Positions 1-64,000 of a stretch of 64,000 nucleotides of DNA are shown here, one piece after another. The notes beneath the pieces are model-generated. The model was given only the letters and a program-made list of their open reading frames with translations, was not told where the DNA came from and did not search any database. This stretch comes from Candidatus Doudnabacteria bacterium (GTDB lineage Bacteria > Patescibacteriota > Doudnabacteria > UBA920 > O2-02-FULL-48-8), in the NCBI GenBank assembly GCA_016182875.1, contig JACPFQ010000010.1, forward strand, positions 1,268 to 65,267. The letters run 5' to 3'. Within the stretch, counting starts at the first letter, position 1, and every line of letters starts with the position of its first letter. The position numbers were made by a program, and so were the translations under genes.

Positions 1-11
1 TTTCATGCTTT

Positions 12-1025
12 TTAGGGTTGTCTTAAAATGTCCGCAGCGACTTCAGGGAGCACTGTATTTACATAAACGTCCGAACCGAGCTCAAACCCGCCCCAGACGT
101 TTAAACGGGGCAGAATCTCCAAATGCCAGTGATAACTCCGGTAATCGTAGCGGGTCAGGATTGAATGCGACACCGGCATGGTATGAATATAATAATTATA
201 AGCGGGATTGTCGAACTTGTTATAGAGTTTTTGCAAAGCCAGTTTCAAAACTTCGGCCAGTGATTTTCGCTTCTCGTCAGTCATGTCGATAAAACTGGCC
301 TGATGCGTCTTAGGAATGATGCGCATGGCGTAAGGAACCCTGGACGCAAATGGCGAAAATACCAGGAAATCCTTCTGGTCCAAAATAATGCGGTCCTTAT
401 CAGCCAATTCCTTCAGGATCATTTCGCAGTAAATGCAGGCGCCGTTCTGCATAAAATAAACGAAGCTTCCGGTGACTTCGTCGTGCAAATGTTCAGGCAC
501 GAACGGAGTGGCCGCGACCTGCGAATGCGGGTGAGCCAAACTAGCACCCCCGTCCCGCCCGTGATTTTGAAAAATATGAATGTACTGGACTTCAGGATGG
601 TTAGAAAGTTCAAGCATGCGGTCTTGGTAAACTTTCAAATTTAGATTCATCAAATCATCGTCCAAAAATCCGGTGAGGATATTGTGCGGCCGCGTGATGA
701 TAACCTCGTGATCACCCATCCCTTCGCGGACAATGTAAAAATCTGATTTCTCCCGCCCGCCCCGATGCCCCAGGGCTTCAAATTTGTTGGGGATGACGCG
801 GACTTGCCAGTCCCGGCCTTTTGGATAAGAAGCAATCTCTAGATTATACTCTTCATTTCCCGAGCAAAAAACGCAGGTTTTATCATGCGCGGGGAGTTTG
901 CCCGTGGCCGGCTTTCCGCCAAAGGCGGCACTACCTCCGGCGGAGAAGTCTTCGGGTCTCCCGCCGCGGTTGGGCGCAAACAGCACCCAATGTTTGGAAA
1001 CGATATCCTGGCGGAATTCACTCAT
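12..1025 (-). CDS. galT: galactose-1-phosphate uridylyltransferase family (GalT/HIT-like)
   Basis: CxxC...HPHSQ motif region (FCSGNE; IFQNHGRDGGASLAHPHSQV) matches the GalT signature. Start trimmed to MSEFRQ, which overlaps the ruvX stop. Confidence 0.65.
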   Translation of the reverse strand: MSEFRQDIVSKHWVLFAPNRGGRPEDFSAGGSAAFGGKPATGKLPAHDKTCVFCSGNEEYNLEIASYPKGRDWQVRVIPNKFEALGHRGGREKSDFYIVREGMGDHEVIITRPHNILTGFLDDDLMNLNLKVYQDRMLELSNHPEVQYIHIFQNHGRDGGASLAHPHSQVAATPFVPEHLHDEVTGSFVYFMQNGACIYCEMILKELADKDRIILDQKDFLVFSPFASRVPYAMRIIPKTHQASFIDMTDEKRKSLAEVLKLALQKLYNKFDNPAYNYYIHTMPVSHSILTRYDYRSYHWHLEILPRLNVWGGFELGSDVYVNTVLPEVAADILRQP

Positions 1026-1422
1026 GTCTATCCAAATAATTCTGCAGCAAAGTTTGCGCAGCAATATTATCTTTAATTTCTCGTTGGTTTTTTTGGGAGA
1101 CTCCCTGCTGCGTCAAGATTTTTTGTGCGGCCACTGAGCTTAGCCTTTCATCGAGCAGTTCAACTGGTTGTGAAGTTTCAGCTTTAAGCTTAATAATAAA
1201 TTCTTTTGCCTTTTCCGTGCTCGCGGTAGCCTGGCCCTTCAAGCCGGTGGGCAAGCCAATCAAAACTTTTTCTACCCCAAACTCGCCGGTTATCTTTTTA
1301 ATTTCCTCAACCGCGTTTTTTGTTTCAATAACCTTCTCAAAGGGAAATGCGATTTTTTGTTGTTCATCCGAAATCGCTGCCCCAATCCTCTTGCTGCCCC
1401 AATCTAAGGCAAGAATCCGCAT
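1018..1422 (-). CDS. ruvX: Holliday junction resolvase-like / pre-16S rRNA nuclease YqgF(RuvX)
   Basis: N-terminus MRILALDWGSKRIGAAISD is a typical YqgF motif. Confidence 0.8.
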   Translation of the reverse strand: MRILALDWGSKRIGAAISDEQQKIAFPFEKVIETKNAVEEIKKITGEFGVEKVLIGLPTGLKGQATASTEKAKEFIIKLKAETSQPVELLDERLSSVAAQKILTQQGVSQKNQREIKDNIAAQTLLQNYLDRHE

Positions 1423-1423
1423 T

Positions 1424-2671
1424 TTATTTGCTCTCGCCCAGCGTGACGGTAATTTCCTTCTCTTGATCGCGGGTCAAAATTTTCATTTTCACGGTATCGC
1501 CGGGGTTATAATTTTTTAGCAATCCGGCCAGGCTGCGCTGCTGGGTAATTTTACTGCCGTTCAATTCCAAGATTATATCGTTCTCACGCAGCCCCGCTTT
1601 GTCCGCTGCAGACCCGGGAGTGACGGCTGGCTGGTTTGGACTGCCCCCGCTTACTATCAAAGCCCCATAGTCAACAGGCAGGTTATTTTCCTCTTTGAGC
1701 GCCTGGTTTATAAGCACGTACCTGATACCCAGGAAGGGTTTGATGATTTTTCCAAATTTCTTAAAGCTTTCTATGTCGCTCTTTAGATCGTTGACTGGTA
1801 TGGCAAATCCGACCAGCTGGCCCTGAGCGTCGATGGCGGTATTGAGTCCGATTACCGAACCGCCAATGTCCAGCAAGGGGCCTCCCGAATTGCCCCTATT
1901 TATCGCAGCGTCGGTTTGTATGACCCCTTCCAGCTGCTCCGAACCGATGGTGCTGCCGGAAGCGGTAATGGACCTGCCAATCCCGGAAACCACACCCGTG
2001 GTCACGGTGTTTTGGTACTGGCCCAAAGCGTTGCCAATTGCAATAACCTTCTGGCCGACTTCCAACTGGGACGAATCTCCTAAGGTTAAAGTCGAAAAAT
2101 TATTGCCTTCAATTTTGACGAGGGCGATATCATTGATGGGATCCAGTGACAGGACCTGTGCCTCATGTTTTTTGCCATCATTGGTCAAGACCGTATACGT
2201 AGCGGCGCTGTCCGCCACGACGTGCTTGTTAGTCACAATCAAACCATCTTCAGAAATGATAAAGCCGCTGCCCCCGCCGACTTCCTGGATATTCGGGGCA
2301 GAATTGCCTTGATTGCGGGAATTAAAGAACGGGTCAAAAAAGAACGGGCCAAAATCAAAAGGCGAGGAGCCGTAGCCGGGAAGCTTGTTGAGGTCTTTGG
2401 AAATAATGATGGAGACCACGGCGGGGCTGGCTTTCTTCACGACTTCGACGATTGCCGAGTCTTCGTTCACTTGAATTGTCCGGATGTCGGAAATAGTCGT
2501 ACTGCCGTCTTCCTTTTTATAAAACGGCAGTATATAGCGGTCAGAAACTACGGACCCGGCCATTCCAAATAAAAAACTCAACAATACGACAGTTGAGATT
2601 AGCTTGCTGTCCGGCTTTTGTGAATCTTTAGGTAAATCTGAAGTCAAACTTTTATTTTTTTGCTCGATCAT
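1424..2671 (-). CDS. HtrA/DegP-family serine protease with C-terminal PDZ domain
   Basis: GNSGGPLLD catalytic Ser motif, a His/Asp region and a PDZ-like C-terminus; N-terminal TM segment. Confidence 0.85.
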   Translation of the reverse strand: MIEQKNKSLTSDLPKDSQKPDSKLISTVVLLSFLFGMAGSVVSDRYILPFYKKEDGSTTISDIRTIQVNEDSAIVEVVKKASPAVVSIIISKDLNKLPGYGSSPFDFGPFFFDPFFNSRNQGNSAPNIQEVGGGSGFIISEDGLIVTNKHVVADSAATYTVLTNDGKKHEAQVLSLDPINDIALVKIEGNNFSTLTLGDSSQLEVGQKVIAIGNALGQYQNTVTTGVVSGIGRSITASGSTIGSEQLEGVIQTDAAINRGNSGGPLLDIGGSVIGLNTAIDAQGQLVGFAIPVNDLKSDIESFKKFGKIIKPFLGIRYVLINQALKEENNLPVDYGALIVSGGSPNQPAVTPGSAADKAGLRENDIILELNGSKITQQRSLAGLLKNYNPGDTVKMKILTRDQEKEITVTLGESK

Positions 2672-2698
2672 AGTTCTAAAGTTTCTATATTATACCAT

Positions 2699-2810
2699 AA
2701 GCGAGGCATAGTTGCAAAACTAGCTTGCGCAGCGCGACGGCGCGAGCACGCAGGCCGCAAAATCAGCAGATTTTGACGGCCGGTAGTTTTGCAATCTGTG
2801 CCGAGCGACT
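2699..2810. repeat. 115-nt structured inverted-repeat element, copy A (between map and htrA)
   Basis: Terminal inverted repeats gcatagttgcaaaactagc / ccggtagttttgcaatctgtgcc enclose two internal hairpins; two other copies at 16015 and 17219. Confidence 0.7.
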
Positions 2811-3573
2811 AAATATTGGTAAAAATCTCGCATCCTTTGTCCGTAACAATCACGGTGTGTTCGAAATGAGCGGAATACCCGCCATCAGCGGTCTTTACGG
2901 TCCAACCATCTTTATCAAATATTACTTTCCAACCGCCTTCGTTGACCATTGGCTCGATGGCCAAAACCATACCCAAAACCAGCTGGGGGCCGGTTTTGGG
3001 TTTTCCAAAACAGGGAATTTCAGGATCCTCATGGACACTCTTGCCGACCCCGTGCCCGACCAGCTCTCTAACGACGCTAAAGCCCTGCTGTTTCGCTGTG
3101 GATTCGATAGCGTGCCCGATGTCGCCGATGAAATTGCCGAGAGATACAACTTTTAGCGCGTTATTCAAGCAATTTCTGGCGGTGTTTATGAGGTTCAAAT
3201 ATTTGGCTTCCACCCTTCCTACTGGAACTGTAATCGCGGCATCAGTGAAGTAATTTTCAAAATTCACTCCCAAATCCAACCCAACAATATCGCCTTCTTT
3301 AAAGATTTTATCCTCGCGGGGAATGCCGTGGACCACTTCGTTATTGATAGAAACGCAAAGACTGGCCGGGAAAGCAGTTCCCTGCGGATGCGATTTGTAA
3401 TTTTTGAATGAGGGAACGGCCCCTCTCTTGAGAATTTCTTGCCTGGCAAGCTTATCAAGCTCTGCGGCAGAAATACCCGGCTTAACTTTGCCTGCAACCA
3501 ATTGCAAGACTTCCGCCAGGACCTTTCCCGATGTCCGTAAAAGTTTAATCTCTCCGGGATCGCTTGTAATCAT
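2809..3573 (-). CDS. map: methionine aminopeptidase type I
   Basis: Full-length MAP-like sequence (FKGYKGFP-like region, HGIP, metal ligands D/H/E). Confidence 0.9.
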   Translation of the reverse strand: MITSDPGEIKLLRTSGKVLAEVLQLVAGKVKPGISAAELDKLARQEILKRGAVPSFKNYKSHPQGTAFPASLCVSINNEVVHGIPREDKIFKEGDIVGLDLGVNFENYFTDAAITVPVGRVEAKYLNLINTARNCLNNALKVVSLGNFIGDIGHAIESTAKQQGFSVVRELVGHGVGKSVHEDPEIPCFGKPKTGPQLVLGMVLAIEPMVNEGGWKVIFDKDGWTVKTADGGYSAHFEHTVIVTDKGCEIFTNI

Positions 3574-4108
3574 GCAGTACCTTTTCTATATCAGAATGAA
3601 CTTTATTAATGCTTTGGTTGGCTTTGGCAAATTTAATCTTTTTGAGCTTTTTGTAAAATCTAACCGTGCCGCTGACTTTATTTTTATAATAAGCGATTCG
3701 GCTGTTTATGAGTTTCAGTTCGACATCCTCCAAACGTTCAGCTCTTCTTTTTGAACGTTTAATAATCTCTTTCTTGGGAAGCTTAAGGTAAACGACAAAA
3801 AAATCACGCTGCCGTTTTTTCAATTGTCTTACCAGATACTCCGCTTCGTGTCTCAGCCTGGCGGCTCCGACAAAAATCACATTTCTATGCCAGCCTAAAT
3901 GTTTCAAACTATGATTCAAAAAATGAATTACTAAATTAGAGGGAGCTGGTTGTCCGTGCCGATATTTATACCCCTTTAATTTCCTTAGGTATTCTCCTGT
4001 ACGCGCCAGCCTGACATTATATTTTTTAGCCAGCAGCAAGGCATGCGTGTCTTTGCCCGAAGCCGTGTCTCCTAACAGAATCAAGTCGAATCCTAAACGC
4101 TTTTTCAT
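3545..4108 (-). CDS. adenylate-kinase-like paralog with degenerate P-loop
   Basis: Collinear with the Adk core/LID regions (GDTASGKDT in place of GPPGSGKGT; NVIFVGAARL~LDGFPRT; YYKNK~YHAQT) and adjacent to adk. Confidence 0.4.
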   Translation of the reverse strand: MKKRLGFDLILLGDTASGKDTHALLLAKKYNVRLARTGEYLRKLKGYKYRHGQPAPSNLVIHFLNHSLKHLGWHRNVIFVGAARLRHEAEYLVRQLKKRQRDFFVVYLKLPKKEIIKRSKRRAERLEDVELKLINSRIAYYKNKVSGTVRFYKKLKKIKFAKANQSINKVHSDIEKVLHDYKRSRRD

Positions 4109-4674
4109 AGTCCCAATTTATTTATAATTTCGCTATGCACTTCCTCAATTGGCCGGTCGCCGTTAATCTGAACCAATTCACCCAACTTCTCGTAGTGGTC
4201 CTTAACCGGCGCTGTTTTGTTGATGTACTCTTCAAATCTTTTTTCAATCACAGATGGATCGTCGTCTGCCCGCCCTTCGCCTCTTTTAATCACCCTATCC
4301 AAAAGCTTCTGCTTATCAACTTCCAGAAATAAGGCCCTTACTTTGGGGTTCCCCAATTCTTTGAACAAGCCTCCCAAAATTTTGACTTGTCCCACGGTTC
4401 GAGGGAACCCATCGAGGATAAGCCCTTCGATGGAATTCATGAGTCCAATCTTTTGCCGAAAAATTTCTGTCATCATTTCATCTGGGATGATAATGCCCCG
4501 GTGTATGTAACTTGCAATCTCCTTGCCCAGCGGAGTGTGCTGTTTCGCAATTTCACGGAGCAAAGCGCCGGTGCTGAAATAAGTATAACCCAATTTCTCG
4601 CCAAGCAATTTGCTTTGCGTCCCCTTGCCGCTTCCCGGCGGGCCCATAATAACAATGATATTTTTCACTTGCAT
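4105..4674 (-). CDS. adk: adenylate kinase
   Basis: IVIMGPPGSGKGTQ P-loop, GFPRTVGQ and a short LID. Confidence 0.9.
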   Translation of the reverse strand: MQVKNIIVIMGPPGSGKGTQSKLLGEKLGYTYFSTGALLREIAKQHTPLGKEIASYIHRGIIIPDEMMTEIFRQKIGLMNSIEGLILDGFPRTVGQVKILGGLFKELGNPKVRALFLEVDKQKLLDRVIKRGEGRADDDPSVIEKRFEEYINKTAPVKDHYEKLGELVQINGDRPIEEVHSEIINKLGL

Positions 4675-4744
4675 GATTATATTTTAGCATAAAAAACGGC
4701 TGGGATTCTAAATCGCAAGATTTAAGAACCCCAAGCCGATACGA

Positions 4745-5380
4745 TCAGAGACGCCGGGCTGCCCGTCGGATAGCGTCCGCGTCTGCCTCAAGCAGGAACT
4801 TGACCACTGTTTCGGACAGATGTTTGAGCATATCCGGCCGGACGTAGTGCGGCAATTCTCGGTCCACGACATTGATTCTACCAAAACTAATCCGACTGAC
4901 TACTATCGGCAGCACTTCAGCCTGCCAGTTGCTTTGAGAGCCGCCTAAGTTCACCGCTTCGTAGTAACCTCCTTCCGTGAGCCAAAGAATTCGCAACCAA
5001 GCTTGAGAGTGAGGATCGAAGCCAAAAAAATTTTTTCCGCTCTTGAGCTCCATTTTCATTTTCGTCGACTCATACTGAATCGAGTAGCCCCAAACGGTGG
5101 CTTTTCCTTCCACCCAGGCGAAAACGAGACGGTCACCTACTCGCGGCTTCGGAAGCACTTTTCCAGATTCTGGACGGCGAAACTTGGGTATTTCATCGCC
5201 GATTGGAAACACATTCGGATCGTCATAATCGGGACCGATAAACATCCCTTCTCCAAGTGCATAGTAACTTCGGTTGACGTTCCCAGTGTAAACAGATGAC
5301 GCTCCGGAGTCGACGATTCCCTCCAGCACATCAAACTCTCTCGTAGGATCGCTATAGGTACACATCCTGCCTTTGATCAT
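4745..5380 (-). CDS. hypothetical protein (no recognised domain), GC-richer than neighbours
   Basis: Start trimmed to MIKGRM, preceded by GAGGAGGAAGAA. Sits between secY and adk, where no gene is normally found. Confidence 0.5.
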   Translation of the reverse strand: MIKGRMCTYSDPTREFDVLEGIVDSGASSVYTGNVNRSYYALGEGMFIGPDYDDPNVFPIGDEIPKFRRPESGKVLPKPRVGDRLVFAWVEGKATVWGYSIQYESTKMKMELKSGKNFFGFDPHSQAWLRILWLTEGGYYEAVNLGGSQSNWQAEVLPIVVSRISFGRINVVDRELPHYVRPDMLKHLSETVVKFLLEADADAIRRAARRL

Positions 5381-5550
5381 TTCTTCCTCCTCTGCTCGCA
5401 ACAAAAAAACGCCTACCGTCATGGAGGCGCTTTGCTGCGAATCGGACAACCTAGCTTGTCATGCCGACGGCGCAAAAAGCTCCACAACGGATGTTGGGTC
5501 TTTTTGCTGTTGAGTCCTGGTTTTCTTGATATTATCCAGCATAACCAAAG

Positions 5551-5578
5551 ATTATATGCTTTTTGACAACATTGTCAA
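5551..5578 (-). promoter_or_regulatory. consensus sigma70-type promoter (TTGACA-16-TATAAT on minus strand) with overlapping 7-2-7 palindrome ttgacaatgttgtcaa
   Basis: Plus strand shows attata at 5551-5556 and tgtcaa at 5573-5578; the palindrome overlaps the -35. Confidence 0.5.
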
Positions 5579-5630
5579 GAGAGAGTTCGAAATAAAAATC
5601 GATATTTACTATCACGATAGTATTTGTTTA

Positions 5631-5660
5631 AACAAAAAACACCTACAGTCCGGTGTTTTA
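5631..5660 (-). terminator. rho-independent terminator after secY
   Basis: Stem acacc/ggtgt followed by a T-run on the minus strand. Confidence 0.55.
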
Positions 5661-5671
5661 ATTCGCAGAGA

Positions 5672-6970
5672 TTAAAAGTTCTCGTAGTCGCGCATGACCA
5701 TCTGGGCTTCGACTTGCTTCATGACTTCGATGACGACCGCGACCACGATCAAAATGCTCGTGCCGCCAAGGGTTAGAGCCTGGGTATTCGTGAAGCTCTG
5801 GACAATGTATGGCAGAACCGCGATTAGACCTAGGAAAATCGCGCCAGCCAAGGTAATCCGGTTCAATACCTTATATAGAAACTCCGCAGTTTGGCGGCCG
5901 GGCCTCAAGCCCGGCACGAACCCGCCCTGCTTCTGGATGTTTTCCGCTATCTCATCGGGATTGAATACGATTGCGGTGTAAAAGTAGGTGAAAGCCACGA
6001 CCAAAAGGAAGTACATAATACCGTAGTATGTTTGGTTCTGGAAAAAGTCGTTAATCGCTCTGGAAGCATCGGCAATGGCGGCGGTTTTGGAAGCCGAGAA
6101 AAAGTTGGCGATCAGGCCTGGGAAAAGCAAAATCGAAATGGCAAAAATTATAGGGATGACGCCGGCTTGGTTGACCCGAAGCGGCAGATGAGTGTTGACC
6201 CCGCCATAAAGCTTGTTGCCCCGCACCCGCTTGGCATACGAAACAGGAATGTTTCTTTGAGCTTCGGTTATTGCAACTATAGCCGCAATCACCAAAACCG
6301 CCACCGCCAAAAAAGCGAGTCCAGTCACCAAACCAGCTCCGGACAAGCCGCCCGTAGAAGTGGTTAAATTTACATAAGCCTGCTGGGCCAGGACCGGAAG
6401 CTGGGCGACAATACCGGCAAAGATAATTAAGGAAATACCGTTGCCAACCTTATACTCGCTAATAATTTCACCCAGCCACATAAGAAGCATGGTTCCCGCA
6501 GTCACCGAAAGCAGGGTCACGAACCATTGGAAAACGGTGAAATCTGAAATGACGTTCGAACCGCTGGTGCGAGCCAGCAAGATAATCGTTCCGTACGCCT
6601 GGATGACCGTAAGCGGCACAGTCATCAACCTTGTATATTGGTTGATTTTGGCCCTTCCGGCTTCACCGCCTTCTTTTTGCAGCTCGCCAAGCTTCGGAAT
6701 GATGATAGTCAGAAGCTGCATAATAATGGAAGCAGTAATGTAAGGGCCAACCCCAAGCATGGCTACCGAAAAATTGCTCAAACCGCCGCCTGAAAATATG
6801 TTGAACAAGCCGAACAGTTGATTGGAGCTAAGCAGTGAACGCAAATTACCAAGCTCAATCCCCGGAATCGGAATGTTGGCCAGGATTCTGGTTCCCACCA
6901 AAAGCAGAGCAATAATAATTATCTTATTGCGCAAGTCCTTAGTTTTCCAGATTTGTATTATTTTAGACAT
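5672..6970 (-). CDS. secY: preprotein translocase SecY
   Basis: 10-TM SecY-like sequence, placed after rplO. Confidence 0.9.
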   Translation of the reverse strand: MSKIIQIWKTKDLRNKIIIIALLLVGTRILANIPIPGIELGNLRSLLSSNQLFGLFNIFSGGGLSNFSVAMLGVGPYITASIIMQLLTIIIPKLGELQKEGGEAGRAKINQYTRLMTVPLTVIQAYGTIILLARTSGSNVISDFTVFQWFVTLLSVTAGTMLLMWLGEIISEYKVGNGISLIIFAGIVAQLPVLAQQAYVNLTTSTGGLSGAGLVTGLAFLAVAVLVIAAIVAITEAQRNIPVSYAKRVRGNKLYGGVNTHLPLRVNQAGVIPIIFAISILLFPGLIANFFSASKTAAIADASRAINDFFQNQTYYGIMYFLLVVAFTYFYTAIVFNPDEIAENIQKQGGFVPGLRPGRQTAEFLYKVLNRITLAGAIFLGLIAVLPYIVQSFTNTQALTLGGTSILIVVAVVIEVMKQVEAQMVMRDYENF

Positions 6971-7053
6971 AACGCTTTATTATAATCCACTAGCTGACAC
7001 TAATACTAGACGAATGGACTACGAACTTAGTGTTTCTTAGTTTAATATTAGTG

Positions 7054-7500
7054 CTATTCGTGGTTTACTCGACCGCCGGCTTTCTCAATTTTCTCAAGGG
7101 CGGTTTTGGAAACAGCGATTTTCTCAAAGGTTAAGGCCTTGGTCAGCTTGCCGTCTCCCAGGATTTTGACCCTCGCCGCAGGATATTTAACCAGCCCCTT
7201 ATTGATCAACACTTTGCGATTGACTACTTCCCCGGGCTTAAAATTACTTTCAATCCTGTCCAAGTTCAAAACCTCGACCTTGGGGTTAAGGCTCTTAAAC
7301 CCCCGCTTTTTGGGAAGCTGGCGGTGCAGCGGCATTCTTCCGCCTTCAAATCCCAAACGAATCGAGGACCCGGCGCGGGCCTTCTGCCCTTTAGCGCCGC
7401 GTCCGGAAAATGTGCCGCGTCCGGAGCCAACCCCCCGGCCTACCACCTTGCGGCGATGAGTCGAGCCCTTTTTTGGCTTTAATTCAGAAAGTTTAAGCAT
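7054..7500 (-). CDS. rplO: ribosomal protein L15
   Basis: RGVGSGRGTFSGRG glycine-rich L15 motif. Confidence 0.9.
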   Translation of the reverse strand: MLKLSELKPKKGSTHRRKVVGRGVGSGRGTFSGRGAKGQKARAGSSIRLGFEGGRMPLHRQLPKKRGFKSLNPKVEVLNLDRIESNFKPGEVVNRKVLINKGLVKYPAARVKILGDGKLTKALTFEKIAVSKTALEKIEKAGGRVNHE

Positions 7501-7503
7501 AGT

Positions 7504-8010
7504 TTAGGCCGCTTTCTCCGGGCTTCGGACAGATGCGCTTTCGCTGGCGCGCATTTTGGAAAGCGCCAAATAAGTCGCCATGACGTTGTTAATTTTATTG
7601 GATGAACCAATCATCTTCGATAGAACGTTCTTGACCCCAACCAAATCCAAGACCTGGCGAATCGCGCCGCCGGCAATTATCCCGGTACCCGGCTGGGCCG
7701 GCTTCAAAAAGACTACCGATGATTTATATTTCAGCTTGATTTCGTGGGGAATGGTGTCCTTAATGATATTCACCGAAATCATGCTTTTTTTAGCGGCGGT
7801 GACGGCCTTGTTCACAGCCTCGGAAACATCCGCTCCTTTTCGTAAGCCTATCCCGACCTTGCCCTTTCTGTCGCCAATCACGACCAATGCGCGAAACCGC
7901 ATGCGCTTGCCGCCGGCCACGACCCTGGTCACGCGCTTGACTTCCACGACCTTTTGGTCGAAATCCCGCTTGATTTGCTCAAATTGTCTACTACTTCTCT
8001 GTCTTATCAT
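7504..8010 (-). CDS. rpsE: ribosomal protein S5
   Basis: RVTRVVAGGKRMRFRALVVIGD motif. Directly followed by L15, with no L30 gene between them. Confidence 0.9.
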   Translation of the reverse strand: MIRQRSSRQFEQIKRDFDQKVVEVKRVTRVVAGGKRMRFRALVVIGDRKGKVGIGLRKGADVSEAVNKAVTAAKKSMISVNIIKDTIPHEIKLKYKSSVVFLKPAQPGTGIIAGGAIRQVLDLVGVKNVLSKMIGSSNKINNVMATYLALSKMRASESASVRSPEKAA

Positions 8011-8130
8011 AAGTGTGATGCTAATTTGCTAATGTTATGCTAATCTGGCGAATTGCTAATGGCCTAACGCTAAGAATCAGCTTATTCGCAATTTGTAAAT
8101 TGGCATTAGATTCGTAGATTCGCATCATAT

Positions 8131-8472
8131 CTAGAATGTTAATCCTGCCGAGCGCGCGGCTTCAGCCAGGCTCTTGACCCGGCCATGGTATTTGTATCCG
8201 GCCCGGTCAAATGTCACCTGCTTAATGCCAGCCTCCAACGCTTTGGCGGCAATTAATTTACCAACCTCTGCGGCAATGTCATTTTTCTTGCCTTGCCTCT
8301 TTACATCCTTGCTGGAGGCAGCAACCAAGGTTCGCCCCAGTTCATCGTCGATCAACTGGGCGTAAATCGATTTCAGCGAGCGAAAGACATTCAAGCGGGG
8401 TTTTGCTGCAGTCCCCGAAACCTTGGCTCGAACCCTGTGCTGTCTGAGTTTTCTTTGCTTATGCTTGTTCAT
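8131..8472 (-). CDS. rplR: ribosomal protein L18
   Basis: RLNVFRS...YAQLIDD motif. Confidence 0.9.
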
Positions 8473-8510
8473 GTTTAGAAATTAGATATTAGAAATTAGA
8501 AATTTTGGAA

Positions 8511-9065
8511 CTACTTCCCTCCACCTACAGCCTTAACAACCTTACCTGCCTTTCTGCGAATAATCTCATCAGCGTACTTGATGCCCTTGCCTTTATACGG
8601 TTCCGGCGGTCTCAATCCGCGGACAACGGCCGCAAACTGCCCAACAGCTTGTTTGTCGGCGCCAGTTAGGGTAATGATATTCTTTTCTACTTTGGCTTCA
8701 AGTCCGGAAGGAACCGCAAGCTCAATCGGATGCGAATAGCCCAAATTTAATACCATTTTTTTTCCCGAAACCGCGGCTTTATATCCGACACCGTTTACTT
8801 CCAGACTTTTGGCAAACCCCGAAGTCACTCCTGTCACCATATTGTTTATAAGCGAGCGGAACAAGCCCCAAAGCGCTTTTTCCTGCTTGGATTGCTTATC
8901 GCTGATATCAACTGACAACTCGGAGTTCTGCATGATTAATTTGATTTTAGGATGCAAAGGTAAATTCAGCTCCCCCTTGGGACCTTTAATCTTCAAGGTG
9001 TCAGGTTTCAAGTCGACGGTAACCCCTGACGGTATTAAAATTGGTTTTTTGCCTATCCTTGACAT
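8511..9065 (-). CDS. rplF: ribosomal protein L6
   Basis: Start MSRIGKKPI; two L6 repeats. Confidence 0.9.
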   Translation of the reverse strand: MSRIGKKPILIPSGVTVDLKPDTLKIKGPKGELNLPLHPKIKLIMQNSELSVDISDKQSKQEKALWGLFRSLINNMVTGVTSGFAKSLEVNGVGYKAAVSGKKMVLNLGYSHPIELAVPSGLEAKVEKNIITLTGADKQAVGQFAAVVRGLRPPEPYKGKGIKYADEIIRRKAGKVVKAVGGGK

Positions 9066-9069
9066 AGTT

Positions 9070-9462
9070 TTACCATACCTGGCAGATAATTTCTCCCCCA
9101 ATTTTTTCTTTGCGTGCCGAAGAATCGGTCATCACTCCCTTGGACGTTGAGACAATGACCGTACCCATGCCGCCTAAGACTCTTGGCAAATCAGAATTTT
9201 TCCGATAGATGCGCTGGCCCGGCTTGCTGACCCGCGAAATTCCCGAAAGCGCCGGCTCGCCCTCTTGATTGTATTTCAATTCAATCAGCAGGGATTTAAA
9301 TTTAGTGTCATCTTTTACCTGAAAATTCTTTATCCAGCCATTATCGGCCAAGACCTTGGACAAACTGTGTTTGAATTTGGAATAAGGAACCACAACCTCG
9401 GCTTTCCGAGCGCTGTAGGCGTTTCTTATTCTGGTTAGCATATCTGATATAGGGTCTGTCAT
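9070..9462 (-). CDS. rpsH: ribosomal protein S8
   Basis: Start MTDPISDMLTRIRNA. Confidence 0.9.
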   Translation of the reverse strand: MTDPISDMLTRIRNAYSARKAEVVVPYSKFKHSLSKVLADNGWIKNFQVKDDTKFKSLLIELKYNQEGEPALSGISRVSKPGQRIYRKNSDLPRVLGGMGTVIVSTSKGVMTDSSARKEKIGGEIICQVW

Positions 9463-9466
9463 ATAT

Positions 9467-9661
9467 TTACCATGAGGACTTAACCACGCCGGGAATCTCA
9501 CCGTTGCTGGCCAGTTCGCGGAAACAAATCCTGCATAAATCGAAATCACGCATATACCCGTGCTTCCGGCCGCAGCGCCAGCATCGCCGAACTACGCGAG
9601 TGGAGTATTTCGGTTTTGTTCGAGAACGCAGTGATTTTATGTATTGTGCTTTAGTGGCCAT
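9467..9661 (-). CDS. rpsN: ribosomal protein S14 (Zn-binding short type)
   Basis: 64 aa with a CxxC...CxxC zinc-binding arrangement. Confidence 0.85.
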
Positions 9662-9713
9662 ATTAGTTGAAAGTTGCAGGTTTAGGTTAACCTTAATCCT
9701 TAATCTTAAATCC

Positions 9714-10253
9714 TTAATCCTCACGAAACGGAAAGCCTAATGATTTAAGCAGAGCTAGGGCTTTCTTGTCGTCCCCGGCATTCGTCTGGATGTTCACTTC
9801 CAGTCCAAAAGTGTACTCAATATGCTCCCTGAGAGTTTCGGGAAATACTATCTGTTCCCGGAAGCCGATGCTGTAATTCCCCTTGCCATCGAAGCTGTCG
9901 GGGCTTAAACCCTTAAAATCCCGCACGCGGGGCAGGGCGACCTTGATTAACTTCTCCAAAAAATCATACATTCTGGCTCCCCTCAGCGTCACCATCAATC
10001 CCACGACCTGATTCTCCCTTATTTTAAATCCGGCGACAGATTTTTTGGCCAAGGTTTTTACAGGGAGCTGTCCCGTTATTCTTTTGAGGTCCTCGATAAC
10101 GGCATCCAAAAATTTGGGGTCCTTGAGAGTCTTTCCAACGCCGACATTGACAACTACCTTCTCGATTCTCGGCACTGCCATATCATTATCAAGACTGAAT
10201 GCTTTTCGCAAGCCAGGTACGGTTTTTTCTTTGTATACTGTTTTAAAACTCAT
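9714..10253 (-). CDS. rplE: ribosomal protein L5
   Basis: Standard operon position; L5-like sequence. Confidence 0.9.
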
Positions 10254-10272
10254 TGTTAAAAGTTAATAGTTA

Positions 10273-10590
10273 TTAGTTAATCAATTTACCACACTTCCTG
10301 CATTTACGAAAATTTTTCTCATTATTCTTCTCGTGAGCTATCCTGGTGGGCTTGCCGCAATGGGGGCAGACCAGCATAACTTTAGCCGCCGGCATGGCGG
10401 CCGGGAATTCAAGCCGCTGCCCTTTCTCACCGCGTCTCTTGGGCCTGGCAAATCTATAATGGACATTCACGCCTTCGACCATCACTTTTGCGTCCTGTGG
10501 TAACGTCCTGATTACCTGCCCTTCTTTTCCTCGGTCTTTTCCAGAAAGGACTTTCACTCGATCGCCTTTTTTAACATTTAAATGCGTCAT
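10273..10590 (-). CDS. rplX: ribosomal protein L24 with C-terminal zinc-ribbon extension
   Basis: KOW motif (KGDRVKVLSGKDRGKEGQV) plus a C-terminal CPHC...CRKC. Confidence 0.85.
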   Translation of the reverse strand: MTHLNVKKGDRVKVLSGKDRGKEGQVIRTLPQDAKVMVEGVNVHYRFARPKRRGEKGQRLEFPAAMPAAKVMLVCPHCGKPTRIAHEKNNEKNFRKCRKCGKLIN

Positions 10591-10599
10591 ATCTTTTCC

Positions 10600-10971
10600 C
10601 TATATTACCTCTGGGGCCAATGAAATAATCTTGGTAAATCCCAAGTCCCGCAGCTCTCTGGGTATGGGGCCGAAAATGCGCGTCCCGCGGGGCTCCTGCG
10701 TTCCTTTATTCACGAGCACCGCCGCATTATCATCAAATCGAATATATGACCCGTCTTCCCTTCGGACTTCTTTTCTCGTCCGGACAATTACCGCGTAGAC
10801 TTTCTCGCCTTTTTTTACCTGGCCCTTGGGAGCGGCGATTTTTACCGAAGCGGCAACCACCTCGCCCAAATGAGCAAACCGCCTGCGGTTTTTGCCGGAA
10901 ACTCCGAAAACAGCGATCTCCTTAGCGCCGGTGTTGTCTGCGACTTTTAATCTGGTTCTTAATTGAATCAT
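10600..10971 (-). CDS. rplN: ribosomal protein L14
   Basis: Start [17 protein letters not shown]. Confidence 0.9.
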
Positions 10972-11201
10972 GTTACCTTCCTAAGTATCGTCCAATTCTT
11001 GGTGCGGCTCATAGGCTTGGTTTCTTGTATTTCGACCTTGTCGCCGACATTAAATTTATCTTGAGTGTGAGCCGCATATTTCCGATAAACTCGAAAACGC
11101 TTCTGATATTTTGGGTGGACCTTGGTAATTTCAACCTTCACGATTACCGTCTGGTTCATTTTATTCGAGCTTACTGTTCCAATTAAAGTCTTTTTTGCCA
11201 T
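10968..11201 (-). CDS. rpsQ: ribosomal protein S17
   Basis: S17 OB-fold sequence. Confidence 0.85.
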
Positions 11202-11202
11202 G

Positions 11203-11391
11203 CTACTGCTTATTGATGTTAATTACGGTCAGAATCCGTGCGATGTCTTTCTTGATCTTGCGCAGCTGGTGGTTGTTCTTAACCTCTTTGGTATAAATCT
11301 TAAATCGAAGCTGCCGCAGCTGTTCGCGCAAACTGGCAAGCTGTTTAAACAACCTCTGGCTATTCATGGTTTTTAGTTCCTGCATCTTCAT
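11203..11391 (-). CDS. rpmC: ribosomal protein L29
   Basis: 62 aa, helical L29-like. Confidence 0.8.
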   Translation of the reverse strand: MKMQELKTMNSQRLFKQLASLREQLRQLRFKIYTKEVKNNHQLRKIKKDIARILTVININKQ

Positions 11392-11394
11392 AGA

Positions 11395-11808
11395 TTACCG
11401 ATTGTCCTTGGTTATAAATCTGGTTTTTACCGGCAATTTGTGGGCGGCCAGCCTCATGGCTTCGGCGGCCTGCTCCGGGGTAACTCCGTCCATTTCAAAT
11501 AACATTCGGCCTTTTTGGACTACGGCGACGAAGTGGTCCACTTGCCCCTTGCCGCTGCCCATCGGAGATTCGTTTCCATGGCTGGTAATCGGCTTGTCAG
11601 GAAAAACTCTAATCCAGATTTTGCCGCCGCGGGCAACATATCTGGTCATGGCCCGACGCGCCGCTTCTATTTGCCGGGAAGTAACCCAGCTGTTCTCCAA
11701 AGACTTAAGGCCAAAACTGCCAAAAGCAATCGTACTGCCGGAAAGAGCCTTGCCCTTCGATCTGCCGCGATGATGTTTTCGATGTTTAACTTTCTTTGGA
11801 AGTAGCAT
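11395..11808 (-). CDS. rplP: ribosomal protein L16
   Basis: Start [15 protein letters not shown]. Confidence 0.9.
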
Positions 11809-11868
11809 GTGTCTGACTATTAACTATTTACTGTTGACCTTTGACCGTTAATGGTCAATCGTCAATTG

Positions 11869-12519
11869 TTATCGTTTAGGTTTTTGCTCATCAAAAACCT
11901 CACCCTTGTTAATCCAAACTTTGACCCCGATTGTGCCGTAAGTAGTGAAGGCGGTAGCCCTGGCAAAGTCGATATTGGCCCGCAAAGTATGCAGAGGGAG
12001 TTTGCCTTTGAACAGACGCTCGCTCCGCGCAATGTCAGCCCCGCCGATTCTTCCGGACACTTCTACTTTTATCCCTTCAGCGCCCGAATCCATAACTTGG
12101 TCAATCGCCTGCTTCATGGCGCGGCGATGGGAAATTCTTTTTTCCAGCTGGTCTGCGATGTTGGAAGCGACTATCTGGGACTGAAGATTAATGTCCCTAA
12201 CCTCTTCGATATTAATCTTAACGTCAAGCTTTTTATTAAGCTGTTTGGCAATTTTTTTCTTCAATTCCTCAATTCCGCCGCCGCCCTTGCCGATTATCAT
12301 TCCCGGCTTGGTGGTTTTAATCGTGACGTTAATGCCGTTGCCAAACCTTTCGATGTCGACTCTAACCACGCCAGCCTTGCGCAAATGACTGAACAGAAAA
12401 TTTCTCATCAGTGAATCCTGCTTCAGATACTCAGAAAAATTCTTGCGCGAAAACCATCTTGATTTCCAAGTGTCGGTGATTTTTAGTCTTAAGCTGTTGG
12501 CGTTTACCTTTTGCCCCAT
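11869..12519 (-). CDS. rpsC: ribosomal protein S3
   Basis: Start MGQKVNANSLRL; KH domain. Confidence 0.9.
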   Translation of the reverse strand: MGQKVNANSLRLKITDTWKSRWFSRKNFSEYLKQDSLMRNFLFSHLRKAGVVRVDIERFGNGINVTIKTTKPGMIIGKGGGGIEELKKKIAKQLNKKLDVKINIEEVRDINLQSQIVASNIADQLEKRISHRRAMKQAIDQVMDSGAEGIKVEVSGRIGGADIARSERLFKGKLPLHTLRANIDFARATAFTTYGTIGVKVWINKGEVFDEQKPKR

Positions 12520-12520
12520 T

Positions 12521-13096
12521 CTAAGTTCCTGACTTGCGGTTAAATAATCTTCGCTTCAAATCGACTAAGTGGCGCTTGATTTTTTCTTCCGACTTAGGCG
12601 GCTGCTTGATTTTTGGCACTGTTCGCTCAACCTTGTCCACAGCTTGTGACTCCTGCTTAGTTACCTGCTTTGCTTCCGGCTTATCTATTACTTTCGGAAG
12701 GGCTCGGAATATAGACCGCTTGGACTTGCGCCCAGCAGGCTTAAATTCCAACAAGACATTAATGTGGCTGGTTCGCTTCCGGACCAGAAACGCGCGGCCT
12801 TGGGCCCGAGGGGCCGCTTTCTTAATCACCGGGCCGGGGTCAATCGTCAATTTTTTGATATACAGCTGCTCTTTGTTCAAATCAAAATTGTGAACCGCGT
12901 TGGCCACTGCTGAATTAAGGGCTTTCATGATTGGAAGAGCGGCTTTCTTGTGCGAAAATTTAAGCTGCATCAGAGCCTCATCAACGGAGTTGCGGTCAAT
13001 TAAGTCAGCCACCAAACGAAGCTTGCGCGGGGATACATGAATGTACCTCGCGTACGCCTTGACCTCTTTGGTTGTTTGCTTATCTTGAGCGGTCAT
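12521..13096 (-). CDS. rplV: ribosomal protein L22 (with C-terminal extension)
   Basis: Contains AYARYIHVSPRKLRLVADLIR. Confidence 0.85.
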   Translation of the reverse strand: MTAQDKQTTKEVKAYARYIHVSPRKLRLVADLIDRNSVDEALMQLKFSHKKAALPIMKALNSAVANAVHNFDLNKEQLYIKKLTIDPGPVIKKAAPRAQGRAFLVRKRTSHINVLLEFKPAGRKSKRSIFRALPKVIDKPEAKQVTKQESQAVDKVERTVPKIKQPPKSEEKIKRHLVDLKRRLFNRKSGT

Positions 13097-13104
13097 AGTT
13101 ATCG

Positions 13105-13446
13105 TTATTTCTTGGGCTCTGACTCAGCTTTAGCCGCTTCCATTTGCCGCTTTTCCGCCTCCGCCGCGGCCATCGCTTCCTCTTTGGCCATGCGGCCTCC
13201 GTGCCTGGTGAATTTCCTGGTCAGCGCGAACTCGCCAAGCCGGTGTCCGACCATGTTCTCGTTGATGTTGACGGTTATGAAATTCTTGCCGTTGTGAACT
13301 TGGAAAGTCAAACCGACCATCTCAGGAAAAATAGTTGAATCGCGCGACCAGGTCTTAATCTCGACCTTTTTGCCGACCTTGGCTTTTTGAACTTTTTCCC
13401 AAAGCTTCGGGTCTACAAACGGTCCTTTTTTCAGTGATCTGCTCAT
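13105..13446 (-). CDS. rpsS: ribosomal protein S19 (Ala/Glu-rich C-terminal tail)
   Basis: Contains [12 protein letters not shown]...HNGK. Confidence 0.9.
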
Positions 13447-13473
13447 ATTATTTAGTGAATCTAAAAGTTAAAA

Positions 13474-14304
13474 TTATTTCCTACGCTGAACAATAAACTT
13501 ACTGCTTGCTTTCTTGGGGTTGCGGGTCTTTACACCTAACGCATGTTTTCCCCAAGGCGTCTTCGGATACTTCAAACCAATCGGGTTGTGGCCCTCGCCT
13601 CCGCCATGAGGATGATCGACTGGATTCATGACTTTGCCTCGGACTGTCGGCCTAATCCCCATATGTCGAGTTCTTCCGGCTTTGCCGATGCGCACATACA
13701 TCCAGTCAACGTTGGAAACCTGGCCGATGGTGGCATAAGCGTCGCCAGAAACCCGGCGGATTTCGCCTGAAGGCATCTTAAGCAGCACGGAGTCTCCCTC
13801 AGACGCCTGAATTATGGCATAGGCTCCGGCAGATCTGGCAATTTGGCCCCCGCCCGTTTTATCAATCTGAATATTGTGCACATAAGCGCCAACCGGAATA
13901 TTTTTTAGCATCATCCTATTGCCCACCTTGACATCGGTCCTGGGAGCAGTGAGGATCGTGTGTCCAACCCGAAGGCCGTCAGGAGCCAAGATATAGCGCT
14001 TTTCGCCATCCTTATAAGCCACCAGAGAAATAAACGCGCTGCGGGCCGGATCGTATTCCAAAGTCTTTATTGAAGCCTCGATATTCATTTTTTGCCGCGC
14101 AAAGTCCACTTCCCTTACTTTATAACGATGCCCGCCGCCATGATGACGGACCGTGATTTTGCCCTGGTTGTTGCGGCCGGCTCGGCCGAACTTGCGCGCA
14201 ATCAAGCTTCGCGGAGCCTTGGTTTTTTTGCTCAAAACCGAATAGTCGGTAACCGACATGATTCTGCGCCCGGGGCTGGTAGGTTTGTACTGCTTGATGG
14301 CCAT
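13474..14304 (-). CDS. rplB: ribosomal protein L2
   Basis: L2 signatures (GRNNQGKITVRHHGGGHRY). Confidence 0.9.
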   Translation of the reverse strand: MAIKQYKPTSPGRRIMSVTDYSVLSKKTKAPRSLIARKFGRAGRNNQGKITVRHHGGGHRYKVREVDFARQKMNIEASIKTLEYDPARSAFISLVAYKDGEKRYILAPDGLRVGHTILTAPRTDVKVGNRMMLKNIPVGAYVHNIQIDKTGGGQIARSAGAYAIIQASEGDSVLLKMPSGEIRRVSGDAYATIGQVSNVDWMYVRIGKAGRTRHMGIRPTVRGKVMNPVDHPHGGGEGHNPIGLKYPKTPWGKHALGVKTRNPKKASSKFIVQRRK

Positions 14305-14305
14305 G

Positions 14306-14758
14306 CTAGATTCCTTCGACTAATCCTTCAATTTTTTCACCGGTTTTCAGGGTCACGACCGCTTTTTTCCAATCAGAGGTTTTGCCGAACTTTCTGCCCA
14401 TGCGGCGCATCTTACCCTTGGTGTTAATGACGTTGACCGCGGTGACGTGAACGTCAAATGTTTTTTCAACAGCCTTTTTCACGTCAATTTTATTCGCTTT
14501 GGGATTAACTTTAAACACATACCGGCCAACTGTCGAAAGCGCGTTGGTTTTTTCGGAAAGGTGGACTGAACTCAGAACTCTATAAGCCCGTCCCGTATCA
14601 TCTTTGAGCACTACTTCCTTTTTGGGTGTTTCTTGCTGCGGCTCTTTGACCATATCCCCGCCTTCGCTCACGCTTCGGCGGGCAGGCAAAACATTTTCTT
14701 GGACCCTTTTATTCCCTTTATCCCCCTTATTCCCTTTTATCTTATCCAATAATCCCAT
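14306..14758 (-). CDS. rplW: ribosomal protein L23 (Lys/Gly-rich N-terminal extension; true start may be an internal Met)
   Basis: The C-terminal 95 aa are L23-like. Confidence 0.8.
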   Translation of the reverse strand: MGLLDKIKGNKGDKGNKRVQENVLPARRSVSEGGDMVKEPQQETPKKEVVLKDDTGRAYRVLSSVHLSEKTNALSTVGRYVFKVNPKANKIDVKKAVEKTFDVHVTAVNVINTKGKMRRMGRKFGKTSDWKKAVVTLKTGEKIEGLVEGI

Positions 14759-14760
14759 AA

Positions 14761-15399
14761 TTATTTCAAGTAGCTTTCTTCAATGACGCTTAAGGCTTCC
14801 TCGGTAATTACCAGGTCATGCTTGAGCAAATCAATAATATTCAGCTGGCTGGCCGCCAGAACCTTAAAGTCTCCAAGGTTCCGCGCCGCCTGCATAATCT
14901 TCTTGTTGGATTTGGGAATGATCAGGGCGACCTTAATGCCCAGGCCCGCGGGTTTTGCTATTTCCGAGATTGTTTTTTGGAATTGGGAAGTTTTTTCGAC
15001 TTCGGGAAAGTCATCCAGCACCACCAATTTATTGCTCAATAACTTGTCGCTAAGAATCGTAAACAGCGCTTTTCTAAATGCGTTTTTATTCAGCTTCATC
15101 GAAAAGTTTCTGTCGCTTCGCGGTCCAAAGGTCACCCCGCCGCCTCGCCACAAAGGGGATCTGATGGAGCCCACTCGGGCTCGGCCTGTGCCTTTTTGCT
15201 TCCATGGCTTCTTGCCGCCGCCGGAAACCTCACCGCGATTTTTGACATGTCCGATAGCGCGCCGCAGATTGTTGCGCTGGGCGCGGACCGCGAAGTGCAC
15301 CAAAAACGGGTCTATCTTATCAAGTCCAAAAACTTTCTGATTCAGCTCCATTTCAGAAACTTTCTCGCCAACTTTGTTGTAGACTGCGGCTTTCGTCAT
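14761..15399 (-). CDS. rplD: ribosomal protein L4
   Basis: Start trimmed to MTKAAVYNK; contains GTGRAR. Confidence 0.85.
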   Translation of the reverse strand: MTKAAVYNKVGEKVSEMELNQKVFGLDKIDPFLVHFAVRAQRNNLRRAIGHVKNRGEVSGGGKKPWKQKGTGRARVGSIRSPLWRGGGVTFGPRSDRNFSMKLNKNAFRKALFTILSDKLLSNKLVVLDDFPEVEKTSQFQKTISEIAKPAGLGIKVALIIPKSNKKIMQAARNLGDFKVLAASQLNIIDLLKHDLVITEEALSVIEESYLK

Positions 15400-15401
15400 A
15401 G

Positions 15402-16004
15402 TTATTGCCTGATTACGTCGGGGTGATCGGTAAAAACCCCATCGACTCCTAATCTTTTCACGTCTTCGAACAGGTTTTGTTCGTTTATCACAAAGGTATA
15501 AATCTGGAAACCCAATCTTCGCATCCACCACATACGCGCCGCAGTAAGAAGCGAGTAATGCGGATGGATTGAGTAAATTCTTAAATAATGGGAAAGTAGT
15601 ATCAAGAAGCTGAAGTAACGATTCATTTTTTGATTGATCGCCAGGCCCAGCTTGATATTTCTGTCCAAACTTCTGATCTTTCGCAAAATTTTAAGTTTAA
15701 ACGACGAGATCAGGACTTCAGACGGAAAATCCTTAATCATTTCGAGAAGCTGTTTTTCAAATCCGCTTTCTTTGATTTCCAAATGCAGTGCGACATTTAC
15801 TGCTTTCAAAACTTCTGTCAGCCGAGCTGAGCGCGGGTAAATTTTTTCCGGGTCCGCGTCGTGAGCGACTACGATTACACCATTTCTGTCTAGCCGCAAA
15901 TCCATTTCCACCGCATCCACTCCCAGCTCTATTGCTTTTTTGAAAGAACCAATCGTGTTCTCCGGTTCGAGCCCGGCCGCCCCTCTGTGCCCTATGATCA
16001 GCAT
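15402..16004 (-). CDS. glycerophosphodiester phosphodiesterase (GDPD) inserted between rplC and rplD
   Basis: Contains MLIIGHRGAAG...ENT...EMDLRL...HD, matching the GDPD signature. Confidence 0.75.
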   Translation of the reverse strand: MLIIGHRGAAGLEPENTIGSFKKAIELGVDAVEMDLRLDRNGVIVVAHDADPEKIYPRSARLTEVLKAVNVALHLEIKESGFEKQLLEMIKDFPSEVLISSFKLKILRKIRSLDRNIKLGLAINQKMNRYFSFLILLSHYLRIYSIHPHYSLLTAARMWWMRRLGFQIYTFVINEQNLFEDVKRLGVDGVFTDHPDVIRQ

Positions 16005-16014
16005 ACGGATTCGG

Positions 16015-16147
16015 AACGCGAGGGCTGGCGGCAAAAACTAGCTTTCGCAGACCGGCTCCATCCGGCCGAGAACGCAGGTCGCAAAATTTGCGGCTTCCAT
16101 GCCCAAATTTTGACGACCGGTAGTTTTTGCCCGACAGCCCGAGCGCT
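16015..16147. repeat. 115-nt structured inverted-repeat element, copy B (between GDPD and rplC)
   Basis: The two terminal repeats co-vary (gcggcaaaaactag / ctagtttttgcccg); the internal hairpins are conserved. Confidence 0.7.
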
Positions 16148-16710
16148 CATACGCTCTGAATCCTCACTATGCCGCCTCGAGCCCCAGGTACTGCTCCCTT
16201 CACTGCTATCAAATTCCGAGCAGAATCGACTTCCACTACTTCTAAATTTCTTACCGTTCTTATTCCACCCATCCTGCCGGCCATTCTTGTGCCCTTCATG
16301 ACATGCTGCGGAAACCTGCCGCCTATCGAACCCACCGCCCGGGGATGGTCGTGGCCGTGGGAAGCGGGAGCGCCTTTGAAGCTGTACTTCTTCACCGGCC
16401 CGGTAAATCCCCTGCCCTTCATTTGAGCTGTGACCTTAACGCGGTCTCCTGCCTGAAAAACATCCACTTTAACTTCTTGATCTTTGGCGAAGTCCTTAAC
16501 ATCGCTGGCCCGAAACTCGGACAATTTGCGGAATGGCCGCTTTTTGCTTTTACCAAACCCAACCTGTACCGCCTGGTACTTGTCGTTTTCCATGGTTTTA
16601 ACCTGGGTCACCTTCACCGGTCCCGCACGCAAAATCGTCACCGGGATAGACTTGCCATCCTTGAAAATCTGGGACATATTCAGTTTTTCCGCCAAAATGA
16701 ATTTAGTCAT
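16147..16710 (-). CDS. rplC: ribosomal protein L3
   Basis: Start trimmed to MTKFILAEK. Confidence 0.85.
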   Translation of the reverse strand: MTKFILAEKLNMSQIFKDGKSIPVTILRAGPVKVTQVKTMENDKYQAVQVGFGKSKKRPFRKLSEFRASDVKDFAKDQEVKVDVFQAGDRVKVTAQMKGRGFTGPVKKYSFKGAPASHGHDHPRAVGSIGGRFPQHVMKGTRMAGRMGGIRTVRNLEVVEVDSARNLIAVKGAVPGARGGIVRIQSV

Positions 16711-16808
16711 AGCATCCGGTTTAAAAAACCGCTCAGGATCCCTTTTTAACAAAGAAGCCTAAGCGGTTCTTCATTCGTTGGCGATATCCTTTGGGATCAG
16801 TCCAACTT

Positions 16809-17138
16809 TTACATTTTAATCTCTACGTCTACACCGGCCGGCAAATTCAGATTCGACAAGGCGTCAATGGTTTTGGGAGTCGGGTTGGAAATGTCGATTA
16901 ATCTTTTGTGAAGCCGCATCTCAAATTGCTCACGCGAGTTCTTGTGCACGAACGTAGACTTGTTAACGGTATACTTGGTTTTTTCGGTCGGCAGCGGCAC
17001 CGGGCCTAAGACTTTGGCTTGAGTCCTTTTGGCGGTATCGACGATCTGGCGCGCAGACTGATCTATAAGCTTATGGTCATAAGCTCTGATTTTTATCCTT
17101 ATTCGTCCTGATTCTTGCTTTTCTTGTTGTTGCGGCAT
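16809..17138 (-). CDS. rpsJ: ribosomal protein S10
   Basis: Contains [17 protein letters not shown]. Confidence 0.9.
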
Positions 17139-17218
17139 CTCAAATTAATTAAAGTTTTTTAAGTACAGCTTGCTTATTTTACATAAAAGAGCCACTCAGG
17201 TCAACCCTAGGATTCTAG

Positions 17219-17348
17219 AAGCGAGGGATAGTTGCAAAACTAGCCTTCGCAGGCCGGCTCATCCGGCCGAGAACGCAGGCTGCAAAATTTGGCTTATCAA
17301 TGCCGAATTTTGACAGCCGGTAGTTTTGCAATCTATCCCGAGCGACTG
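17219..17348. repeat. 115-nt structured inverted-repeat element, copy C (S10 leader, between rpsJ and tuf)
   Basis: gggatagttgcaaaactag ... ctagttttgcaatctatccc, with internal ggccggctcatccggcc and gcaaaattt/aattttgac hairpins. Confidence 0.7.
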
Positions 17349-17404
17349 ACCCGTCGCCCAAAGAGTATCAAAAGGACTAGCCTTGGCTAGGCTAGCCCTT
17401 TATT

Positions 17405-18592
17405 TTATTTGTTAATCTTGAGCACCACGCCAGCGCCTACAGTGTGTCCGCCTTCTCTGATTGCGAATCGTTGCTTTTCTTCCAATGCGACCGGGCTGAT
17501 GAGCTTAATCTCCAAACTGACGGTATCGCCAGGCATGACCATTTCTTGGCCGGCAGGTAATTCAACCTCGCCGGTGACATCAGTGGTTCGGATGTAAAAT
17601 TGCGGCTTGTAGCCTTTGAAAAACGGAGTGTGGCGTCCGCCTTCTTCCTTGGTCAGAATGTAAACTTCAGCGTCAAATTCGGTGTGAGGAGTCACTGAAC
17701 CGGGTTTGGCCAAAACTTGTCCGCGTTCAACTTCATCCTTTTTGGTTCCCCGAAGGAGAACCCCGGCATTATCTCCGGCGCGGCCTTCATCCAATTGCTT
17801 GTTAAACATCTCAATTCCTGTGACCACGGTCTTGCTGGTCGGACGCAATCCCACAATTTCAACTTCACCATTAAGTTTAACCACTCCTCTTTCGATTCTT
17901 CCGGTCACAACCGTGCCGCGGCCTTCGATTGAGAAGATGTCTTCAATCGGCATCAAATACGGCTTATCGACTTCGCGGACCGGTTCAGGAATATAAGTGT
18001 CCAGGGCTTCCACCAACTTCAAAATCGACGGTTCGCCGATTTCGGAGCTGTCGCCTTCCAAAGCCTTGAGCGCTGAGCCGCGAATAATCGGTGTTTCTTT
18101 GCCCGGGAATTGATATTTGGTCAAAAGGTCTCGCACTTCTTCCTCGACGAGGTCCAAAAGCTCTTTGTCGTCAACCATGTCAACTTTGTTGAGATAAACA
18201 ATAATGTAAGGAACTCCGACCTGGCGGGCCAAAAGAATGTGTTCGCGAGTCTGAGGCATAGGGCCGTCGGCGGCAGACACGACCAAAACCGCGCCATCCA
18301 TCTGGGCCGCCCCCGTAATCATGTTTTTGATGTAGTCAGCGTGCCCTGGGCAGTCAACGTGGGCATAATGCCTTTTTTCGGATTCATACTCCACGTGAGT
18401 GGTATTGATTGTAATACCGCGCGCCTTCTCTTCCGGCGCATTGTCAATCGAATCATATCCCCGCGCTTTGGCCTTGCCTTGCTTGGCCAAAACCGTGGTG
18501 ATTGCCGCGGTCAAAGTGGTCTTGCCATGGTCAACGTGGCCAATGGTGCCGATGTTGATGTGCGGCTTATCTCGCTTAAATTGCTCCGCCAT
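17405..18592 (-). CDS. tuf: elongation factor Tu
   Basis: [14 protein letters not shown] and NKVD G-motifs; 395 aa. Confidence 0.95.
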
Positions 18593-18840
18593 AAATTCTT
18601 GGTTTATCCTTGCTGAAATATGGTAGAAACTAGCTCGCTACGCTCGCGAAATTGATAGAAATTGGCCGTAGCTAATCTCTACTAGTTTCGCAGCCGAAGG
18701 CTGCATATTTCTATATATTTCTAAACAGCTTAATTAATAGCCCTAAGATTATAATGCTTTCGCTCCCTTTTGTAAAGGGCCTGATAATCTTAATACTTTT
18801 TCACGAAACGGTCAAATGGCTATGATTACTTTCAATTTAT

Positions 18841-18900
18841 CCTTCTCCCCTTGCGGGAGAAGGTGGCCGCAGGCCGGATGAGGGGTAGCAAAGTACCCGC
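18841..18900. repeat. GC-rich hairpin element (ccttctcccc-ttgc-gggagaagg + ggccgcaggccggatgagggg)
   Basis: Shares modules with the elements at 56996-57146, 24069-24196 and 59664-59745. Confidence 0.6.
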
Positions 18901-18937
18901 ATTAAGGCTATGATTTGAATACCAGAAGGAGGAAACA

Positions 18938-19150
18938 GTGGCGAAAACACGCCGGAAAGCTCCTCAGAAGCAAGAAAAGCCAGACTTTGGCAGGCTGTTC
19001 CTCCAGGTGTTTTTGTTTGTTCGGGGCGTCAGCAGCGACAACCCAAAAACCCAAAAGCGCTGTGGCAGACTGCTCAACGAACTCGCCGAAAAACGCAAAC
19101 CCAGGAAACGGAAGCTAGCGAGGAGACGTCATGGCAAGGCCGAGAACTAA
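18938..19150 (+). CDS. small highly basic protein (island ORF)
   Basis: GTG start 7 nt after AGGAGG. K/R-rich 70 aa in GC-rich DNA unlike the flanking sequence. Confidence 0.4.
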   Translation: MAKTRRKAPQKQEKPDFGRLFLQVFLFVRGVSSDNPKTQKRCGRLLNELAEKRKPRKRKLARRRHGKAEN

Positions 19151-19397
19151 CTGTTCTTCGGAAGCGGACGTGATGAGGCTCGTTAACTACGTGCTCAATC
19201 ACGACGGTCCCGACGAGCACCGCGAGACGCAGAAACACCTCAAGGTATGCGGTGAGTGTCGGGAAATGCTTACACTCATGCGCAAAGCCAAACGGCGCAT
19301 GACTAACCCCAACCCCGGGATTTCCATGGCTCTCCGCGCTTCAAAGGCAGAGAAAGCCAGAAAAGCTTTCAGAATCGTGCACAACGAAACGCGCTAA
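19131..19397 (+). CDS. small Cys/His zinc-finger protein, anti-sigma-factor (ZAS)-like HxxxCxxC motif
   Basis: RBS GAGGAG; contains HLKVCGECREML. Confidence 0.4.
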   Translation: MARPRTNCSSEADVMRLVNYVLNHDGPDEHRETQKHLKVCGECREMLTLMRKAKRRMTNPNPGISMALRASKAEKARKAFRIVHNETR

Positions 19398-19410
19398 CGA
19401 GGAGGCGCTT

Positions 19411-19575
19411 ATGGCAATTGCGTTGTGGGTTCTCAGTGCGGTCGCGCTGGTTCTCCTCGCTGGGGGTTTGATCTTGCGTCATTGGGCGGGGAAACCAATC
19501 AGCACCTTTGAACCGCGACCCATGGGGCGAGAATATTCCCCATACGACCCTGACGATCCTGAGTACATCGGGTAG
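19411..19575 (+). CDS. small predicted membrane protein (54 aa)
   Basis: RBS GAGGAGG 6 nt upstream of ATG; one hydrophobic helix. Not in the ORF track because it is under 60 aa. Confidence 0.35.
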   Translation: MAIALWVLSAVALVLLAGGLILRHWAGKPISTFEPRPMGREYSPYDPDDPEYIG

Positions 19576-19596
19576 AATCTTTAGCGGGAGGTGGCT

Positions 19597-19797
19597 ATGC
19601 CCGAGAAGTGGCGTGTGGTAGAAGTCGACCCAAATTGCGGCGCGGAAATCACGGGCCGAGACGCAGACAGTGAAGAAGACGCGCTCATGGCTGCCGGACT
19701 CATGAAAGGCTACCGGCTCATCAGGCGCCCGGACGGAAGCTGGTTTCAGTACGACCCGCCTGAGCCGAAGCCCGTGGACAGAGTTGATTGGTTCTAA
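19597..19797 (+). CDS. small hypothetical protein (island ORF)
   Basis: RBS GGGAGG followed by ATG; 66 aa. Confidence 0.4.
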   Translation: MPEKWRVVEVDPNCGAEITGRDADSEEDALMAAGLMKGYRLIRRPDGSWFQYDPPEPKPVDRVDWF

Positions 19798-19808
19798 AGG
19801 AGGGTGCC

Positions 19809-19997
19809 ATGACTTACGATCCGCAGGAGCTCCAGCGGCGGCACAACGAGACACAATGGCCTGGCGGCCATGATCCCGAAATTCGCGAATTCACGACGCA
19901 GCCGCGCCAACTGGAAAAAGCTGTTCGTGAAAAGCTCTCGCCCCGCCCGACCGGAAAGCGTGTTGAGCCCGGCGAACCAACCCATGGCGGAATCTAA
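19809..19997 (+). CDS. small hypothetical protein (island ORF)
   Basis: RBS AAGGAGG followed by ATG; 62 aa. Confidence 0.4.
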   Translation: MTYDPQELQRRHNETQWPGGHDPEIREFTTQPRQLEKAVREKLSPRPTGKRVEPGEPTHGGI

Positions 19998-20001
19998 AGC
20001 A

Positions 20002-20169
20002 ATGCTCACGAGTCCTGTTCCACTGGACCCCGGCAGACACGACGTGCCCATTCTGCCGCCGCCATTTCCAATAGATCCTAACTACCAGCCCGACAAACCT
20101 GTCTTGCCGGTAGTAGAAGAGGAGGAGCCCGAAGAGGACGGCGAAGATCCGGCCAGCGACGACGATTAG
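20002..20169 (+). CDS. small acidic Pro-rich protein (island ORF; start uncertain, alternative 19984)
   Basis: In-frame continuation; C-terminus EEEEPEEDGEDPASDDD. Confidence 0.3.
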   Translation: MLTSPVPLDPGRHDVPILPPPFPIDPNYQPDKPVLPVVEEEEPEEDGEDPASDDD

Positions 20170-20274
20170 TCAACCTGCGCTAACCGTCTTTTTTTATTTA
20201 AAGAGCCTTGTTCGCCCCAACGGCTCAAGTACTTGAGGCGTTAAAATACTTGCTTACGGGCCAGTAAGCAAGTC

Positions 20275-20302
20275 TACTGCAATACGTTCCCGTATTGCAG
20301 TA
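20275..20302. repeat. perfect palindrome tactgcaatacg-ttcc-cgtattgcagta (family member)
   Basis: Other copies at 30477-30504, 57758-57785 and 60105-60133; two further hairpins lie at 20224-20273. Confidence 0.7.
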
Positions 20303-20350
20303 TTAGGCAGCTATTCTAGTCAAAAAAAATAATCCGCTTAAGCCCAAAGC

Positions 20351-20749
20351 CTAAGCGGTGTGACCGACCTCGAGGTCGGCTATTGAGACAGGCCGAGTGC
20401 CCGGCTCTGCCCTTCCTCCAGCCTGCCACCGAACAACCGCCTTAAATGGCCGCGGAGGACGTCCGCCGTGTCTTCGCATGTCGCGAACTTCGTATCCGCT
20501 CAGAGCGTAGAGGTAAAGCACAGTGCCCGGATTGCCATACGCGCGTGAGCGGACCGTTTTGCCTACGTACTGCTCTTGAGCGGACTTGAGAATCGCGATA
20601 CGCTCGCTTTCGATAGTGCCGCCGGTGCCGTTGCCCATTTCAATGTAGCTAATCAGGCTTGCTGCTACCCGCAAAGTGGGCGGCACTTCGATACCACGCT
20701 CCCTGAGAAAATCGACCTGCCTGCCGATCGGAGGGGTCGGACGCTTCAT
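20351..20749 (-). CDS. hypothetical protein (132 aa), GC-rich
   Basis: Start MKRPTPP preceded by AGGGGGAAATGAG. Confidence 0.4.
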   Translation of the reverse strand: MKRPTPPIGRQVDFLRERGIEVPPTLRVAASLISYIEMGNGTGGTIESERIAILKSAQEQYVGKTVRSRAYGNPGTVLYLYALSGYEVRDMRRHGGRPPRPFKAVVRWQAGGRAEPGTRPVSIADLEVGHTA

Positions 20750-20790
20750 CTCATTTCCCCCTTTCATCCATAATGAAACATAATAGCACG

Positions 20791-20816
20791 AAAAGCAGGC
20801 TTTCGCCTGCTTTTCT
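20791..20816 (-). terminator. rho-independent terminator downstream of fusA
   Basis: Hairpin aagcaggc-tttc-gcctgctt with a T-run on the minus strand. Confidence 0.55.
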
Positions 20817-20917
20817 GTTAAGCGCGACGGGTGGCACGTTTGTTGGGGACCCCGACAGCGCGCAACGACAGTGAGCACTGGCGGGGTAACAAACGTGACA
20901 GGACCCGTCGCTCAAAG

Positions 20918-23044
20918 CTACTTGCCTACCTGTCCCACTCTTATCTTGCCAGTACCTTCAATTATTTTCTCGGCCACGTTTTTGGGCACTTCTTCGTAGT
21001 GATGGAACTCCATGGTATACGAGGCCTGGCCCTGGGACATGGACCGGATTTGCGTGGCGTAGCCGAACATCTCGGCCAAAGGCACTTCCGCGTCCACCAC
21101 CTTCACATTGCCCCGGTCGGACATTTCCAAAATCTTGCCGCGCTTGGCGTTCAAATCTCCGATTACATCGCCCAAAGAAGTTTCCGGGGTTATGACTTCC
21201 ACTTTCATGATTGGCTCAAGTAAAATCGGCTGAGCTCTCCTGACCGCGTCCTGGAACGCCATGGATCCGGCTATTTTGAAGGCTATTTCAGACGAGTCAA
21301 CTTCGTGGTAACTGCCGTCAGTCAAAGTAACCTTCCAGTCAATCACCGGGAAGCCGGCCAAAACACCTCGGTCAGCCGCCTCCCTGATTCCCTTTTCAAT
21401 CGGGTTTATATACTCTTTGGGAATCGTTCCGCCCACTATTTCATTGATGAACTCGGCTCCCTTGCCTGGCTCATTGGCCTCAAGATTGATTACGACGTGG
21501 CCATACTGGCCTCTACCTCCGGTCTGCCGGATATACTTGCCTTCCGCTTCAGACTTTCCTTTGATGGTTTCTTTATACGCAACCTGCGGCCGGCCGACGT
21601 TGGCCTCAACTTTGAACTCCCGCTTCATGCGGTCAACCAAAATTTCCAAATGCAATTCGCCCATGCCGGAAATCAAAGTCTGCTGGGTTTCTTCGTCAGA
21701 CTTTATTTTAAAGGTCGGGTCTTCTTCCGAAAGTTTCTGCAAAGCCAGACCCATTTTTTCCTGGTCAGCTTTGGTTTTCGGCTCGATTGCCACCGAAATC
21801 ACCGGTTCGGGGAATTTAATCGCCTCAAGAAGAATCGGATGCTCCAAATCGCAAAGCGTATCCCCGGTAAAAGTTTCTTTGGGGCCGACCAAGGCTGCGA
21901 TATCTCCGGCGAAAACTTCCTTGATGTCTTCACGCTCGTCGGCATGCATGCGGACCACGCGGCCGACCCGTTCTTTGTTGGTGCTGCGGGTATTTAAGAT
22001 ATAACTGCCCGCAGTAAGCGTGCCGGAATAAACGCGGAAGAAGGCCAGCTTTCCCACAAACGGGTCAGTGGCGATTTTGAACGCCAAAGCCGTGAACGGC
22101 TCTGAATCAGAAGGTTTGCGCACCAGTTCTTCTTTGGTTTTGGGATTGATGCCTTTGACATCCCCCCTATCAATCGGGCTTGGCAGAAAGTTGGCTACGG
22201 CATCAAGCAGGGTTTGCACAACAATACCTCGGCCATCGCCGCCCAACACCGGATAAAACTTGCCGGACTGCGTGGCTTTGCGGATGGCGGTCAGGAACTC
22301 CTGTTCATTCAACTCTTGGCCATTTAGATATTTTTCCATAAAAGCGTCGTCCGACTCAACAACCTTTTCCATAAGTTTGTGCCGCCAGGCTTTGGCTTTT
22401 TCCACTAAATCGTCCGGGATTTCGCCGACAGTAAATTCCTTGTCCGTGTATTGCTTGTAAATGTAAGATTTCATGGTCACCAAATCCACAACACCCGAGA
22501 CATCCTTTTCGAAGCCAATGGGAATTTGAATAGGGTGAGCGTGCGGAGAAAGTCTTCTGTGAATCGCATCCAATGATTTATAAAAATCCCCGCCGGTCTG
22601 GTTTATCTTATTAATAAAGCACATGCGGGGAACATGATATTTATCTGCTTGTCTCCAGACTGTTTCGGATTGGGGTTCCACTCCCATTTTGCCGTCAAAG
22701 ATAACGACCGCGCCGTCGAGCACGCGCAAGGAGCGTTCGACTTCGACTGTAAAGTCCACATGCCCTGGAGTGTCGATAATATTGATTTTATGTTTAGTCT
22801 CAGCGCCAAGCTTGATAAGCTTAGGCGTCCAATAGCAGGTCACCGCCGCAGCCGTAATGGTAATGCCGCGCTCGCGCTCCTGCTCCATCCAGTCCGTCAC
22901 CGTTTCTCCTTCGTGAACCGAGCCGATTTTATGAATGAGGCCAGTATTATACAAAATACCCTCAGTGACTGTGGTCTTGCCGGCATCTATATGCGCTATG
23001 ATGCCAATGTTGCGCGTTGATTCAATTGGATACTCGCGTGGCAT
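20918..23044 (-). CDS. fusA: elongation factor G
   Basis: Contains [17 protein letters not shown]; 708 aa. Start trimmed to MPREYP, which overlaps the rpsG stop. Confidence 0.95.
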
Positions 23045-23045
23045 A

Positions 23046-23543
23046 TTACCTTCTCTGGAACCTCGCAAAGTGCGCAAAGGCTTTGTTAGCCTCAGCCATC
23101 TTATGCGTGTCTTCGCGTTTCTTCATGGCAGTGCCTATTTTGTTATACGCGTCCATCAGTTCATCCGCGAGCTTGGCAGCCATGGGCCTGCCTTTTTTGG
23201 CGCGGGCCGCGGCAATCACCCACTTCATGCCCAGAGTCGTTCGGCGCGGTTCCGCTACTTCCATGGGCACCTGATAGTTGGCGCCCCCGATTCTCCGGCC
23301 TTTGACTTCCACCATAGGTGAAACGTTTTTTATGGCCTGCTCGAAAATTGCTTTCGGCTCTGCTTTCGGGTCGGACTTCATTTTGTCTTGAATCAAATCC
23401 AAGGCCGCATAAACAATCTTCTGGGCCACGGATTTTTTGCCGCGCTCCATGACGTAGTTTATAAACTTGGCGACTTTAAGACTGTTGTACTTGTAGTCCG
23501 ATGTCGCAGGATGTCGTTTGTAAGTTCTGGCTTTCCTAGGCAT
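23046..23543 (-). CDS. rpsG: ribosomal protein S7
   Basis: S7-like 165 aa in the str operon order. Confidence 0.9.
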
Positions 23544-23632
23544 AGTGAGAATTTTGAATGATTATTTTTGAATTTTGATTCAAATTCGAATTTCAGAAAT
23601 TAGAATATTCATTCGAAATTCTAAAATCGAAA

Positions 23633-24046
23633 TTAGCTTTTCTTCGCTCCATATTTAGATCGTCCGCGCTTTCGCCCGTCCACGCCAGCCGTGTCCAGTT
23701 TTCCTCGAACTATGTGATACCGCACGCCTGGCAAATCTTTGACCCTGCCGCCGCGGATCATAACCACCGAGTGTTCTTGAAGATTATGGCCAATGCCTGG
23801 AATATAAGCCGTGACTTCCATGCCATTGGAAAGGCGAACCCTGGCAATCTTTCTGATTGCCGAATTTGGCTTTTTGGGAGTCGTGGTTGTGACTTTGATG
23901 CAGACCCCGCGCTTGAACGGACTGCCTTTGGCGAAAGTGTAAGGGCGGCCGGCGAGCAGGTTGAAACCGCGGTCCAGAGCCGGAGTTTTGGACTTGGCCC
24001 GAAGCGGGTGTCGTCCGTGTCGAACTAATTGATTAATGGTTGGCAT
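23633..24046 (-). CDS. rpsL: ribosomal protein S12
   Basis: Contains PTINQLVR...PKKPNSA. Confidence 0.95.
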
Positions 24047-24068
24047 AGTATTATCACTTCAGTTTAGA

Positions 24069-24196
24069 CTCCCCTCTCCTTCCAGGAGAGAAATTCTCTA
24101 CCTCACCAGCTGCCGAGAGCTGGTCGGGGGAGAGGTGGCTTAAGTTTGCCATGCCCACCCCACCCTTTAATCCCTCCCCTGGAAGGGGAGGGAAAT
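24069..24196. repeat. GC-rich multi-hairpin element upstream of rpsL
   Basis: ctctcc-ttcc-aggagag; cagctgccgagagctg; ccctcccc-tggaa-ggggaggg. Confidence 0.55.
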
Positions 24197-24293
24197 TATA
24201 ATTTGTTAAAAGTCTGAGCAAATAAAAACGGTCATAAGACCGCGTGCAACTCTACGCAGGTTTCGAAACAAAGAATAACAATTTCCGCCAGCC

Positions 24294-24322
24294 TTGTCAA
24301 ATGGCGGGGCTTATGGTATGAT
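24294..24322 (+). promoter_or_regulatory. sigma70-like promoter TTGTCA-17-TATGAT on plus strand
   Basis: Near-consensus hexamers with a 17-nt spacer. Confidence 0.35.
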
Positions 24323-24486
24323 ATCGGGTCGACAATTTAAGGAGGGTCGACAATCGTTCTTTCCACCACCTCGCCGTTGGCGGGGTATTATCAACCTGGC
24401 TAAAACTAGCTAAAAGCCATATCACTACCCGCGTATGCTCTACCGACTGTACCCGTAGGCAACAGCATTCCGCACAAGGACCACGC

Positions 24487-24660
24487 ATGACTAAGGATCT
24501 CTTGATCGCAACAACGGTCATCCCCCTGGTGGTGTGGGGCTACCCCGTGGTCATGGGGCCACCGCACAATTGGGCTGACGGACTCGTTCTTGGAGGCTTG
24601 CTTGCGGCCCTGTACTGGGCGTGGGCAAGGTTAGGACGACAATCCGCTCAAGGAGGATAA
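24487..24660 (+). CDS. small hydrophobic protein (57 aa), speculative
   Basis: ATG ORF downstream of the promoter above; two hydrophobic segments; weak RBS. Confidence 0.25.
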   Translation: MTKDLLIATTVIPLVVWGYPVVMGPPHNWADGLVLGGLLAALYWAWARLGRQSAQGG

Positions 24661-24797
24661 GCGCAGCTAGATAGCAGGCGCCGGGGTGAGGACCGCAAGT
24701 CCCACTCCCGCGCCGATTTTTTTATTTTGCGAAGCAAAAATAGAATCACGACTTATAAAATGCTATAGCATATTTTAAGTCCAAAGCACTTAAATAA

Positions 24798-25442
24798 TTA
24801 AAAACCCGAAGTTACATCTGTACCCAGAAACAACCTCAGCAAGAAAAAGACAGGGGGCAGAAGCACTGTCTGCAGAAGCCCGGAAAACATAAAAAGAATA
24901 ATTAAAATGAACCCGAACCGCTCCAAAGCCAAAATAGAGTACATCCAATTGCGGTCAATGAAACCAAAAATGCTGGCTAAAACCTTGGAACCATCCAGCG
25001 GCGGAATGGGAATCATGTTAAACACTCCCAAGACGATATTTAATAAAACCGTTTGAACCAATAATTTCTCACCCATTGCCGAAAGGTTCGGGCTTAGGCG
25101 AAAAACTTGGGCGGCGAGAAATGCCAGGGCAATGTTGGTTAAAGGGCCGGCTAGTGCGATTAAAAACATATCGCGCCTGAGGTTGCGCAGATTTCGGTAA
25201 TCAATCGGGACCGGTTTGGCCGCGCCAAACACAAATTGTCCCGCGGTTGCCCAATACAGAAACATGGGCAGCAAGATAGACCCGAAGAGGTCAATGTGCG
25301 GAATGGGATTAAGCGTGAGCCGTCCAGCATAACGCGCAGTCGGGTCGCCAAGTTTTTCAGCCACCAACCCATGCGCCACTTCGTGGAAGATGACGGAAAA
25401 CAAAAGAATAAAGATAAAGACAATTATGCTTAGCGGGTCCAT
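24798..25442 (-). CDS. M50-family (site-2 protease-like) zinc metalloprotease
   Basis: HEVAHG HExxH motif in a TM helix plus a downstream LDG motif. Start trimmed to MDPLSII. Confidence 0.7.
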   Translation of the reverse strand: MDPLSIIVFIFILLFSVIFHEVAHGLVAEKLGDPTARYAGRLTLNPIPHIDLFGSILLPMFLYWATAGQFVFGAAKPVPIDYRNLRNLRRDMFLIALAGPLTNIALAFLAAQVFRLSPNLSAMGEKLLVQTVLLNIVLGVFNMIPIPPLDGSKVLASIFGFIDRNWMYSILALERFGFILIILFMFSGLLQTVLLPPVFFLLRLFLGTDVTSGF

Positions 25443-25616
25443 TGCTTTGTTGGAAACGTAACCCTGAACTTGATTCAGGGTCTCGTCTTGAGCAGGCAAT
25501 ACCTCACCGGCCGCCGGGGGCTGTTCCTGATTTTCGTCAGGATTACGATAATGCTCTTGCTTAATGACAAAAACTCTGCTAATATATCCTAGCGTCAAAT
25601 TAATTCTTTCACAACT

Positions 25617-25832
25617 ATGCGAAAATGCAATATCTGCGGCAAAGGCTATATGAATACGGTGAGACGCTCACACTCGATGCAGGCCAACAAAGTTCGGCTC
25701 TATCCGAATTTGCAATGGCTCAAACTCCCACACGGACAGCGAATCAAGGCCTGCACCAAGTGCATGAAAACCTATCACCGGAAGATGGTGGTCGCCGCAC
25801 CCGCCTTCGCTGAAGCTTCGGCGGGCAAGTAA
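25617..25832 (+). CDS. rpmB: ribosomal protein L28
   Basis: Contains RKCNICGK...RRSHSMQANKVRLYPNLQ, which is L28-like. Confidence 0.65.
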   Translation: MRKCNICGKGYMNTVRRSHSMQANKVRLYPNLQWLKLPHGQRIKACTKCMKTYHRKMVVAAPAFAEASAGK

Positions 25833-25868
25833 AAATCTCTAGGAATACTAGAGATTTTTTGTTTGTTT
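25833..25868 (+). terminator. rho-independent terminator after rpmB
   Basis: Hairpin aaatctctag-gaata-ctagagattt followed by tttttgtttgttt. Confidence 0.65.
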
Positions 25869-25968
25869 AACCCTCACCGCACCCCTGAACTTGATTCAGG
25901 GTCTCAAGATGAGATCCTGACTTTCGTCAGGATTGCGTGACTCATTTTTCTAGTGCCATAATATATTT

Positions 25969-27450
25969 ATGCTTTCATATCTTAGAAACCTCTCCATGTA
26001 CCGGCTGATGCTCTATTACCTGCGGGCCCTGATCGCCGCGGCCGTGGTCTTGAGCTTCTTCGAAATTCTGCCTTATACCTGGTGGCATATTTTGGCCATT
26101 CTTTTCTATTTGATTGCCGTGTGTTTCACTGCCAATCAAATTTTTGCCAGGCTCTTTAAGGTTAAAACCAACTACGAGTCCCAGTTCATCACGGCCGAAA
26201 TTTTAACTCTGATTATCGGTCCGTATTTTTCCATTCCGCTGCTTCTACCGCTCACAGTCGCGGGCGTTGCTGCCATGGCATCCAAATACATCTTCGTTTA
26301 TCAAAAGCGGCATATCTTCAACCCCGCAGCGGCCGGCGCTTTGGCCATGGCGCTTACTGCCCATGAAATTGCGAGCTGGTGGGTGGGCAATCTTTACCTT
26401 TTGCCGGTCATTGCCATTGGCGGAATTATTATGATGTGGAAGCTTCGCTGGTGGCACCTCTCCCTGACTTTTTTATTAAGTTATCTTATCCTGCTGCCGG
26501 TGAGTTTCATCAATCTGGCTTCACTTGAAAACTTAAAATATCCGTTTGCAACTATCATTTCTCCGCTGGCATTCTTCGCTTTTGTCATGCTCGTTGAACC
26601 CCTTACTGCTCCCGGGAGAAAAAAATTGCGGATAATTTATGGGCTTGGCACAGCATTTATCTTGGTTTTGTACCAGCGGTTCGTGTCGGCCCCCTATACT
26701 TTAGAGCTGGCTTTGCTTTCCGGCAACATCTTGGGGCGATTTTTAGATCCCAAACCCACGATCATCTTGAAGTTTCAGAAAAAACTGGAAGTCGCCAAGA
26801 ATATTTACGCTTTTTACTTCGAACCCCTCAAACAATTCAGATTTATTCCAGGCCAATTTTTGGAATGGCAGCTGCAGCATCCCCATGCAGACAGCCGAGG
26901 GACAAGGCGGTGGTTTACCATTTCCTCTTCTCCCACCCAGCCGGAAATCATTTTGACCACTAAGTTTGCAGAAAACGGGAGCACTTTTAAATCTGCGCTC
27001 AAACAGCTTTCACAAGGCGATGAGCTGACGGCCGTAGGCCCTGCCGGCGACTTTGTCTTGCCGCCTGACAAAAGCAGAAAACTGGCCTTTATAGCCGGCG
27101 GCATCGGCGTTACCCCGTTCGTCAGCATCATCAATGATCTTTTGGACACGAATCAGCTCCGCGACATAATTCTTCTGTACGCGGCCAAAACGGCGGATGA
27201 GTTCGCCTTCCAGAATGCCTTTAGTGAGGCCAAAAAAATCGGCGTCAATGCCGTTTATATCCCCACTGACGAGCAGGGCTTCATTACCCCCCAAACCATC
27301 AAGGAAAAAATTCTAGACTGGCCGGAAAGGTTGTTTTACGTTTCTGGCCCCGAACCGATGGTCGAAGCTTACGAGAAGATGCTCTCGTCCATGGGAATAA
27401 AAAATATCAAGCGCGATTACTTCCCGGGTTACGAAGAACCAATCAAATAG
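25969..27450 (+). CDS. membrane oxidoreductase: RnfD/NqrB-like N-terminal domain fused to FNR-type FAD/NAD(P)-binding domain
   Basis: FNPAAAG motif in a polytopic N-terminus. The C-terminus has RWFTISS (RxYS-like FAD site) and GGIGVTPF (NAD site). Confidence 0.5.
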   Translation: MLSYLRNLSMYRLMLYYLRALIAAAVVLSFFEILPYTWWHILAILFYLIAVCFTANQIFARLFKVKTNYESQFITAEILTLIIGPYFSIPLLLPLTVAGVAAMASKYIFVYQKRHIFNPAAAGALAMALTAHEIASWWVGNLYLLPVIAIGGIIMMWKLRWWHLSLTFLLSYLILLPVSFINLASLENLKYPFATIISPLAFFAFVMLVEPLTAPGRKKLRIIYGLGTAFILVLYQRFVSAPYTLELALLSGNILGRFLDPKPTIILKFQKKLEVAKNIYAFYFEPLKQFRFIPGQFLEWQLQHPHADSRGTRRWFTISSSPTQPEIILTTKFAENGSTFKSALKQLSQGDELTAVGPAGDFVLPPDKSRKLAFIAGGIGVTPFVSIINDLLDTNQLRDIILLYAAKTADEFAFQNAFSEAKKIGVNAVYIPTDEQGFITPQTIKEKILDWPERLFYVSGPEPMVEAYEKMLSSMGIKNIKRDYFPGYEEPIK

Positions 27451-29743
27451 CGGTAACCATTTCCTTGACCCAAATCGATTTGCTGGCCATAAACTCAAAG
27501 CAAGAATCCGCTGGCAGAGGAGGGCTGAACAAATAACCCTGGGCCCTGTCGCAGTGGTTTTTAATCAGGAACTCAAGCTGACGTTTGTTCTCGACTCCTT
27601 CGGCCACCGCCACTTTACCCAAATTATGAGCTAGTTGAATGATTGTTATGGCAATCGCGCGGTCATGCGCGTTATTGGGAATGCCAGCGACGAATGACCG
27701 GTCGATCTTTAAAACATCAATGTTGAATTGCTTGACGTAGCTCAGGGAAGAATAGCCGGTATTAAAGTCATCAATGGTGAAGTTAACTCCGATTCTTCCC
27801 AGCTCCTCCATAATGCGCCGCACCAAATCCGCTTCCGCAAGCAAAGTTCTTTCCGTCAGTTCCAATTCCAAAAGCTTGCTGGGCAGCCGGTATTTTTGCA
27901 GCCAACCCGAGATTTTTTGGCCCAAGTCAGTCTGGTTGAATTGGCGTGAAGATAAGTTCACGGCAACACCGACCGGCAAACCGCTTTTGTGCCATTCGGC
28001 AGTTTGGGCAATGGCTTTTTCCAAAGCATAGTCTCCTATTTCATCTATCATTCCCGTGACTTCGGCAAGCTCGATGAACTCAGAGGGCCTGACCAAGCCC
28101 ATGGTCGGATGCTGCCAGCGAAGCAAGGCTTCATTTTTTATTATTTTGCCGCCGGACAGCTCGATCTGCGGTTCAAAATAAACCAGCATCTCGCGATTTT
28201 GGATCGAGCGCCGCAGGGCATTTTCCATGGTCAATTGCTGGAAAGTCGTACTTGCCAGCGACTCAGTATAAAATTGAAAATTGTTCCGACCCAGGCCCTT
28301 GGCTCGATGGAGCGCTGCTTTGGCCGTATTAAGCAGGCTTGAAGCGTCAGCGGCATCATTCGGGAAGGAACTGATGCCAATGCTGGCCGTAACATGCAAT
28401 TCGTACCCGTCAATCACGAAGGGTTTTTTGAGGCTTTCCAAAATGTCTTCGGCGGTGTTCAGCGCATTTTGCCGCTCACTTGTTTCATTGACCAAAACCG
28501 CAAATTCATCGCCACCCGAACGAGCCATAAAAGAACCGATATCAATAACCGACCTTATCCTTGCCGCAACAAACTTAAGCAAATCCTCGGCCAAAATATG
28601 ACCAAGTGAATCGTTAATAGTCTTGAAACGGTCTAAATCAATGTTCAATAACGCATAAGACTGCTTAATTTTGCTTTCGGTCAAAAGTTTGCTCATGTGT
28701 TCAAAAAAATAGAAGCGGTTGGGAAGATCGGTTAAAGAATCATAATATATCCGATGCTGAGCCTGCGTTTGAGCCTCCTCTCCTTCTTCAATGCTTGCCG
28801 CCATAATGAGGCTGGTCATGCTAAACACAAAAAAATAGACCAAAAGTAAAATCAAATTTACTTCTAGCGAATCGTTACCAGTAAACGGTCCGCGGTGAGC
28901 AAAAGTTCCTATAACGGCAATGGTGGCAATCACAAAGTTGGCCGTCACAGCCCCGATTGGTCGAAGCCTCAACCCGGCCCAGACTATAAACGGAAGCATC
29001 AGGTAAGCGTAAGGCGAGATCGTCTCCGGTATACGCAGGAAAATTATACCTGCCGTCATAAGCAGCAGAAGAAAAAACAAACGGGCTTCCCAGAGCTTGG
29101 AAGCCAAAAAATTTCTCGATTCCCTATTTGCCCAAACCAATATCAGCGGAGCTACAAGCAGGATGCCGGCCATGTCACCCAGCCACCAGACCAGCCAAAT
29201 CCGGGCAAACTGCTCCCAGGCTATGATTTGCGAAATTGCCAGATTCAAAGTTCCTAAGATCGAACCGATAAGCGAGGATAAAAAGGCTCCAGCCACGACA
29301 AAAGCTATAACGTCACGAACTCGACCAAGGCCATTTTTGAAGCCTAATTTTTCTTTCAATAGGTAAGCGCCAGCAAGCCCCACGGCTGTATTGCTGACCG
29401 CGATTCCAACGGCAGTCAGGAAAGGTTCCCGCGCCATGACATTGGCGGCGAACGCTCCAATCAAAATACCCGGCCAAATTCGGTAGCCAAAAATCAAAAG
29501 GCCCGCAAGCGCAATCCCGCTTGGAGCCCAAATCGCGGTAACCTGCTCGGTCGATTGAGCCAGAGATAAGCCCAGCCTTGCGGTCAAAAAATAAATTATG
29601 GCCAAAATCAATATTCGCTTGAGCAAAATTCTTTGGTTCAGCGAATTTTTTAGCGAGTCATAGTGCAACAAAAAAAAGCGCCAGAAACGCACCCTCGAAA
29701 AAGGAAAAGTGAAATTATTCGGCAATACCCGCATATTTACCAC
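27443..29743 (-). CDS. MASE1-GGDEF-EAL c-di-GMP signalling protein
   Basis: Polytopic N-terminus, GGDEF (RSGGDEFAVL) and EAL (EALLRW...DDFNTGYSSL). Confidence 0.85.
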   Translation of the reverse strand: MVNMRVLPNNFTFPFSRVRFWRFFLLHYDSLKNSLNQRILLKRILILAIIYFLTARLGLSLAQSTEQVTAIWAPSGIALAGLLIFGYRIWPGILIGAFAANVMAREPFLTAVGIAVSNTAVGLAGAYLLKEKLGFKNGLGRVRDVIAFVVAGAFLSSLIGSILGTLNLAISQIIAWEQFARIWLVWWLGDMAGILLVAPLILVWANRESRNFLASKLWEARLFFLLLLMTAGIIFLRIPETISPYAYLMLPFIVWAGLRLRPIGAVTANFVIATIAVIGTFAHRGPFTGNDSLEVNLILLLVYFFVFSMTSLIMAASIEEGEEAQTQAQHRIYYDSLTDLPNRFYFFEHMSKLLTESKIKQSYALLNIDLDRFKTINDSLGHILAEDLLKFVAARIRSVIDIGSFMARSGGDEFAVLVNETSERQNALNTAEDILESLKKPFVIDGYELHVTASIGISSFPNDAADASSLLNTAKAALHRAKGLGRNNFQFYTESLASTTFQQLTMENALRRSIQNREMLVYFEPQIELSGGKIIKNEALLRWQHPTMGLVRPSEFIELAEVTGMIDEIGDYALEKAIAQTAEWHKSGLPVGVAVNLSSRQFNQTDLGQKISGWLQKYRLPSKLLELELTERTLLAEADLVRRIMEELGRIGVNFTIDDFNTGYSSLSYVKQFNIDVLKIDRSFVAGIPNNAHDRAIAITIIQLAHNLGKVAVAEGVENKRQLEFLIKNHCDRAQGYLFSPPLPADSCFEFMASKSIWVKEMVTAI

Positions 29744-29836
29744 TTAATGATAAATAAATTAGGTATTTGGGGCTTCTGCCGAAAGAAATAAAAAAAACTT
29801 TCAAAGTCCGAAGTTTTTTGTACCTTTGCACAAAAA

Positions 29837-30139
29837 TTACTTATCATCTCTCCGTCGCAAGCGATTGATTTGTTTAACCATGAGAAAAACCGCAAAAGCG
29901 ACAATCAGGAAATTGATGACAGCGTTTAAAAAAGCGCCGTAGCGCAAAACCGCTTTTCCGGGCAGGCCCAGAGCCAGTTTGCTTAAATCCACATGCCCGG
30001 TCAGCGTGCTCAAAACCGGCGTGAATATGTCGTTGACCAAAGAATTGACAATGGTCGTGAATGCCGCGCCAATAATCACGCCTACCGCCAGATCAAGCGC
30101 GTTGCCTTTGACCGCGAACTCTTTGAACTCCTTCAGCAT
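29837..30139 (-). CDS. mscL: large-conductance mechanosensitive channel
   Basis: Start [27 protein letters not shown]. Confidence 0.85.
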
Positions 30140-30324
30140 TATTTCCTTTTTTTCGTGATTGCGTCGCGAACCACCAGCCCATGACTAGCCCTTTTGACCA
30201 GCACCCTTTGTCGTTCCTTCCATCCCAGGGCGCGGACAAGCGACGGCGGCAGGACCACGGCCAGCGAAGCTTTGCCCAAGCGAATCAGATGCTGGGCGGA
30301 TTTTCTTGGTTTTGATTTCGCCAT
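30139..30324 (-). CDS. AbrB/MazE/SpoVT-family DNA-binding protein
   Basis: [23 protein letters not shown] swapped-hairpin motif; 61 aa. Confidence 0.5.
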
Positions 30325-30476
30325 TTGGTTCCTTTCAAATTAGTTATACTTGTGCTTAACATTTTACTCCTTAGCTTATTGCTTGCCAAGTTTTTAATCA
30401 GTCTAATGTTTGGTGTAATTACACCATTTGTTAGACTAAACACGCCGATTCAAAATCCAAATCTTGAATCTTGCCC

Positions 30477-30504
30477 TACTGCAATACGTTCCCGTATTGC
30501 AGTA
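30477..30504. repeat. palindrome tactgcaatacg-ttcc-cgtattgcagta
   Basis: Identical to the 20275 copy and preceded by aatcttga, as at 57750. Confidence 0.7.
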
Positions 30505-30517
30505 CTACTCAAATTCC

Positions 30518-31792
30518 CTATTTAATTTTCCTCACCAGTCTCGACTCGTCTTTAGGCTTTTTATTCAAGACGAGGCGGACAATCCCCTTGTTGGCGTCGA
30601 CTTCGACCAAGTCTCCGTCCTTGAAAATCTTGGTCGCGAACTTAGTGCCGATGACGCAGGGTTTTTTCAGCTCTCTGGAAACAATTGCCGCATGGCAAAG
30701 CATGCCGCCTTCGTCCGTGACAATCGCGGAGGCTTTTTTAATTGCCGGTAACCATTGCGGGCGGGTCATGGAGGTAACAATAATTGATTTGTTCTTTACT
30801 GCTTTTATATTTTTAGCAGTCATCAAGATAACAACCTTTCCACTAGCTTTACCCGCTTGGGCAGTCGTCCCAGACAAAGTGTTGATTTTTGAAGAAATAT
30901 TTCCTTGCGGCCCTAACTCTTTCGCAGCGATTTTCTGTGCCTCTCTCCCGGAATACAGTAACCAGGTTTGATTCTTTAAAACTAAAACGTAAAAGCTTCT
31001 TCGCTTTTTTACTTCAACTTGGAGTAACTTCCAACTCCTCTTTACGCTTTGCAAGATTTCTTCAGGCCGATACCAGACCAGGTCTTTTTTTGGAATTTCG
31101 TTTTGTCTCACGATTTTTTCTAAAAATTTTTGGAATTTCGGAAAAGAATATTTAGTAGTTACTAATTCAGCAACTTCGTGCAAATAAAACCGCCATTCAA
31201 AATATTTTATTAATTCTTTAAACGCGGTCGAAGGCTTGAGCTTGTTTAACAATCTTAGCTTTTTCTCTACTAGCGCCTTATCCGGATGAAAAAACTCCTC
31301 AAGGTTGCTTGCGTTTATTACAGGATAAACAAGGGTAGCAAATAGCTCGTCACTTGTTCCATATCCAAATTTCAAAAGTTCTTTTTTCAACAGCAGCTCG
31401 AGCTCTGGCTGAGGTATGCAGTACGCCACTATCGCCCTTGCCTGGATATAAAGATTAAAATAATTTTTCAAAGATTCTATAATTTGATCTGGCTGATCTG
31501 GCGGTAACTGCTCGATGTGGTCAGTCAGCCTGATCAGTTGAGTTAATATACTGCAAGAACTCTTAAATAATCTTTTATATACTTTTGTTTTATAATCATT
31601 CTGGATAATTCGTAATTTTTTTGGGATTTCATTTGGTCCGAAATACATAACCGGCAGTTCGTGCTCCGCAACTATTAAAATCTCACCAATGCAATATTTG
31701 GTTCCAGATAAATTTGTGGCATACCCAAGAGTTTTGAGGTAACGCTCAAGCAAAGTTGCCTCCCGAGTAATCATTTTTTTCCAGTAGGTCAT
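30518..31792 (-). CDS. paralog 6: novel helical N-domain + C-terminal PEP-utilising phosphohistidine (swivel) domain
   Basis: C-terminus [28 protein letters not shown]...[11 protein letters not shown]. Confidence 0.8.
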   Translation of the reverse strand: MTYWKKMITREATLLERYLKTLGYATNLSGTKYCIGEILIVAEHELPVMYFGPNEIPKKLRIIQNDYKTKVYKRLFKSSCSILTQLIRLTDHIEQLPPDQPDQIIESLKNYFNLYIQARAIVAYCIPQPELELLLKKELLKFGYGTSDELFATLVYPVINASNLEEFFHPDKALVEKKLRLLNKLKPSTAFKELIKYFEWRFYLHEVAELVTTKYSFPKFQKFLEKIVRQNEIPKKDLVWYRPEEILQSVKRSWKLLQVEVKKRRSFYVLVLKNQTWLLYSGREAQKIAAKELGPQGNISSKINTLSGTTAQAGKASGKVVILMTAKNIKAVKNKSIIVTSMTRPQWLPAIKKASAIVTDEGGMLCHAAIVSRELKKPCVIGTKFATKIFKDGDLVEVDANKGIVRLVLNKKPKDESRLVRKIK

Positions 31793-32112
31793 AGTAACAA
31801 CTCTGCCGCTGTCCGAGCCTGTTTCTCTCCTTCACCAGTTAATTCCGCTTCCGCTCCCTCGCCTAGGGCCTGACCGTGCCTGAAAAAATAAGCATTAACT
31901 TCCCGGCCTTTAGGTTCTTCTTCTCTCGCCTCCTTAAATCTCGGCTCTCCCTCTCCCTCTCCAAATTTTCTTTCATTCATATATTAACCTTTCTTAATTA
32001 TTTTATCTTCCTCACAACCCCTCGATTCGCCCCTGTACCAGTCCGCCTCAGGCGAACAGTACAGGGCTTCGCTCGCTCTGTGCACTTTAGTACGGTCGTG
32101 TATTAAAGCCTG

Positions 32113-33375
32113 TTAATTTGCTCGTTTAAGTAATTTTACTATTCCCCGCTGCGCATCCACCTCGACCAAATCCCCTGTCTTAAATACTTGTGTCCCTATT
32201 TTGGTCCCTATAATACATGGGATTTTCATTTCCCGGGATACTATCGCTGCATGGGAAGTAATTCCACCTTCATCTGTCACAATGGCTTTAACTTTTTTCA
32301 AATATGGCACGGCTGCGGGCTGGGTTTCTGGAGTAATTAAGATCTCGCCTGATTTGATTCCTGAAAAATTATAGGCATCAGCAACGCGGGCTCGGCCAGT
32401 AACCCTACCTTTATTTGCAATTAACCCCGCAATTTTGGAAGTTCTACCGTTTAAATCCTGGATTGATTTTTTAAAGTCTTGAAGTTTGGGTCCAACAATA
32501 ATCTTAACTCCTTGAGACGCAAACATTAAACCGTAATCTTTCTGTCGCAATTTCAGAATTCTGCGATTAAACTTTCCGGAAATTAACTCTTCTGGGGTCA
32601 ATTGCCTGGCTGCTTCGTAACTTAATCCCTGAGCTTTTTTCATTAGCAAAGGTTTGAAATAATAGAAAAATTCACTAATTTTATACAGCCGCCAGTCACG
32701 GAAATGAATATATTCCTGCGCCATTGCAACTAATCGATCAATGCGAGGATTAATCTTTGTTTTTTGTGATTGCACGGCCTTAATTTGATTTTTCTTTGCT
32801 GATTTCCAATCAGCCTTGAATGTTTCGTAAGTCAACGGAGTTATGTCCATAACGTAAGAATTTATCCATGCATAATTTATGAATACCTTTTTAAATACTT
32901 CTGGGTTTGGCTTCTTAACTGCGCGCAAAGCTTGTTGGTATTTTTGGCGCATTAAGGGTTTCTTGCCAAGAGGAACTTTCTCAATTACCGGTTTGAGCTC
33001 TTCATTAATAACCAAATCAATCATAATCGGCAAATAGGTAGCTTGAAATGCCAAAGCCGCTTGATCGAATATCTGTTTGAGGTTTTGCTTGGTAGCATGT
33101 TTGGTATGCTTTGTGATGACGATAAGCTTTTCTGAATCACCTTTCATCTTTTTCAAGGCCCGATATGGCCAATCCGTCCCAAGTTTTTTTTTGATAGCTT
33201 GTAAAAGTAATTTAAGCTCTCGTTCTTCCACCCATAAACTACCCGAATGTCTAGCCCAATGTTTGAGATTGGGCAGACCAAAATAATCGCCGAATTCGCG
33301 TCGTAATGATTCCATAACCCAATAAACATACAAAATCGGATGATTACCGCGAGTAAAAAATCTTATCCATTTCAT
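32113..33375 (-). CDS. paralog 5: variable N-domain + PEP-utilising phosphohistidine domain
   Basis: C-terminus [28 protein letters not shown]...[11 protein letters not shown]. Confidence 0.8.
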   Translation of the reverse strand: MKWIRFFTRGNHPILYVYWVMESLRREFGDYFGLPNLKHWARHSGSLWVEERELKLLLQAIKKKLGTDWPYRALKKMKGDSEKLIVITKHTKHATKQNLKQIFDQAALAFQATYLPIMIDLVINEELKPVIEKVPLGKKPLMRQKYQQALRAVKKPNPEVFKKVFINYAWINSYVMDITPLTYETFKADWKSAKKNQIKAVQSQKTKINPRIDRLVAMAQEYIHFRDWRLYKISEFFYYFKPLLMKKAQGLSYEAARQLTPEELISGKFNRRILKLRQKDYGLMFASQGVKIIVGPKLQDFKKSIQDLNGRTSKIAGLIANKGRVTGRARVADAYNFSGIKSGEILITPETQPAAVPYLKKVKAIVTDEGGITSHAAIVSREMKIPCIIGTKIGTQVFKTGDLVEVDAQRGIVKLLKRAN

Positions 33376-33626
33376 TTTATTTTCCTCACAATCCCATTAT
33401 TCGCATCGACTTCCACCAAATCGCCGTCTTTTAATCTTTTATATTTACTATTCCTGTAAATCAAGCGGACTTTCGCGGTATCCTGTGTAATCCACTTTTG
33501 TTCTTCTTTCGTCTTGTAATACTTCTTGTTTGCGTAAAAATGACCGAAAATTTTAGCCTGTCCTTGTTTTCGATCAAAGTATATTTCCGCCAACTTATTA
33601 TTAACCATTGCAAAACACCACGGCAT
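33372..33626 (-). pseudogene. remnant of a further paralog (only the extreme C-terminal swivel-domain motif retained)
   Basis: Ends ...[20 protein letters not shown], identical in style to the paralog C-termini, and lacks the GG..HAAI core. Confidence 0.5.
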
Positions 33627-33638
33627 AGATATTTTTTA

Positions 33639-34055
33639 TTATTTTGTTAGATACTTATTCAAAAAATCACCTGGCAAAAGAATGGGAAACGACACGGCTC
33701 CCATCACCCTGGGCTGGATAAAATGCTTACGGTCTAAAGTTATAAAAAAATCGCAATTGGCTTTCATGGCCGCAGCAAGAATTACTGCATCAAATACATT
33801 GATTAATTTTTTAGCTTTTAAGATTGTTTTTTTATCTGGCTGGATTAAAACCGCATGCACAGAATCAAACAAAGCTAAAAAACTTTGAACTTTAACGGGA
33901 TATTTCTCGTTCAAATTCCTGGTAACTTCCTCGAAAACATCTGGCGAGCTGATTACCGGAAGCCTCTTATTTATGACTTGGCGAATAATTTCGGCTGACG
34001 CGCCTTGTTCAGAAAGACTCGCCGCTATCCAAACACTACTGTCTAAGAAAATCAT
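33639..34055 (-). CDS. vapC: PIN-domain toxin (VapC-like)
   Basis: Start MIFLDSSVWIAA plus conserved acidic residues; 138 aa, immediately downstream of the RHH gene. Confidence 0.7.
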   Translation of the reverse strand: MIFLDSSVWIAASLSEQGASAEIIRQVINKRLPVISSPDVFEEVTRNLNEKYPVKVQSFLALFDSVHAVLIQPDKKTILKAKKLINVFDAVILAAAMKANCDFFITLDRKHFIQPRVMGAVSFPILLPGDFLNKYLTK

Positions 34056-34057
34056 CT

Positions 34058-34330
34058 TTATTTAAAAAGATAAGGATAGCGTTCTTTTACCAATTCCGAT
34101 CGAATTCGCCTATAATCTTTTTCAATTTTTTTCCATAACCGGGCATCTTCTTTTTCGAGCTGAAGTAATTTTTTCTTTGGGATTTTTTTGCTTGCTTCTT
34201 CCAAATAACGGCGCAGTGCCGTGCGTAAAAGTTCTGAACGGGTCATATTCTGCTTTTGGGCTATTTTTTCCGATTCCCGCAGCATTTGAGGCGGTAGGGA
34301 AATAGTGACTAACGACGTATTACGCTTCAT
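34058..34330 (-). CDS. vapB: ribbon-helix-helix antitoxin (CopG/VapB-like)
   Basis: 90 aa with an RHH-like N-terminus (VTISLPPQMLRESEKIAQ); 3-nt spacing to the PIN gene. Confidence 0.6.
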   Translation of the reverse strand: MKRNTSLVTISLPPQMLRESEKIAQKQNMTRSELLRTALRRYLEEASKKIPKKKLLQLEKEDARLWKKIEKDYRRIRSELVKERYPYLFK

Positions 34331-34424
34331 ATAATTTATATGTTAATACTAAGTATTAACATTGTACTTAGCTAATTTATAGCTGTCAATATGCCTTTTC
34401 TATAACCTATTATATCTAAAATTA

Positions 34425-35873
34425 TCATCTGCCAACTTTTCTGACAATCCCCTTACTAGCATCGACCTCGACCAAATCCCCATCTTTGAGGACTTTGGTT
34501 GCTATTTTGGTGCCGACGATGCAAGGAACGCCCAGCTCGCGGGAAACTACCGCCGCATGAGACATTAGTCCGCCGACATCAGTGACAATTGCTTTAGCCT
34601 TGCGCATAGCAACTATATAGTCGGGTGAGGTCATGGGGGCGACCAAGATTTCTCCGGGTTTCATGTATTGGGCAAATTTCGGTGAATGCAGAATCCTAGT
34701 CCGCCCGCTAACCTTCTGTCCTGAATTAAAAGCCACTATTCCTTGGACTTCTTTGCCAGCATTTATTTCTTTCTTCGATTCCAAAGCCTTGAGGAAATCT
34801 TTTACTTTTTTGCCGTAAAAAAATCTGTAATCCTTGGGTGTTACCAAAATCATCGTCGAATTTTTCCTGTGCTTAAGTACGCGAGGACTGACCTTGGCCC
34901 CGGTTTGGAATAACCTTAACCACTCGGCGCAATCATAATACATCAACTGGTCAATGCTTAGGCCAAAAACCGGGCTGGCGAATTTATTAAACCTATCAAT
35001 GACATTGTGGGCCCGCCAGCTGGTGGCCTTGCGGTGGTCCTGCCACCAGATAGAAAAAGAAATATTACGCGCAGCGGCGACCAAGCTTTTTGGAACGTGA
35101 TATTTTTTTATAACTTGTCTTTTTCTTTTGGCGATCTCGCGGCGCGATGCCAAAATGTTTTGTATTTTTTCCTTCAGCTGCTGTTTGGAAAGCCTGCTCA
35201 CTTGCCTTAAAAAATATGTGTCGGGAAGGATTTGCGCTGTATAATAGCTATTTTCCACCCAATACCATTTGGAGGCGTAAACTTTCAATTTGGCGCGCAA
35301 GCCCTTTTTATTTTTAGCCGCTAAGGCAGTTTGGAGCAATTCCAGTTCGCTTTGTTGATGGAAGCTTGGTTTTGGAGAGGCCATAAGTATGCCAACTGTT
35401 TCTTCCATCTCGCTTGCTGGAACAAGGCCGCGAAGTTTCCTGCTTAAATATTCAGGTGAGGCAAAATTAGCCAGTTCTTGAACTAAAGCATAAACCCAAA
35501 GTTGAATCAAATAACGGTAAAATTTTTCAACGTAAGGCCTAAGCTGCTCAATATTTTTAAAGTTAGTGACATGCGATATCTCTCTTTTAAATTTTCTAAG
35601 GTTAAGCACATTGTCCCAGTACTTTTTCCACAAAATTTTCATTTTCCCAGTGGGAATAATCCAGCGATTCAGCGCGACCTCACCCCTTTTTTGCATCTCT
35701 GCTTTCTCCCAATAATACGCCATCTTGTCGTGGCCATAAATCCCGACATAAGTGGGCCAGGGCGCTTTGAATTTCATGCCGCTTGTGGCATTGGCCACTA
35801 TCCAAAACGACGGATACAAAAGCCTCCCATCTATTGGGCCCCACTGGTCAATTTCTTTTTTATGGTTAAGCAT
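34425..35873 (-). CDS. paralog 4: variable N-domain + PEP-utilising phosphohistidine domain
   Basis: C-terminus AIVTDVGGLMSHAAVVSRELGVPCIVGT...[11 protein letters not shown]. Confidence 0.8.
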   Translation of the reverse strand: MLNHKKEIDQWGPIDGRLLYPSFWIVANATSGMKFKAPWPTYVGIYGHDKMAYYWEKAEMQKRGEVALNRWIIPTGKMKILWKKYWDNVLNLRKFKREISHVTNFKNIEQLRPYVEKFYRYLIQLWVYALVQELANFASPEYLSRKLRGLVPASEMEETVGILMASPKPSFHQQSELELLQTALAAKNKKGLRAKLKVYASKWYWVENSYYTAQILPDTYFLRQVSRLSKQQLKEKIQNILASRREIAKRKRQVIKKYHVPKSLVAAARNISFSIWWQDHRKATSWRAHNVIDRFNKFASPVFGLSIDQLMYYDCAEWLRLFQTGAKVSPRVLKHRKNSTMILVTPKDYRFFYGKKVKDFLKALESKKEINAGKEVQGIVAFNSGQKVSGRTRILHSPKFAQYMKPGEILVAPMTSPDYIVAMRKAKAIVTDVGGLMSHAAVVSRELGVPCIVGTKIATKVLKDGDLVEVDASKGIVRKVGR

Positions 35874-35876
35874 GTG

Positions 35877-36743
35877 TTATTTACCCAGTCTAGCTTTTAA
35901 CCATTCCGTAATTTGTTGAGAAAATTGCGGCCATTCTGACTCTAGCATCAGCAAGTGCCCTGCTTTCATTTCGAGATAATCTCCTCTTAAAAACCTCGCT
36001 AGTTCCTGGCACTGCTGCGGGGAAACACGGTTGTCATCCGAAGCCCCAACAACTAAAATAGGACATTTTATTTTTTCCGGATTGATTGAAGGAGGTTTGC
36101 TATAAGCTTCAAAACGAGCCTGGTGTGACTCAAATCCCAACATTGGCTTGTATTTTTCATCATAGGCTGCTTCAAAGTCAGACGGAACCCGATCGCCAAA
36201 CCAGCTTAAAAAACTCGCTTTATCTCTTTTTATCATATCTCCCCTTGCAATTAATTCTTGAACTTTTGCTTCTTCTTCGGGAGTTGGCGCTTTCATCGGA
36301 AACTGAGATGGGAGTCCGGGTGTAAGCAAAATCAATGCGGCTGGCTTTTGGTCAGCGGCTTGCTCCATTGCAGTCAAGCCGCCGGCGCTACGGCCTACCA
36401 ATACTTGTTGATTGTAATTTAAGCCTTGCTGTGTTAAATCTTCACGCGCCCTGCGGATATCTTCGTTAAAATCCACCATGCTTCTACCTGCGAATTCTGC
36501 ATTAGGAAGTTCGCCCAGCCGCCCTTTAAGATTAACTGACATTGAATCAAAGCCATTGCGCCCGAAACTTTCCAAAACGGGCAGGCCACTTTTTGCAGTA
36601 AGACCTGATCCGGGAATGAAAATGGCAGTCTCCAGATAAAGTTTGGGCTCTGCTGGCAAAAATTCTGCTCTTAATCCGCCTACAATGATTTCTCTCGTAG
36701 GAATTTTGGGAGCATCAAATCGCCCGGAATCTTCTATGCTCAT
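35877..36743 (-). CDS. alpha/beta-fold hydrolase
   Basis: GRSAGG nucleophile elbow (GxSxG) with downstream D/H; 288 aa. Confidence 0.65.
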   Translation of the reverse strand: MSIEDSGRFDAPKIPTREIIVGGLRAEFLPAEPKLYLETAIFIPGSGLTAKSGLPVLESFGRNGFDSMSVNLKGRLGELPNAEFAGRSMVDFNEDIRRAREDLTQQGLNYNQQVLVGRSAGGLTAMEQAADQKPAALILLTPGLPSQFPMKAPTPEEEAKVQELIARGDMIKRDKASFLSWFGDRVPSDFEAAYDEKYKPMLGFESHQARFEAYSKPPSINPEKIKCPILVVGASDDNRVSPQQCQELARFLRGDYLEMKAGHLLMLESEWPQFSQQITEWLKARLGK

Positions 36744-37735
36744 TCTTTCTTTTCAAACCTACTCTTTGCTACTTCAGCTAACTCTCTAACTTTTTGCCAG
36801 TCCAAATAAACTCTTTTGCCTTTAAATAATTTGGCCCGCTCAGGGTCTGTAAACTCAAACTCCGCTTTGGTGTCTTTGTCAAAATCATCTAAGCTTCGCG
36901 GATCGCCCATTCTGGTGTCGCGGGAAAGTTTGATGCGAAACGCTGTGGCCTGTTTGGTGAACCCGCCGATTTCGTCCACGTCATCAAAGCCGACTTTCCG
37001 CTCCCCGGTTTGCGGATCTTCTACGACCAAAGCCTGTTTATACAAAGATTCCGCAAACAGTCCGCTGCCGACTATGGGAATCGCTTTTGACTCACCGCCC
37101 TTCACGCCTCTTCTGGAAAGCTCAATTGCGTGCATCAACTCATTGGCTTCGTTTTCGGCCAAAGGACGGGCAATATCTTCATTGGCTAGCGCTTCTCGCA
37201 ATCCTACTATTTGCGCCTTTTCCCTATTTGCGGCTCGAAATTCCGCGTCAGATTTGAATCTTTCCTGGTCCTCCGGCGACAACTCTAAAACCAAACGATT
37301 GAGCTTAGTGTTGATCAAATCTTTGTATTGCTTCAACACCGGATTTAGGCCAGCGCCAGCATAATCAACGCCTTTGCCGCGCCTTGCTCCTTTTACTTTG
37401 CCGGTTTTGCCTTTGACCGGTGAGGCGTCTTCTCGCTCACCGAACTTTTCACTCCCGGCCAATATATCTTCTCCGGTTTCACCATGTCTGGGCTCATCTC
37501 CTCCCCGAGGATGAACCAAAGTCACTTCTTCGGGATAATTAGCCGCCCCATACTCTTTTGCTCGGGACTTGCCCACAGGCGTTAAGTCCGTAGGGTCATC
37601 AAACTTTTGCCGGCTGCCATCGGCAAAGGTGATATCCATCGGCCCGCCGAACCTACTGCCGTGGCGCGTAAGGTCGATGTAGGTCGTCGCGATAAACTGT
37701 TTCTCCTCCTCAAGATTGCGCATTTCTTCATTCAT
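36740..37735 (-). CDS. hypothetical protein, possible histidine-phosphatase-like (RHG motif near N-terminus), charged/low-complexity middle
   Basis: LTRHGSRFGGP motif; otherwise unrecognised. Confidence 0.35.
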   Translation of the reverse strand: MNEEMRNLEEEKQFIATTYIDLTRHGSRFGGPMDITFADGSRQKFDDPTDLTPVGKSRAKEYGAANYPEEVTLVHPRGGDEPRHGETGEDILAGSEKFGEREDASPVKGKTGKVKGARRGKGVDYAGAGLNPVLKQYKDLINTKLNRLVLELSPEDQERFKSDAEFRAANREKAQIVGLREALANEDIARPLAENEANELMHAIELSRRGVKGGESKAIPIVGSGLFAESLYKQALVVEDPQTGERKVGFDDVDEIGGFTKQATAFRIKLSRDTRMGDPRSLDDFDKDTKAEFEFTDPERAKLFKGKRVYLDWQKVRELAEVAKSRFEKKE

Positions 37736-38322
37736 AGTTTTTGTAACTCCTTTTTTAATTGTTCAACATTTTTATAAATTAGAATTTTCATTGCCAATTG
37801 CTCGGCACCCTCGATTCTGTCCGGACGATCATCGATATACAAAGCTTCGCTTCCGGAAACGCCGGCTTGTTGGAGTGCATATTCGTAAATTTTCACATCT
37901 GGCTTGCGGATATGCAGATAACTGGATACAGCTTTAATAGTAAAAATTTCACCCCAATGATACTGCTGCCAAAAATAATCAAACCATTCTTTGGGATTAT
38001 TGGAAATAACGCCCAGGGTGAAGCGGCTCTTGAGAACCGCCAAGAATCCCAGCAGTTCTCTGTTCGGGGAAAAATTTTTAAGAATCAATTTCTTTAAATC
38101 CTCGACGTCCAGCGCTTGCTTGAAGTCTTCCGCAGTTTTTTGAAAGTACTCCTGCTCGCTAATATTGCCCAAAGTGAAGTCCTTCCACCACACTCCATCA
38201 TGAGCTGAAGCGTAAAGCAAGCCAGGTTTAATCCCATGAGCCGCCTCGTATTCCTTAATCCCGGCTGTAAAACCTTCTCTCACTAAAACATTACCGGAAT
38301 CAAAAAAAATTGCCTTGATCAT
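37732..38322 (-). CDS. HAD-superfamily hydrolase (subfamily IA-like)
   Basis: Motif I IFFDSGNVL and motif IV YIDDRPD. Confidence 0.65.
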   Translation of the reverse strand: MIKAIFFDSGNVLVREGFTAGIKEYEAAHGIKPGLLYASAHDGVWWKDFTLGNISEQEYFQKTAEDFKQALDVEDLKKLILKNFSPNRELLGFLAVLKSRFTLGVISNNPKEWFDYFWQQYHWGEIFTIKAVSSYLHIRKPDVKIYEYALQQAGVSGSEALYIDDRPDRIEGAEQLAMKILIYKNVEQLKKELQKL

Positions 38323-39815
38323 TTTGCTCTTTCCAGAATCCGGACGATTCCTTTTTGCGCATCCACTTCCAGCAAGTCATCGTCGTGGATAATCCGGGTT
38401 CCATTTTGGGTGGCGATGACGCACGGAACTCCCAATTCGCGGGAGACAATCGCGGCATGCGAAGACAAGCCTCCCTGGTCCGCGACAATTGCGACCGCTT
38501 TTTCCATGGCCGGCACAAAATCCGGAGTGGTGAACTGCGCCACCAGGATGTCGCCCCGCTTGACCTTGCCTATTTCATGTTTGTCCAGGCAGACCCTTGC
38601 TCGACCCCGGATCATGCCGCCCAAACACGCCATCCGTCCGTGAATCTCTTCGATTTGCTCAACTTTGACAAAATACTTTTTTTCTAATTTTTTAATTTCG
38701 GCAGGATCAGTAATCAACTTGGTTTCGGCATTCCGCACTACCATGGCGTAATCTTTAAATCTCCTTTGCATCTCAGCGCTATTGGGCAGCGGCTTGCCCC
38801 GGAGTGCGCCAAACATTTCCGGAGTGGAGACTTCCATAATCCAGTCAGGGTTGAATTTGGCTCGTCGGGCGATCTCGGCGTACATGAAGCTTGCGCCATA
38901 ATCGGCGTTGAAAAACGCTTCTACGCGGCGGTTGCGGACGTAGGAATGGAGTTTTGCCTGGCCAATGATCTTTTGGAAATCTTTTTTCGGCCTAATTTTC
39001 TCAATGGCGTCTTTGTAATCGTCCCCGACTTTCTTCTCGGAAGCGAAGTAGATTAGGTCATCAATCGACTGGCCTGCGGAAATTTGCCTTTTTATCTCTT
39101 TGAGCCTGTCAATTATGTCCTTGTAAGAGTAGGGCTTGCTCGTGGCTAGGCCGCGGTTGATGTAGGCAAATTTATCCAGATGCTTTTGAATTTTTTGCTT
39201 AAACTTCGACGGCAAGCTGTTTAAATCAGCTTTGGCTTTGAAAAGTTCTTTGGCCAACAGCGTCAGCTTCCACCGTTCTTCGGCCACGTCGGTCATTTCT
39301 TTGGGATCGGTAAAGACCAATACATAATGGCGAAAATTTGGATTATCGCCTTTGATGCAATCAAGCAATTTTTCCTCAATTGCTTTTTCAAAATATTCAT
39401 CCAACGGGTATTGGGCATACCAAGGGCAGGCCAACTCTCGATACTGCTCCAGCAAATCTTTCAAAACGCCTGCCATGTGTCGGTTGGTTTTGCTCTGCCA
39501 ATCTGTCTTTTTGAGCTCAAAACCCCGATTGTAAAGCTTCTCCGACTTTTTCAACTCGCGCACGCAGTATCTTTCAAACCAGCCGTCATTTTTCTTGGGG
39601 TGCCCGGTTATTTCCGCTTCAAAGGGATTATATTCCTCCGCCGGCCAGTAGATCATGTGGTGCAGGTAAGCTCTGTTGGCCAAAACCGTTCTGATTTGAG
39701 CCTTCGCCGCGTTTTCCGGATTGAACGAAGAGTTAATCATGAAGCGCAAAAAGATCGGAAGCTTGCCCGACGGCTTGATCCTCCATTTGCCCGAATACAT
39801 TACTGCCCCGGCCAT
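38319..39815 (-). CDS. paralog 3: variable N-domain + PEP-utilising phosphohistidine domain
   Basis: C-terminus [28 protein letters not shown]...DDLLEVDAQKG. Confidence 0.8.
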   Translation of the reverse strand: MAGAVMYSGKWRIKPSGKLPIFLRFMINSSFNPENAAKAQIRTVLANRAYLHHMIYWPAEEYNPFEAEITGHPKKNDGWFERYCVRELKKSEKLYNRGFELKKTDWQSKTNRHMAGVLKDLLEQYRELACPWYAQYPLDEYFEKAIEEKLLDCIKGDNPNFRHYVLVFTDPKEMTDVAEERWKLTLLAKELFKAKADLNSLPSKFKQKIQKHLDKFAYINRGLATSKPYSYKDIIDRLKEIKRQISAGQSIDDLIYFASEKKVGDDYKDAIEKIRPKKDFQKIIGQAKLHSYVRNRRVEAFFNADYGASFMYAEIARRAKFNPDWIMEVSTPEMFGALRGKPLPNSAEMQRRFKDYAMVVRNAETKLITDPAEIKKLEKKYFVKVEQIEEIHGRMACLGGMIRGRARVCLDKHEIGKVKRGDILVAQFTTPDFVPAMEKAVAIVADQGGLSSHAAIVSRELGVPCVIATQNGTRIIHDDDLLEVDAQKGIVRILERAK

Positions 39816-39818
39816 AAT

Positions 39819-40397
39819 TTAGAATTTAAATTCTTTTGAATGCATTAAAAAATATTTCAATTCTTCGATAAAAGGTTCTGTAAGCCTCATCTTTTTCTCG
39901 TTATAAAGCTGCCAGACTTTTCTTAAATCAAATGCTTTAAAATTCTTAATTTCCTGCCGGTTTGGTTTGACTTGTCCGTCATGTTTCCCAATGTACCAAT
40001 ATACCATTATTCCGCCGATTGATAAACCAGGCATCGGAATAATCTTTATCAGTTTAAGAGGAACCTGAATGCCTAACTCTTCCTTCAACTCCCTCAAAGC
40101 ATCGGCCAAAATCTGTTTTTTTGTTCGTGCGCCCGACCTTACAAATCCGGAGCATGCTGATTGCCAATGAAGCGGCTGGATGTCTTTCGTTCGGCTTCTT
40201 TGCTGGAGCCAAAATTTTCCCTGCGAGTTTTTTAGCCAGATGTGGGCTGAGCGGCGCATCAATTTCCGGTTCTGCAAGAATTTTTTTCTCGTAGCCCTGC
40301 CAATGACCTTATTGCGCAAATTCACGATATCGTGCAGCTCACCCATCGGGTCAGAGCTGTCTTTGAGATTAATCAGTTTTACTCTCTTTAATTTCAT
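39819..40397 (-). CDS. Nudix hydrolase
   Basis: Nudix box SGFVRSGARTKKQILADALRELKEELGI (Gx5Ex7REUxEExGU). Confidence 0.65.
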   Translation of the reverse strand: MKLKRVKLINLKDSSDPMGELHDIVNLRNKVIGRATRKKFLQNRKLMRRSAHIWLKNSQGKFWLQQRSRTKDIQPLHWQSACSGFVRSGARTKKQILADALRELKEELGIQVPLKLIKIIPMPGLSIGGIMVYWYIGKHDGQVKPNRQEIKNFKAFDLRKVWQLYNEKKMRLTEPFIEELKYFLMHSKEFKF

Positions 40398-41007
40398 TTT
40401 CTAGAAGCTGATTTAAATCGCCGATTTCAAAAAACTGATGCTCGGTCCACTTAAGACTGGAATCATTGCTATTTATGTTATAAACCCGGGTTTTAAAATT
40501 TGCGCCCTCATCCTGTAAATGCTTTGCGGCATCCAGGAAAAACCGGCAATTTTCACGGCTGTTATCCGTATAAACTATTGTATCATAACCGGCAACAAGC
40601 TTCTTAACCAGAATGTCTTTAAGCATCGCTTCTGTTTTGATATTCGTGTTCCCGTAGTCAAAAGTGCTATGGACTTCTCTGATGTAATCGCGCGGGTCAA
40701 TGCCATACTTTCTTACGATCTGCTCAGCCCGCCAATCCATCTGTTCGGGGTTGCCAGTCGTGAATACCGCATTGTTTTTGGTCCAACCCAAAACTTCCTC
40801 GAAATGTTCGGCTAGATCAAGATCAAACAACCCCTTCCGGTACGGCCGTTCGTAAGCGTACTCATAATCTCTGGGGCTAATGGTCTTTAGATCGAATCCG
40901 AGCGACTCAATATAAGCGTCAAAGTTTGGGAAGCCGCTTTTTCGGCTGTCCCATCGCTCCAGAAACAAAGTGTCCGCCAAATCCCAAAGGTACAAAGTCT
41001 TACTCAT
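40369..41007 (-). CDS. HAD-like hydrolase / nucleotidase-like (weak)
   Basis: N-terminal LYLWDLADTLF, a DxDxT-like motif. Confidence 0.35.
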   Translation of the reverse strand: MSKTLYLWDLADTLFLERWDSRKSGFPNFDAYIESLGFDLKTISPRDYEYAYERPYRKGLFDLDLAEHFEEVLGWTKNNAVFTTGNPEQMDWRAEQIVRKYGIDPRDYIREVHSTFDYGNTNIKTEAMLKDILVKKLVAGYDTIVYTDNSRENCRFFLDAAKHLQDEGANFKTRVYNINSNDSSLKWTEHQFFEIGDLNQLLENEIKESKTD

Positions 41008-41013
41008 TGCAAA

Positions 41014-42495
41014 TTATTTTATTTTCCTCACCCACCCATGATTGGCATTGACCTCGACTATGTCGCCGTCTTTCAAAACTTCGGTGGCGATCTTGGTGCC
41101 GATGATGCAGGGGATGCCCAGCTCGCGGCTGACAATCGCGGCGTGCGAAGTGATGCCTCCTTCGTTGGTGACGATTGCCGCGGCTTTCTTCATGGCCACC
41201 ACGTAATCCGGCCGGGTCATGACCGCCACCAAAATATCGCCGGCCCTGACTTTGCCCACTTCCGAAGAAGATTTAAGCACCTTCACCGGCCCAATGGCCT
41301 TGCCCGTGGATGCCGAAAGCCCGCGGAAGTCATCGACTTCTTCCTGTTTTCTGCGGCCGAACATGGCAGATTTAAGAGCCTCAACGTCGCGGCCGGTGAA
41401 AAATTTGGCATACTGCCTCGTGGCAATCACCGCCGAACCTTTCATGCGCTCCTGCAAAATTTTTCGGCTCGGATTTCCGGACTTAATAATGTCCGGTATT
41501 TCCGAGGGTCCGGCGTACTTTAATTCATCTAAAGTATAGTGTGCCTTTTTGGCGATGGCAGACAGAATTTGACAGCCCATGTGGATATTCAGATAGGTAG
41601 CGCGCTTGCGCTGGTCCTGCCATGCCGTAAAGTCATCGGAAATTTGCAGCAGGGTCCGCAAAAAAACCGAAAGCTTGTACTGCCTAAATAATTTTTGCTT
41701 CGCTATTTTATTTCTTGCCGGTGTTTCTTCAATCTGCCGCAGCTCTTCTGCCAAATTCTTTTTGCTTTGCTTCCAGGCTTTAATTTCCTGTTCAAACTCG
41801 GCAACGCTGAGCACGTGGGCGCGAATGTAATTATTACTGGTCCAGAAAAATTTCTTCTGATGATCTTTGAGCGAATCTTTGGACTTGCCCAAAATTATTT
41901 TAAGCAGGCTGATCTCAGCTTCACTTATGAAAGATTGTCTGGTGGGAGCGGAAGCGACGGCGAAAATCTTGGCCAAATCCGATGTTTTGAGATTTCTGCC
42001 ATATTTTGTTACTTCTTTTTTCAGCATGTCGGCCACCAGCTCATCCGTGCCCAAAGCAAAGTGGTCGATGATTGCCGAGGAAGTGAAGCGCTTGACTCCA
42101 GCGATATGATAGCGCTCCCAAGCTTGCGCCAAGGAGGCTTTGGATAACTTTTTCAAATCAGCCTTTTGCAGTTTCTTAAACAGTCTTTCAAAAATTTGTT
42201 CGTCCTTCTTCCATAGGCGCATAAGCTTGCGGGAAAAGTCGGGGTCTTTTTTGGCAAGCTTAAGAATTACGCGAACGCCGCGCTTTATATCTTTCTGGTC
42301 CAGGTACCAGTCAACTTTTCCCCGGTCAAAAAAGCAGACGCGCACATCCGCCTCGGTTCCAGCCGGCTTGCGGGGTTCTTTTTTCGGCTCTGCCTCCCAA
42401 ATAAACCCGATAAACATTGGTGAGCCATCAAACCGCTGATGGTACCATTCTCGGTTCTTCAATTGGCCTAAATTATAGCTTTTTAATAGTTTCAT
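41014..42495 (-). CDS. paralog 2: variable N-domain + PEP-utilising phosphohistidine domain
   Basis: C-terminus [28 protein letters not shown]...[11 protein letters not shown]. Confidence 0.8.
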
Positions 42496-43940
42496 TTCTT
42501 AGCTTTCGTTAATATTTTAACCATTCCTAAATTTGCATCAACTTCCACCAAGTCCCCAGTTTTTAGAACTTTCGTGGCGACCTTAGTCCCGATTATGCAG
42601 GGAATTCCAAGTTCCCGCGAGACAATCGCCGCATGCGATGTAATCCCACCCTCATCTGTAATAATAGCCGAGGCTTTATGCATAAACGGCACAAAGTCCG
42701 GCCGGGTCATGGTCGTGACCAGTATTCTGCCGTCGATAAATTTTTCCTTATGAGGATTGATGACGACGCAGACCTGGCCCTTGAAGCGGCGGACAGGTGC
42801 GGAGGCAACAAAGCCCCAAAACGACTGAACCTGCCTGGTGCGGAAGCGATCAAAAATTGCCTGGGCCTGCTTGCCAACATAAATTTTTTCGTCCAATCCT
42901 GTTTTTGTCAAACTCGTGACGATCACCGAAAACCTTCTGCGCTGTTTGGGAATTCTCGAATCCAGCTTAACTTTTTTTATTAATAAATTTACAGCTTCTT
43001 CTGGGGTATAATAATTAAGCAAGTCTTTGGGAACTTTTGTTCTTCTGATGATTTCATCCAAAAGGGAATCAACATAATAAATCATATGCAGAGCGCCGAA
43101 CTTTCTTTCGTCAATCCAGCGGCTCATGATTCGCAAAAGTTCAAATGTCTTGGCCATTCTTGGAGTCAAACTAAATTCTGCCAAAAGCTGAGTTTGATGC
43201 TTTTTTAGATTGAGGGCTTTACTTTGCAAGCCCCTTATCTCTCGTTGAACCTGTTCTCGATTTTTTGACTTCAATAATATTTTGGCCTGATTCTGGAAAT
43301 AGTTCTTATCCAATGCTTTGTGGCCAGTATAGTTGTTCTGCGACCAATGATATTTCTCGGCAAAGGCTTTGAAGTTTGGTTTTCTCTTGAGGCACTCTTG
43401 GAGAAACTCCAGCCTTTCCCGTTCAATAAATGAAAGCATGGGATATGTTGAAAGAATCAAACTGGCTTCCGCCGGAACGTTTTGATCCAGTAATTCTTGA
43501 TCAGAATAAATGTCAGCAGACTCGGGAATAATAGAATGAGTGAAATGGAGGACGGATAAATCATAAACCTCTCGATAGACAGCGGCCAATTTTCTATCAG
43601 AAAATTTTTTTCTTCCCGTGACCGCCCATTCTCCTCTCTGGATCAGCTGTTTCTGGACAGCTTTGTATTTTTTGTACCAAAGCAGAACTTTGCGCGGATT
43701 GCGCAGGTACAGATTTAGAATTTTATGGAACTGCCTGAGCTTTTCTTGCTCTGAAGTTTTTTCCAGAACTAGGTCACTTTTATAAAGAGCCAGGCAGATG
43801 CTCAAAAATTTCTGCTTGTAAACGTGGCTTTGCATGATGAAACATCGCCAAGCACAGATAGTCAACTGATAGTTGCTGGGCATGTCCTCACTCCACCAGG
43901 TGTCTTTTTTGATTTTCCCGATAATTTGTTCAAAGATCAT
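42492..43940 (-). CDS. paralog 1: variable N-domain + PEP-utilising phosphohistidine domain; ATGA-coupled to the upstream ATP-grasp gene
   Basis: C-terminus [28 protein letters not shown]...[11 protein letters not shown]. Start at MIFEQ overlaps the stop of 43937..44872. Confidence 0.75.
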
Positions 43941-44872
43941 AACGTAGTGATTGGCCGAGATTGAGTGATGTAAAATTTGCCGCGAACAAAAGCCCATTCT
44001 ATGTCTTGAGGTTTTTTGTAGTGTTTCTCAATGCCTTTGCAAATTTTTGCCAGCTCCACGATTTGCTTGCCGGTTAGCTTCTGCCTTCCGCCGGCTTTGG
44101 CTGATAATTTTTTGTGCAAGTTTTTATTTCCTGCCCGCACGATCATCATGCTTTGCTCCGAGACATTTATATCCAGAATCGAAAGGTCGTCTTTGTGGAC
44201 CACGTAAGTATCCGGGGTTACTGAACCGGAAACTATGGCTTCGCCCAAACCAAACCCGGCCTCAATCACCATTTGATTGCGGTCTTTAGTGACCGGGTGC
44301 ACGGTGAAGCAAATGCCGGAAATTTCCGACTGGATCATGGCCTGCACGACCACGGCGACGGAAACCGGCTTTTTATGCAGTTTCTTTTCGAAGCGATAGA
44401 AAATCGCGCGCGGCGTGAACAGCGAGCTCCAGCACTTTTGCACGTTTTTCAAAAGGTCTTTTTCGGTCGTGTTCAAATACGTTTCAAGCTGGCCGGCCCA
44501 AGCGGCGGTCGAGCTATCTTCGGCCGTGGCCGAGGAGCGGACAGCTACAAACTTGCTCTTAAGCCGCCGAAAGTGACTTTTAACCTCTTCGGCCACATCT
44601 TTGGGCATTTTAGCTTTCTCAATCAACCCTCGAATATCTTCCGATGCTTCCTCGACCGAATTTATATCCTTATGGTTGACCTTCTTCAAAGCCGCCTCGA
44701 CTTCGGCGTCCAAATCCGTCTCCTCCAGGAACTGGTCAAATGCGGAGGCAACAACCACAAAACCCGGCGGAACCGTAATACCCGCCTGAGTCATTTCCCC
44801 AAGCGAAGCGCCTTTGCCCCCGGCGATTGACACATCTTTTTTTGATAGTTGCCTGAATATTTTGACGAACAT
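43937..44872 (-). CDS. stand-alone PPDK_N-type ATP-grasp nucleotide-binding domain protein (PEP synthase / rifampin phosphotransferase N-domain-like)
   Basis: [10 protein letters not shown]...VPPGFVV...[11 protein letters not shown]...DIEWAF...ITQSRP matches the PEP/pyruvate-binding ATP-grasp signature; 311 aa. Confidence 0.8.
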
Positions 44873-44873
44873 T

Positions 44874-44892
44874 GCTATACGTTCAGTATAGC
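44874..44892. promoter_or_regulatory. perfect palindrome gctatac-gttca-gtatagc abutting the ATP-grasp gene start
   Basis: 7-5-7 inverted repeat 2 nt upstream of the start codon. Confidence 0.35.
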
Positions 44893-45004
44893 ATTTTCCG
44901 TAGTATTTGTTTGCGCTTCTTCGTTGACTTTTGTGAGCCCGATAATTGAAACTGCCAAAGTAAAGCCGCTATGACGATAAGCCAAGGACCTAGTTTATAT
45001 TGGT

Positions 45005-45427
45005 TCAAATCTTGAAAAATTCGCGGGCCTGAAGCTCATCATCTTTCATCTGGTCTATAAGCGCTTCTTTGGTTTCGAACTTCTGGTTATCGCGTATCTT
45101 TTTGATAATCTCGACTTCCAGTTCACAGCCATAAATCTCCTGGCTAAAATCAAGGATATGAACCTCGACCAAGGTTTTGGTTTCGTCGAAGGTTTCCGCC
45201 TTGCCTATAAAAATCAGCGCAGGGAGGCCAGTGTTTTTGAAAAGCTTGGCATGCGGCAGCAGCTTGCGCAAAAACAGCGGCGGGAGTTTGCCGCCGGTGA
45301 TATTTTTTACTAACCCAAGATAGATGCCCTCTGGTAACTCTATTTTGGCATCCAAATTCGCCGTTGGGTAGCTAAGTCGCTTACCACGGCCGAGGTGTTT
45401 GATGACTTTACCTGAAATACTTGTCAT
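45005..45427 (-). CDS. riboflavin kinase
   Basis: Contains KVIKHLGRGKRLSYPTANLD, a flavokinase motif. Confidence 0.7.
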   Translation of the reverse strand: MTSISGKVIKHLGRGKRLSYPTANLDAKIELPEGIYLGLVKNITGGKLPPLFLRKLLPHAKLFKNTGLPALIFIGKAETFDETKTLVEVHILDFSQEIYGCELEVEIIKKIRDNQKFETKEALIDQMKDDELQAREFFKI

Positions 45428-45428
45428 G

Positions 45429-45824
45429 TTATTTGCTGTTCGAACGAAGCTGAGAACTTTTATAAATACTCGGCCTAAAAGCCTTCAGCCGAACCACTTT
45501 CGCGATTTTTTTGAGCTGATTCATGCTCACATAAGGCATCTGGTCATAACCAAGCGCAATTACATCCGGCTTCTCTTTACGAATATGCGGCCAGGGATTT
45601 TTTAGTCCACCCAAAACCACTTTATCTATAAACGGTAATTTTTTAAGCGCGGCGGTTCTTGTTTTTTCGCTCTGTGAAGTTTTATGCCTCTTAACCTTTC
45701 TAACGTTTGCGTCTCTGGCAACCGAAACCACCAGATAGTCACCAAGCTTTTTCGCCTGCTTCAAAAAATCTACATGCCCCGGGTGCAGTAAATCAAATAC
45801 TCCAAAGACCATGACTTTTTTCAT
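45429..45824 (-). CDS. cytidylyl/adenylyl-transferase-like (HxGH) protein, probable FMN adenylyltransferase partner of riboflavin kinase
   Basis: Contains VFGVFDLLHPGHVDFL, a (T/H)xGH nucleotidyltransferase motif. Adjacent to, and 2 nt from, the riboflavin kinase gene. Confidence 0.5.
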   Translation of the reverse strand: MKKVMVFGVFDLLHPGHVDFLKQAKKLGDYLVVSVARDANVRKVKRHKTSQSEKTRTAALKKLPFIDKVVLGGLKNPWPHIRKEKPDVIALGYDQMPYVSMNQLKKIAKVVRLKAFRPSIYKSSQLRSNSK

Positions 45825-45825
45825 A
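45752..45825. repeat. 74-bp direct repeat copy 1 (5' end of nucleotidyltransferase gene)
   Basis: Matches 46635-46708 at about 70 of 74 positions. Confidence 0.8.
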
Positions 45826-46627
45826 TCAGTTTTTTAAAACCGAGCAGTCTTTGCAGATGATGATAATTATCAAAGGTCGATAATCCCTTCAGAAAGAATT
45901 TAAAAAAGTTTCCGAAGGGGACATAAAGCCTGACCTTGAAATTTTCTTTGACTAATCGCTCGGCTTGCTTATCTCTCACGCCGCGAAAAAATTGGAGCTC
46001 GGCATGCTTCAAATTTCTATCCCTAATAATCTTTTTGGCTTTTTCAACCAGTATTAAATCATGCGTGGCAATGCAGGGGCGGTCGCTTTGTTCCAACAAA
46101 ATTTCCATCAATCGTGAATAGTTTTCCGTTACTCTCGACCAGTCTTTAAAGTCACTGGGTTTATAAAAACCCTTCACCAATCTCATCGCTACGCGTCTCT
46201 GAAGCAGGTACTTCATGTCCGCCTCGGTTCGGTCTAGGTAGGCTTGGAGGCAAATTCCTATATTTTTATGTTTGTCATAAATATCATCAAATATCTCAAT
46301 AGTGGCTTCAACAGTTATCTTACGCTCCATATCTAGCCATACAAAGTTGCCGAGCCTCTCGGCCTCTTCGACTATGGAACGAATGGCTTGCTTGGCCCAA
46401 GCCATGGTCTTGTATACACCAAACTGGTGAAGCTTCAGCGTTACATCCGAATTTAGGTTTTCCTTTTGGATTTTATTCAGAACTTGGAAGTAGATTTGTC
46501 TGTTCCGTTCAACTTCTTGTTCTGTAGTTGAAATAACAGGCAGGTAAGACAAACTGACTGCTATTCCTTTTCTGTTAATCTTTCCTGAAACTTCTGCGGC
46601 CTTATCAAGATTAGTAAGAATCTTCAT
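45821..46627 (-). CDS. proline dehydrogenase family protein
   Basis: PRODH-like TIM-barrel motifs (RLVKG, LQFFRGVRDKQ, VRLYVPFG). Confidence 0.6.
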   Translation of the reverse strand: MKILTNLDKAAEVSGKINRKGIAVSLSYLPVISTTEQEVERNRQIYFQVLNKIQKENLNSDVTLKLHQFGVYKTMAWAKQAIRSIVEEAERLGNFVWLDMERKITVEATIEIFDDIYDKHKNIGICLQAYLDRTEADMKYLLQRRVAMRLVKGFYKPSDFKDWSRVTENYSRLMEILLEQSDRPCIATHDLILVEKAKKIIRDRNLKHAELQFFRGVRDKQAERLVKENFKVRLYVPFGNFFKFFLKGLSTFDNYHHLQRLLGFKKLI

Positions 46628-46634
46628 ATTTTGG

Positions 46635-46708
46635 TCGCCTGCTTCAAAAAATCTACATGCCCTGGGTGCAGCAAATCAAACACGCCAAAGACCATGACTT
46701 TTTTCATA
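46635..46708. repeat. 74-bp direct repeat copy 2 (encodes a 27-aa N-terminal fragment MKKVMVFGVFDLLHPGHVDFLKQATKI* ending in ATGA with PRODH start)
   Basis: Duplicate of the nucleotidyltransferase 5' end. Confidence 0.8.
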
Positions 46709-47804
46709 AGGCCTTTCTTATAGCTGCAATTACCCGGCCATTTGTCCTTTTGTCTTTGACAGCAATCCTGATAAATCTGTCTTTTAACCGGTTGTCTGCA
46801 GCAAATGTTCGTATGAAGATATCCTGCTTCATAAGTTTCCGCGACAATTCTTTTGCGCCCATTTTACTCCCGGATAATTCTATCAGCACAAAATTTGCAA
46901 CTGAATCGTACGGTTTAAGTCCTTTAATCTGCGATAAGTTTTTAATTAGCTGGTTTCGCAATCTTCGAGTTTCCTGATACTTTTTTTGATAATAGTTTCT
47001 ATCTTTTAGGGCTTCAACGCCGGCGATTTGACCTATTAGTCCTACAGAAAAAGGCGGAATGAAACTTGCAACCCGGTCAGCAAGCTTGCTAGCAGCAACA
47101 AGATAACCCACCCTGACACCGCTTAAAGCATAGGCTTTAGACATTGACTTTATAATGACTAAATTCTCATGGCGTTTAACTTCCGATTCAAGCGACAGGT
47201 TGGAATCAACGTAATCGATATAGGTTTCATCTACTACCACCAAGGTATCCTCCGAAATAGACTTTAGTAACTTCAAAAATTTATTGCGCGGAATGTATTG
47301 GCCGGTCGGACTGTTGGGATTGACCAAAACCAACAACCGAGGCTTCTGTTTTTTAACCTCATTTATAAGTTGATTTATATCAACTTTGAAATCATTTTGT
47401 TTATGAAGATTGAATTTAATAATTCGAGAACGGGTAATGTACTTGAAGATATGCTCATATTCACCGTACATGGGATCGAGTACCATGACCCTGTCAGCCT
47501 TGCCAGCCATTCGAGGGAAAAAGGCAAACATCAAATCAGAAGAACCTCCTGAGACAAGAATATTCTCTTTCGGTATTTTTCTATATTTAGAAATAGTTTC
47601 GACCAAACCCTCGGAATGCGTAGGGCCAGAAGTCTTGATGTTAAACCTGAGATACTGTCTTATTTTATCGACAACTCTGGGTGAGGGATCAAACCACGCA
47701 TCTAACACGTCGGCGCTGATAACTTTTTTAGAGCGTTCATAAGTAGAAAAGTTTGGGCCTATGGCATTGAAAAATGCACCGCCGTGATAAGCATGCCTTC
47801 TCAT
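46704..47804 (-). CDS. class I/II aminotransferase (histidinol-phosphate aminotransferase-like)
   Basis: KSMSKAYALSGVRVGY PLP-Lys region; NPNSPTG. Confidence 0.7.
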   Translation of the reverse strand: MRRHAYHGGAFFNAIGPNFSTYERSKKVISADVLDAWFDPSPRVVDKIRQYLRFNIKTSGPTHSEGLVETISKYRKIPKENILVSGGSSDLMFAFFPRMAGKADRVMVLDPMYGEYEHIFKYITRSRIIKFNLHKQNDFKVDINQLINEVKKQKPRLLVLVNPNSPTGQYIPRNKFLKLLKSISEDTLVVVDETYIDYVDSNLSLESEVKRHENLVIIKSMSKAYALSGVRVGYLVAASKLADRVASFIPPFSVGLIGQIAGVEALKDRNYYQKKYQETRRLRNQLIKNLSQIKGLKPYDSVANFVLIELSGSKMGAKELSRKLMKQDIFIRTFAADNRLKDRFIRIAVKDKRTNGRVIAAIRKAL

Positions 47805-47807
47805 ATA

Positions 47808-48611
47808 TTAATCAACTTTATTTAATTCAAGGCAATAGCCTGGATAATATAGCCCAATTTCTTCTTTTTTGATATTTGATAAATCCACCCGTCCCCTTGG
47901 GCCATCTGAATAAACTCTGAACCCTTTGGCTAAAGCAATATTATACTCAGTCAAGCCATCATAAACGTTTATATTTTCTTCGTACACGCCTGCCGCCTTA
48001 TTGCAGGCAAACATAACTATACTGCTGACATCTTCACCAAAAGTTTCGATCTGAGCGAAACACAAGCCTTTATTTTTCAACTTAATCAATAATTCTTCAG
48101 AGATGTTTTTCTCGGGGTTGCCCACCCAATAAACAATAGTTCTCTGTGCTTCAGTTGGCAATGAGAAAGTTGGCGTTTCACCCAAAATAGAATAATTATT
48201 ATTCACTATTTTGAGAGTCCAATTTAACTTGGGATATCGAACAAACCTATAAAGAAAATTTTTGCCATCGTGAAGTGAGATGATCTGACTAAAGTATTTT
48301 CCATTTTTCGCGTAAATTGCCGTGCCATCAATCGGGTCTATCGCCAAGTAATACCTTCCTTGTTCGTTAAACTTACTTGCAAGAGGTGTTTTTTCTTCCG
48401 CCATTAGCCGACAATTTACTAAGTCAGTTTTACTCATCGCTTCCAATAGTAGTTCTTGAACTGCCAGATCAGCTTCAGTGACAATATCTTTTACAGGATT
48501 GCCACTATTGAACTTATTGTGATGCTTAACACCCTTCTGCATTTTGCAGGCTAGTTCTCCAGCCTGCATAAAAACAGGTTCAAGTTTTTCTAATGTCGCT
48601 ATTAAATCCAT
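47808..48611 (-). CDS. inositol-monophosphatase/FBPase-family phosphatase (divergent)
   Basis: Contains AIDPIDGT. Confidence 0.55.
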   Translation of the reverse strand: MDLIATLEKLEPVFMQAGELACKMQKGVKHHNKFNSGNPVKDIVTEADLAVQELLLEAMSKTDLVNCRLMAEEKTPLASKFNEQGRYYLAIDPIDGTAIYAKNGKYFSQIISLHDGKNFLYRFVRYPKLNWTLKIVNNNYSILGETPTFSLPTEAQRTIVYWVGNPEKNISEELLIKLKNKGLCFAQIETFGEDVSSIVMFACNKAAGVYEENINVYDGLTEYNIALAKGFRVYSDGPRGRVDLSNIKKEEIGLYYPGYCLELNKVD

Positions 48612-48617
48612 AAGAGA

Positions 48618-48857
48618 CTAAACCAAATGTTTTCTGGCAAATGCGAAGCCTGAACCTTGTTTTAAATACCTTTCGAAAGCATTTGCTTTCTGTTTATCAA
48701 CAAAAGCACAGTACCAAACTAAAGCGTAAGGCCGTTTTTGAGAAGTAAACTTTTGCCCGCCTTCGTTATGTTTCTGAAGTTGTTTCTCGACGTCAGTAGT
48801 ATAACCAGTATAATAGCTTCGATCTTTTTGACTTTGGATTATATAAACGTAATACAT
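48618..48857 (-). CDS. GIY-YIG nuclease-family protein (UPF0213/YhbQ-like)
   Basis: Start MYYVYIIQSQKDRSYYTGYTTDVEKQLQKH. Confidence 0.75.
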   Translation of the reverse strand: MYYVYIIQSQKDRSYYTGYTTDVEKQLQKHNEGGQKFTSQKRPYALVWYCAFVDKQKANAFERYLKQGSGFAFARKHLV

Positions 48858-48940
48858 GGCTTTGTAAAGTACTGCTTCGCCTTCTGCTTCGTTAAAACTT
48901 CGCAGGACACTGCTTGCACTGCGAAGCCTTGGCGAAGCAG

Positions 48941-49014
48941 TGGTCGGGGTATCCGGAATCGAACCGGAACTACATGCACCCCATGCACGCGGGCTACCAC
49001 TACCCCATACCCCG
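48941..49014 (-). tRNA. tRNA-Pro (anticodon GGG), manual fold
   Basis: 7-bp acceptor cggggta/taccccg, T-arm tccgg-ttcgatt-ccgga, anticodon loop atGGGgt and encoded CCA. D-stem is only 3 bp. Confidence 0.6.
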
Positions 49015-49191
49015 ATTAGTGGCTCACTAAGTATAAAAAATTTTAAAGAATAAAAAAAGGGCCCGAGGGAAGCGCAACGGCGCTTCCCTGGGCGGGTGAG
49101 GGCTTCGCGGCCCTCGGAAAAACCTTAGCCACTAAGGACCAAACGCTAGAGTCATCCAGCGCACTTACTGCTTCGCGGCAGTTCAGTGCGC

Positions 49192-49482
49192 TTACGGGCG
49201 GTTCAGGTCCTCGAGCTGGGCCCGATCGCGGGCGATCAGGCGCTCGAGCCGCCGAAGTCTGCGGGCACCTTCGCCCCAGGGTGCGATCGGGGCGTACTCT
49301 TCTCGCAGGAGTGCAAGTGCCTTGATGCGTTGTTCGATCGCACTCCCGAGGCGCCATCGAAGCCGTTCGATGGGGCTCCGTGGCCCGCGGGTGTGGGACT
49401 GGTCGTCCTCCTGACTCAAGGATTCCATACTCCTCCTCGAGTGCGAAGGTTCGCTGGGACCGCTGGTCGGCGTCATGGTCAT
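49192..49482 (-). CDS. small Arg-rich coiled-coil protein (island ORF)
   Basis: GGAGGA RBS 4 nt before ATG; GC-rich. Confidence 0.4.
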   Translation of the reverse strand: MTMTPTSGPSEPSHSRRSMESLSQEDDQSHTRGPRSPIERLRWRLGSAIEQRIKALALLREEYAPIAPWGEGARRLRRLERLIARDRAQLEDLNRP

Positions 49483-49901
49483 AGGCTCCTCCGTAACGAT
49501 GCTGCTTACTGATTGATGGGAAGTTCTGAGTCTTGCTTCAAAATCTTTTTGTGATTCTCAAGCAAATCCGGAACTTTTGGTATTTACTTCGACGCTGCGG
49601 AACGTCAGACGTTCCTGCGGTCGGAGTTGAAACTTTAGCTCGGCAAAAGTTTCAAAAAAACCGACTCTTTGGTCGGTTGAGAGGTCCTCGTGAGCTTATT
49701 GCTCTTGTACTTGCTCTAAACCGACCCATTGGCTGGACTTGGCAATGTAAACCAAGCCCCAAATGGTTGGGGTTGCGACCCTGGAAATAAGATTTGCGTA
49801 ATTACTGTTCATAACTAATGATAGTCTAAAGCAGGTAAAAATAAGTGTCAATCAAAGCAATTGAGGATAAAAAAAGTGGGGGTCGAAAACAGGCTCGACC
49901 C

Positions 49902-50117
49902 CTACGCGCCCTTAAAGTGTCCAAGCTCTTCGACGCGGCGATTGTACTCCTGCTGGAAGAGTGTGAACGCCCTGGCAGTCAGAACTTTCCTCCCGTCATG
50001 GCTGAAACGAAATACTTCGGGGAACTGCGGAGCCGACATGACGACCCGGAGACCGTCGGGCGTGAGCTGAGGGCGATTTTCATTTGATCGCTCGATGAAC
50101 AGAATGTTGTCCATCAT
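49902..50117 (-). CDS. small hypothetical protein (island ORF)
   Basis: AGGAGGA RBS followed by ATGATG. Confidence 0.4.
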   Translation of the reverse strand: MMDNILFIERSNENRPQLTPDGLRVVMSAPQFPEVFRFSHDGRKVLTARAFTLFQQEYNRRVEELGHFKGA

Positions 50118-50345
50118 CTTCCTCCTAACGAAAAGCGCCGACCTTGTGGGTCGGGCTTGGGTTGAGATGTCTTAGAATTGCGGACTTTTACCTATGACCA
50201 AAGCCGACCCTGTGTGTAATGGCCAACAACAAACCCAGAAGGTTTATCGCCGGTCGGCTGTTCATAGTAAAGCCATTCTAGCACCGGCAAAAAGCTAGGT
50301 CAAGGCAAAAAAAGAAGGGCCGGAACGGGTCGACCCTCGAAAGAT

Positions 50346-50422
50346 TGGCGCCGCAGGCAGGATTTGAACCTGCAACCTCCGGTGGTGGGTCCCGGCGCTC
50401 TGCCAGACTGAGCTACAGCGGC
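50346..50422 (-). tRNA. tRNA-like gene with non-canonical anticodon loop (acCCAcc; nominal Trp/CCA), possibly pseudo-tRNA or att-site tRNA
   Basis: Perfect D-arm (gctc/gagc) and T-arm (gcagg-ttcaaat-cctgc), U8, GG in D-loop, CCA end. Acceptor has one U·U mismatch; anticodon stem has a G·A mismatch; C33 replaces U33. Confidence 0.45.
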
Positions 50423-50440
50423 ACGCTTAGTGGCTAATCC

Positions 50441-50659
50441 TTAACGGGTGGCCGCAGCGCGGCCGCGCTTGATCTCGTTGAGGTAGAGCAAATGCGTGAT
50501 TTGCGTCTGAAGCGCGTTGTAGGCCGGGTGGCCCACAGGGGTGCGCGTCAGCTTCTTGCGCAGGCGTCGGGCCTCACGTTCACGAGCGGCAATCACCCGT
50601 TGAACTTCGGCGTTGAGGTTGAGTCCCAGTCCCTTGCCTTGATCCGGCGATGCAAACAT
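50441..50659 (-). CDS. small Arg-rich protein (island ORF)
   Basis: AGGAGG RBS; 72 aa. Confidence 0.4.
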   Translation of the reverse strand: MFASPDQGKGLGLNLNAEVQRVIAAREREARRLRKKLTRTPVGHPAYNALQTQITHLLYLNEIKRGRAAATR

Positions 50660-50669
50660 ACGGCCTCCT

Positions 50670-50870
50670 CTACGACATCAGTTCATCGGGTTTCGGGGTG
50701 GCCAATGGCCGACCCGAAGCTTCCGCAGCGGGCACGAATCCCTTGGCGGCGGGGAGATCAACCAACGTGGCTGATGAGGCATCACAGCAGCTGATGCAAT
50801 GCGCGCCTTCCTCGTCCACCTTCACCTTGGGATGACCACGGTAGTCAGTAACTTCTGCTCCACTCTTCAC
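50670..50870 (-). CDS. small Cys-containing protein (island ORF)
   Basis: GGAAGGAGG RBS with GTG start; contains HCISCCD. Confidence 0.35.
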   Translation of the reverse strand: MKSGAEVTDYRGHPKVKVDEEGAHCISCCDASSATLVDLPAAKGFVPAAEASGRPLATPKPDELMS

Positions 50871-50993
50871 GGTTTCCTCCTTCCAGGGCTGCCATTTCCT
50901 GAAAATCTGTCATTCCGGACTTGATCCGGAATCCAGTTTTTCTGGATCCTGAATCAAGCTCAAGATGACAATATTCTCGCAGCCCGTGATACA

Positions 50994-51018
50994 AAAAATC
51001 CGACCTTTCCGGTCGGTT
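50994..51018 (-). terminator. rho-independent terminator (ccgacc-ggaaa-ggtcgg + T6) downstream of the four-helix-bundle gene
   Basis: Hairpin plus T-run on the minus strand. Confidence 0.5.
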
Positions 51019-51206
51019 CTATGTTACATGATCTATACTACATGCTACATGAAATTACCGACCGCGAGCTCGGAAGAAATAAAACCAGAAAGACTGTGAG
51101 GAGGTAGATAAATTCATATCCTTTACCAAGTATATGCTAAGCAAAAAGCCTTGTCAAACAGAGAGCGTAAAGCTAAAAACGAAAAGCGTAAAGTAACAGT
51201 TTAAAA

Positions 51207-51581
51207 TTAAAATTTACCTTTAAGCGTCAAAACACTGGCGCCAAGAATATTAGCTATTTCTGTGGCTTCCTGAAGTAAACGATTTGCTTCCTCTTTTGGC
51301 GCTAGTCCTGAATCTATTAAAAGTCCGAGCCAAAATTTTGTTTCATTCGAGGATTTCAATGCATGTGTGAAAAAATTAGTAAAATCTTTCTTAGTTCTGC
51401 CTGCTTGTGCTTCGATTATGTTTGCGCCAATGCTGGTTGCGCTTCTTAAGACCTGTTTTGCCATTACTTGAACACTTAAATTTTTCTGATCGAGCTTATT
51501 TACAAAGCTTATAACATCCAGAGCAAATCTATAAGCTCTAGCTTTTAAATCTATTTTGACTTTTGCACTGTTATTTTGCAT
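51207..51581 (-). CDS. four-helix-bundle protein (23S rRNA intervening-sequence protein family)
   Basis: Family-typical AYRFALDV...LRSATSIGANIIEAQ...ETKFWL motifs. Confidence 0.75.
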   Translation of the reverse strand: MQNNSAKVKIDLKARAYRFALDVISFVNKLDQKNLSVQVMAKQVLRSATSIGANIIEAQAGRTKKDFTNFFTHALKSSNETKFWLGLLIDSGLAPKEEANRLLQEATEIANILGASVLTLKGKF

Positions 51582-51596
51582 TTTTCGCTTTACGCT

Positions 51597-52478
51597 TTAC
51601 GTTTCCAATTTGTTAACCTTATCCAAAAAACTGTTCAGCTCTTCCTGGGAGTAAAACTCGATGGTGATTTTGCCAGTCTCGCCGTTTTTCTGCACTTTGA
51701 CCTTGGTCCCGAGTTTTCCTCGCAGTTCCGACTCCAGCGCCGCCGCTTCGGGATTGACCGGCACCCTGGGCGCCCGCTGGACCTTGGGCCGGTCCAGAAT
51801 TTCCCGTGAGCGTTCTTCCGCCTGTCTTACAGTCATGTTCTCAGCCACAATGGTTTCAAAAAAAGCCAGCTGCTTCTCCATACCCGGCAAAGTCATGATG
51901 GCGCGGCCGTGGCCTTCGGAAATTGCCCCTTCGGCCACAGCCCGCTGGATCCGAAGCGGCAGATGAAGCAGGCGCAGAGTATTGGTGATGGTCGTCCGGT
52001 GCTTGCCCATTTTCTTCGAAATTTCTTCCTGGGTCATCTGGTACTGGTCAATCAACTGCTGATAAGCCATGGCTTCTTCAATGGGGTCCAGATTATGCCG
52101 CTGGATATTTTCTATAAGCGCCAGTTCAAGCTTATGGCGTTCTTCCACCGTGTCGCGGACAATCACCGGGACTTTTTCCAAACCGGCCAATTTGGCCGCC
52201 CGCAATCTTCGTTCGCCTACAATCAGCTGGTACGTGCCGTCATCGACTGGAATCACTACCAAGGGCTGCAAAATTCCATGCTCACGGATCGAATCCGCTA
52301 GCTGCTGGAGAGTGTCAGGCGCAAAAACCTTCCTTGGCTGCCAAGGGTTGGGCTTGATGAGATCAATCGAAATTTCGGTGAAATTCAAAACCGGCAGATT
52401 AGACGGGGGCGGAACAACTTTGACCTCGTGATTTTCTGTTTCTTGGCCTGTCTGCGCAGTCGTTAAAGTATTATCCAT
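51597..52478 (-). CDS. parB: ParB/Spo0J partition protein
   Basis: ParB box (LIVGERRLRAAKLAGL), HTH and C-terminal dimerisation region. No parA adjacent. Confidence 0.85.
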   Translation of the reverse strand: MDNTLTTAQTGQETENHEVKVVPPPSNLPVLNFTEISIDLIKPNPWQPRKVFAPDTLQQLADSIREHGILQPLVVIPVDDGTYQLIVGERRLRAAKLAGLEKVPVIVRDTVEERHKLELALIENIQRHNLDPIEEAMAYQQLIDQYQMTQEEISKKMGKHRTTITNTLRLLHLPLRIQRAVAEGAISEGHGRAIMTLPGMEKQLAFFETIVAENMTVRQAEERSREILDRPKVQRAPRVPVNPEAAALESELRGKLGTKVKVQKNGETGKITIEFYSQEELNSFLDKVNKLET

Positions 52479-52687
52479 GTAAAAATCTTAACAAAAGAAA
52501 TAAAAAAAGACCAGTTATACTGGATTCTGGTGCCGCGGGAGAGAATCTTCATTCGCCGCTGAGGCGGCTCAACCTGGGGCAGCGCCGGAAGCTGCGTATA
52601 CTCGCTTCCGTCGATCGTTCGGCTGCGTCTGATGACTTGCCTCACTTCTGCCCGTTCGATTCTGCTCTAAAACTTTTTCAGATTCTC

Positions 52688-52760
52688 TGGTGCCGCAGGA
52701 GAGAATCGAACTCTCATGGGATTACTCCCGCACGATTTTGCCTGTCCGCCGAAGCTTTAG
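52688..52760 (-). other. tRNA 3' fragment (type-II-like variable arm + T-arm + CCA) without detectable 5' acceptor strand; ~25-nt direct repeat of its 3' end at 52519-52546
   Basis: gagag-ttcgatt-ctctc T-arm and ctgcggc-a-cca end, but no complementary 5' strand was found within 95 nt. Confidence 0.4.
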
Positions 52761-52813
52761 CGAAGGCGGAAGTCAGTGTGCGCCCCGCACCAGTAACACT
52801 ATTTACATGCAAG

Positions 52814-52900
52814 TGGTGCCGCTGGTCGGAATCGAACCGACATGGCCGTGAGGCCACACGATTTTGAGTCGTGCGTGTCTGCCTGTTCCACCACAGCGGC
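52814..52900 (-). tRNA. tRNA-Leu (anticodon CAA), type II
   Basis: Acceptor gccgctg/cagcggc, D-stem gtg/cac, anticodon arm cacga-ctCAAaa-tcgtg, variable arm ggcc-tcac-ggcc, T-arm gtcgg-ttcgatt-ccgac and CCA. Confidence 0.8.
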
Positions 52901-53013
52901 CCCACTTGAAAATAAAAGTAAGTTACGGTGCGGAGTAAATCTGCCTGCTTGCCCCGTAGCGAACGCTAGTTCTGCTTCGGGGTTCCGCCACCGCGGCGTG
53001 GTCGCACTATATT

Positions 53014-53784
53014 CTACAAAATTATCCACCAAAAAACAAGAGCGACGATGATGCGATAAATGCCAAAGCTGACGAAAGAATGCTTTTGGATAAAGCTAAG
53101 CAGGAACTTAATCGCACCCATAGCCACCAAAAAAGACACGATAAAACCCACGGCCAAGACTTCAAACTGGTCAAGACTGAATTGACCTGTACTTTTGTAC
53201 AAATCCAAGCCTGTGGCCGCGGCCATGGTCGGCACTGCCAAAAGAAACGAAAATTCCACGATGGTTTTTCTTTTTAGATTCAAAAGCAGGCCGCCCAAAA
53301 TGGTCGCCGCGGCCCGCGAGACCCCGGGTATTATGGCCACTGATTGAGCCAGCCCGATCAGCGCCGCAGTTTTATAAGGCATGCTGGCGATGTCCTCGGA
53401 AGCGTCTGGTTTTTCTTTGTGCCAATACTCAAACAAAATCAAAGCTATGCCTCCCAAAAGCAGTGACCAAAGCACGACTTGTTCATTGCTCAAGAGAAAT
53501 CCTTTTACAATGTTATAAAGCAAGGCCCCAATCAGTGCTGTGGGAATAAACGCGGCTAATATTCTTTTTAGCGTTTCCAAGCTGACAAAAAACGACCGCC
53601 AGTACAAGACGACCACGGAAAGTATCGCCCCTAGCTGTATGGCAATCTCAAAGCTTTTGAGAAATTCAGTCTGCCCCAAGCCTAAAAGCTTGGAGGACAG
53701 AATCAAATGGCCGGTCGAGGAAATCGGTAAGAATTCGGTAATGCCCTCGATGATGCCGAGAACGATGCTATCTAGAATACTCAT
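53014..53784 (-). CDS. uppP: undecaprenyl-diphosphatase
   Basis: Contains GIIEGITEFLPISSTGHL, BacA-type. Confidence 0.85.
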   Translation of the reverse strand: MSILDSIVLGIIEGITEFLPISSTGHLILSSKLLGLGQTEFLKSFEIAIQLGAILSVVVLYWRSFFVSLETLKRILAAFIPTALIGALLYNIVKGFLLSNEQVVLWSLLLGGIALILFEYWHKEKPDASEDIASMPYKTAALIGLAQSVAIIPGVSRAAATILGGLLLNLKRKTIVEFSFLLAVPTMAAATGLDLYKSTGQFSLDQFEVLAVGFIVSFLVAMGAIKFLLSFIQKHSFVSFGIYRIIVALVFWWIIL

Positions 53785-53895
53785 AGTGAATCGTTTAAAG
53801 GTTACGAGACCCGTTTCGTTATACGGCTACGTTCAACGTCTAACTCTCAACGATACTGGCATCGTTACCGTCTAACGCTAAACTATAAGCTAAAA

Positions 53896-55131
53896 CTATA
53901 GCCCAGGTGCCGGAAAATTCTTGCAAAACCGCTTTACTTCCTGCTTGACTTTTGCGGCAATGGATGGATCCGTAATCACAGCCGCTATCCAGGATGCGAT
54001 TTTCTGCATTTCTTTTTCTTTCATGCCGCGGGAAGTCACGGCTGCGCTTCCCAACCGAACACCGGAAGGATCCCAAGGTTTTCTCGGGTCTTGTGGAATG
54101 CCGCTTTGACTCGTGACTATCCCGGCCGATTCCAAAAGTTTTCTGGCGTCCAAACCCGTAATGTTTTTGTTAGTCAGGTCAACAATCATCAGATGATTGT
54201 CCGTGCCGCCGGAAACAATTTTGAACCCGAAGTCTTGCAACGTGTGGGCCATGGCCTTGCAATTCTTGACCACTTGTTCGGCATATTTGCGGAAGCCAGC
54301 CGTCTTGGCTTCCTTCATGGTTACGGCAATGGCCGCAATCGCGTTGATGTGCGGACCGCCTTGCATGCCCGGGAAAACTGACTTATCAATGGCGGTGGCG
54401 AATTTATCTTTGCACATGATGATGGCGGCTCTCGGTCCTCGCAAAGTCTTGTGCGTGGTCGATGTCACGACATCGAAGAATGGGATCGGCGAGGGGTGCG
54501 CATCCGCGGCAATCAAGCCGGCAATGTGGGATATATCAGCCATAGCTACGGCCCGCACCTTGTCGGCGATTTCTCGAAACTTTTTGAAATCTATTTCGCG
54601 CGAATAGGCTGTATAGCCGCAAAGAATCAATTTCGGATTGACTTTGTCGGCCAGCTTCAAGATTTCCATGTAATCAAGCTTGCCAGTTTTGGGTGACAAG
54701 CCATAATGCACAAACTTATACGTTTTGCCGGTAAAGTTCACTGGTGATCCGTGAGTCAAATGTCCGCCGCTCAACAAATCCAAAGCCATGATCGTGTCTC
54801 CCGGCTCGAGCAATGCGTTGTAAACTTCGAGGTTCGCCGGACTCCCGGAATACGGCTGAACATTGACATGCCAATCCAGCGGCAATTTGAAGGCTTCTCG
54901 CACCCGATCGCGGGCCAATTCTTCGACCTGGTCAACGATTTCGCAGCCGCCGTAATACCTTTTACCCGGATAATTTTCCGCGTATTTGTTGCCGAGAATC
55001 GAACCAAGCGCTTCCATGACTTCCTTGGAGGCGAAATTTTCAGACGCGATCAAATCCAAGGTTTCCATTTCTCGTTTGCGCTCTCTTTGAATTAAATCGT
55101 AAATTTGCGGGTCTTTAGTTTTTAAGCTCAT
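53896..55131 (-). CDS. glyA: serine hydroxymethyltransferase
   Basis: PLP-Lys region TTHKTLRGPR; 411 aa. Confidence 0.9.
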   Translation of the reverse strand: MSLKTKDPQIYDLIQRERKREMETLDLIASENFASKEVMEALGSILGNKYAENYPGKRYYGGCEIVDQVEELARDRVREAFKLPLDWHVNVQPYSGSPANLEVYNALLEPGDTIMALDLLSGGHLTHGSPVNFTGKTYKFVHYGLSPKTGKLDYMEILKLADKVNPKLILCGYTAYSREIDFKKFREIADKVRAVAMADISHIAGLIAADAHPSPIPFFDVVTSTTHKTLRGPRAAIIMCKDKFATAIDKSVFPGMQGGPHINAIAAIAVTMKEAKTAGFRKYAEQVVKNCKAMAHTLQDFGFKIVSGGTDNHLMIVDLTNKNITGLDARKLLESAGIVTSQSGIPQDPRKPWDPSGVRLGSAAVTSRGMKEKEMQKIASWIAAVITDPSIAAKVKQEVKRFCKNFPAPGL

Positions 55132-55227
55132 AATGTCAATTATTAAATTAATAATTTTGAATTTCGATTAAATTTTAAAAATTCGAATTTCGAAATTTAT
55201 TCAAAATTCAGAATTTATAATTCAAAA

Positions 55228-56385
55228 TTATTTCCTCAGTAGTCCATAAAACATTGTTAGAATTCCTACGAACGCAAATACCCAAAACACATTGCCGGTG
55301 AGGGCCAAAATCACGATGCCGCTAAGCGCCGTAAGCACTTTTCCTATGGCCAGGCTGAATTCGTAAAAAACCGAATAAGCGATGGCATGCTCCGAGCCTT
55401 CACTGCCGGCCAAATCATAAGTTAAAGAAATCATAGGGACGTTGAGAAATCCCTTGCCGGTTCTAGTTAAGGCATCAAATGTCAACACCGGCCAGAAGCC
55501 TTTCGCCAAAAACCGAAAGACCCACGTTAGTCCATAAACCAGTGCTCCCACTTGCACCAATTCAACTTTCGATAAACGATCCGTAAGCTTTCCTAAGTAC
55601 AACATTATCACGGTTGCAATTATACTGGCAAATGTCGCTATCGTTCCCACATGGAATACGGAAGAGACGGTAAGAAACATGAACACCGGCCACAAAGTCA
55701 TAATCATCAAGTCTTCCGCATAGCCCCAGTATCCTAAAAAGTTCAATGGATACCTGCGAAAAACTTTGATGAAATTTCTAAAATGAAATTTGTGCCGGGT
55801 ATAGACTTCCTTCGACCGAAACAGCGGATAAACCGAAAACAACATTAGGATTGAGCCGACTAAAAACAACGCCTGAAAACCATAAAAATAAGAAATCGCC
55901 CCGCCCAACAAGGGACCTACGATAGTGACCAGTTCAATGGTCGAAAACAATACTGCCACTTCCCTGCCGCGCTGGGATTTTTGCGAAGAAATCGCGACCT
56001 CGGCGTCATACGCCGGCCAAAAAAGCGATTTCTGAATCGCCAGCAAGACTGGAGCGAAATAAAAAAGGCTCGCATATGAACCAATTTGGTAAAGCGTCAG
56101 CCAATAAAGCACGTAGAAAACCGAACCCAGGAACATGGCGTGCTTATAGCCGATGAGGCTGGTGACTCGGGCTCCGCCAAAAATCAAAACGCTGTACCAG
56201 AAGTAAACGAACGCATAAAAAATAAGGATTTGGCCAAGGCCATACCCGAGCTTGTAAAGAAAAATTGGCTCAAAAATGAAGGTAAGCGTAAGCGCCAAAT
56301 TGAAAAAAGCCGCGCTCCAATACACTTCCTTGACTTCGCGGTTAACGTGATGGGAAAAATAATGCGGGATGTGAGGATGAATCAT
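55228..56385 (-). CDS. polytopic membrane transporter (MFS-like)
   Basis: About 12 hydrophobic segments; 385 aa. Confidence 0.5.
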   Translation of the reverse strand: MIHPHIPHYFSHHVNREVKEVYWSAAFFNLALTLTFIFEPIFLYKLGYGLGQILIFYAFVYFWYSVLIFGGARVTSLIGYKHAMFLGSVFYVLYWLTLYQIGSYASLFYFAPVLLAIQKSLFWPAYDAEVAISSQKSQRGREVAVLFSTIELVTIVGPLLGGAISYFYGFQALFLVGSILMLFSVYPLFRSKEVYTRHKFHFRNFIKVFRRYPLNFLGYWGYAEDLMIMTLWPVFMFLTVSSVFHVGTIATFASIIATVIMLYLGKLTDRLSKVELVQVGALVYGLTWVFRFLAKGFWPVLTFDALTRTGKGFLNVPMISLTYDLAGSEGSEHAIAYSVFYEFSLAIGKVLTALSGIVILALTGNVFWVFAFVGILTMFYGLLRK

Positions 56386-57749
56386 TTCAAAGCTTTTTCT
56401 ATCTGTTTCTTGGTGATTGGCCCTTCTCTTAATATTTTAACATGTTCAATCAAAGAAACCACTGTGGATGGCTTTGTTTTCGGCAGTCCGCCGCCGTCCA
56501 AAAATGTTATATTCGTACTTAACTTGGACTTAGCAAATTGTTTCTTAACTTCCGAAATGGAATAACAATCAGGCCCACCGGCGATATTGGCCGAAGTGGT
56601 GGTGATTGGCTTGCCAAGTTCTTCAACTAAAGCTCGAGCTAATTTGTGCGCCGGATACCTTACCCCAAGCGTCCTAGTTCCTGCCGAAAGCATTTGCCAG
56701 GATTTACCTTTGGCCTTAAGCGGCAAAACAATCGTCAACGGCCCCGGCCAGAATTTTTTTATCAATTTCTTGGCGTGAGTATTAAGTTTGACTATTTTGC
56801 CAATACTATAATACGGCGCAGTATTAGAGTAAGAGCAAATAACGTGCACTGGTTTTTTAAACCCCCGACCCTTAAGCTTATACAGCTTCCTGACGGCAAT
56901 AACATTAGTTGCGTCCACGGCCAGGCCATAAGAAGTGTCCGTGGGATAAACCACAATACCGCCAGCCTTCAGGGTTTTTACAGCCTTTGAGACTGACCCC
57001 TCACCCCTAGCCCCTCTCCCTTTGGGAGAGGGGAACCCTAGCGCTTTATCCAAAGCGTCAGGCCGCAGTTCCCTTCTCCCATCGGGAGAAGAAATTCCCT
57101 CCCTCATCTCCCGCCGGGGGCTTGGCCGAAGGCCGGATGAAGGGTTGCCGAGCTTAAACTTTTTTATCACTCGCGTTACTTGATGCCAAAAATTAACTTC
57201 AGTAATCGCCACTTCTTGAGGAACGAAATTCAATCTGAGTCCTTTCCACTTTTGTGCAATCGCTTTTGCGTCAAGTGGATTTTTAAACATTGCCAAGGTT
57301 ATATGAGGGTAAAAATTTTTCAGAATATGTCGGCTGCCAAAATTCTTTCTATATTCCAGCCCCTGCTTGCTAACATGTTTGCTCGTTACCGGCATCATTC
57401 CCGTCCTTAGATCCCTAAGCGAGTAAACCATTGCTTCATGCAACGCTCTCAGCCTTTTCGAGTTGCTTAAACCAATACCAAACCAGGAACGGCCAACTTC
57501 ATTACCTACATCCAAAGCGATAGATCTAATTTCGGGTAGTTTATGTTTTTTTATAACATCCTGAATTATCTGTGCCATCTTTTTGAGTTTTTGATTAGAA
57601 GAACGAATATGGAATAAACTAACATGCGGGATCAGTATTTTATTATCCACAACAAAAATATGCGGATACCCTTGAGCCGCATGTTTTATTTGCGTTCCGA
57701 GTTTGTGTCTAAGCTCCGCCGGCGGCAGAATGACTATATCTAACAGCAT
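56382..57749 (-). CDS. continuous ORF: N-terminal 2H phosphoesterase (LigT-like, two HxT/S motifs) - GC-rich hairpin linker - C-terminal TsaC/YrdC (L-threonylcarbamoyladenylate synthase) domain
   Basis: PHVSLFHI and PHITLAMF (2H motifs); GGIVVYPTDTSYGL (YrdC motif). No stop across the 56996-57146 hairpin element. May be two genes with alternative start MREGISS at 57107. Confidence 0.55.
   Translation of the reverse strand: MLLDIVILPPAELRHKLGTQIKHAAQGYPHIFVVDNKILIPHVSLFHIRSSNQKLKKMAQIIQDVIKKHKLPEIRSIALDVGNEVGRSWFGIGLSNSKRLRALHEAMVYSLRDLRTGMMPVTSKHVSKQGLEYRKNFGSRHILKNFYPHITLAMFKNPLDAKAIAQKWKGLRLNFVPQEVAITEVNFWHQVTRVIKKFKLGNPSSGLRPSPRREMREGISSPDGRRELRPDALDKALGFPSPKGRGARGEGSVSKAVKTLKAGGIVVYPTDTSYGLAVDATNVIAVRKLYKLKGRGFKKPVHVICSYSNTAPYYSIGKIVKLNTHAKKLIKKFWPGPLTIVLPLKAKGKSWQMLSAGTRTLGVRYPAHKLARALVEELGKPITTTSANIAGGPDCYSISEVKKQFAKSKLSTNITFLDGGGLPKTKPSTVVSLIEHVKILREGPITKKQIEKALK
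56996..57146. repeat. GC-rich hairpin element inside the 2H/TsaC ORF
   Basis: cccctctccc-tttg-ggagagggg; cccttctccc-atc-gggagaag; tggccgaaggccggatgaagggt, as at 18841. Confidence 0.6.
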
Positions 57750-57757
57750 AATCTTGA

Positions 57758-57785
57758 TACTGCAATACGGGAAAGTATTGCAGTA
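57758..57785. repeat. palindrome tactgcaatacg-ggaaa-gtattgcagta
   Basis: Family member, between the membrane-protein stop and the 2H gene start. Confidence 0.65.
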
Positions 57786-57787
57786 TT

Positions 57788-58360
57788 TTACAATTTTCTT
57801 CTTGCAAACAATGTTTCGGCTAACTGACTTGCTACGATTGCTGCCACCAAAACCGTCAGATACCACTTGAGAATGTCCGCAAAGCTTCCCGGCATGCCGC
57901 GGTAAGCGCCGATAACCGCGGCCGTGTACCACGAAGTTATGGAAATCGAACCGAGGGCAAAAGCCAGCCTTCGCCAGTAACGAGGAATTTGCAACAACTG
58001 GCCGGTGAAAATCTGCTCCACTCTCGGAGCGACCAGAAAGTTCAACCCTATCCCATTCATGATAATTACCGCAAACACGATCATTTTGACCAAAAACTTC
58101 GGCGTTTGGTTATATGCGGAGGCGGAAGATAAATAAAGAGCCAGGCCGGAGAGGACAATAAAAATTAACGCCACCCAAATAACTTGGGAAAGCGAGCTTA
58201 ATATGGTGCTTTCTTCCTTCGTGATTTTTAGATCTTTAAGAAAGCGAAAAAATAAAAAATCGGCCACGGTTGCCGCGCCCAAGCCCACCGCGATGCTCAA
58301 AAGGTGGGCGATTAAAAACAGTTGATGATATTGTTCCGCTAACTCTGCCATCGTTTGCAT
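57788..58360 (-). CDS. hypothetical membrane protein (4-5 TM)
   Basis: Hydrophobic 190 aa. Confidence 0.45.
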   Translation of the reverse strand: MQTMAELAEQYHQLFLIAHLLSIAVGLGAATVADFLFFRFLKDLKITKEESTILSSLSQVIWVALIFIVLSGLALYLSSASAYNQTPKFLVKMIVFAVIIMNGIGLNFLVAPRVEQIFTGQLLQIPRYWRRLAFALGSISITSWYTAAVIGAYRGMPGSFADILKWYLTVLVAAIVASQLAETLFARRKL

Positions 58361-58364
58361 GGGT

Positions 58365-61300
58365 TTATTTAATCACGAAGTTAATCAGTTTATCAGGCAC
58401 AAAAATTTCTTTGACGATTTTTTTGCCCTCCAGGTGCCTGTTCACGTTTTCGCCTGCCAAAGCTTTTTCTTTCACTTCCTGCTGAGAAGTGCCAGCAGGC
58501 ATTTCCAAAGTCGCTCGGACCTTGCCGAGCACCTGCACTACGAAGGTCACCTTCGTATCCTGGGCAAGCTTGGGATCAAATTTGGGCCATTCCTTCAAAT
58601 GAATCGAGTCTTTGTGACCTAGCTGGTGCCAAAGCTCTTCGGTCAGATGCGGCGCAAAGGGTGCTAAGAGTTTCAAAAATTCTTGCCATTCTTCTTTTGT
58701 TACGAAATCAACTTCAATCCTATTTTCATCTTCGCTAACCTTCCAAACCTCATTCAAATAAATCATCATCTGACTAATGGCTGTATTGAACCTAAAACCC
58801 TCGATATCTTGTGTTACTTTTTTGATAGTTTTGTGCAGTAGATTCTTTTTTTCAACCCTAGGCAAATCTTTGGATATTTCTTGATATCTTAATACTCTAT
58901 CCAAGAATCTCTTAATACCCATAATCCCTTTGTCATTCCAACTAACCGTGTCACCATGCGGGCCCAAAAACATTTCATACATGCGCAGAGCATCCGCGCC
59001 GAATTTTTCAATAATCTCATCGGGATTCACCACATTGCCCCGACTTTTGCTCATCTTTTCTCCATCGGGACCTAAAACAATCCCGTGCGGCACGCGCTTG
59101 GTGAACGGCTCCTTGGCTGTCACATGGCCTTGGTCATACAGAAACAAATTCCAGAAGCGCGAATAAAGCAAGTGCAGAGTGGTATGTTCCATGCCGCCGA
59201 AATAAACATCTACTGGCGTCCAGCGCTTCAATAATTTCTTACCAGCCATTTCTTTTTTATTATCTGGGTCCGCATAACGCAGCCAATACCAAGAACTGCC
59301 CGCCCATTGGGGCATGGTGTTCGTCTCTCTTTTAGCGGGGCCACCACAATTCGGACATTTCACATTCACCCACTCATCAATCGCGGCCAATGGCGACTCG
59401 CCGGTTCCTGTCGGCTCATAGTCTTTTACTTCAGGCAATGTCACCGGCAAGTCTTCTTCGGGCACAGGCACTGTTCCACAATTTTGGCAATGAATCAGCG
59501 GAATCGGCTCGCCCCAATAGCGTTGACGGGAAAATACCCAATCGCGGAGCTTGTACTGCACTTTCGGTTGCCCGAAATCCTTGGCTATTTTTTTTCTTGC
59601 TTCTTCTGTACTCATCCCGTCATATCCGTCAGAATTTATCAAAAGCCCTTCGCCGGTAAATAACTCCCCCTCACCCCCTCTTATATTAAGAGGGGGTTCC
59701 TCTGCAGTTTCACCTCCCCTTAAATTAAGGGGAGGCTGGGAGGGGTTATTGATCACGGTTCTTATCGGCAGTTTATATTGCTTAGCAAATTCAAAATCGC
59801 GCTCATCGTGGGCGGGTACAGCCATGATAGCGCCCGTGCCGTATCCCATAAGCACATAGTCCGCGACCCAGATTGGAATCTCCTCTTTGGTCGCAGGATT
59901 AACAGCGTAAGAACCTAAAAATATTCCGGTTTTTTCTTTTTCTACTGCGGCCCGCTGCATATCTGTTTTCTTTTTCGCATTTTCTATATATTTTTTAACT
60001 TCCGCCCAATTCTTGATTTGAGATTTAAGATTTGAGATTAATGGATGTTCTGGAGCCAAAACTAAAAATGTCGCCCCGGGCAAAGTATCAACTCTCGTAG
60101 TGAATACTGCAATACGTGACAGTATTATAGTAAGCAACTCAGGCTCTTGTTCATCTAAGAAATGAGGTTTGGCTGCGGCCGCTTTAATTAGATTGACACC
60201 AAGCTTTGCAGCATATGATTCTCCGTCTGACATCGCAACAACGTAATCTGTGGTATCTGATATAACTTTGAAGAAACCGCAATTCTTTATTACAGCTGCA
60301 AAATCAAAACCTTTTTTTGCCGCAGCTGTGACAGTCGGACGATTTTTACCATCCATAAACTTCCCAGTAAAAGGTGTTGCAACCAAAATTGCCCCTGCCA
60401 ATCTCGCGCCTCGTTCAAGCAAACGAAGCGCTACGATACCGCCGAACGAATGGCCAATAACTACGGTGTGTTCATCCAGGTTGCAATGCTGTTGTATAAA
60501 ATCTGCACACTCGTCATCCTTCGGCTCCTCCCCGCCGGGCATTTGAGGCGACTGAACTTCAAATCCTTTACTCTCCAACTTTTTCTTTAACCAAGTATAA
60601 AAATGATCTTTTGGTCTGCTTCCCCGACCATGCAAAATAATAAATTTCCTGATTCCTTTTTGCGCTATTGGAAATTCTATTTCAGCCCCCTCACTTTTAC
60701 CTATCCAGTTTTCCTGCTGGAGTTTCACTGGCTCCGGCCATTCTTTAAGTTCTTTCAGGCCTTCCAGCAACTTTTCGGCATATGCCGTAATTTTAAGATA
60801 CCACTGCCGCAGTTCTTTTTTCTCAACCACGGTGCCGCAGCGCTCGCAGCGGCCGTCGATGACCTCTTCGTTGGCAAGGCCGGTTTTATCTTTGGGGCAC
60901 CAGTTAATAAGTCCGGTCGCTTCGTAAGCCAATCCGGCTTTGTAGAATTGCAAAAAAATCCACTGCGTCCATTTGAAGTAATCTGGGTCCGTGGTATTGA
61001 TTTCCCGCGACCAGTCAAAGCTTATACCCCAGTTTTGCAGCTGTTTTTTGGCATTGGCAATATTTTTGGCCGTCGAAACGCGCGGATGAACTTTGTTTTT
61101 AATCGCGAAATTTTCCGCAGGCAAGCCAAAAGCGTCCCAGCCAATTGGGTACAGAACCTCGCAACCCTTCATGCGAAAATAACGGCTGTATGTATCCCCG
61201 GCTGTGTACGGCCGCAAATGCCCCATATGCAAACCTTCGCCGGAAGGATACGGAAACTCAATCAGCACGTACTTCTTCGGCTTTTTGCCGGCATCGGAAG

Positions 61301-61373
61301 CCTGGTAGGTTTTTTCTTTCTCCCAGGCATTCTGCCATTTTTTTTCTATCGCTTTGTGATCGTATTTGGTCAT
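58365..61373 (-). CDS. leuS: leucyl-tRNA synthetase with inserted alpha/beta serine-hydrolase (YdeN/RBBP9-like) domain and in-frame palindromic insert
   Basis: HMGH (GLHMGHL), CP1 start VFTTRVDTLPGATF, KMSKS (EKMSKSRGN). About 190 extra aa (ILHGRGSRP...GHSFGG) lie between the NWIGKSEGAEIEF and VFTTR motifs. Confidence 0.9.
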   Translation of the reverse strand: MTKYDHKAIEKKWQNAWEKEKTYQASDAGKKPKKYVLIEFPYPSGEGLHMGHLRPYTAGDTYSRYFRMKGCEVLYPIGWDAFGLPAENFAIKNKVHPRVSTAKNIANAKKQLQNWGISFDWSREINTTDPDYFKWTQWIFLQFYKAGLAYEATGLINWCPKDKTGLANEEVIDGRCERCGTVVEKKELRQWYLKITAYAEKLLEGLKELKEWPEPVKLQQENWIGKSEGAEIEFPIAQKGIRKFIILHGRGSRPKDHFYTWLKKKLESKGFEVQSPQMPGGEEPKDDECADFIQQHCNLDEHTVVIGHSFGGIVALRLLERGARLAGAILVATPFTGKFMDGKNRPTVTAAAKKGFDFAAVIKNCGFFKVISDTTDYVVAMSDGESYAAKLGVNLIKAAAAKPHFLDEQEPELLTIILSRIAVFTTRVDTLPGATFLVLAPEHPLISNLKSQIKNWAEVKKYIENAKKKTDMQRAAVEKEKTGIFLGSYAVNPATKEEIPIWVADYVLMGYGTGAIMAVPAHDERDFEFAKQYKLPIRTVINNPSQPPLNLRGGETAEEPPLNIRGGEGELFTGEGLLINSDGYDGMSTEEARKKIAKDFGQPKVQYKLRDWVFSRQRYWGEPIPLIHCQNCGTVPVPEEDLPVTLPEVKDYEPTGTGESPLAAIDEWVNVKCPNCGGPAKRETNTMPQWAGSSWYWLRYADPDNKKEMAGKKLLKRWTPVDVYFGGMEHTTLHLLYSRFWNLFLYDQGHVTAKEPFTKRVPHGIVLGPDGEKMSKSRGNVVNPDEIIEKFGADALRMYEMFLGPHGDTVSWNDKGIMGIKRFLDRVLRYQEISKDLPRVEKKNLLHKTIKKVTQDIEGFRFNTAISQMMIYLNEVWKVSEDENRIEVDFVTKEEWQEFLKLLAPFAPHLTEELWHQLGHKDSIHLKEWPKFDPKLAQDTKVTFVVQVLGKVRATLEMPAGTSQQEVKEKALAGENVNRHLEGKKIVKEIFVPDKLINFVIK
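59664..59745. repeat. GC-rich double-hairpin element translated in-frame within leuS (PPLNLRGGETAEEPPLNIRGGEGE)
   Basis: ccccctctta-tatt-aagaggggg and cctcccctta-aatt-aaggggagg. Confidence 0.65.
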
Positions 61374-62155
61374 GTAATCCGATTTTTTTTCAAAATCGGG
61401 TAAAGCTGTTTGTAAATAACCGGCCTGGCCGCGATGAACCCTTTGTCTTTTATGCTCCATGGTTGGCCTTGGAAATTGGTCACTTTTACCCCTGCCTCCT
61501 TCATAATAAGGTATCCGGGCGCTGTATCCCAAATGTAAAAATTACGCCAGAACATCAGATCGAGCCGCCCGGCAGCGACGTAGCATTCGTTGAGAATAAT
61601 AGCCGGCGGCCGCACCAAAGCTATTTCATGGTCAAAAAAGGCGCGATGCGCACGCAGCGACAGCTCCCTGCGCTTGCGAAACGGAAGTTCATAAGTAAAC
61701 AAGAAACTGCCTGAAGTCTGCCAAAGTTTGTTTCGTACGACCGGCTTTATTTTTTTTCCATTGAGGTAAGCGCCGCTGTTTTTTTTGGCAAAAAACAATT
61801 CGTCATGATTGGGGTCATAGACCGCGGCCAATATCACTTCCTTGTCCATCAAAAGCGCTATCGCCGTGCAAAAGAAAGGTATGCCGTGGGCAAAGGCGTT
61901 GGTCCCGTCCAATGGGTCGACAATCCAAGTATAGCCCTTGCCGATTTTGTCTTTTGAGAATTTTTCCTCTGTGACTATGCCATGGCTTGGGAACCGAGCT
62001 TTGATCTTATTTATTATAAAATTATTGGCTGCCAAATCCGCGGCAGTAAGCAGATCCTTGCGATGCGTCTTGGTTTTGAAGGATTTGATCTTGCGAAACT
62101 TGGAAAGCGCTATTTTCCCTCCGGCCTTGGCTAGTTTTTGTATGAATTGGTCCAT
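61370..62155 (-). CDS. suhB: inositol monophosphatase family protein
   Basis: Contains WIVDPLDGTNAF...; 261 aa. Confidence 0.75.
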   Translation of the reverse strand: MDQFIQKLAKAGGKIALSKFRKIKSFKTKTHRKDLLTAADLAANNFIINKIKARFPSHGIVTEEKFSKDKIGKGYTWIVDPLDGTNAFAHGIPFFCTAIALLMDKEVILAAVYDPNHDELFFAKKNSGAYLNGKKIKPVVRNKLWQTSGSFLFTYELPFRKRRELSLRAHRAFFDHEIALVRPPAIILNECYVAAGRLDLMFWRNFYIWDTAPGYLIMKEAGVKVTNFQGQPWSIKDKGFIAARPVIYKQLYPILKKNRIT

Positions 62156-62157
62156 GA

Positions 62158-62973
62158 CTAGACTTTAAATAATCTCTTAGCGTTCTCAAATGTCTTTTCG
62201 GCCGCCTCTTCCAGACTAATCCCCCTCACCTGCGCGATCTTTTCGACCACATATCGAACATAGCTCGGCTCGTTCCTTTTGCCGCGATACGGCGGCGGAG
62301 TCAAATAAGGCGCATCGGTTTCCGTAAGCAGACGGTCAAGCGGGGTCTTTTGGGCAACTTCAGCCAGCCTTCCGGTTTTGTCAAAGGTCAAAATTCCGTT
62401 TAGAGCGATGTAAAATCCCTCATCCAAAAATTTCTTGGCTGTCTCCCAGGTATCCGTAAAAGAGTGAATGACTGCGGGCATGCCGGCGTATTCAGCCTTC
62501 AAAATCTGGAGCAAATCTTCATAAGCGTCCCGGCAATGCACGATTAATGCCAAATTATTTTTCCTTGCAAACGCAATTTGCGCAATGAACACGGCTTTTT
62601 GTTTTTTTATTGCTTTTTCTTTATTGTCTTCCGGAAGCCTAAAATAATCCAGTCCGCATTCACCCACGGCCACCACTGCCTTACTGTACAGTAAGGCAGT
62701 GTACTCAGATTCGTTGAATTCTTCCTGCCGACTTTTGAAATGGCTTTCTTCCTCATCCAGCATCTGCTGCCAGGTGTGAACGGGGTGAAGACCAATTGCG
62801 GCATATACGCCTTCAGAATATTTTGAGGCAAGCTCAACCGCGGCCGTTGAGGTATCCTGTTGTGTACCAACATTTATGAGCCATGTATCACAAGCCAAGG
62901 CGCGTTTGATTACCTCATTCGCATCGCTTTTAAAGGCAGAAAAATTTACATGAGTATGCGTATCAAAAAACAT
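62158..62973 (-). CDS. tatD: TatD-family metal-dependent hydrolase/DNase
   Basis: Start MFFDTHTHVNF...; 271 aa. Confidence 0.8.
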   Translation of the reverse strand: MFFDTHTHVNFSAFKSDANEVIKRALACDTWLINVGTQQDTSTAAVELASKYSEGVYAAIGLHPVHTWQQMLDEEESHFKSRQEEFNESEYTALLYSKAVVAVGECGLDYFRLPEDNKEKAIKKQKAVFIAQIAFARKNNLALIVHCRDAYEDLLQILKAEYAGMPAVIHSFTDTWETAKKFLDEGFYIALNGILTFDKTGRLAEVAQKTPLDRLLTETDAPYLTPPPYRGKRNEPSYVRYVVEKIAQVRGISLEEAAEKTFENAKRLFKV

Positions 62974-62999
62974 TTTTTGTCCTCTATTACAGCGCAGTA

Positions 63000-63389
63000 T
63001 TATAGCATTGCAGCACGCCGCGAGCTTGGCATAGGTCTTGGTTTAACCAGCCAGCTTTTATTTTTACGGCTCTTTTCACCACTCACCAACCTGTCAATAA
63101 CCAGCTTATAACCATCACCGAATGCATCGTTCCAATTACTTATCTTGGCAATAGTTGAATCAGTAACTTTAAGAGTATTCTTTATAATGGCATAACTACA
63201 ACCTTCGTTGAGCATTTTTACGATCTCCAAGCGTTTCGACAGCATCTGAAGTTCCGTCCTAGTCAAAATGTCGTGGAGAAATTTATGAACCTCGTCTTTG
63301 GTTTCCAATAGTGTAAAGGCGCGCCAAAGCTGGTCAATCAGGAGTGACAGTTGCTCACGAGGAAGTTTTATTCTTGAAATCTTGGTCAT
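63000..63389 (-). CDS. TrpR-like YerC/YecD family DNA-binding protein
   Basis: Contains LTRTELQMLSKRLEIVKML..GCSYAIIKNTLKVTDSTIAKIS. Confidence 0.5.
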   Translation of the reverse strand: MTKISRIKLPREQLSLLIDQLWRAFTLLETKDEVHKFLHDILTRTELQMLSKRLEIVKMLNEGCSYAIIKNTLKVTDSTIAKISNWNDAFGDGYKLVIDRLVSGEKSRKNKSWLVKPRPMPSSRRAAML

Positions 63390-63423
63390 ACTTTAATACG
63401 GCGCAGTATTATAGTATCATAAC

Positions 63424-64000
63424 TTAATCGATTTTTGGAAATAAAGGGGCCGAAGGTTTTGTTATTTTCTCTTGCTCAAGTGCTTCGCGTATTTTGTTCG
63501 CGGCATCCGGCATAATCGGCGAAAGCTTGAGCGCCAGCTCAGAAAGCACGGCCACAAGGTTAATCAAAAGCTCCTTAACCTTCTTCGGTTCGGTTTTATG
63601 CAGTTCCCAAGGCTTGGCTTTATCTATCAAGCCGTCAGCCCAGGCAACGGTTTCCCAGGCCACTTCGAGGCCATGGCTGAAATCAAGGTTATAAAAAGCT
63701 TCGGAAACCTCTGACAAGTCCCTTGGCGATTTCGTAAGCTCCACATCGCCATCCAGAAATTTTTCCACCATATTCGTAATACGGGAAAAAAGATTGCCCA
63801 AGCCATTGGCTAAATCCGAATTATACCGGCTCTTAAGCTTCTCCTCGCTGACATCGCCGTCCTCGCCGAACGGCACTTCGCGAAGAAGAAAATATCGCAC
63901 GGCGTCTGCGCCGTACTTAGCGACCCAATCATTGGGGTCAATGACGTTGCCAATGGTTTTGCTTATCTTTTGTCCGGCAACCGTGAAAAAACCATTGGCA
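63424..64000 (-). CDS. metG: methionyl-tRNA synthetase, C-terminal portion (gene continues beyond window)
   Basis: Contains YFLLREVPFGEDGD..LANGLGNL. Upstream in frame is GQKISKTIGNVIDP, a KMSKS-region equivalent. Confidence 0.8.
   Translation of the reverse strand, partial: ANGFFTVAGQKISKTIGNVIDPNDWVAKYGADAVRYFLLREVPFGEDGDVSEEKLKSRYNSDLANGLGNLFSRITNMVEKFLDGDVELTKSPRDLSEVSEAFYNLDFSHGLEVAWETVAWADGLIDKAKPWELHKTEPKKVKELLINLVAVLSELALKLSPIMPDAANKIREALEQEKITKPSAPLFPKID

What the first reader, a model, noticed from the sequence alone, without database searches (positions are those of the whole stretch)
17219..17348. Novel ~115-nt three-helix structured element repeated in ribosomal-protein operon spacers, with compensatory base changes in its closing stem
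Copies lie at 2699-2810 (map|htrA), 16015-16147 (GDPD|rplC) and 17219-17348 (S10 leader, rpsJ|tuf), all in the same orientation and all on polycistronic r-protein transcripts.

Each copy has three parts:
(i) a ~20-bp terminal stem;
(ii) a GC hairpin (ccgg-ctcat-ccgg in B and C, cgcg-acgg-cgcg in A);
(iii) a gcaaaat(t)...aattttgac hairpin.

In copy B both halves of the terminal stem changed together (ttgcaaaactag→gcggcaaaaactag and ctagttttgcaa→ctagtttttgcccg), so pairing is preserved. That is evidence of selection for structure, pointing to an RNA (processing site, attenuator or protein-binding leader) rather than neutral MITE decay. The conserved flanks are aagcgagg...ccgagcgact.
Basis: seen in the sequence. 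Interest (0 to 1): 0.75.

Follow-up and report, generated by a model that had tools for sequence, protein, structure and literature searches.

The report
Structured mobile-type repeat behind stop codons
A 110-130 bp repeat that folds into a three-armed hairpin is scattered through genomes of Doudnabacteria (tiny, uncultured CPR bacteria), usually wedged directly behind a gene's stop codon; it behaves like a REP/MITE-type insertion element with an unusually well conserved fold, not like a regulator of ribosomal-protein genes.

Summary
The three copies exist as described and fold into a three-way junction (z about -7.7). With 14 more copies from other Doudnabacteria contigs, the fold is strongly supported: 96% of cells paired, 23 of 46 pairs changed on both sides, 0 of 500 shuffles as good.

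The ribosomal-leader reading fails on four counts:
- All genes here are on the minus strand, so the element as written is antisense to them.
- That antisense form folds better in 15 of 16 copies (13 G:T cells against 2 A:C).
- Other copies follow map, fusA, a PBP-like gene, trxB-like, ruvC-like and galT-like genes.
- The tuf|rpsJ copy lies after the tuf terminator and before the conserved rpsJ promoter.

The same junctions (tuf|rpsJ, rplC|GDPD, map|htrA) are empty in relatives or hold a different subfamily with the same ends. In 10 of 17 copies one fixed end lies 1-3 nt after the upstream stop codon. No target-site duplication, transposase or Rfam match was found.

Best reading: a new REP/REPIN- or MITE-like structured repeat family, gained and lost by insertion. 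It is probably recognised as a folded single strand, and is passively co-transcribed at some sites. The mobilising enzyme and mechanism are unknown.

The parts
17219..17345 (+). Copy C, long form, 127 nt, given on the strand that folds best. It lies between the tuf terminator and the rpsJ promoter.
   Evidence: (134.8 bits)
16016..16146 (+). Copy B, long form, 131 nt. It fills the rplC|GDPD spacer: the rplC stop codon TGA ends 2 nt before the GCUCGG end, and the GDPD ATG lies 11 nt beyond the other end.
   Evidence: (109 bits)
2699..2808 (+). Copy A, short form, 110 nt. The map stop codon TAG ends 2 nt before the GCUCGG end.
   Evidence: (115 bits)
17221..17242 (+). Copy C, 5' arm of closing stem P1: a GC clamp, a tandem GA, a 7-8 bp variable helix, then the conserved TTGCAAAACTA.
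17246..17273 (+). Copy C, hairpin P2 (GCCGG-CTCAT-CCGGC) on a short lower stem with a conserved GCA/GA internal loop.
17278..17318 (+). Copy C, hairpin P3 (GGCTGCAAAAT...ATTTTGACAGCC) with a conserved bulged A. Its base pairs covary (CC/GG, TC/GA, CT/AG).
17321..17343 (+). Copy C, 3' arm of P1 (TAGTTTTGCAA-T-CTATCCC-GA-GC) with a bulged T.
17377..17397 (-). Intrinsic terminator of tuf (a 9-bp stem followed by UUUUGAU), lying between the tuf stop codon and copy C.
   Evidence: Equivalent terminators occur in L041, L042 and L045.
17176..17204 (-). rpsJ promoter-like site TTGACC-17-TAAAAT, downstream of copy C on the gene strand.
   Evidence: It is conserved in L041, L042 and L045.
2689..2717 (-). 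Promoter-like site for the htrA-like gene. The extended -10 (TGGTATAAT) lies outside the element and is conserved in relatives. The -35-like TTGCAA is supplied by the P1 arm of copy A.

Best explanation
This is a family of short, non-coding, structured repeat elements of Candidatus Doudnabacteria (Patescibacteria/CPR). It behaves as an insertion element of the REP/REPIN or MITE kind.

Anatomy (shown): each unit is 102-154 bp. Its two ends pair over about 24 bp, so they are terminal inverted repeats. The pairing runs: a GC clamp, a tandem G.A/G.A loop, a 7-8 bp helix that differs between genomes, a bulged T, then a conserved 12-bp helix. The middle forms two hairpins around a conserved three-way junction.

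Behaviour (shown): units are gained and lost at gene junctions. They sit in one orientation, with the GCUCGG end 1-3 nt after the stop codon of the upstream gene.

Inferred:
- The element is recognised and moved as a folded single strand, most simply ssDNA, by a host-encoded or element-family-encoded recombinase or transposase that has not been identified. This would resemble REP/RAYT, IS200/IS605 ends and integron attC sites. The inference rests on two facts: pairing is kept by compensatory changes, and wobble pairs accumulate on only one strand.
- That strand is antisense to the neighbouring genes. In this window it is the leading-strand template.
- Where a unit lies inside an operon (copy B, rplC|GDPD) it must be co-transcribed. 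Its 24-bp stem then probably affects mRNA processing or stability as a side effect. Copy A appears to supply a -35-like hexamer to the htrA promoter.
For: Repeat family:
- There are 3 copies in 64 kb.
- At least 7 copies lie in about 58 kb sampled from MAG JACQJI01: L003, two in L004, L006, L009 and two in L041.
- Further copies occur in MFER01 and in four metagenome contigs.
- A Logan contig carrying rpsJ-rplC ends inside the element at both ends, as expected of a repeat-induced assembly break.

Gain and loss at orthologous junctions:
- tuf|rpsJ and rplC|GDPD are empty in L042-44, with spacers of 94 and 3 nt. In L041 they hold a different subfamily with the same GCUCGG...CCUCGC ends.
- map|htrA is empty in four relatives.
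- galT|tpi is empty in L051, holds a degenerate copy in L050 and a different hairpin in L048.
- A truncated older copy abuts the fusA stop codon, next to a full copy, in L042.

Position and orientation:
- In 10 of 17 copies the upstream stop codon ends 1-3 nt before GCUCGG. In one more, the ORF ends inside the element.
- 15 of 17 copies lie antisense to the upstream gene.

Structure under selection.

Strand specificity:
- There are 13 G:T cells against 2 A:C cells.
- The + form is more stable in 15 of 16 copies with RNA parameters, and in 3 of 3 window copies with DNA parameters.
- Two unrelated hairpin families at the same junctions show no such bias.

Genome-specific ends: four JACQJI01 copies share the outer P1 helix GGGCTAGTCGC but carry different interiors. 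The short interior module occurs with four different P1 helices.

Not tied to transcription units: the element lies after the terminator in the window and in L041, but before the terminator in L042.

Precedent: REPs lie less than 20 bp from ORF 3' ends, sometimes provide the stop codon, show compensatory stem variants and show G:T pairs (PMC3733652).
Against: - No target-site duplication is seen.
- No autonomous partner, transposase or reverse transcriptase was found among the 28 window ORFs scanned against Pfam, or among the genes called in L041-L051.
- Copy number looks modest. An exact 18-19 nt core pattern found only 5 true loci among 185,579 species genomes and 5 in the metagenome set.
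- Conservation of junction nucleotides across two subfamilies, together with dense covariation, means long-term selection. That is more than most selfish MITEs show.
- No close relative (more than 95% nt identity) was available, so exact empty-site and filled-site junctions could not be compared.
- The folded strand lies on the leading-strand template. That is the opposite of the active orientation of IS200/IS605, although it is the orientation of attC bottom strands in sedentary integrons (PMC5371416).
Confidence: 0.6

Rival explanations
1. The element is a cis-acting RNA in the sense (mRNA) orientation. It would be a 3'-UTR or intercistronic module placed right after stop codons. Its long stem would act as an RNase III processing site, a barrier to 3' exonucleases, or a brake on terminating ribosomes, as reported for REP and Correia elements. 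The host would select for it.
For: The stop codon lies 1-3 nt from one end in 10 of 17 copies, and the next start codon lies 9-27 nt from the other end in 6. Copy B must be co-transcribed within the S10-type operon. The sense form also folds strongly, at -52 to -68 kcal/mol in the window copies. From my own knowledge: REPs within about 15 nt of a stop codon reduce expression through ribosome stalling (Liang, Rudd and Deutscher, Mol Cell 2015). That paper is not in the searchable library.
Against: Wobble pairs and the tandem G.A motifs favour the opposite strand. In the sense RNA those positions become A.C and tandem U.C mismatches. Two copies lie behind intrinsic terminators and ahead of the next promoter, outside any obvious transcript. 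The element is absent from the same junctions in relatives that have the same gene order. One copy (L005) is inverted relative to its neighbours.
Confidence: 0.2
2. The element is an independent small RNA gene, or an antisense RNA, transcribed from the + strand convergently with the upstream gene. The three-way junction and G.A motifs would bind a protein.
For: The + form is the strand under structural selection. The conserved purine-rich internal loops (tandem GA; GCA/GA) are typical RNA-protein motifs. For copy C, a bidirectional terminator follows on the + strand.
Against: No conserved promoter lies upstream of the + form in 17 copies. In copies A and B a + strand transcript would run antisense into map or rplC with no terminator. 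There is no Rfam match on either strand. Multicopy presence-absence behaviour, a truncated copy and mosaic modules are unusual for an RNA gene.
Confidence: 0.1
3. One reading: a leader, attenuator or r-protein binding site that regulates ribosomal-protein operons.
For: All three window copies lie within the str-S10-spc gene cluster.
Against: Most copies elsewhere flank non-ribosomal genes. Copy C lies upstream of the rpsJ promoter. The element is absent from the same spacers in relatives. Its orientation is antisense. No r-protein leader family matches it.
Confidence: 0.02

Closest known systems
REP / BIME / REPIN elements mobilised by RAYT (TnpA_REP) transposases
   Same: Both are multicopy intergenic palindromes placed within a few nt of ORF 3' ends, and both sometimes supply the stop codon. 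Both have subfamilies with compensatory stem changes and G:T pairs. Both are thought to act as folded single strands. Subfamily 1 has GTAG, and subfamily 2 has CGTC, at the same junction position; these are the two tags of the REP superfamilies (PMC3733652).
   Different: The unit here is 102-154 bp with a three-way junction, not a 20-40 bp hairpin or a simple dimer of two hairpins. The GTAG/CGTC tag lies 3' of hairpin P3 and is partly paired, instead of being an unpaired 5' head. No RAYT gene was seen. The host phylum is CPR.
Bacterial MITEs that are co-transcribed (Correia/NEMIS of Neisseria, ERIC/IRU of enterobacteria, RUP/BOX of streptococci)
   Same: Similar size (about 100-150 bp), long terminal inverted repeats that form a stem, insertion polymorphism between strains, and location in transcribed spacers where they can create promoters or RNase III sites (own knowledge). 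Copy A supplies a -35-like hexamer.
   Different: There is no target-site duplication. One fixed end sits at a stop codon. Wobble pairs are strand-specific, and covariation extends into the internal hairpins. No parent IS with the same ends was found.
Integron attC sites
   Same: Both are 57-141 bp imperfect palindromes lying directly 3' of an ORF. In both the recombinogenic folded strand is the bottom strand (antisense to the ORF), structure is conserved more than sequence, there are bulged bases, and the tip is variable and sometimes branched. In sedentary arrays the folded attC strand lies on the leading-strand template (PMC5371416), as it does here.
   Different: There are no RYYYAAC/GTTRRRY boxes at the ends, no unpaired-central-spacer geometry, no cassette array and no intI. 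The flanking genes are conserved housekeeping genes in conserved order.
IS200/IS605-derived palindrome-associated elements (PATEs)
   Same: No target-site duplication, strand- and orientation-specific insertion, hairpins recognised in ssDNA, and a short sequence (here T-R-A) required on one flank only (own knowledge).
   Different: PATEs lack long terminal inverted repeats. The flank here is only a degenerate trinucleotide and usually coincides with a real stop codon. The better-folding strand has the opposite polarity to that expected for a top strand. No Y1 transposase or TnpB was seen.
Ribosomal-protein leaders (e.g. the L4-binding S10 leader)
   Same: Located near rpsJ and rplC/rplD, and structured.
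   Different: It is not in the 5' UTR, it is not conserved at orthologous positions, it also occurs next to unrelated genes, and it lies on the wrong strand.

Membership tests
Ribosomal-protein operon leader / attenuator | Lies in the transcribed 5' UTR or intercistronic region of the regulated r-protein operon, on the mRNA strand | tested here: not met
   Copy C lies between the tuf terminator and the rpsJ promoter. The structure-preserving strand is antisense.
Ribosomal-protein operon leader / attenuator | Conserved at the orthologous position in related genomes and restricted to r-protein genes | tested here: not met
   The spacers are empty in L042-44, L048-51. Copies follow fusA and PBP-like, trxB-like, ruvC-like and galT-like genes.
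Any Rfam 15 family | Covariance-model score at or near the gathering threshold | tested here: not met
   At the gathering threshold the window yields only 3 tRNAs. Below E = 10 on either strand of copy C there are only chance hits of 10 and 22 bits.
MITE (cut-and-paste, IS-derived) | Terminal inverted repeats | tested here: met
   The P1 arms pair over about 24 bp.
MITE (cut-and-paste, IS-derived) | Target-site duplication flanking each copy | tested here: not met
   No direct repeat flanks any of 14 copies. The exact ends are uncertain by 2-3 nt because no near-identical empty site was available.
MITE (cut-and-paste, IS-derived) | Multiple dispersed copies with presence/absence polymorphism | tested here: met
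   empty sites
MITE (cut-and-paste, IS-derived) | A parent IS in the same genomes that has the same ends and encodes a transposase | tested here: inconclusive
   None was found in about 0.4 Mb of held sequence (gene tables). Whole genomes could not be scanned.
REP / REPIN | A 20-40 bp palindromic unit with an unpaired GTAG or CGTC head at its 5' end (REPIN: two such units inverted) | tested here: not met
   GTAG (subfamily 1) and CGTC (subfamily 2) are present, but they lie 3' of hairpin P3 and are partly paired. The arms are not themselves hairpins (definition from PMC3733652).
REP / REPIN | Located close to ORF 3' ends, with compensatory stem subfamilies and G:T pairs | tested here: met
   compare PMC3733652
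REP / REPIN | A single-copy RAYT gene in the same genome | not testable with these tools
   No whole-genome protein search by family is possible. None was found among the proteins examined.
Integron attC | R''/R' boxes (RYYYAAC ... GTTRRRY) at the ends, with L boxes and an unpaired central spacer | tested here: not met
   The ends are GCGAGG...CCGAGC. The only AAC/GTT lies in GCAAAAC/GTTTTGC in the inner stem and fails the R/Y pattern.
Integron attC | Arrays of ORF-attC cassettes next to intI/attI | tested here: not met
   The neighbours are conserved housekeeping genes in conserved order. No integrase was seen.
IS200/IS605 PATE | Insertion 3' of a fixed tetra- or pentanucleotide, no TIR, no TSD, and a Y1 transposase in the genome | tested here: inconclusive
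   There is no TSD, and a one-sided T-R-A flank occurs in 14 of 17 copies. But long TIRs are present, the flank is degenerate, and no Y1 gene was seen.
Hammerhead ribozyme | A three-way junction with the CUGANGA and GAAA cores and a UH cleavage site | tested here: not met
   The junction strands read CUUCGCAG / CGAGAACGCAG / CGG (subfamily 2: UUGUGAG / CGAACAAC). The essential G5 and A6 equivalents are absent. There is no Rfam hit.

The most novel reading that the evidence does not exclude
A previously undescribed class of strand-specific, three-way-junction DNA elements in CPR bacteria. They would home to the position immediately 3' of stop codons, without target duplication, and be moved as folded ssDNA by an unrecognised recombinase. 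This would combine attC-like or REP-like chemistry with a new site architecture. Alternatively, the same fold could be a new antisense RNA-protein module. Either way, reduced CPR genomes of about 1 Mb would be maintaining a selected, proliferating structured repeat.
Probability: 0.25. Interest if true: 0.8.

Novelty: new variant of a known kind. Interest (0 to 1): 0.55.

Why it matters
CPR/Patescibacteria genomes are regarded as streamlined and poor in repeats. A conserved, structured, insertion-type repeat that slots in exactly behind stop codons, even inside the S10 ribosomal-protein operon, matters for four reasons:
1. It identifies a new family of bacterial interspersed elements in an unexplored phylum.
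2. It offers a clean system for asking how REP-like elements choose ORF 3' ends.
3. It points to an unidentified structure-specific single-strand recombinase or binding protein.
4. It explains assembly breaks and variable spacer lengths in Doudnabacteria MAGs.

It also warns against reading every covarying structure next to r-protein genes as a regulatory leader.

Tried and rejected
- Rfam: gathering scan of the whole window and an E <= 10 scan of copy C on both strands. Nothing relevant was found.
- Hammerhead-like core: P2 is flanked by ...AG/CGAG..., which resembles CUGAUGAG/CGAAAC, but the essential core nucleotides are missing.
- A MIRU-like small ORF bridging stop and start codons: copies B and L050 have an open frame across the element, but L004a, L004b and L006 have stops in all three frames.
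- Target-site duplications: none.
- The apparent remnant 'ATGGTATAA' after copy A is not a displaced map C-terminus. It is the conserved extended -10 of the htrA promoter, also present 40 nt after the map stop in L051. The map stop in the window is at the natural position.
- attC R/L boxes: absent.
- Search for a parent element, meaning paired ends 0.1-0.2 kb apart or half-sites elsewhere in the window: only the three copies were found.
- Transposase, reverse transcriptase or HUH genes in the window: none among 28 ORFs scanned.
- Phage and plasmid collections and IMG/VR: no match.
- Mutation bias as the cause of the strand asymmetry: two unrelated hairpin elements at the same junctions show no bias. 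Deamination of the exposed sense strand would also predict the opposite sign.
- A conserved promoter upstream of the + form: none.
- Literature searches for CPR MITEs, integrons or structured RNAs found nothing describing this element.

Full report
**Observation**

A covariance model built later places them at 2699-2808, 16016-16146 and 17219-17345, all on the + strand, with scores of 115, 109 and 135 bits. A filter-free scan of the whole window finds no fourth copy.

Copy C folds into a closing stem of about 24 bp plus two hairpins. The minimum free energy is -73.3 kcal/mol, z = -7.75, with 0 of 200 shuffles as good.

But they, and almost every other gene in the window, are on the minus strand. 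The element as written is therefore antisense to the transcripts it was assigned to.

**Origin and relatives**

The S10 protein of the window is 100% identical to one from a Candidatus Doudnabacteria MAG.

I scanned the species-genome collection for an exact 19-base core pattern, and the metagenome collection for an 18-base version of it. Each scan gave five true copies, all in Doudnabacteria MAGs or unbinned contigs. The other hits were chance.

The covariance model then found more copies in the fetched loci:
- a second copy in L004;
- a copy after fusA in L042-44;
- with filters off, two copies of a second subfamily in L041;
- a degenerate copy in L050.

That makes 17 copies in all.

There is no match in Rfam 15 on either strand. 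There is also none in the phage, plasmid or IMG/VR collections.

**Structure**

On 12 distinct copies RNAalifold predicts the same three-way junction, with 19 of 42 pairs compensated.

With a hand-checked structure of 46 pairs:
- 96.1% of cells are standard pairs;
- 23 pairs show changes on both sides;
- none of 500 column shuffles reaches any of the five measures;
- sliding the 3' partners by 1-3 columns drops pairing to 25-40%.

The covariation covers every helix:
- the outer closing stem;
- a 2-3 bp junction helix (G:C changes to A:U in L005 and L023);
- the lower stem of hairpin P2 (U:A changes to G:C);
- the P2 stem itself;
- the base of hairpin P3.

That is two G-C pairs around a symmetric tandem G.A loop. 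P2 carries a second conserved purine loop (GCA/GA). P1 has a bulged T and P3 a bulged A.

**Which strand folds**

In the paired columns there are 13 G:T or T:G cells against 2 A:C or C:A cells. By my count this is roughly 11 independent events against 2.

The + form is more stable than its complement in 15 of 16 copies with RNA parameters, by about 5 kcal/mol on average. It is also more stable in all three window copies with DNA parameters.

In the sense strand the conserved G.A loops would become tandem U.C mismatches.

Two unrelated long hairpins at the same gene junctions in relatives show no such bias. Deamination of the exposed sense strand would also predict the opposite sign. Mutation bias is therefore an unlikely cause.

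GC skew is negative on the + strand throughout the window, and the genes are co-oriented on the minus strand. The folded form therefore lies on the leading-strand template here.

**Context**

The element is not specific to ribosomal genes. Copies follow map, rplC, tuf, fusA, a PBP-like gene, a thioredoxin-reductase-like gene, a RuvC-like gene, a GalT-like gene and membrane proteins.

On the gene strand, the GCUCGG end lies 1-3 nt after the stop codon of the upstream ORF in 10 of 17 copies. In L020 the ORF runs 13 nt into the element and stops there. In six copies the next start codon is only 9-27 nt beyond the other end.

Four copies lie 30-61 nt downstream of the stop codon:
- Two of them (window copy C and L041) lie behind a canonical tuf terminator and ahead of an rpsJ promoter (TTGACC/A-17-TAAAAT). 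That promoter is conserved in relatives with and without the element. The 'S10 leader' copy is therefore outside the S10 transcript.
- In L042 the copy lies between fusA and its terminator, next to a truncated older copy that itself abuts the fusA stop codon.

A T-R-A triplet precedes the end even where it is not a gene's stop codon (L041a, L006, L005). This hints at a sequence preference, but the triplet is degenerate.

No target-site duplication is visible.

**Orthologous sites**

Gene order is conserved across Doudnabacteria, including the odd GDPD gene between rplC and rplD. The junctions differ as follows:

| Junction | State in relatives |
|---|---|
| tuf\|rpsJ and rplC\|GDPD | Empty in L042-44 (94-nt and 3-nt spacers). 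In L041 they carry a different subfamily with the same ends and junction logic but different stems, with CGTC where subfamily 1 has GTAG. |
| rplC\|GDPD | L045 has an unrelated 150-nt hairpin. |
| map\|htrA | Empty in four relatives. |
| galT\|tpi | Empty in L051, a degenerate copy in L050, another hairpin family in L048. |

A short-read contig carrying rpsJ-rplC ends inside the element on both sides.

Within MAG JACQJI01, four copies share one outer P1 helix but have different interiors. Across genomes, identical interior modules sit in different P1 helices. Ends that are genome-specific while interiors are shared is what one expects if the ends are the recognition sites of a genome-specific enzyme.

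**Interpretation**

The evidence fits a REP/REPIN- or MITE-like interspersed element that is gained and lost by insertion. Its fold is under selection because one single strand is the substrate of whatever moves or binds it.

Published REP surveys describe the same habits: position within 20 bp of ORF 3' ends, occasional donation of the stop codon, compensatory stem subfamilies, G:T pairs, and GTAG or CGTC tags (PMC3733652).

Integron attC sites offer a mechanistic parallel. They are folded bottom strands, antisense to the ORF and directly after it, and in stable arrays they lie on the leading-strand template (PMC5371416).

This element fails the defining tests of each of these families:
- it has no 20-40 bp REP unit with a 5' unpaired tag;
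- it has no R/L boxes or cassette array;
- it has no target-site duplication;
- no parent IS was found.

No transposase was found in the sequence I could examine. I therefore file it as a new variant of the known kind 'structured interspersed repeat', with the mobilising mechanism inferred and not shown.

RNA-level consequences are likely but secondary:
- Copy B must be co-transcribed between rplC and GDPD, and its 24-bp stem is a plausible RNase III substrate.
- Copy A supplies a -35-like TTGCAA, 17 nt upstream of the conserved extended -10 of the htrA-like gene.

**Limits**

- No close relative (more than 95% nt identity) was available, so the exact ends and any 1-3 bp duplication remain uncertain.
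- Both large-collection DNA scans used an exact core pattern and so undercount diverged copies.
- Whole genomes could not be scanned, so copy number per genome and the presence of a partner enzyme are unknown.
- No expression data exist.

Noticed in passing
window 20275-20303, 30477-30504, 56794-56831, 57758-57785, 60105-60132, 62970-63007, 63379-63416: A second repeat family: a perfect 11-12 bp palindrome, TACTGCAATACG-N4-CGTATTGCAGTA, with seven copies. Several lie just 3' of minus-strand genes, so they look like terminators, but two fall inside long ORFs (56382-57932 and the LeuRS gene).
   Followed up: partly
window 14658-14691, 25801-25834, 52736-52769 (reverse complement): A 34-nt GC-rich repeat, CCGCCTTCGC..GCTTCGGCGGGCAGGCAAAA, in three places, at 88-91% complementarity between the copies. 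One lies inside an r-protein-cluster ORF and one lies next to tRNA-Leu.
   Followed up: no
window 24070-24200 (minus strand): An unrelated ~125-nt element with the same architecture: a 25-bp closing stem plus two hairpins (-70.9 kcal/mol, z = -4.9). It lies in the 751-nt spacer between the M50 peptidase gene and rpsL, and here the gene-sense strand folds better.
   Followed up: partly
window 50870-51015 and 49020-49165 (minus strand): A ~110-nt rod-like hairpin (z = -6.7), and a structured stretch next to tRNA-Pro (z = -4.1). Neither matches Rfam at gathering score.
   Followed up: no
window 15402-16007; L041 11179-11790; L042 10992-11660; L045 11233-11835: A glycerophosphodiester phosphodiesterase (GDPD) gene sits between rplC and rplD, inside the S10-type ribosomal operon, in all four Doudnabacteria lineages examined.
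   Followed up: partly
L045 11083-11232; L048 10167-10272: Relatives carry unrelated long hairpin insertions at the very junctions (rplC|GDPD, galT|tpi) where this family inserts. Positions just after stop codons therefore look like general hot spots for structured insertions in these genomes.
   Followed up: partly
L020 260-386: A RuvC-like ORF reads 13 nt into the element and uses a TAG inside the P1 stem as its stop codon.
   Followed up: partly
L042 7831-7867: The truncated 5' part of an older copy (GCTCGGCACAAGCCCGCAAAAAAACTACCGGCT) overlaps the fusA stop codon and is followed directly by a full copy of the other subfamily. This indicates nested or serial insertion.
   Followed up: yes
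window 30518-43997: An array of seven paralogous genes that share a PEP-utilizers mobile domain, next to a PPDK_N gene. Their shared 3' ends were reported as direct-repeat families D1-D3.
   Followed up: partly
window 58365-61532: The leucyl-tRNA synthetase gene carries an inserted serine-hydrolase/alpha-beta-hydrolase domain (aa 298-453).
   Followed up: no
window 18593-20917: The fusA-tuf spacer is expanded to 2.3 kb, against about 0.7-0.9 kb in relatives. It holds two ORFs (161 and 175 aa) with no Pfam match. In L042-44 the same spacer holds an element copy.
   Followed up: no

Follow-up and report, generated by a model that had tools for sequence, protein, structure and literature searches.

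The GC-rich DNA between tuf and fusA in this genome, from about 18841 to about 20790, is probably (at roughly 0.6) a laterally acquired, moron-like islet in a Patescibacteria fusA–tuf spacer and likely the remnant of a mobile element or virus. All positions refer to the window, i.e., the whole 64,000 nt stretch analyzed here, from the genome of an ultra-small, uncultured member of the Patescibacteria that is labeled Candidatus Doudnabacteria at NCBI. The left neighbor of the island is tuf (17405–18592, minus strand) with its start at 18592, the right one is fusA (20918–23044/77, minus strand) with its stop at 20918, and the GC-rich stretch extends to about 20912. The spacer holds six tightly packed plus-strand ORFs of 70, 88, 54, 66, 62, and 55/61 aa, together with one minus-strand gene of 132 aa. 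Both the coordinates and this gene set, proposed in an initial annotation of the sequence, hold on re-check, and separate gene calls on Logan contigs returned the identical set (70, 88, 54, 66, 62, 55, and 132 aa). The 132-aa gene had been described as convergent, which is true with respect to the six-gene cassette, but it is co-directional with fusA and tuf. Flanked by two conserved genes, the cassette is supported as a self-contained unit, presumably transcribed as such.

The first gene of the cassette, p70 (18938–19150, plus strand), encodes a very basic protein of 70 aa (pI 11.7, 23 K+R) and has a GTG start after GAAGGAGGAAACA. It overlaps by 20 nt with p88 (19131–19397, plus strand), which encodes a basic protein of 88 aa. 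They are followed by p54 (19411–19575, plus strand; 54 aa), with GAGGAGG as its Shine-Dalgarno (SD) sequence, a hydrophobic N-terminal segment of single-pass membrane-like character and an acidic tail, and by p66 (19597–19797, plus strand), an acidic protein of 66 aa preceded by the SD GGGAGGTGG. Next comes p62 (19809–19997, plus strand; 62 aa; SD AAGGAGGG), which looks disordered because it is both hydrophilic (GRAVY −1.55) and proline-rich (8 Pro). The last gene, named p61 from its start at 19984 or p55 from the ATG at 20002, ends at 20169 on the plus strand and encodes an acidic, proline-rich product (pI 4.1, 14 Pro). Our recalculation bore out the product types first proposed, namely a very basic protein (p70), a one-TM-like peptide (p54), and an acidic Pro-rich protein (p61). 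The intergenic gaps are, in order, −20, +13, +21, +11, and −14/+4 nt. Since p61/p55 lacks an SD and begins so close to the end of p62 that the two overlap or abut, its translation would be coupled to that of the preceding gene. All six proteins are orphans. No homologue was found in a word-indexed search of 5.8 billion proteins (p88 alone; p70, p54, p66, p62, and p61 concatenated), and Pfam, PHROGs, PADLOC, and NCBIfam gave nothing for the cassette beyond sub-threshold anti-sigma-type matches to p88. With no homologues of the cassette to go by, the donor cannot be named.

Concerning composition, the data support island DNA that is foreign to its host, which it differs from in GC, in tetranucleotides, and, most tellingly, in SD usage. 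The GC content of the island is 0.55–0.60, whereas the window averages about 0.46–0.47, and every island gene (0.54–0.60) lies above the maximum of 40 sampled host genes (0.526); the higher GC noticed in the initial annotation is confirmed. In tetranucleotides, no other 2-kb interval of the 64 kb deviates as much as 19001–21000 (L1 z = +4.1), with a GC-normalised correlation of 0.456 (z = −4.95). An AGGAGG-type SD core of 5–7 nt, placed 4–7 nt from the start, precedes five of the six cassette genes. Counting all seven island genes, five carry the core, compared with five of 64 host genes and a random expectation of 4.5% (Fisher p = 3.6e-4). Specifically, tuf, rpsG, rpsL, and rpsJ have no SD and that of fusA is weak and partial. 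The earlier statement that each gene has a strong ribosome binding site is therefore accurate for five of six, p61/p55 being the exception. The anti-SD motif is reported to have been lost in part of the CPR (PMC9297842). If the 16S rRNA of this host also lacks it, how, or whether, the island genes get translated becomes a concrete question. Strong SD sites in an SD-poor host constitute a clean internal marker of foreignness, and could serve to map acquired DNA in genomes of this kind. Another patch of this style is present at 49.0–50.9 kb, and it resembles the island in composition more than any other part of the 64 kb does.

The same figures bear on a different account, according to which the genes are native and lineage-specific, have arisen or diverged in place inside a spacer enlarged across the Patescibacteria, and owe their odd composition to the amino-acid content of basic, proline-rich, or disordered proteins and not to transfer. 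The GC excess does stem partly from the Arg, Pro, Gly, and Ala content, which raises GC1 and GC2, while GC3 (0.60–0.69) is only modestly above that of tuf and fusA (0.57–0.59). However, amino-acid content leaves unexplained the strong SD sites on five of six cassette genes, given that host genes carry them at chance level, and the tetranucleotide signature remains the most deviant of the window after GC normalisation. We consider a native origin unlikely.

The initial annotation had called fusA and tuf universally linked, which is wrong for Patescibacteria. The spacers of relatives measure 99–5069 bp and exceed 500 bp in 16 of 25 Patescibacteria-labeled relatives, with the largest one (5 kb) in a locus titled only “bacterium.” This spacer is a permissive spot in Patescibacteria, commonly housing extra genes, and no tRNA was found in the spacers of the relatives. 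Such varied gene content between fusA and tuf also speaks for a native origin. Twelve relatives, including the two closest, carry a small Phd/YefM-like gene there, whose own Pfam matches are sub-threshold and which indicates that the spacer tolerates genes; an HMM built from these 12 spacer genes found no counterpart in the six-frame translations of the window, and the absence of this presumably ancestral gene speaks for lateral acquisition. For genes that had diverged in place, it is unexpected that the two closest relatives harbor a different, conserved gene at the same spot. Additionally, enlarged spacers occur in 27 related loci, and in 26 of these the GC of the spacer is under that of each flanking gene, with near equality in the remaining one (L046), while here it is higher, again opposing the native account.

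Several signals delimit the parts of the island. The AT-rich, host-like segment at 18593–18840 (GC about 0.41) surrounds a putative tuf promoter of the sigma-70 type with a near-consensus TTTACA-17-TATAAT match (11/12; 18748..18776, minus strand), detected as a motif by pattern scan. Back-to-back with it, the scan returned a promoter-like site, TTTTCA-17-TATGAT (9/12; 18798..18826, plus strand), a candidate promoter which may drive the six-gene cassette. At the onset of the GC-rich DNA stands a likewise GC-rich hairpin with a 9-bp stem, CCUUCUCCC / GGGAGAAGG (18841..18863, plus strand), which is unique in the window and with which the cassette mRNA would begin; the structure of the whole 108-nt cassette leader is not significant (z = −1.4). 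Three consecutive hairpins (20217..20302), significant in folding (z = −6.3 and −6.55), lie between the cassette and p132. The last of them, TACTGCAATACG-N4-CGTATTGCAGTA (20275–20302), repeats a palindrome that is dispersed in the host; it recurs identically at 30477, with further copies at 57758 and 60105. The hairpin at 18841 and the cluster, both described initially as borders of the island, do exist, but the TACTGCAATACG palindrome was rejected as a boundary mark, being a dispersed host repeat with further copies in the window. A host-type palindrome inside the island is in keeping with native DNA; it may also mean that the two parts of the island arrived separately or that a long residence has gathered host repeats. 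On the other side of the cluster, a hairpin with a T-run resembling an intrinsic terminator overlaps the p132 stop codon (20334..20358, minus strand), and a possible extended −10 element for p132, TGCTATTAT (20780..20788, minus strand), seen by eye and missed by the pattern scan, lies ~30 nt upstream of the ATG. Two hairpins then lead to fusA, a terminator-like one, GAAAAGCAGGC-gaaa-GCCUGCUUUUC (20790..20815, minus strand), and a long imperfect GC-rich one directly after the fusA stop codon (20825..20912, minus strand); folded whole, 20775–20920 reaches −73.8 kcal/mol (z = −7.9). Rfam models had no match in the island region.

The sharp composition change at the island edges could also arise from an assembly chimera, with foreign DNA joined into the MAG contig, just as the short genes could be spurious ORFs. 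Logan contigs cross the tuf-side junction at 100% identity in two separate SRA runs (L001, L005), and four runs yielded contigs of the island itself. On the fusA side, the MAG contig alone spans the junction, the short-read contigs stopping at 20872, 46 nt short of fusA; some Logan contigs start at 18840 or 18855. These ends would suit a chimera, but they match very stable hairpins, a plausible technical cause (20872 is the apex of the 20825–20912 hairpin), and the 120 nt on the fusA side within the Logan contigs include the fusA terminator. The shared ends at 18840 and 20872 were also considered as strain breakpoints and rejected due to the same coincidence. Exact look-ups of tuf, fusA, and rpsJ for an empty-site allele gave nothing or short contigs only. 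As for spurious ORFs, 1,360 nt hold five SD-led ORFs of 50 aa or more, a count matched by none of 2000 dinucleotide shuffles (maximum 3). Also speaking for real genes, GC2 is the lowest codon position in all island ORFs, and for p132 there are some 100 homologues and a confident structure model. Both artifacts appear extremely improbable.

The remaining gene, p132 (20351–20749, minus strand), encodes a 132 aa protein and has the start context GGGGG-N7-ATG. Judged by its sequence relatives, it is a member of an undescribed small-protein family with 103 representatives at E ≤ 1e-3 (best 9.8e-31). The similarity is full-length and includes a conserved G-N-G-T loop, and P23, G39, N40, R50, and G75 are nearly invariant. 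A confident structure model predicts three N-terminal helices followed by an SH3-like barrel. The named members of the family come from Patescibacteria and Ryanbacteria, a distribution that a native gene would share. Being well folded and undescribed, with its named members in Patescibacteria, the family deserves cataloguing. Its members are not consistently found on mobile elements. In one locus (L087) the homologue lies among hypothetical genes in a low-GC block; about 4 kb away, a serine recombinase of 527 aa abuts the tmRNA gene. An att site looked for in that island was not found. In another (L096) it is located just outside the element, and in two more (L090, L093) it adjoins TrmB-type regulators. 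A degenerate p132 motif scan of metagenomes returned at least 120 stretches, with three true members and no new context among the matches listed.

Regarding function, the initial annotation likened the island to a phage or plasmid cassette with a regulatory or anti-defence role, p88 being its anti-sigma-like component. Phage early regions typically carry small, tightly coupled ORFs, which the cassette resembles. The protein p88 does harbor the H-x3-C-x2-C zinc motif and the N-terminal Cys of the zf-HC2 family (C8…H36-x3-C40-x2-C43, i.e., C-x27-H-x3-C-x2-C), and its single-sequence model consists of four helices, with a pLDDT of only 68. However, its matches to two models of anti-sigma N-termini are below the curated cut-offs, for both Pfam zf-HC2 (PF13490; 15.7 bits, E = 0.016, cut-off 22.2) and NCBIfam antisigma (14.2 bits, E = 0.032, cut-off 100). 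There is no sigma gene in 18.6–20.9 kb, and the upstream neighbor p70 (70 aa) has no sigma domain match. The PDB sequence search gave no match to p88, and its model found no PDB fold at E < 4. A tblastn match of p88 in L093–L095 (E = 0.001–0.02), outside any ORF, was dismissed as chance. The Cys/His motif is confirmed; the anti-sigma assignment is not supported. The suggested phage or plasmid link was not recovered either, as PHROGs gave no match to the island genes, IMG/VR scans with p132, p88, and p66 were negative, and tblastn with the concatenated cassette as query found nothing in 50,697 phage and 72,556 plasmid records. PADLOC defence models had no match in the island. We hold this functional reading to be highly improbable.

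Mobility was addressed in the same way. No integrase, recombinase, or transposase was detected among the island ORFs or their neighbors, the search for att direct repeats or terminal inverted repeats yielded only short, chance-level repeats between the two edges of the island, and no tRNA exists at the site. The integrase and att sites that the initial annotation suggested looking for are missing at the island and its neighbors, which counts in favor of native genes. Set against what characterizes a mobile element or prophage, the island has the deviant composition and lacks integrase, repeats, and phage or plasmid homology.

Returning to lateral acquisition, we propose that foreign DNA of two parts became lodged in the permissive fusA–tuf spacer. 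The first part would be an operon of six cistrons that encodes orphan micro-proteins and runs against the str operon, with a promoter probably back-to-back with that of tuf, translation through strong SD sites and stop/start coupling, and a transcript end in the hairpin cluster. The second part would be p132, which stands alone and has a putative promoter and terminator to itself. The donor would have had a higher GC content and would have used SD sites. Most likely, a Patescibacteria mobile element or virus whose recombinase has been lost left the island behind as a remnant or cargo fragment. As a guess of low confidence, the cassette may be a small regulatory set, in which p88 could be a zinc-binding helical protein sequestering a partner in an anti-sigma-like manner, p70 a nucleic-acid binder, and p54 a membrane tether. 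A bolder version, which we find distinctly unlikely, holds that the islet and the patch at 49.0–50.9 kb are fragments of an undescribed Patescibacteria virus or mobile element, SD-reliant in a non-SD host, and that the p132 family is tied to such elements. If true, either the transfer from an SD-using donor would have been very recent or the genes of the element would have a translation-initiation regime of their own, and p132 would be the first recognizable member of a new family of three helices and an SH3-like barrel. Acquisition would also mean that even a reduced CPR genome admits foreign DNA into its core translation operon. As long as neither expression nor a donor element is demonstrated, current understanding is unchanged and the island is of interest mainly as context.

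Comparison with known systems gives partial likenesses. The Phd/YefM-like gene of the relatives occupies the same spacer as the island; unlike the cassette, it is co-directional with the operon, and it is not homologous to any island protein. In relation to ZAS anti-sigma factors (zf-HC2, PF13490; e.g., RsrA), p88 shares H-x3-C-x2-C with an upstream Cys, is small, basic, and predicted to be helical, and shows the overlap with the gene before it that is frequent among anti-sigma genes, while it differs in its sub-cut-off Pfam and NCBIfam scores, in having no ECF sigma gene upstream, and in having no structural match. Patescibacteria integrative elements whose large serine recombinases lie at tmRNA or tRNA genes (L087, L096) resemble the island in their blocks of small hypothetical genes and in a GC content unlike that of the host, and in L087 the p132-family gene sits within such a block; the island differs by having no recombinase, tRNA/tmRNA target, or repeats, and the p132 homologue of L096 is outside the element. 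In lambdoid phage genomics, a moron is an extra gene with its own promoter and terminator and a deviant composition, placed between conserved genes. The island departs from phage morons in residing within the str operon of a cellular chromosome and not in a prophage, in comprising six cistrons and a convergent gene, and in translation-initiation signals that differ from those of the host. At the motif level, it nevertheless displays what defines such morons or small genomic islets, with the candidate promoter at 18798–18826 upstream, the hairpin/terminator cluster downstream, a deviant composition, no mobility genes of its own, and a position wedged between two conserved, normally adjacent genes.

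The str/S10 region lies on the − strand of the window, with rpsL at 23633–24046, rpsG at 23046–23543, fusA at 20918–23044, tuf at 17405–18592, rpsJ at 16809–17138 and rplC at 16147–16752, all on that strand. A gene for a glycerophosphodiester phosphodiesterase (GDPD) was also located at 15402-16034 (−), between rplC and rplD and within the S10 ribosomal-protein operon. The GC-rich island between tuf and fusA bears seven ORFs. Six of them (p70, p88, p54, p66, p62 and p61/p55, named after their length in aa) form a + strand cassette at 18938–20169, and the seventh, p132, is located at 20351–20749 on the − strand. All seven were found as initially described, the same set (70, 88, 54, 66, 62, 55 and 132 aa) was returned by an independent gene caller on contigs of the Logan assemblies, and the predicted properties of the proteins were borne out. 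The 132-aa gene had been annotated as convergent; the ORF exists, but it is co-directional with fusA and tuf. In NCBI, the island proteins HYV13_03895 and HYV13_03915 are named only as hypothetical proteins of a 'Candidatus Doudnabacteria bacterium' MAG. Four runs assembled by Logan contain the island at 100% identity, and in two of them contigs (L001, L005) extend across the tuf junction; the fusA-side join is seen in the MAG contig only. The Logan contigs end at 20872, the apex of a long imperfect GC-rich hairpin located directly after the fusA stop codon (20825–20912), and some begin at 18840 or 18855. Since these ends coincide with the most stable hairpins, they are read as technical breaks rather than as a sign of an allele lacking the island.

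The atypical composition proposed for the island was confirmed. GC content is 0.55–0.60 inside it, whereas the window as a whole has about 0.46–0.47, and none of 40 host genes (maximum 0.526) is as GC-rich as any island gene (0.54–0.60). Tetranucleotide analysis ranked 19001–21000 as the most deviant 2-kb window of the 64 kb (L1 distance z = +4.1; GC-normalised correlation with the whole window 0.456, z = −4.95). The coding signal of the small ORFs is also above chance. A stretch of 1,360 nt holds five ORFs of ≥50 aa on the same strand, each with a Shine-Dalgarno (SD) core 4–10 nt ahead, an arrangement reached by 0/2000 dinucleotide-preserving shuffles (maximum three), and the density of SD-led ORFs elsewhere in the 64 kb never exceeds three per place. 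In every island ORF the second codon position has the lowest GC.

The strongest new evidence for a foreign origin is the translation signals, which set the island apart from its host. SD sites are essentially missing from host genes: a 5-nt core at 3–12 nt precedes 5 of the 64 host ORFs in the window (random expectation 4.5%), and of the highly expressed translation genes, tuf, rpsG, rpsL and rpsJ have none and fusA has only a weak partial one. In five of the six cassette genes a core of 5–7 nt precedes the start codon by 4–7 nt (island vs host, Fisher p = 3.6e-4). In a Parcubacteria subgroup, the 16S rRNA is reported to lack the anti-SD motif, which was detected in only 48% of that group (PMC9297842). 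The 16S rRNA of the present genome lies outside the window. In some host genes the TATAAT box precedes the ATG by only about 18 nt (for example at 63389), a spacing that hints at very short leaders. Within the window, AGGAGG motifs are concentrated at two sites only, the island and a patch at about 49.0–50.9 kb (49000-50900; GC 0.55–0.65) around tRNA-Pro (48941–49014) and tRNA-Trp (50346–50422), which is also the 2-kb window nearest to the island in composition. Four small − strand ORFs of this patch (49192–49482, 49902–50117, 50441–50659 and 50670–50870) all have an AGGAGG-type SD, and the start context GAAGGAGGAAAC-N-GTG is common to its first gene and p70. Three of them showed no match to PADLOC or NCBIfam, two of these three none to Pfam either, and 49902–50117, scanned against Pfam only, gave no match. 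The SD contrast and this second patch are the most useful leads.

The initial annotation considered fusA and tuf universally linked, a view that our survey of EF-G-retrieved loci contradicts, as the linkage is loose in this phylum. The spacer measures 38–399 bp in 17 clearly non-CPR loci and 99–4704 bp in 25 that carry Patescibacteria lineage labels, exceeding 500 bp in 16 and 1 kb in 7 of the latter; among ambiguously labelled MAGs it reaches 5069 bp. Concerning the closest relatives, EF-G identity among species-representative genomes is only 74–77%, in MAGs labelled Saccharibacteria or Patescibacteria. Among the genes in relatives' spacers are pilin-like, membrane and other types. A small co-directional gene is conserved across 12 loci (L007 8742-9098; L009 8234-8605; L013 9929-10297; 9 other loci), among them those of the two closest relatives; its product has an acidic tail and an N-terminus that weakly resembles Phd/YefM, and the spacer ORF lists showed no obvious toxin partner. 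An HMM of this gene matched nothing in the present window, so the ancestral content of the spacer has disappeared from this locus or been exchanged. The spacer has a lower GC than both flanking genes in 26 of 27 relatives with enlarged spacers, an about equal one in the remaining relative (L046), and a higher one only in this window.

By sequence searches, the six cassette proteins are orphans. No homologues were found among 5.8 billion clustered proteins (p88 alone, the other five concatenated), in IMG/VR (p88 and p66), or by tblastn of the concatenated cassette against phage and plasmid records, and against Pfam, PHROGs, PADLOC and NCBIfam the sole matches were sub-threshold ones of p88. This protein bears the motif C8…H36-x3-C40-x2-C43 and had been called anti-sigma-like; it scored 15.7 bits against the anti-sigma N-terminal model zf-HC2 of Pfam (cut-off 22.2) and E = 0.032 against that of NCBIfam (antisigma). 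Its single-sequence model has four helices (pLDDT 68) with no match in the PDB, and no sigma gene accompanies it, leaving the anti-sigma assignment a lead rather than a finding.

For p132, a word-indexed protein search returned only itself, and an exhaustive HMMER scan gave 103 representatives at E ≤ 1e-3, mostly of 120–145 aa, with the consensus PT..Q..FL...GI..PPTK…LI.YI..GNGT. The family was not found in Pfam or PHROGs, and its named members belong to Patescibacteria and Ryanbacteria. With the family alignment as input, AlphaFold confidently predicts (pLDDT 94.6, pTM 0.86) three helices followed by a small β-barrel; judging from their pattern, the first two may form a helix–extended-loop–helix. 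Foldseek gave only weak similarities (E > 0.01), to SH3-like, Tudor, KOW and KorB-C folds. Synteny of the homologues is mixed. The L087 homologue belongs to a block of hypothetical genes with low GC; some 4 kb away, the gene of a 527-aa serine recombinase abuts that of tmRNA. In L096 it lies directly beyond the tRNA-Glu bounding an element that encodes both tyrosine and serine recombinases, and thus outside that element. It adjoins TrmB-type regulators in L090 and L093 and is near an rve transposase in L099. These contexts make it an accessory gene family of Patescibacteria that is often near mobile DNA and not demonstrably its cargo. In L087 and L096, both from Patescibacteria MAGs, the gene of a large serine recombinase runs into the 3' end of the tmRNA gene (L087, 1989-3813) or of tRNA-Glu (L096, 3856-5458), which indicates integrative elements at these sites.

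The hairpins proposed initially are real (cluster 20217–20302, z = −6.3 on the + and −6.55 on the − strand). The palindrome TACTGCAATACG-N4-CGTATTGCAGTA, suggested to mark the island, is a dispersed host repeat and therefore no signature of it: perfect 28-nt copies are located at 20275-20302, 30477-30504 (identical to that of the island), 57758-57785 and 60105-60132, and degenerate ones near 56803, 62970 and 63382, where chance predicts none. It sits mostly between co-directional genes and may be a terminator, operator or REP-like element. Another repeat, some 110–140 nt long and containing a GC hairpin, has three copies (2680-2830, 16040-16150, 17200-17365; 72% mean column identity), intergenic at least after rplC and between tuf and rpsJ; Rfam gave no match at the gathering threshold, and the repeat could represent a structured RNA or a MITE-like element. 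Six or seven genes at 30565-42668 share a conserved ~150-nt block at one end (60–80% identity) and look like a tandem paralogue family; a Pfam scan of one member showed a PEP-utilising-enzyme mobile domain.

Regarding origin, composition and SD signals bear out in part the mobile or foreign flavour of the module initially proposed, but no integrase, att repeat or tRNA marking its arrival was found at the island. Searches for a phage or plasmid cassette (PHROGs, IMG/VR, tblastn against phage and plasmid records) gave no match, and none of the specific readings, whether phage, plasmid, anti-defence or anti-sigma, is supported. The best explanation, to which we assign a probability of about 0.6, is a laterally acquired islet of orphan genes, probably the decayed remnant of a Patescibacteria virus or mobile element, lodged in a spacer commonly expanded in the phylum. 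A regulatory role centred on p88 is a guess, offered with low confidence. The stretch between tuf and the cassette (18593–18840) is AT-rich and host-like, and a pattern scan placed in it a near-consensus tuf promoter (18776–18748, 11/12 positions) back-to-back with a weaker + strand promoter-like site (18798–18826). A single mRNA starting near 18833 would cover the whole cassette, carrying the GC hairpin 18841–18863 at the 5' end and stopping at the hairpin cluster; its translation would combine SD-dependent initiation with coupling where p70 overlaps p88 (20 nt) and where p62 meets p61. The fusA terminator hairpin (20790–20815) and the adjacent long hairpin fold strongly together (20775–20920, −73.8 kcal/mol, z = −7.9). 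Just past this terminator, p132 may use a possible extended −10 (TGCTATTAT, 20788–20780), and it would end at its own intrinsic terminator (20334–20358), which lies on its stop. The putative anatomy of the cassette and p132 has the same layout as a moron-like islet.

Follow-up and report, generated by a model that had tools for sequence, protein, structure and literature searches.

One ATP-grasp gene and six phosphohistidine swivel partners at a Candidatus Doudnabacteria locus: a probable hub-and-spoke form of two-component small-molecule dikinase

The window analyzed here is a 64-kb stretch of a Candidatus Doudnabacteria genome, drawn from a contig of only ~70 kb. Within it, a 14-kb cluster on the minus strand carries one gene for a stand-alone ATP-grasp subunit, then six intact, co-directional genes for swivel-domain proteins (partners 1 to 6) and a decayed seventh. 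The coordinates given for these genes in an earlier note on this DNA all hold. The ATP-grasp gene (43937..44872, 311 aa; PF01326) is followed by partner 1 (42492..43940, 482 aa), a binding domain with a C-terminal swivel whose start overlaps the ATP-grasp stop codon in an ATGA. This overlap makes them two separate genes in the window, not the fusion that the earlier note had allowed for, and as judged from this junction partner 1 is translationally coupled to the ATP-grasp gene. Partner 2 (41014..42495, 493 aa), a member of an orthogroup widely conserved in the CPR (Patescibacteria), precedes a 212-aa protein (40369..41007) with a DLADTL motif that resembles HAD motif I with its Asp+2 replaced, and a Nudix hydrolase (39819..40397, 192 aa; PF00293, 3.5e-11). 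Partner 3 (38319..39815, 498 aa), likewise from a conserved CPR orthogroup, heads a three-gene module with a HAD-superfamily hydrolase (37732..38322, 196 aa; PF00702 2.2e-12, PF13419 5e-12) and a divergent histidine-phosphatase-like protein (36740..37735, 331 aa) recognized from its TRHG...LTxxG motifs and its homologues. An alpha/beta hydrolase (35877..36743, 288 aa; PF12697, 1.8e-10) and partner 4 (34425..35873, 482 aa) come next. From the ATP-grasp gene through partner 4, neighbouring genes overlap by 4 nt or lie no more than 6 nt apart, with the exception of one 29-nt overlap (40369-40397).

Beyond partner 4, an RHH antitoxin (34058-34330; PF01402, 9.6e-8) and a PIN toxin (33639-34055; PF13470, 8.6e-10) are inserted in the array, in keeping with the VapBC-type pair first read from the letters; the best promoter-like site (11/12) lies by this insertion, at 34389-34361. 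The decayed seventh paralog is equally real: an 84-aa remnant (33372..33626), whose translation ends ...[20 protein letters not shown], retains the tail of a swivel domain and matches swivel proteins in 41 loci. The lineage-specific partners 5 (32113..33375, 420 aa, within a lower-GC stretch) and 6 (30518..31792, 424 aa) enclose a 63-aa N-terminal fragment of a histidine phosphatase (31789..31980; YFFRHGQA...LTGEG), whose motifs align with those of the 331-aa histidine-phosphatase-like family. An independent assembly (Logan SRR12113420) has an identical gene order over the stretch that it covers, and within that part an assembly artefact is ruled out. The NCBI annotation starts partners 2 and 3 too late, at 402 and 445 aa; orthologues support lengths of 493 and 498 aa. 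PADLOC anti-phage defence models gave zero matches among ten cluster proteins.

The ATP-grasp subunit is covered by PF01326 (PPDK_N) across residues 15-310 (E 6.8e-102), and a domain search returned no second domain, consistent with its original description as an ATP-grasp domain and nothing more. Its matches in the PDB include PEP synthase (8a8e, 2.9e-75), rifampin phosphotransferase (RPH; 5hv1, 1.3e-63, residues 3-311), and HpeI (9goj, 9.5e-49). It scores 296 bits against the RPH models NF041857 / NF000283 (cut-off 999), and the prodigiosin-ligase NCBIfam models match it at 1e-70, far below their cut-offs. The best 120 homologues are all ~311 aa, carry PF01326 only and are 68-84% identical across the CPR, a degree of conservation that resembles that of a housekeeping gene. 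Because the contig is only ~70 kb, the genome may carry a further ATP-grasp gene outside it; one related locus holds two.

All six partners carry PF00391 at their extreme C-terminus (E 1e-23 to 3e-27; partner 1, 3.2e-26; partner 4, 3e-27; partner 5, 2.3e-25; partner 6, 6.1e-25) with an invariant catalytic His, as the earlier note had read from the sequence. Between paralogs, the swivel domains average 53% identity as compared to 17% in the N-terminal parts, which none of the Pfam or NCBIfam models covers in any of the six; this agrees with the divergence that had been claimed. Pairwise, partner 1 shows N-terminal homology to partners 2, 4, and 6 (E 6e-12, 1e-11, 5e-7), and partner 4 to partners 1 and 2 (1e-11, 1e-14). 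With E values down to 1e-14, the comparisons indicate that the partner N-terminal domains are one superfamily, which comprises at least 3371 clusters at 50% identity and has no Pfam model. Partners 2 and 3 belong to orthogroups kept at 50-75% identity across many CPR classes, and relatives of partner 4 are 35-50% identical. Among the matches listed, those of partner 1 are only 35-45% identical and partner 6 has no close relatives; partner 5 has none at 35% identity or above among the listed representatives.

The structure prediction against RPH that the earlier note had proposed was run for partners 2 and 3. Their AF2 models (pLDDT 90.9 and 93.8) show an RPH-like fold, with RPH as the best and only whole-chain structural match, at 15-16% sequence identity. 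In partners 1, 5, and 6, RPH-type HMMs reach 100-200 residues upstream of the swivel, and RPH-type NCBIfam models align to residues 182-417 of partner 5 and 220-410 of partner 6. None of the partners reaches the RPH family cut-offs (NF041857 / NF000283; 52-67 bits vs 999). The partner-2 family has an invariant W-Q-D-x-R-K (W292 Q293 D294 R296 K297), which lies ~25 residues before a segment HMM-aligned to RPH 700; its correspondence to the RPH catalytic Arg666-Glu667...Lys670 is suggestive as a positional hint only. The NCBIfam models of PRK08296, which cover about 570-630 aa under the name ‘hypothetical protein’ and which we take to be of the HpeH/PpsA type, match only the swivel and its immediate linker in the partners (50-101 bits vs cut-offs of 578-730). 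Prodigiosin-ligase NCBIfam models match the swivel at about 1e-19, far below their cut-offs, and the closest sequence to the partner swivel is that of archaeal-type PEP synthase (8a8e, 4.9e-29).

A division into an ATP-grasp subunit and a substrate-domain-swivel subunit has already been described for PpsAB, CreHI, and HpeHI, all of which need both components and form no stable complex, and in which HpeH alone performs the second phosphotransfer (PMC12167813). Like these systems, the window encodes a stand-alone ATP-grasp subunit homologous to that of RPH and, in adjacent genes, separate proteins in which a domain resembling the RPH rifampin-binding domain precedes a C-terminal swivel His. The characterized systems are 1:1 pairs that act on phenolic substrates in the aromatic catabolism of Actinobacteria and Proteobacteria, whereas the window has six intact partners and a remnant for one ATP-grasp gene and lacks aromatic-catabolism genes nearby. 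Its partners are also shorter, at 420-498 aa as compared to about 600 aa for the HpeH type (catalytic His at 581). The split itself is therefore not new; as the earlier note had suggested, it is the ratio of one ATP-grasp subunit to many partners that looks undescribed so far.

RPH (structures 5FBS/5FBT/5FBU/5HV1; PMC4844700) shares with the partners the order of binding domain and swivel and the same predicted chemistry (ATP -> AMP + Pi + phospho-substrate), and its superfamily has a fast-diverging middle domain. It is, however, a single 860-aa chain, its binding domain is about 100 residues longer than that of the partners, and nothing suggests that the partners bind rifamycins. Archaeal-type PEP synthase is nearest in sequence for both the ATP-grasp and the swivel domains, and the [13 protein letters not shown] motif is shared with it, but PEP synthase and PPDK have a TIM barrel and a central swivel, whereas in the window the swivel is C-terminal and the extra domain is RPH-like. 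The PEP/pyruvate TIM barrel (PF02896) is absent from all seven proteins, and an archaeal PpsA C-terminal domain used as a phmmer query had no match in the 64 kb of the window or at the CPR loci examined. The prodigiosin ligases PigC / RedH / HapC also combine ATP-grasp and swivel domains and activate a small molecule by phosphorylation, but as single chains of about 880 aa in pigment biosynthesis. In its logic the locus recalls PTS enzyme I and HPr, where one upstream donor serves many downstream specificity components via phosphohistidine, and the EI N-terminal domain is a homologue of the swivel. It differs in that the predicted donor is ATP, via ATP-grasp, and not PEP, in that HPr and EII are missing, and in that the specificity domains are fused to the carrier.

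In a comparative set of 80 related species loci, with partners counted within 10 kb of the ATP-grasp gene, 69 carry a stand-alone ATP-grasp gene. At least one swivel-only gene is present in 26 of the 30 loci with full 10-kb flanks and at least two in 19, with up to seven, all on the same strand, so that the survey for split genes proposed in the earlier note found them well beyond this genome. One contig (L006/L002) has one ATP-grasp gene and at least 16 partners over about 32 kb; overall, partner copy number ranges from 0 to at least 16, and the binding domains fall into 95 clusters among 142 proteins. Six loci encode natural three-domain fusions of 662-794 aa. Conserved same-strand adjacency across the CPR, together with these fusions, supports a functional coupling of the ATP-grasp subunit to its partners. 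Some partner 2 orthologues are solitary, with no ATP-grasp gene within 10 kb. Stand-alone swivel proteins of 100-124 aa occur beside ATP-grasp genes or partner arrays in six loci, HAD-swivel fusions in two, and a partner-3-HAD fusion in one protein. The description of the cluster as an actively evolving accessory locus does not fit a layout so widespread in the CPR, with partners 2 and 3 in orthogroups conserved at such identities.

The interleaved genes are of uneven conservation. Pfam bears out the Nudix and alpha/beta hydrolases and the HAD at 37732-38322; the second of the earlier ‘HAD phosphatases’, the 212-aa protein at 40369-41007, has no Pfam or NCBIfam match even at E=10 and is HAD-like by inference from its DLADTL motif only. 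Homologues of the 212-aa protein sit inside arrays in two related loci. The Nudix hydrolase does not recur in the other arrays compared, nor does the RHH/PIN pair, and the alpha/beta hydrolase has no counterpart in the other loci compared. In five loci, each from its own assembly, partner 3 has both a HAD and a histidine-phosphatase-like gene as neighbours; in L002, L092, and L093 the HAD takes the same place behind the partner-3 orthologue. Motif I of the window HAD is DSG, without the Asp+2 acid/base residue, as in many array-associated HADs. The 331-aa protein itself matches no Pfam model. L002 encodes a clear homologue of it (361 aa, 7.7e-109), and a MAFFT alignment shows common RH[GA] and LTxxG motifs in the genes at the same position in L091, L092, and L093, of which the L091 counterpart passes PF00300 (His_Phos_1; 27.8 bits vs a cut-off of 21.7). 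From this conserved neighbourhood, partner 3 would act in a module with the HAD and the histidine-phosphatase-like protein.

Taken together, we consider that the locus probably encodes two-component small-molecule dikinases in a hub-and-spoke arrangement. If RPH and HpeHI are a guide, the single 311-aa protein would bind ATP and transfer the beta-phosphate to the catalytic His on the C-terminal swivel of a docked partner, with release of AMP and Pi. The swivel would then swing back to the N-terminal helical domain of the same partner, a compact counterpart of the rifampin-binding domain in RPH, where the small molecule held there would be phosphorylated. Six highly diverged binding domains would in this way provide six substrate specificities for one ATP-binding subunit. 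The contrast between conserved swivels (53%) and diverged binding domains (17%), alongside an ATP-grasp subunit that is 68-84% identical, counts for this model; charging in trans by one shared subunit is inferred, as are acceptors that are small molecules and not proteins, and a substrate of its own for each partner.

The same biochemistry could serve a different physiology, in which the partners are RPH-like kinases and each inactivates a different one of the antibiotics or xenobiotics that an episymbiotic CPR cell encounters. The RPH fold, the extreme diversity of binding domains, and the variable partner number would all suit such a role, as would the decayed paralog, the toxin-antitoxin insertion and the lower-GC distal part with its lineage-specific partners 5 and 6; rph-like hits in CPR genomes have also been listed among antibiotic-resistance-like genes (PMC8651080). 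We nonetheless consider this unlikely. Partners 2 and 3 are conserved across many CPR classes, the neighbours retained by partner 3 look like a pathway and not like drug inactivation, no partner reaches an RPH family cut-off, and the ATP-grasp subunit has housekeeping-like conservation. For partners 2 and 3, the orthogroup conservation and the phosphatase-like neighbourhood favour metabolism over antibiotic resistance and oppose a purely xenobiotic or antibiotic role; at least these two likely have a metabolic role, in which metabolites from salvage or from a pathway would be phosphorylated or activated. Partners 5 and 6 may act on variable or xenobiotic substrates.

In a PTS-like protein phosphorelay, the ATP-grasp subunit would act like enzyme I, and the swivel proteins would be carriers whose phosphate goes to further proteins, such as HAD-like Asp acceptors or histidine-phosphatase-like proteins, and not straight to small molecules; the purpose would be regulation or chemistry of the phosphomutase type. 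The small stand-alone swivel proteins, the HAD-swivel and partner-3-HAD fusions, and the HADs devoid of Asp+2 are in line with this, as is the reported resemblance of RPH subdomains to PTS components (PMC4844700). In each of the six window proteins, however, the helical domain is large, conserved and specific to its family, with the fold of the RPH substrate domain and the look of a ligand-binding catalyst, and small molecules are the acceptors of all characterized relatives (PMC12167813, PMC4844700). As an account of the window, the relay is very unlikely; the stand-alone swivels and HAD-swivel fusions of related loci do suggest that some phosphate may flow to proteins. It is scarcely credible that the locus consists of fragments of ordinary genes, be it a PEP synthase, PPDK or RPH that has split or decayed into frameshifted pseudogenes, or that it is an artefact of assembly. 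The remnant at 33372-33626 and the fragment at 31789-31980 are true signs of some local decay, but the six ORFs are intact, with orthologues of matching length checked for partners 2 and 3, and the 311-aa ATP-grasp-only form is the CPR norm. The PEP-utilizers_C domain is absent from the window and the CPR loci, the Logan assembly agrees where it covers, and both structure models show a complete fold at high confidence. These observations refute the gene-fragment reading, and with it the concern of the earlier note that the genes might be PEP-synthase C-terminal pieces or pseudogene debris.

The hub-and-spoke dikinase reading bears on how CPR genomes are interpreted. These genomes are very small, and what they lack is the main guide to their metabolism, yet in one contig about 32 kb is taken up by a single ATP-grasp gene with its partners, and in the window 14 kb. 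A large share of the family carries no annotation beyond ‘PEP-utilizing enzyme’, ‘PEP synthase’ or ‘hypothetical’, so that metabolic reconstructions can wrongly score a gluconeogenic PEP synthase as present. Recognition of a shared-subunit dikinase marks out a domain superfamily that runs to thousands of clusters and offers a testable biochemical model, with one charger and many specificity subunits, for which the partner-3 module provides a route to substrates. It would extend the two-component dikinase family beyond aromatic catabolism to a new organizational principle. More speculatively, and with rather less than even expectation on our part, a CPR-wide, ATP-driven, PTS-like phosphohistidine hub could be envisaged, in which one highly conserved ATP-grasp ‘charger’ loads a large, modular set of swivel-His proteins, made up of binding-domain-swivel enzymes, stand-alone swivel carriers, and HAD-swivel fusions, and the whole replaces many conventional kinases in these reduced episymbionts, phosphorylating (trapping or activating) a broad range of host-derived metabolites, e.g. 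cofactor precursors, nucleosides, and sugars. If that were true, the N-terminal superfamily would be a major unrecognized CPR kinase repertoire.

The ATP-grasp protein encoded at 43937-44872 (minus strand, 311 aa), the proposed shared charging subunit, is covered end to end by PF01326 (PPDK_N, E 6.8e-102) and has no other domain in Pfam, as the earlier note had read from the ORF. Six co-directional partner proteins follow on the same strand: partner 1 (42492-43940), partner 2 (41014-42495, 493 aa), partner 3 (38319-39815, 498 aa), partner 4 (34425-35873), partner 5 (32113-33375), and partner 6 (30518-31792). Each carries a phosphohistidine swivel domain at its extreme C-terminus (PF00391, E 1e-23 to 3e-27), and the catalytic histidine, described previously as intact, is invariant in all six. 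Mean paralog identity is 53% in the swivel versus 17% in the N-terminal 300-385 residues. From the ATP-grasp gene through partner 4, the genes of this operon are separated by 4-nt overlaps or gaps of at most 6 nt, with the exception of one 29-nt overlap (40369-40397). The source is a Candidatus Doudnabacteria metagenome-assembled genome of the candidate phyla radiation (CPR; locus tags HYV13_04015 to 04040), and gene order is the same in an independent assembly over the part covered. The NCBI starts of partner 2 (HYV13_04030, 402 aa) and partner 3 (HYV13_04015, 445 aa) lie too far downstream; the full lengths are backed by orthologue alignments.

The genes between the partners encode three hydrolases (one Nudix, one HAD, and one alpha/beta) and an RHH-PIN toxin-antitoxin pair. 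These match the interleaved genes listed in the earlier note, apart from its second HAD (40369-41007), which lacks a Pfam match. The decayed seventh partner reported there is real: an 84-aa ORF (33372-33626) ends in a swivel tail. This ORF, the 212-aa product of 40369-41007, and a 331-aa ORF have no Pfam match even at E=10. GC content is 0.39-0.42 over 30000-34000 versus ~0.46-0.47 over 36-42 kb. This low-GC stretch is the distal part of the array, where the lineage-specific partners 5 and 6 lie together with the RHH-PIN genes, the decayed paralog, and a remnant of a histidine phosphatase. The remnant, a 63-aa ORF separating partner 5 from partner 6 (31789-31980, minus strand), corresponds to an N-terminal fragment (YFFRHGQA...LTGEG), and its stop overlaps the partner 6 start (ATGA). 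A perfect 8-bp inverted repeat, TGCTATAC-N5-GTATAGCA (44873-44893), directly abuts the ATP-grasp start codon and may be an operator or translation-control hairpin. Promoter and terminator counts over 29.5-45.5 kb did not exceed those expected from shuffled sequence, and transcription units were therefore left unassigned; the best promoter-like site (11/12, 34389-34361) precedes the RHH gene. The only Rfam matches in the whole window are three tRNAs, and neither the cluster nor the flavin genes have a riboswitch match nearby. A large GGDEF and EAL signaling protein (27443-29743, minus strand) flanks the cluster, and a large GGDEF signaling protein also does so in an unrelated CPR contig (related locus L088, 15991-17476).

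The earlier note could place the divergent N-terminal domains in no family, and indeed no Pfam or NCBIfam model covers these parts of the partners. AlphaFold2 models built with ~40 homologues each were obtained for partner 2 (pLDDT 90.9, pTM 0.87) and partner 3 (pLDDT 93.8, pTM 0.90). For both, the structural comparison proposed in the earlier note returned a single solved structure whose alignment runs past the swivel, rifampin phosphotransferase (RPH) from Listeria (E 9e-14 and TMq 0.58 in Foldseek), the remaining matches being restricted to the ~100-residue swivel. In partners 1, 5, and 6, the alignment to RPH-type NCBIfam models continues for 100-200 residues on the upstream side of the swivel. 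The N-terminal domains also remain homologous once the swivel is removed (partners 1/2/4, 1e-11 to 1e-14; 1/6, 5e-7), more weakly so for partners 4/5 (4e-4) and 2/3 (1e-3). On the basis of the structural match, the RPH-type models, and this mutual homology, the partner N-terminal domains are taken to be compact and deeply diverged variants of the RPH substrate-binding domain. In RPH, R666, E667, and K670 face the swivel histidine; W-Q-D-x-R-K in partner 2 and R294-N295-R297 in partner 3 are candidate counterparts. A profile of the six retrieves 3371 clusters at 50% identity (1558 at E<=1e-10), mostly of ~490 aa with the swivel motif present and almost none with an ATP-grasp domain. Seven representatives (P0244, P0247, P0260, P0265, P0275, P0324, and P0364) are 983-2648 aa long, with the N-terminal domain repeated 2-4 times in tandem; they could be genuine multi-unit polyproteins, or else products of read-through calling in lineages with a recoded stop codon.

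RPH is a single chain of ATP-grasp, binding, and swivel domains, and its superfamily is made up of small-molecule dikinases with a fast-diverging middle domain (PMC4844700). A two-component dikinase subfamily is also on record, namely HpeHI, CreHI, and the phenylphosphate synthase PpsAB. In these systems the ATP-grasp domain is a protein of its own (HpeI, CreI, or PpsB), and HpeH, CreH, and PpsA combine a rifampin-binding-like domain with a swivel; both components are needed, and the second transfer is carried out by HpeH alone (PMC12167813). Against the sequence of the HpeI crystal structure, the window ATP-grasp protein gives a match of 9.5e-49. The window shares the division into ATP-grasp and binding-plus-swivel proteins with these systems, and the split as such is therefore not new. 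It differs in its ratio of 1:6 (at least 1:16 elsewhere in CPR), in its smaller partners, which fail the RPH family models and the PRK08296 models that we take to be of HpeH/PpsA type, and in its CPR setting with accessory phosphatase-like genes. Our search of the CPR/Patescibacteria literature found no description of such dikinase arrays, the nearest mention being a resistome survey with rph-like, antibiotic-resistance-like hits in CPR (PMC8651080). Of the arrangement that the earlier note did not know to have been described, only the one-to-many form appears to be new.

Among homologues of the ATP-grasp protein, the best 120 all consist of this domain only, are ~311 aa long and 68-84% identical, and come from CPR bacteria. 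A scan of species-representative genomes, which also returned archaeal PEP synthases, gave 80 loci across CPR (Doudna-, Falkow-, Wolfe-, Buchanan-, Moran-, Uhr-, Curtiss-, Peregrini-, Kuenen-, Nomura-, and Portnoybacteria, and Paceibacterota). These were scanned by ORF and HMM, with partner genes defined as swivel-only genes of at least 300 aa within 10-kb flanks. The arrangement that the earlier note suggested seeking in other genomes recurs: a stand-alone ATP-grasp gene is present in 69 of the 80 loci. Flanks extend the full 10 kb in 30 loci, of which 26 contain one or more swivel-only genes and 19 contain two or more, with a maximum of seven. The swivel-only genes always share the strand of the ATP-grasp gene, and the swivel is always C-terminal. 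On one 496-kb CPR contig, 16 or more partner-type genes come after a single ATP-grasp gene, and further arrays were also observed. Six loci encode fusions of 662-794 aa that unite the ATP-grasp domain with a binding domain and swivel in one chain; such fusions are Rosetta-stone evidence for joint action of the separate proteins.

Typical CPR-type ATP-grasp genes and arrays also occur under the titles 'uncultured Gammaproteobacteria', 'Rhizobium sp.', and 'Bdellovibrionales' (L010, L022, L028, L049, L056, L060, and others), which are probably mislabeled bins. In a Kerfeldbacteria locus (L001, 8258-11482), a partner-2 orthologue stands by itself, separated by a 3-nt gap from preceding genes for a CBS-domain protein and an ArsB/CitMHS/Na-sulfate-symporter-type transporter, with no ATP-grasp gene within 10 kb. 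Two kinds of neighbor, riboflavin kinase (7 loci) and a CTP_transf_like nucleotidyltransferase (4 loci), are found repeatedly beside or inside arrays; they occur in the window (45005-45824, minus strand), L088 (12848-14265), L002 (18682-19107), L012, L017, L020, L048, L062, L064, and L070. L088 has riboflavin synthase and lumazine synthase between array and ATP-grasp gene. These genes may be neighbors through shared synteny, or may be tied functionally to flavin metabolism.

Conservation differs among the partners. Partners 2 and 3 fall into clearly delimited orthogroups that count more than 100 relatives (50-69% identity for partner 2, 57-75% for partner 3); relatives of partners 1 and 4 are only 35-50% identical, and partners 5 and 6 have no relative at 35% identity or above among the representatives listed. 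Clustering of N-terminal domains at 35% identity in the loci sample recovered orthologues for partners 2 and 3 only. Partner 3 opens a conserved gene module: it is followed by a ~200-aa HAD and a 330-360-aa protein in the window (36740-37735, minus strand), L002 (15987-17072), L092 (8101-9162), and L093 (7937-8989); in L091, a 336-aa protein (7508-8518) directly follows the partner-3 orthologue. This family has TRH[GA] and LTxxG motifs in common, and its L091 member passes Pfam His_Phos_1. The 331-aa window protein is accordingly placed as putatively histidine-phosphatase-like through its orthologue and the shared motifs. The second catalytic histidine is apparently absent from the window and L002 copies (GSGLF versus THG in others).

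Array-associated HAD-like proteins (window 37732-38322 and 40369-41007, minus strand; L002, L007, L016, L017, L024, L036, L065, and L070) mostly lack the Asp+2 acid/base residue in motif I (DSG, DYYG, DFNG, DAYG, DLAGT); the HADs of L092 and L093 keep DxD. The 212-aa, Pfam-less protein looks like an Asp+2-lacking HAD variant. P0447 (696 aa) joins a partner-3 orthologue to the downstream HAD, and HAD-swivel fusions occur in L036 (7895-8818, 307 aa) and L050 (7750-8685, 311 aa); both fusion types suggest a direct functional link from phosphohistidine carrier to HAD-type proteins. Stand-alone swivel proteins (100-124 aa) that retain the histidine (GGITSHP...) are encoded immediately adjacent to the ATP-grasp gene in L025 (2408-2731), ~1-2 kb upstream of it in L019 (8049-8372), L023 (8609-8932), L024 (8830-9147), and L030 (8570-8902), and immediately adjacent to a partner gene in L090 (7624-7998). 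They may be free phosphocarriers.

Among other readings of the array, a defense system is not supported, as PADLOC returned zero matches. A split PEP synthase, with the N-terminal parts as its pieces, is contradicted by the lack of a PEP-binding TIM-barrel domain in the window or any related CPR locus. A frameshifted ATP-grasp/partner 1 fusion, also raised in the earlier note, conflicts with two separate genes in which a clean TGA stop overlaps the partner 1 ATG, and with a 311-aa stand-alone form conserved amid varying neighbors. A PTS-like relay to protein acceptors is conceivable, and the stand-alone swivel proteins, HAD-swivel fusions, and HADs without Asp+2 in related loci are consistent with it.

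We regard a hub-and-spoke dikinase as the best-supported model and a reasonably probable one. The shared ATP-grasp subunit would charge the swivel histidine of each partner in trans from ATP, yielding AMP and Pi, and each partner would pass the phosphate to a ligand bound by its own RPH-like domain, presumably a small molecule distinct from those of the other partners. The earlier note's observation is confirmed, and its interpretation is partly supported. We favor metabolic phosphorylation as the role of the conserved partners, because their orthogroups are conserved, the partner-3 module resembles a pathway, and the hub is conserved in the manner of a housekeeping gene; the variable distal partners may have a xenobiotic role. 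The array represents a large, unannotated CPR enzyme system.
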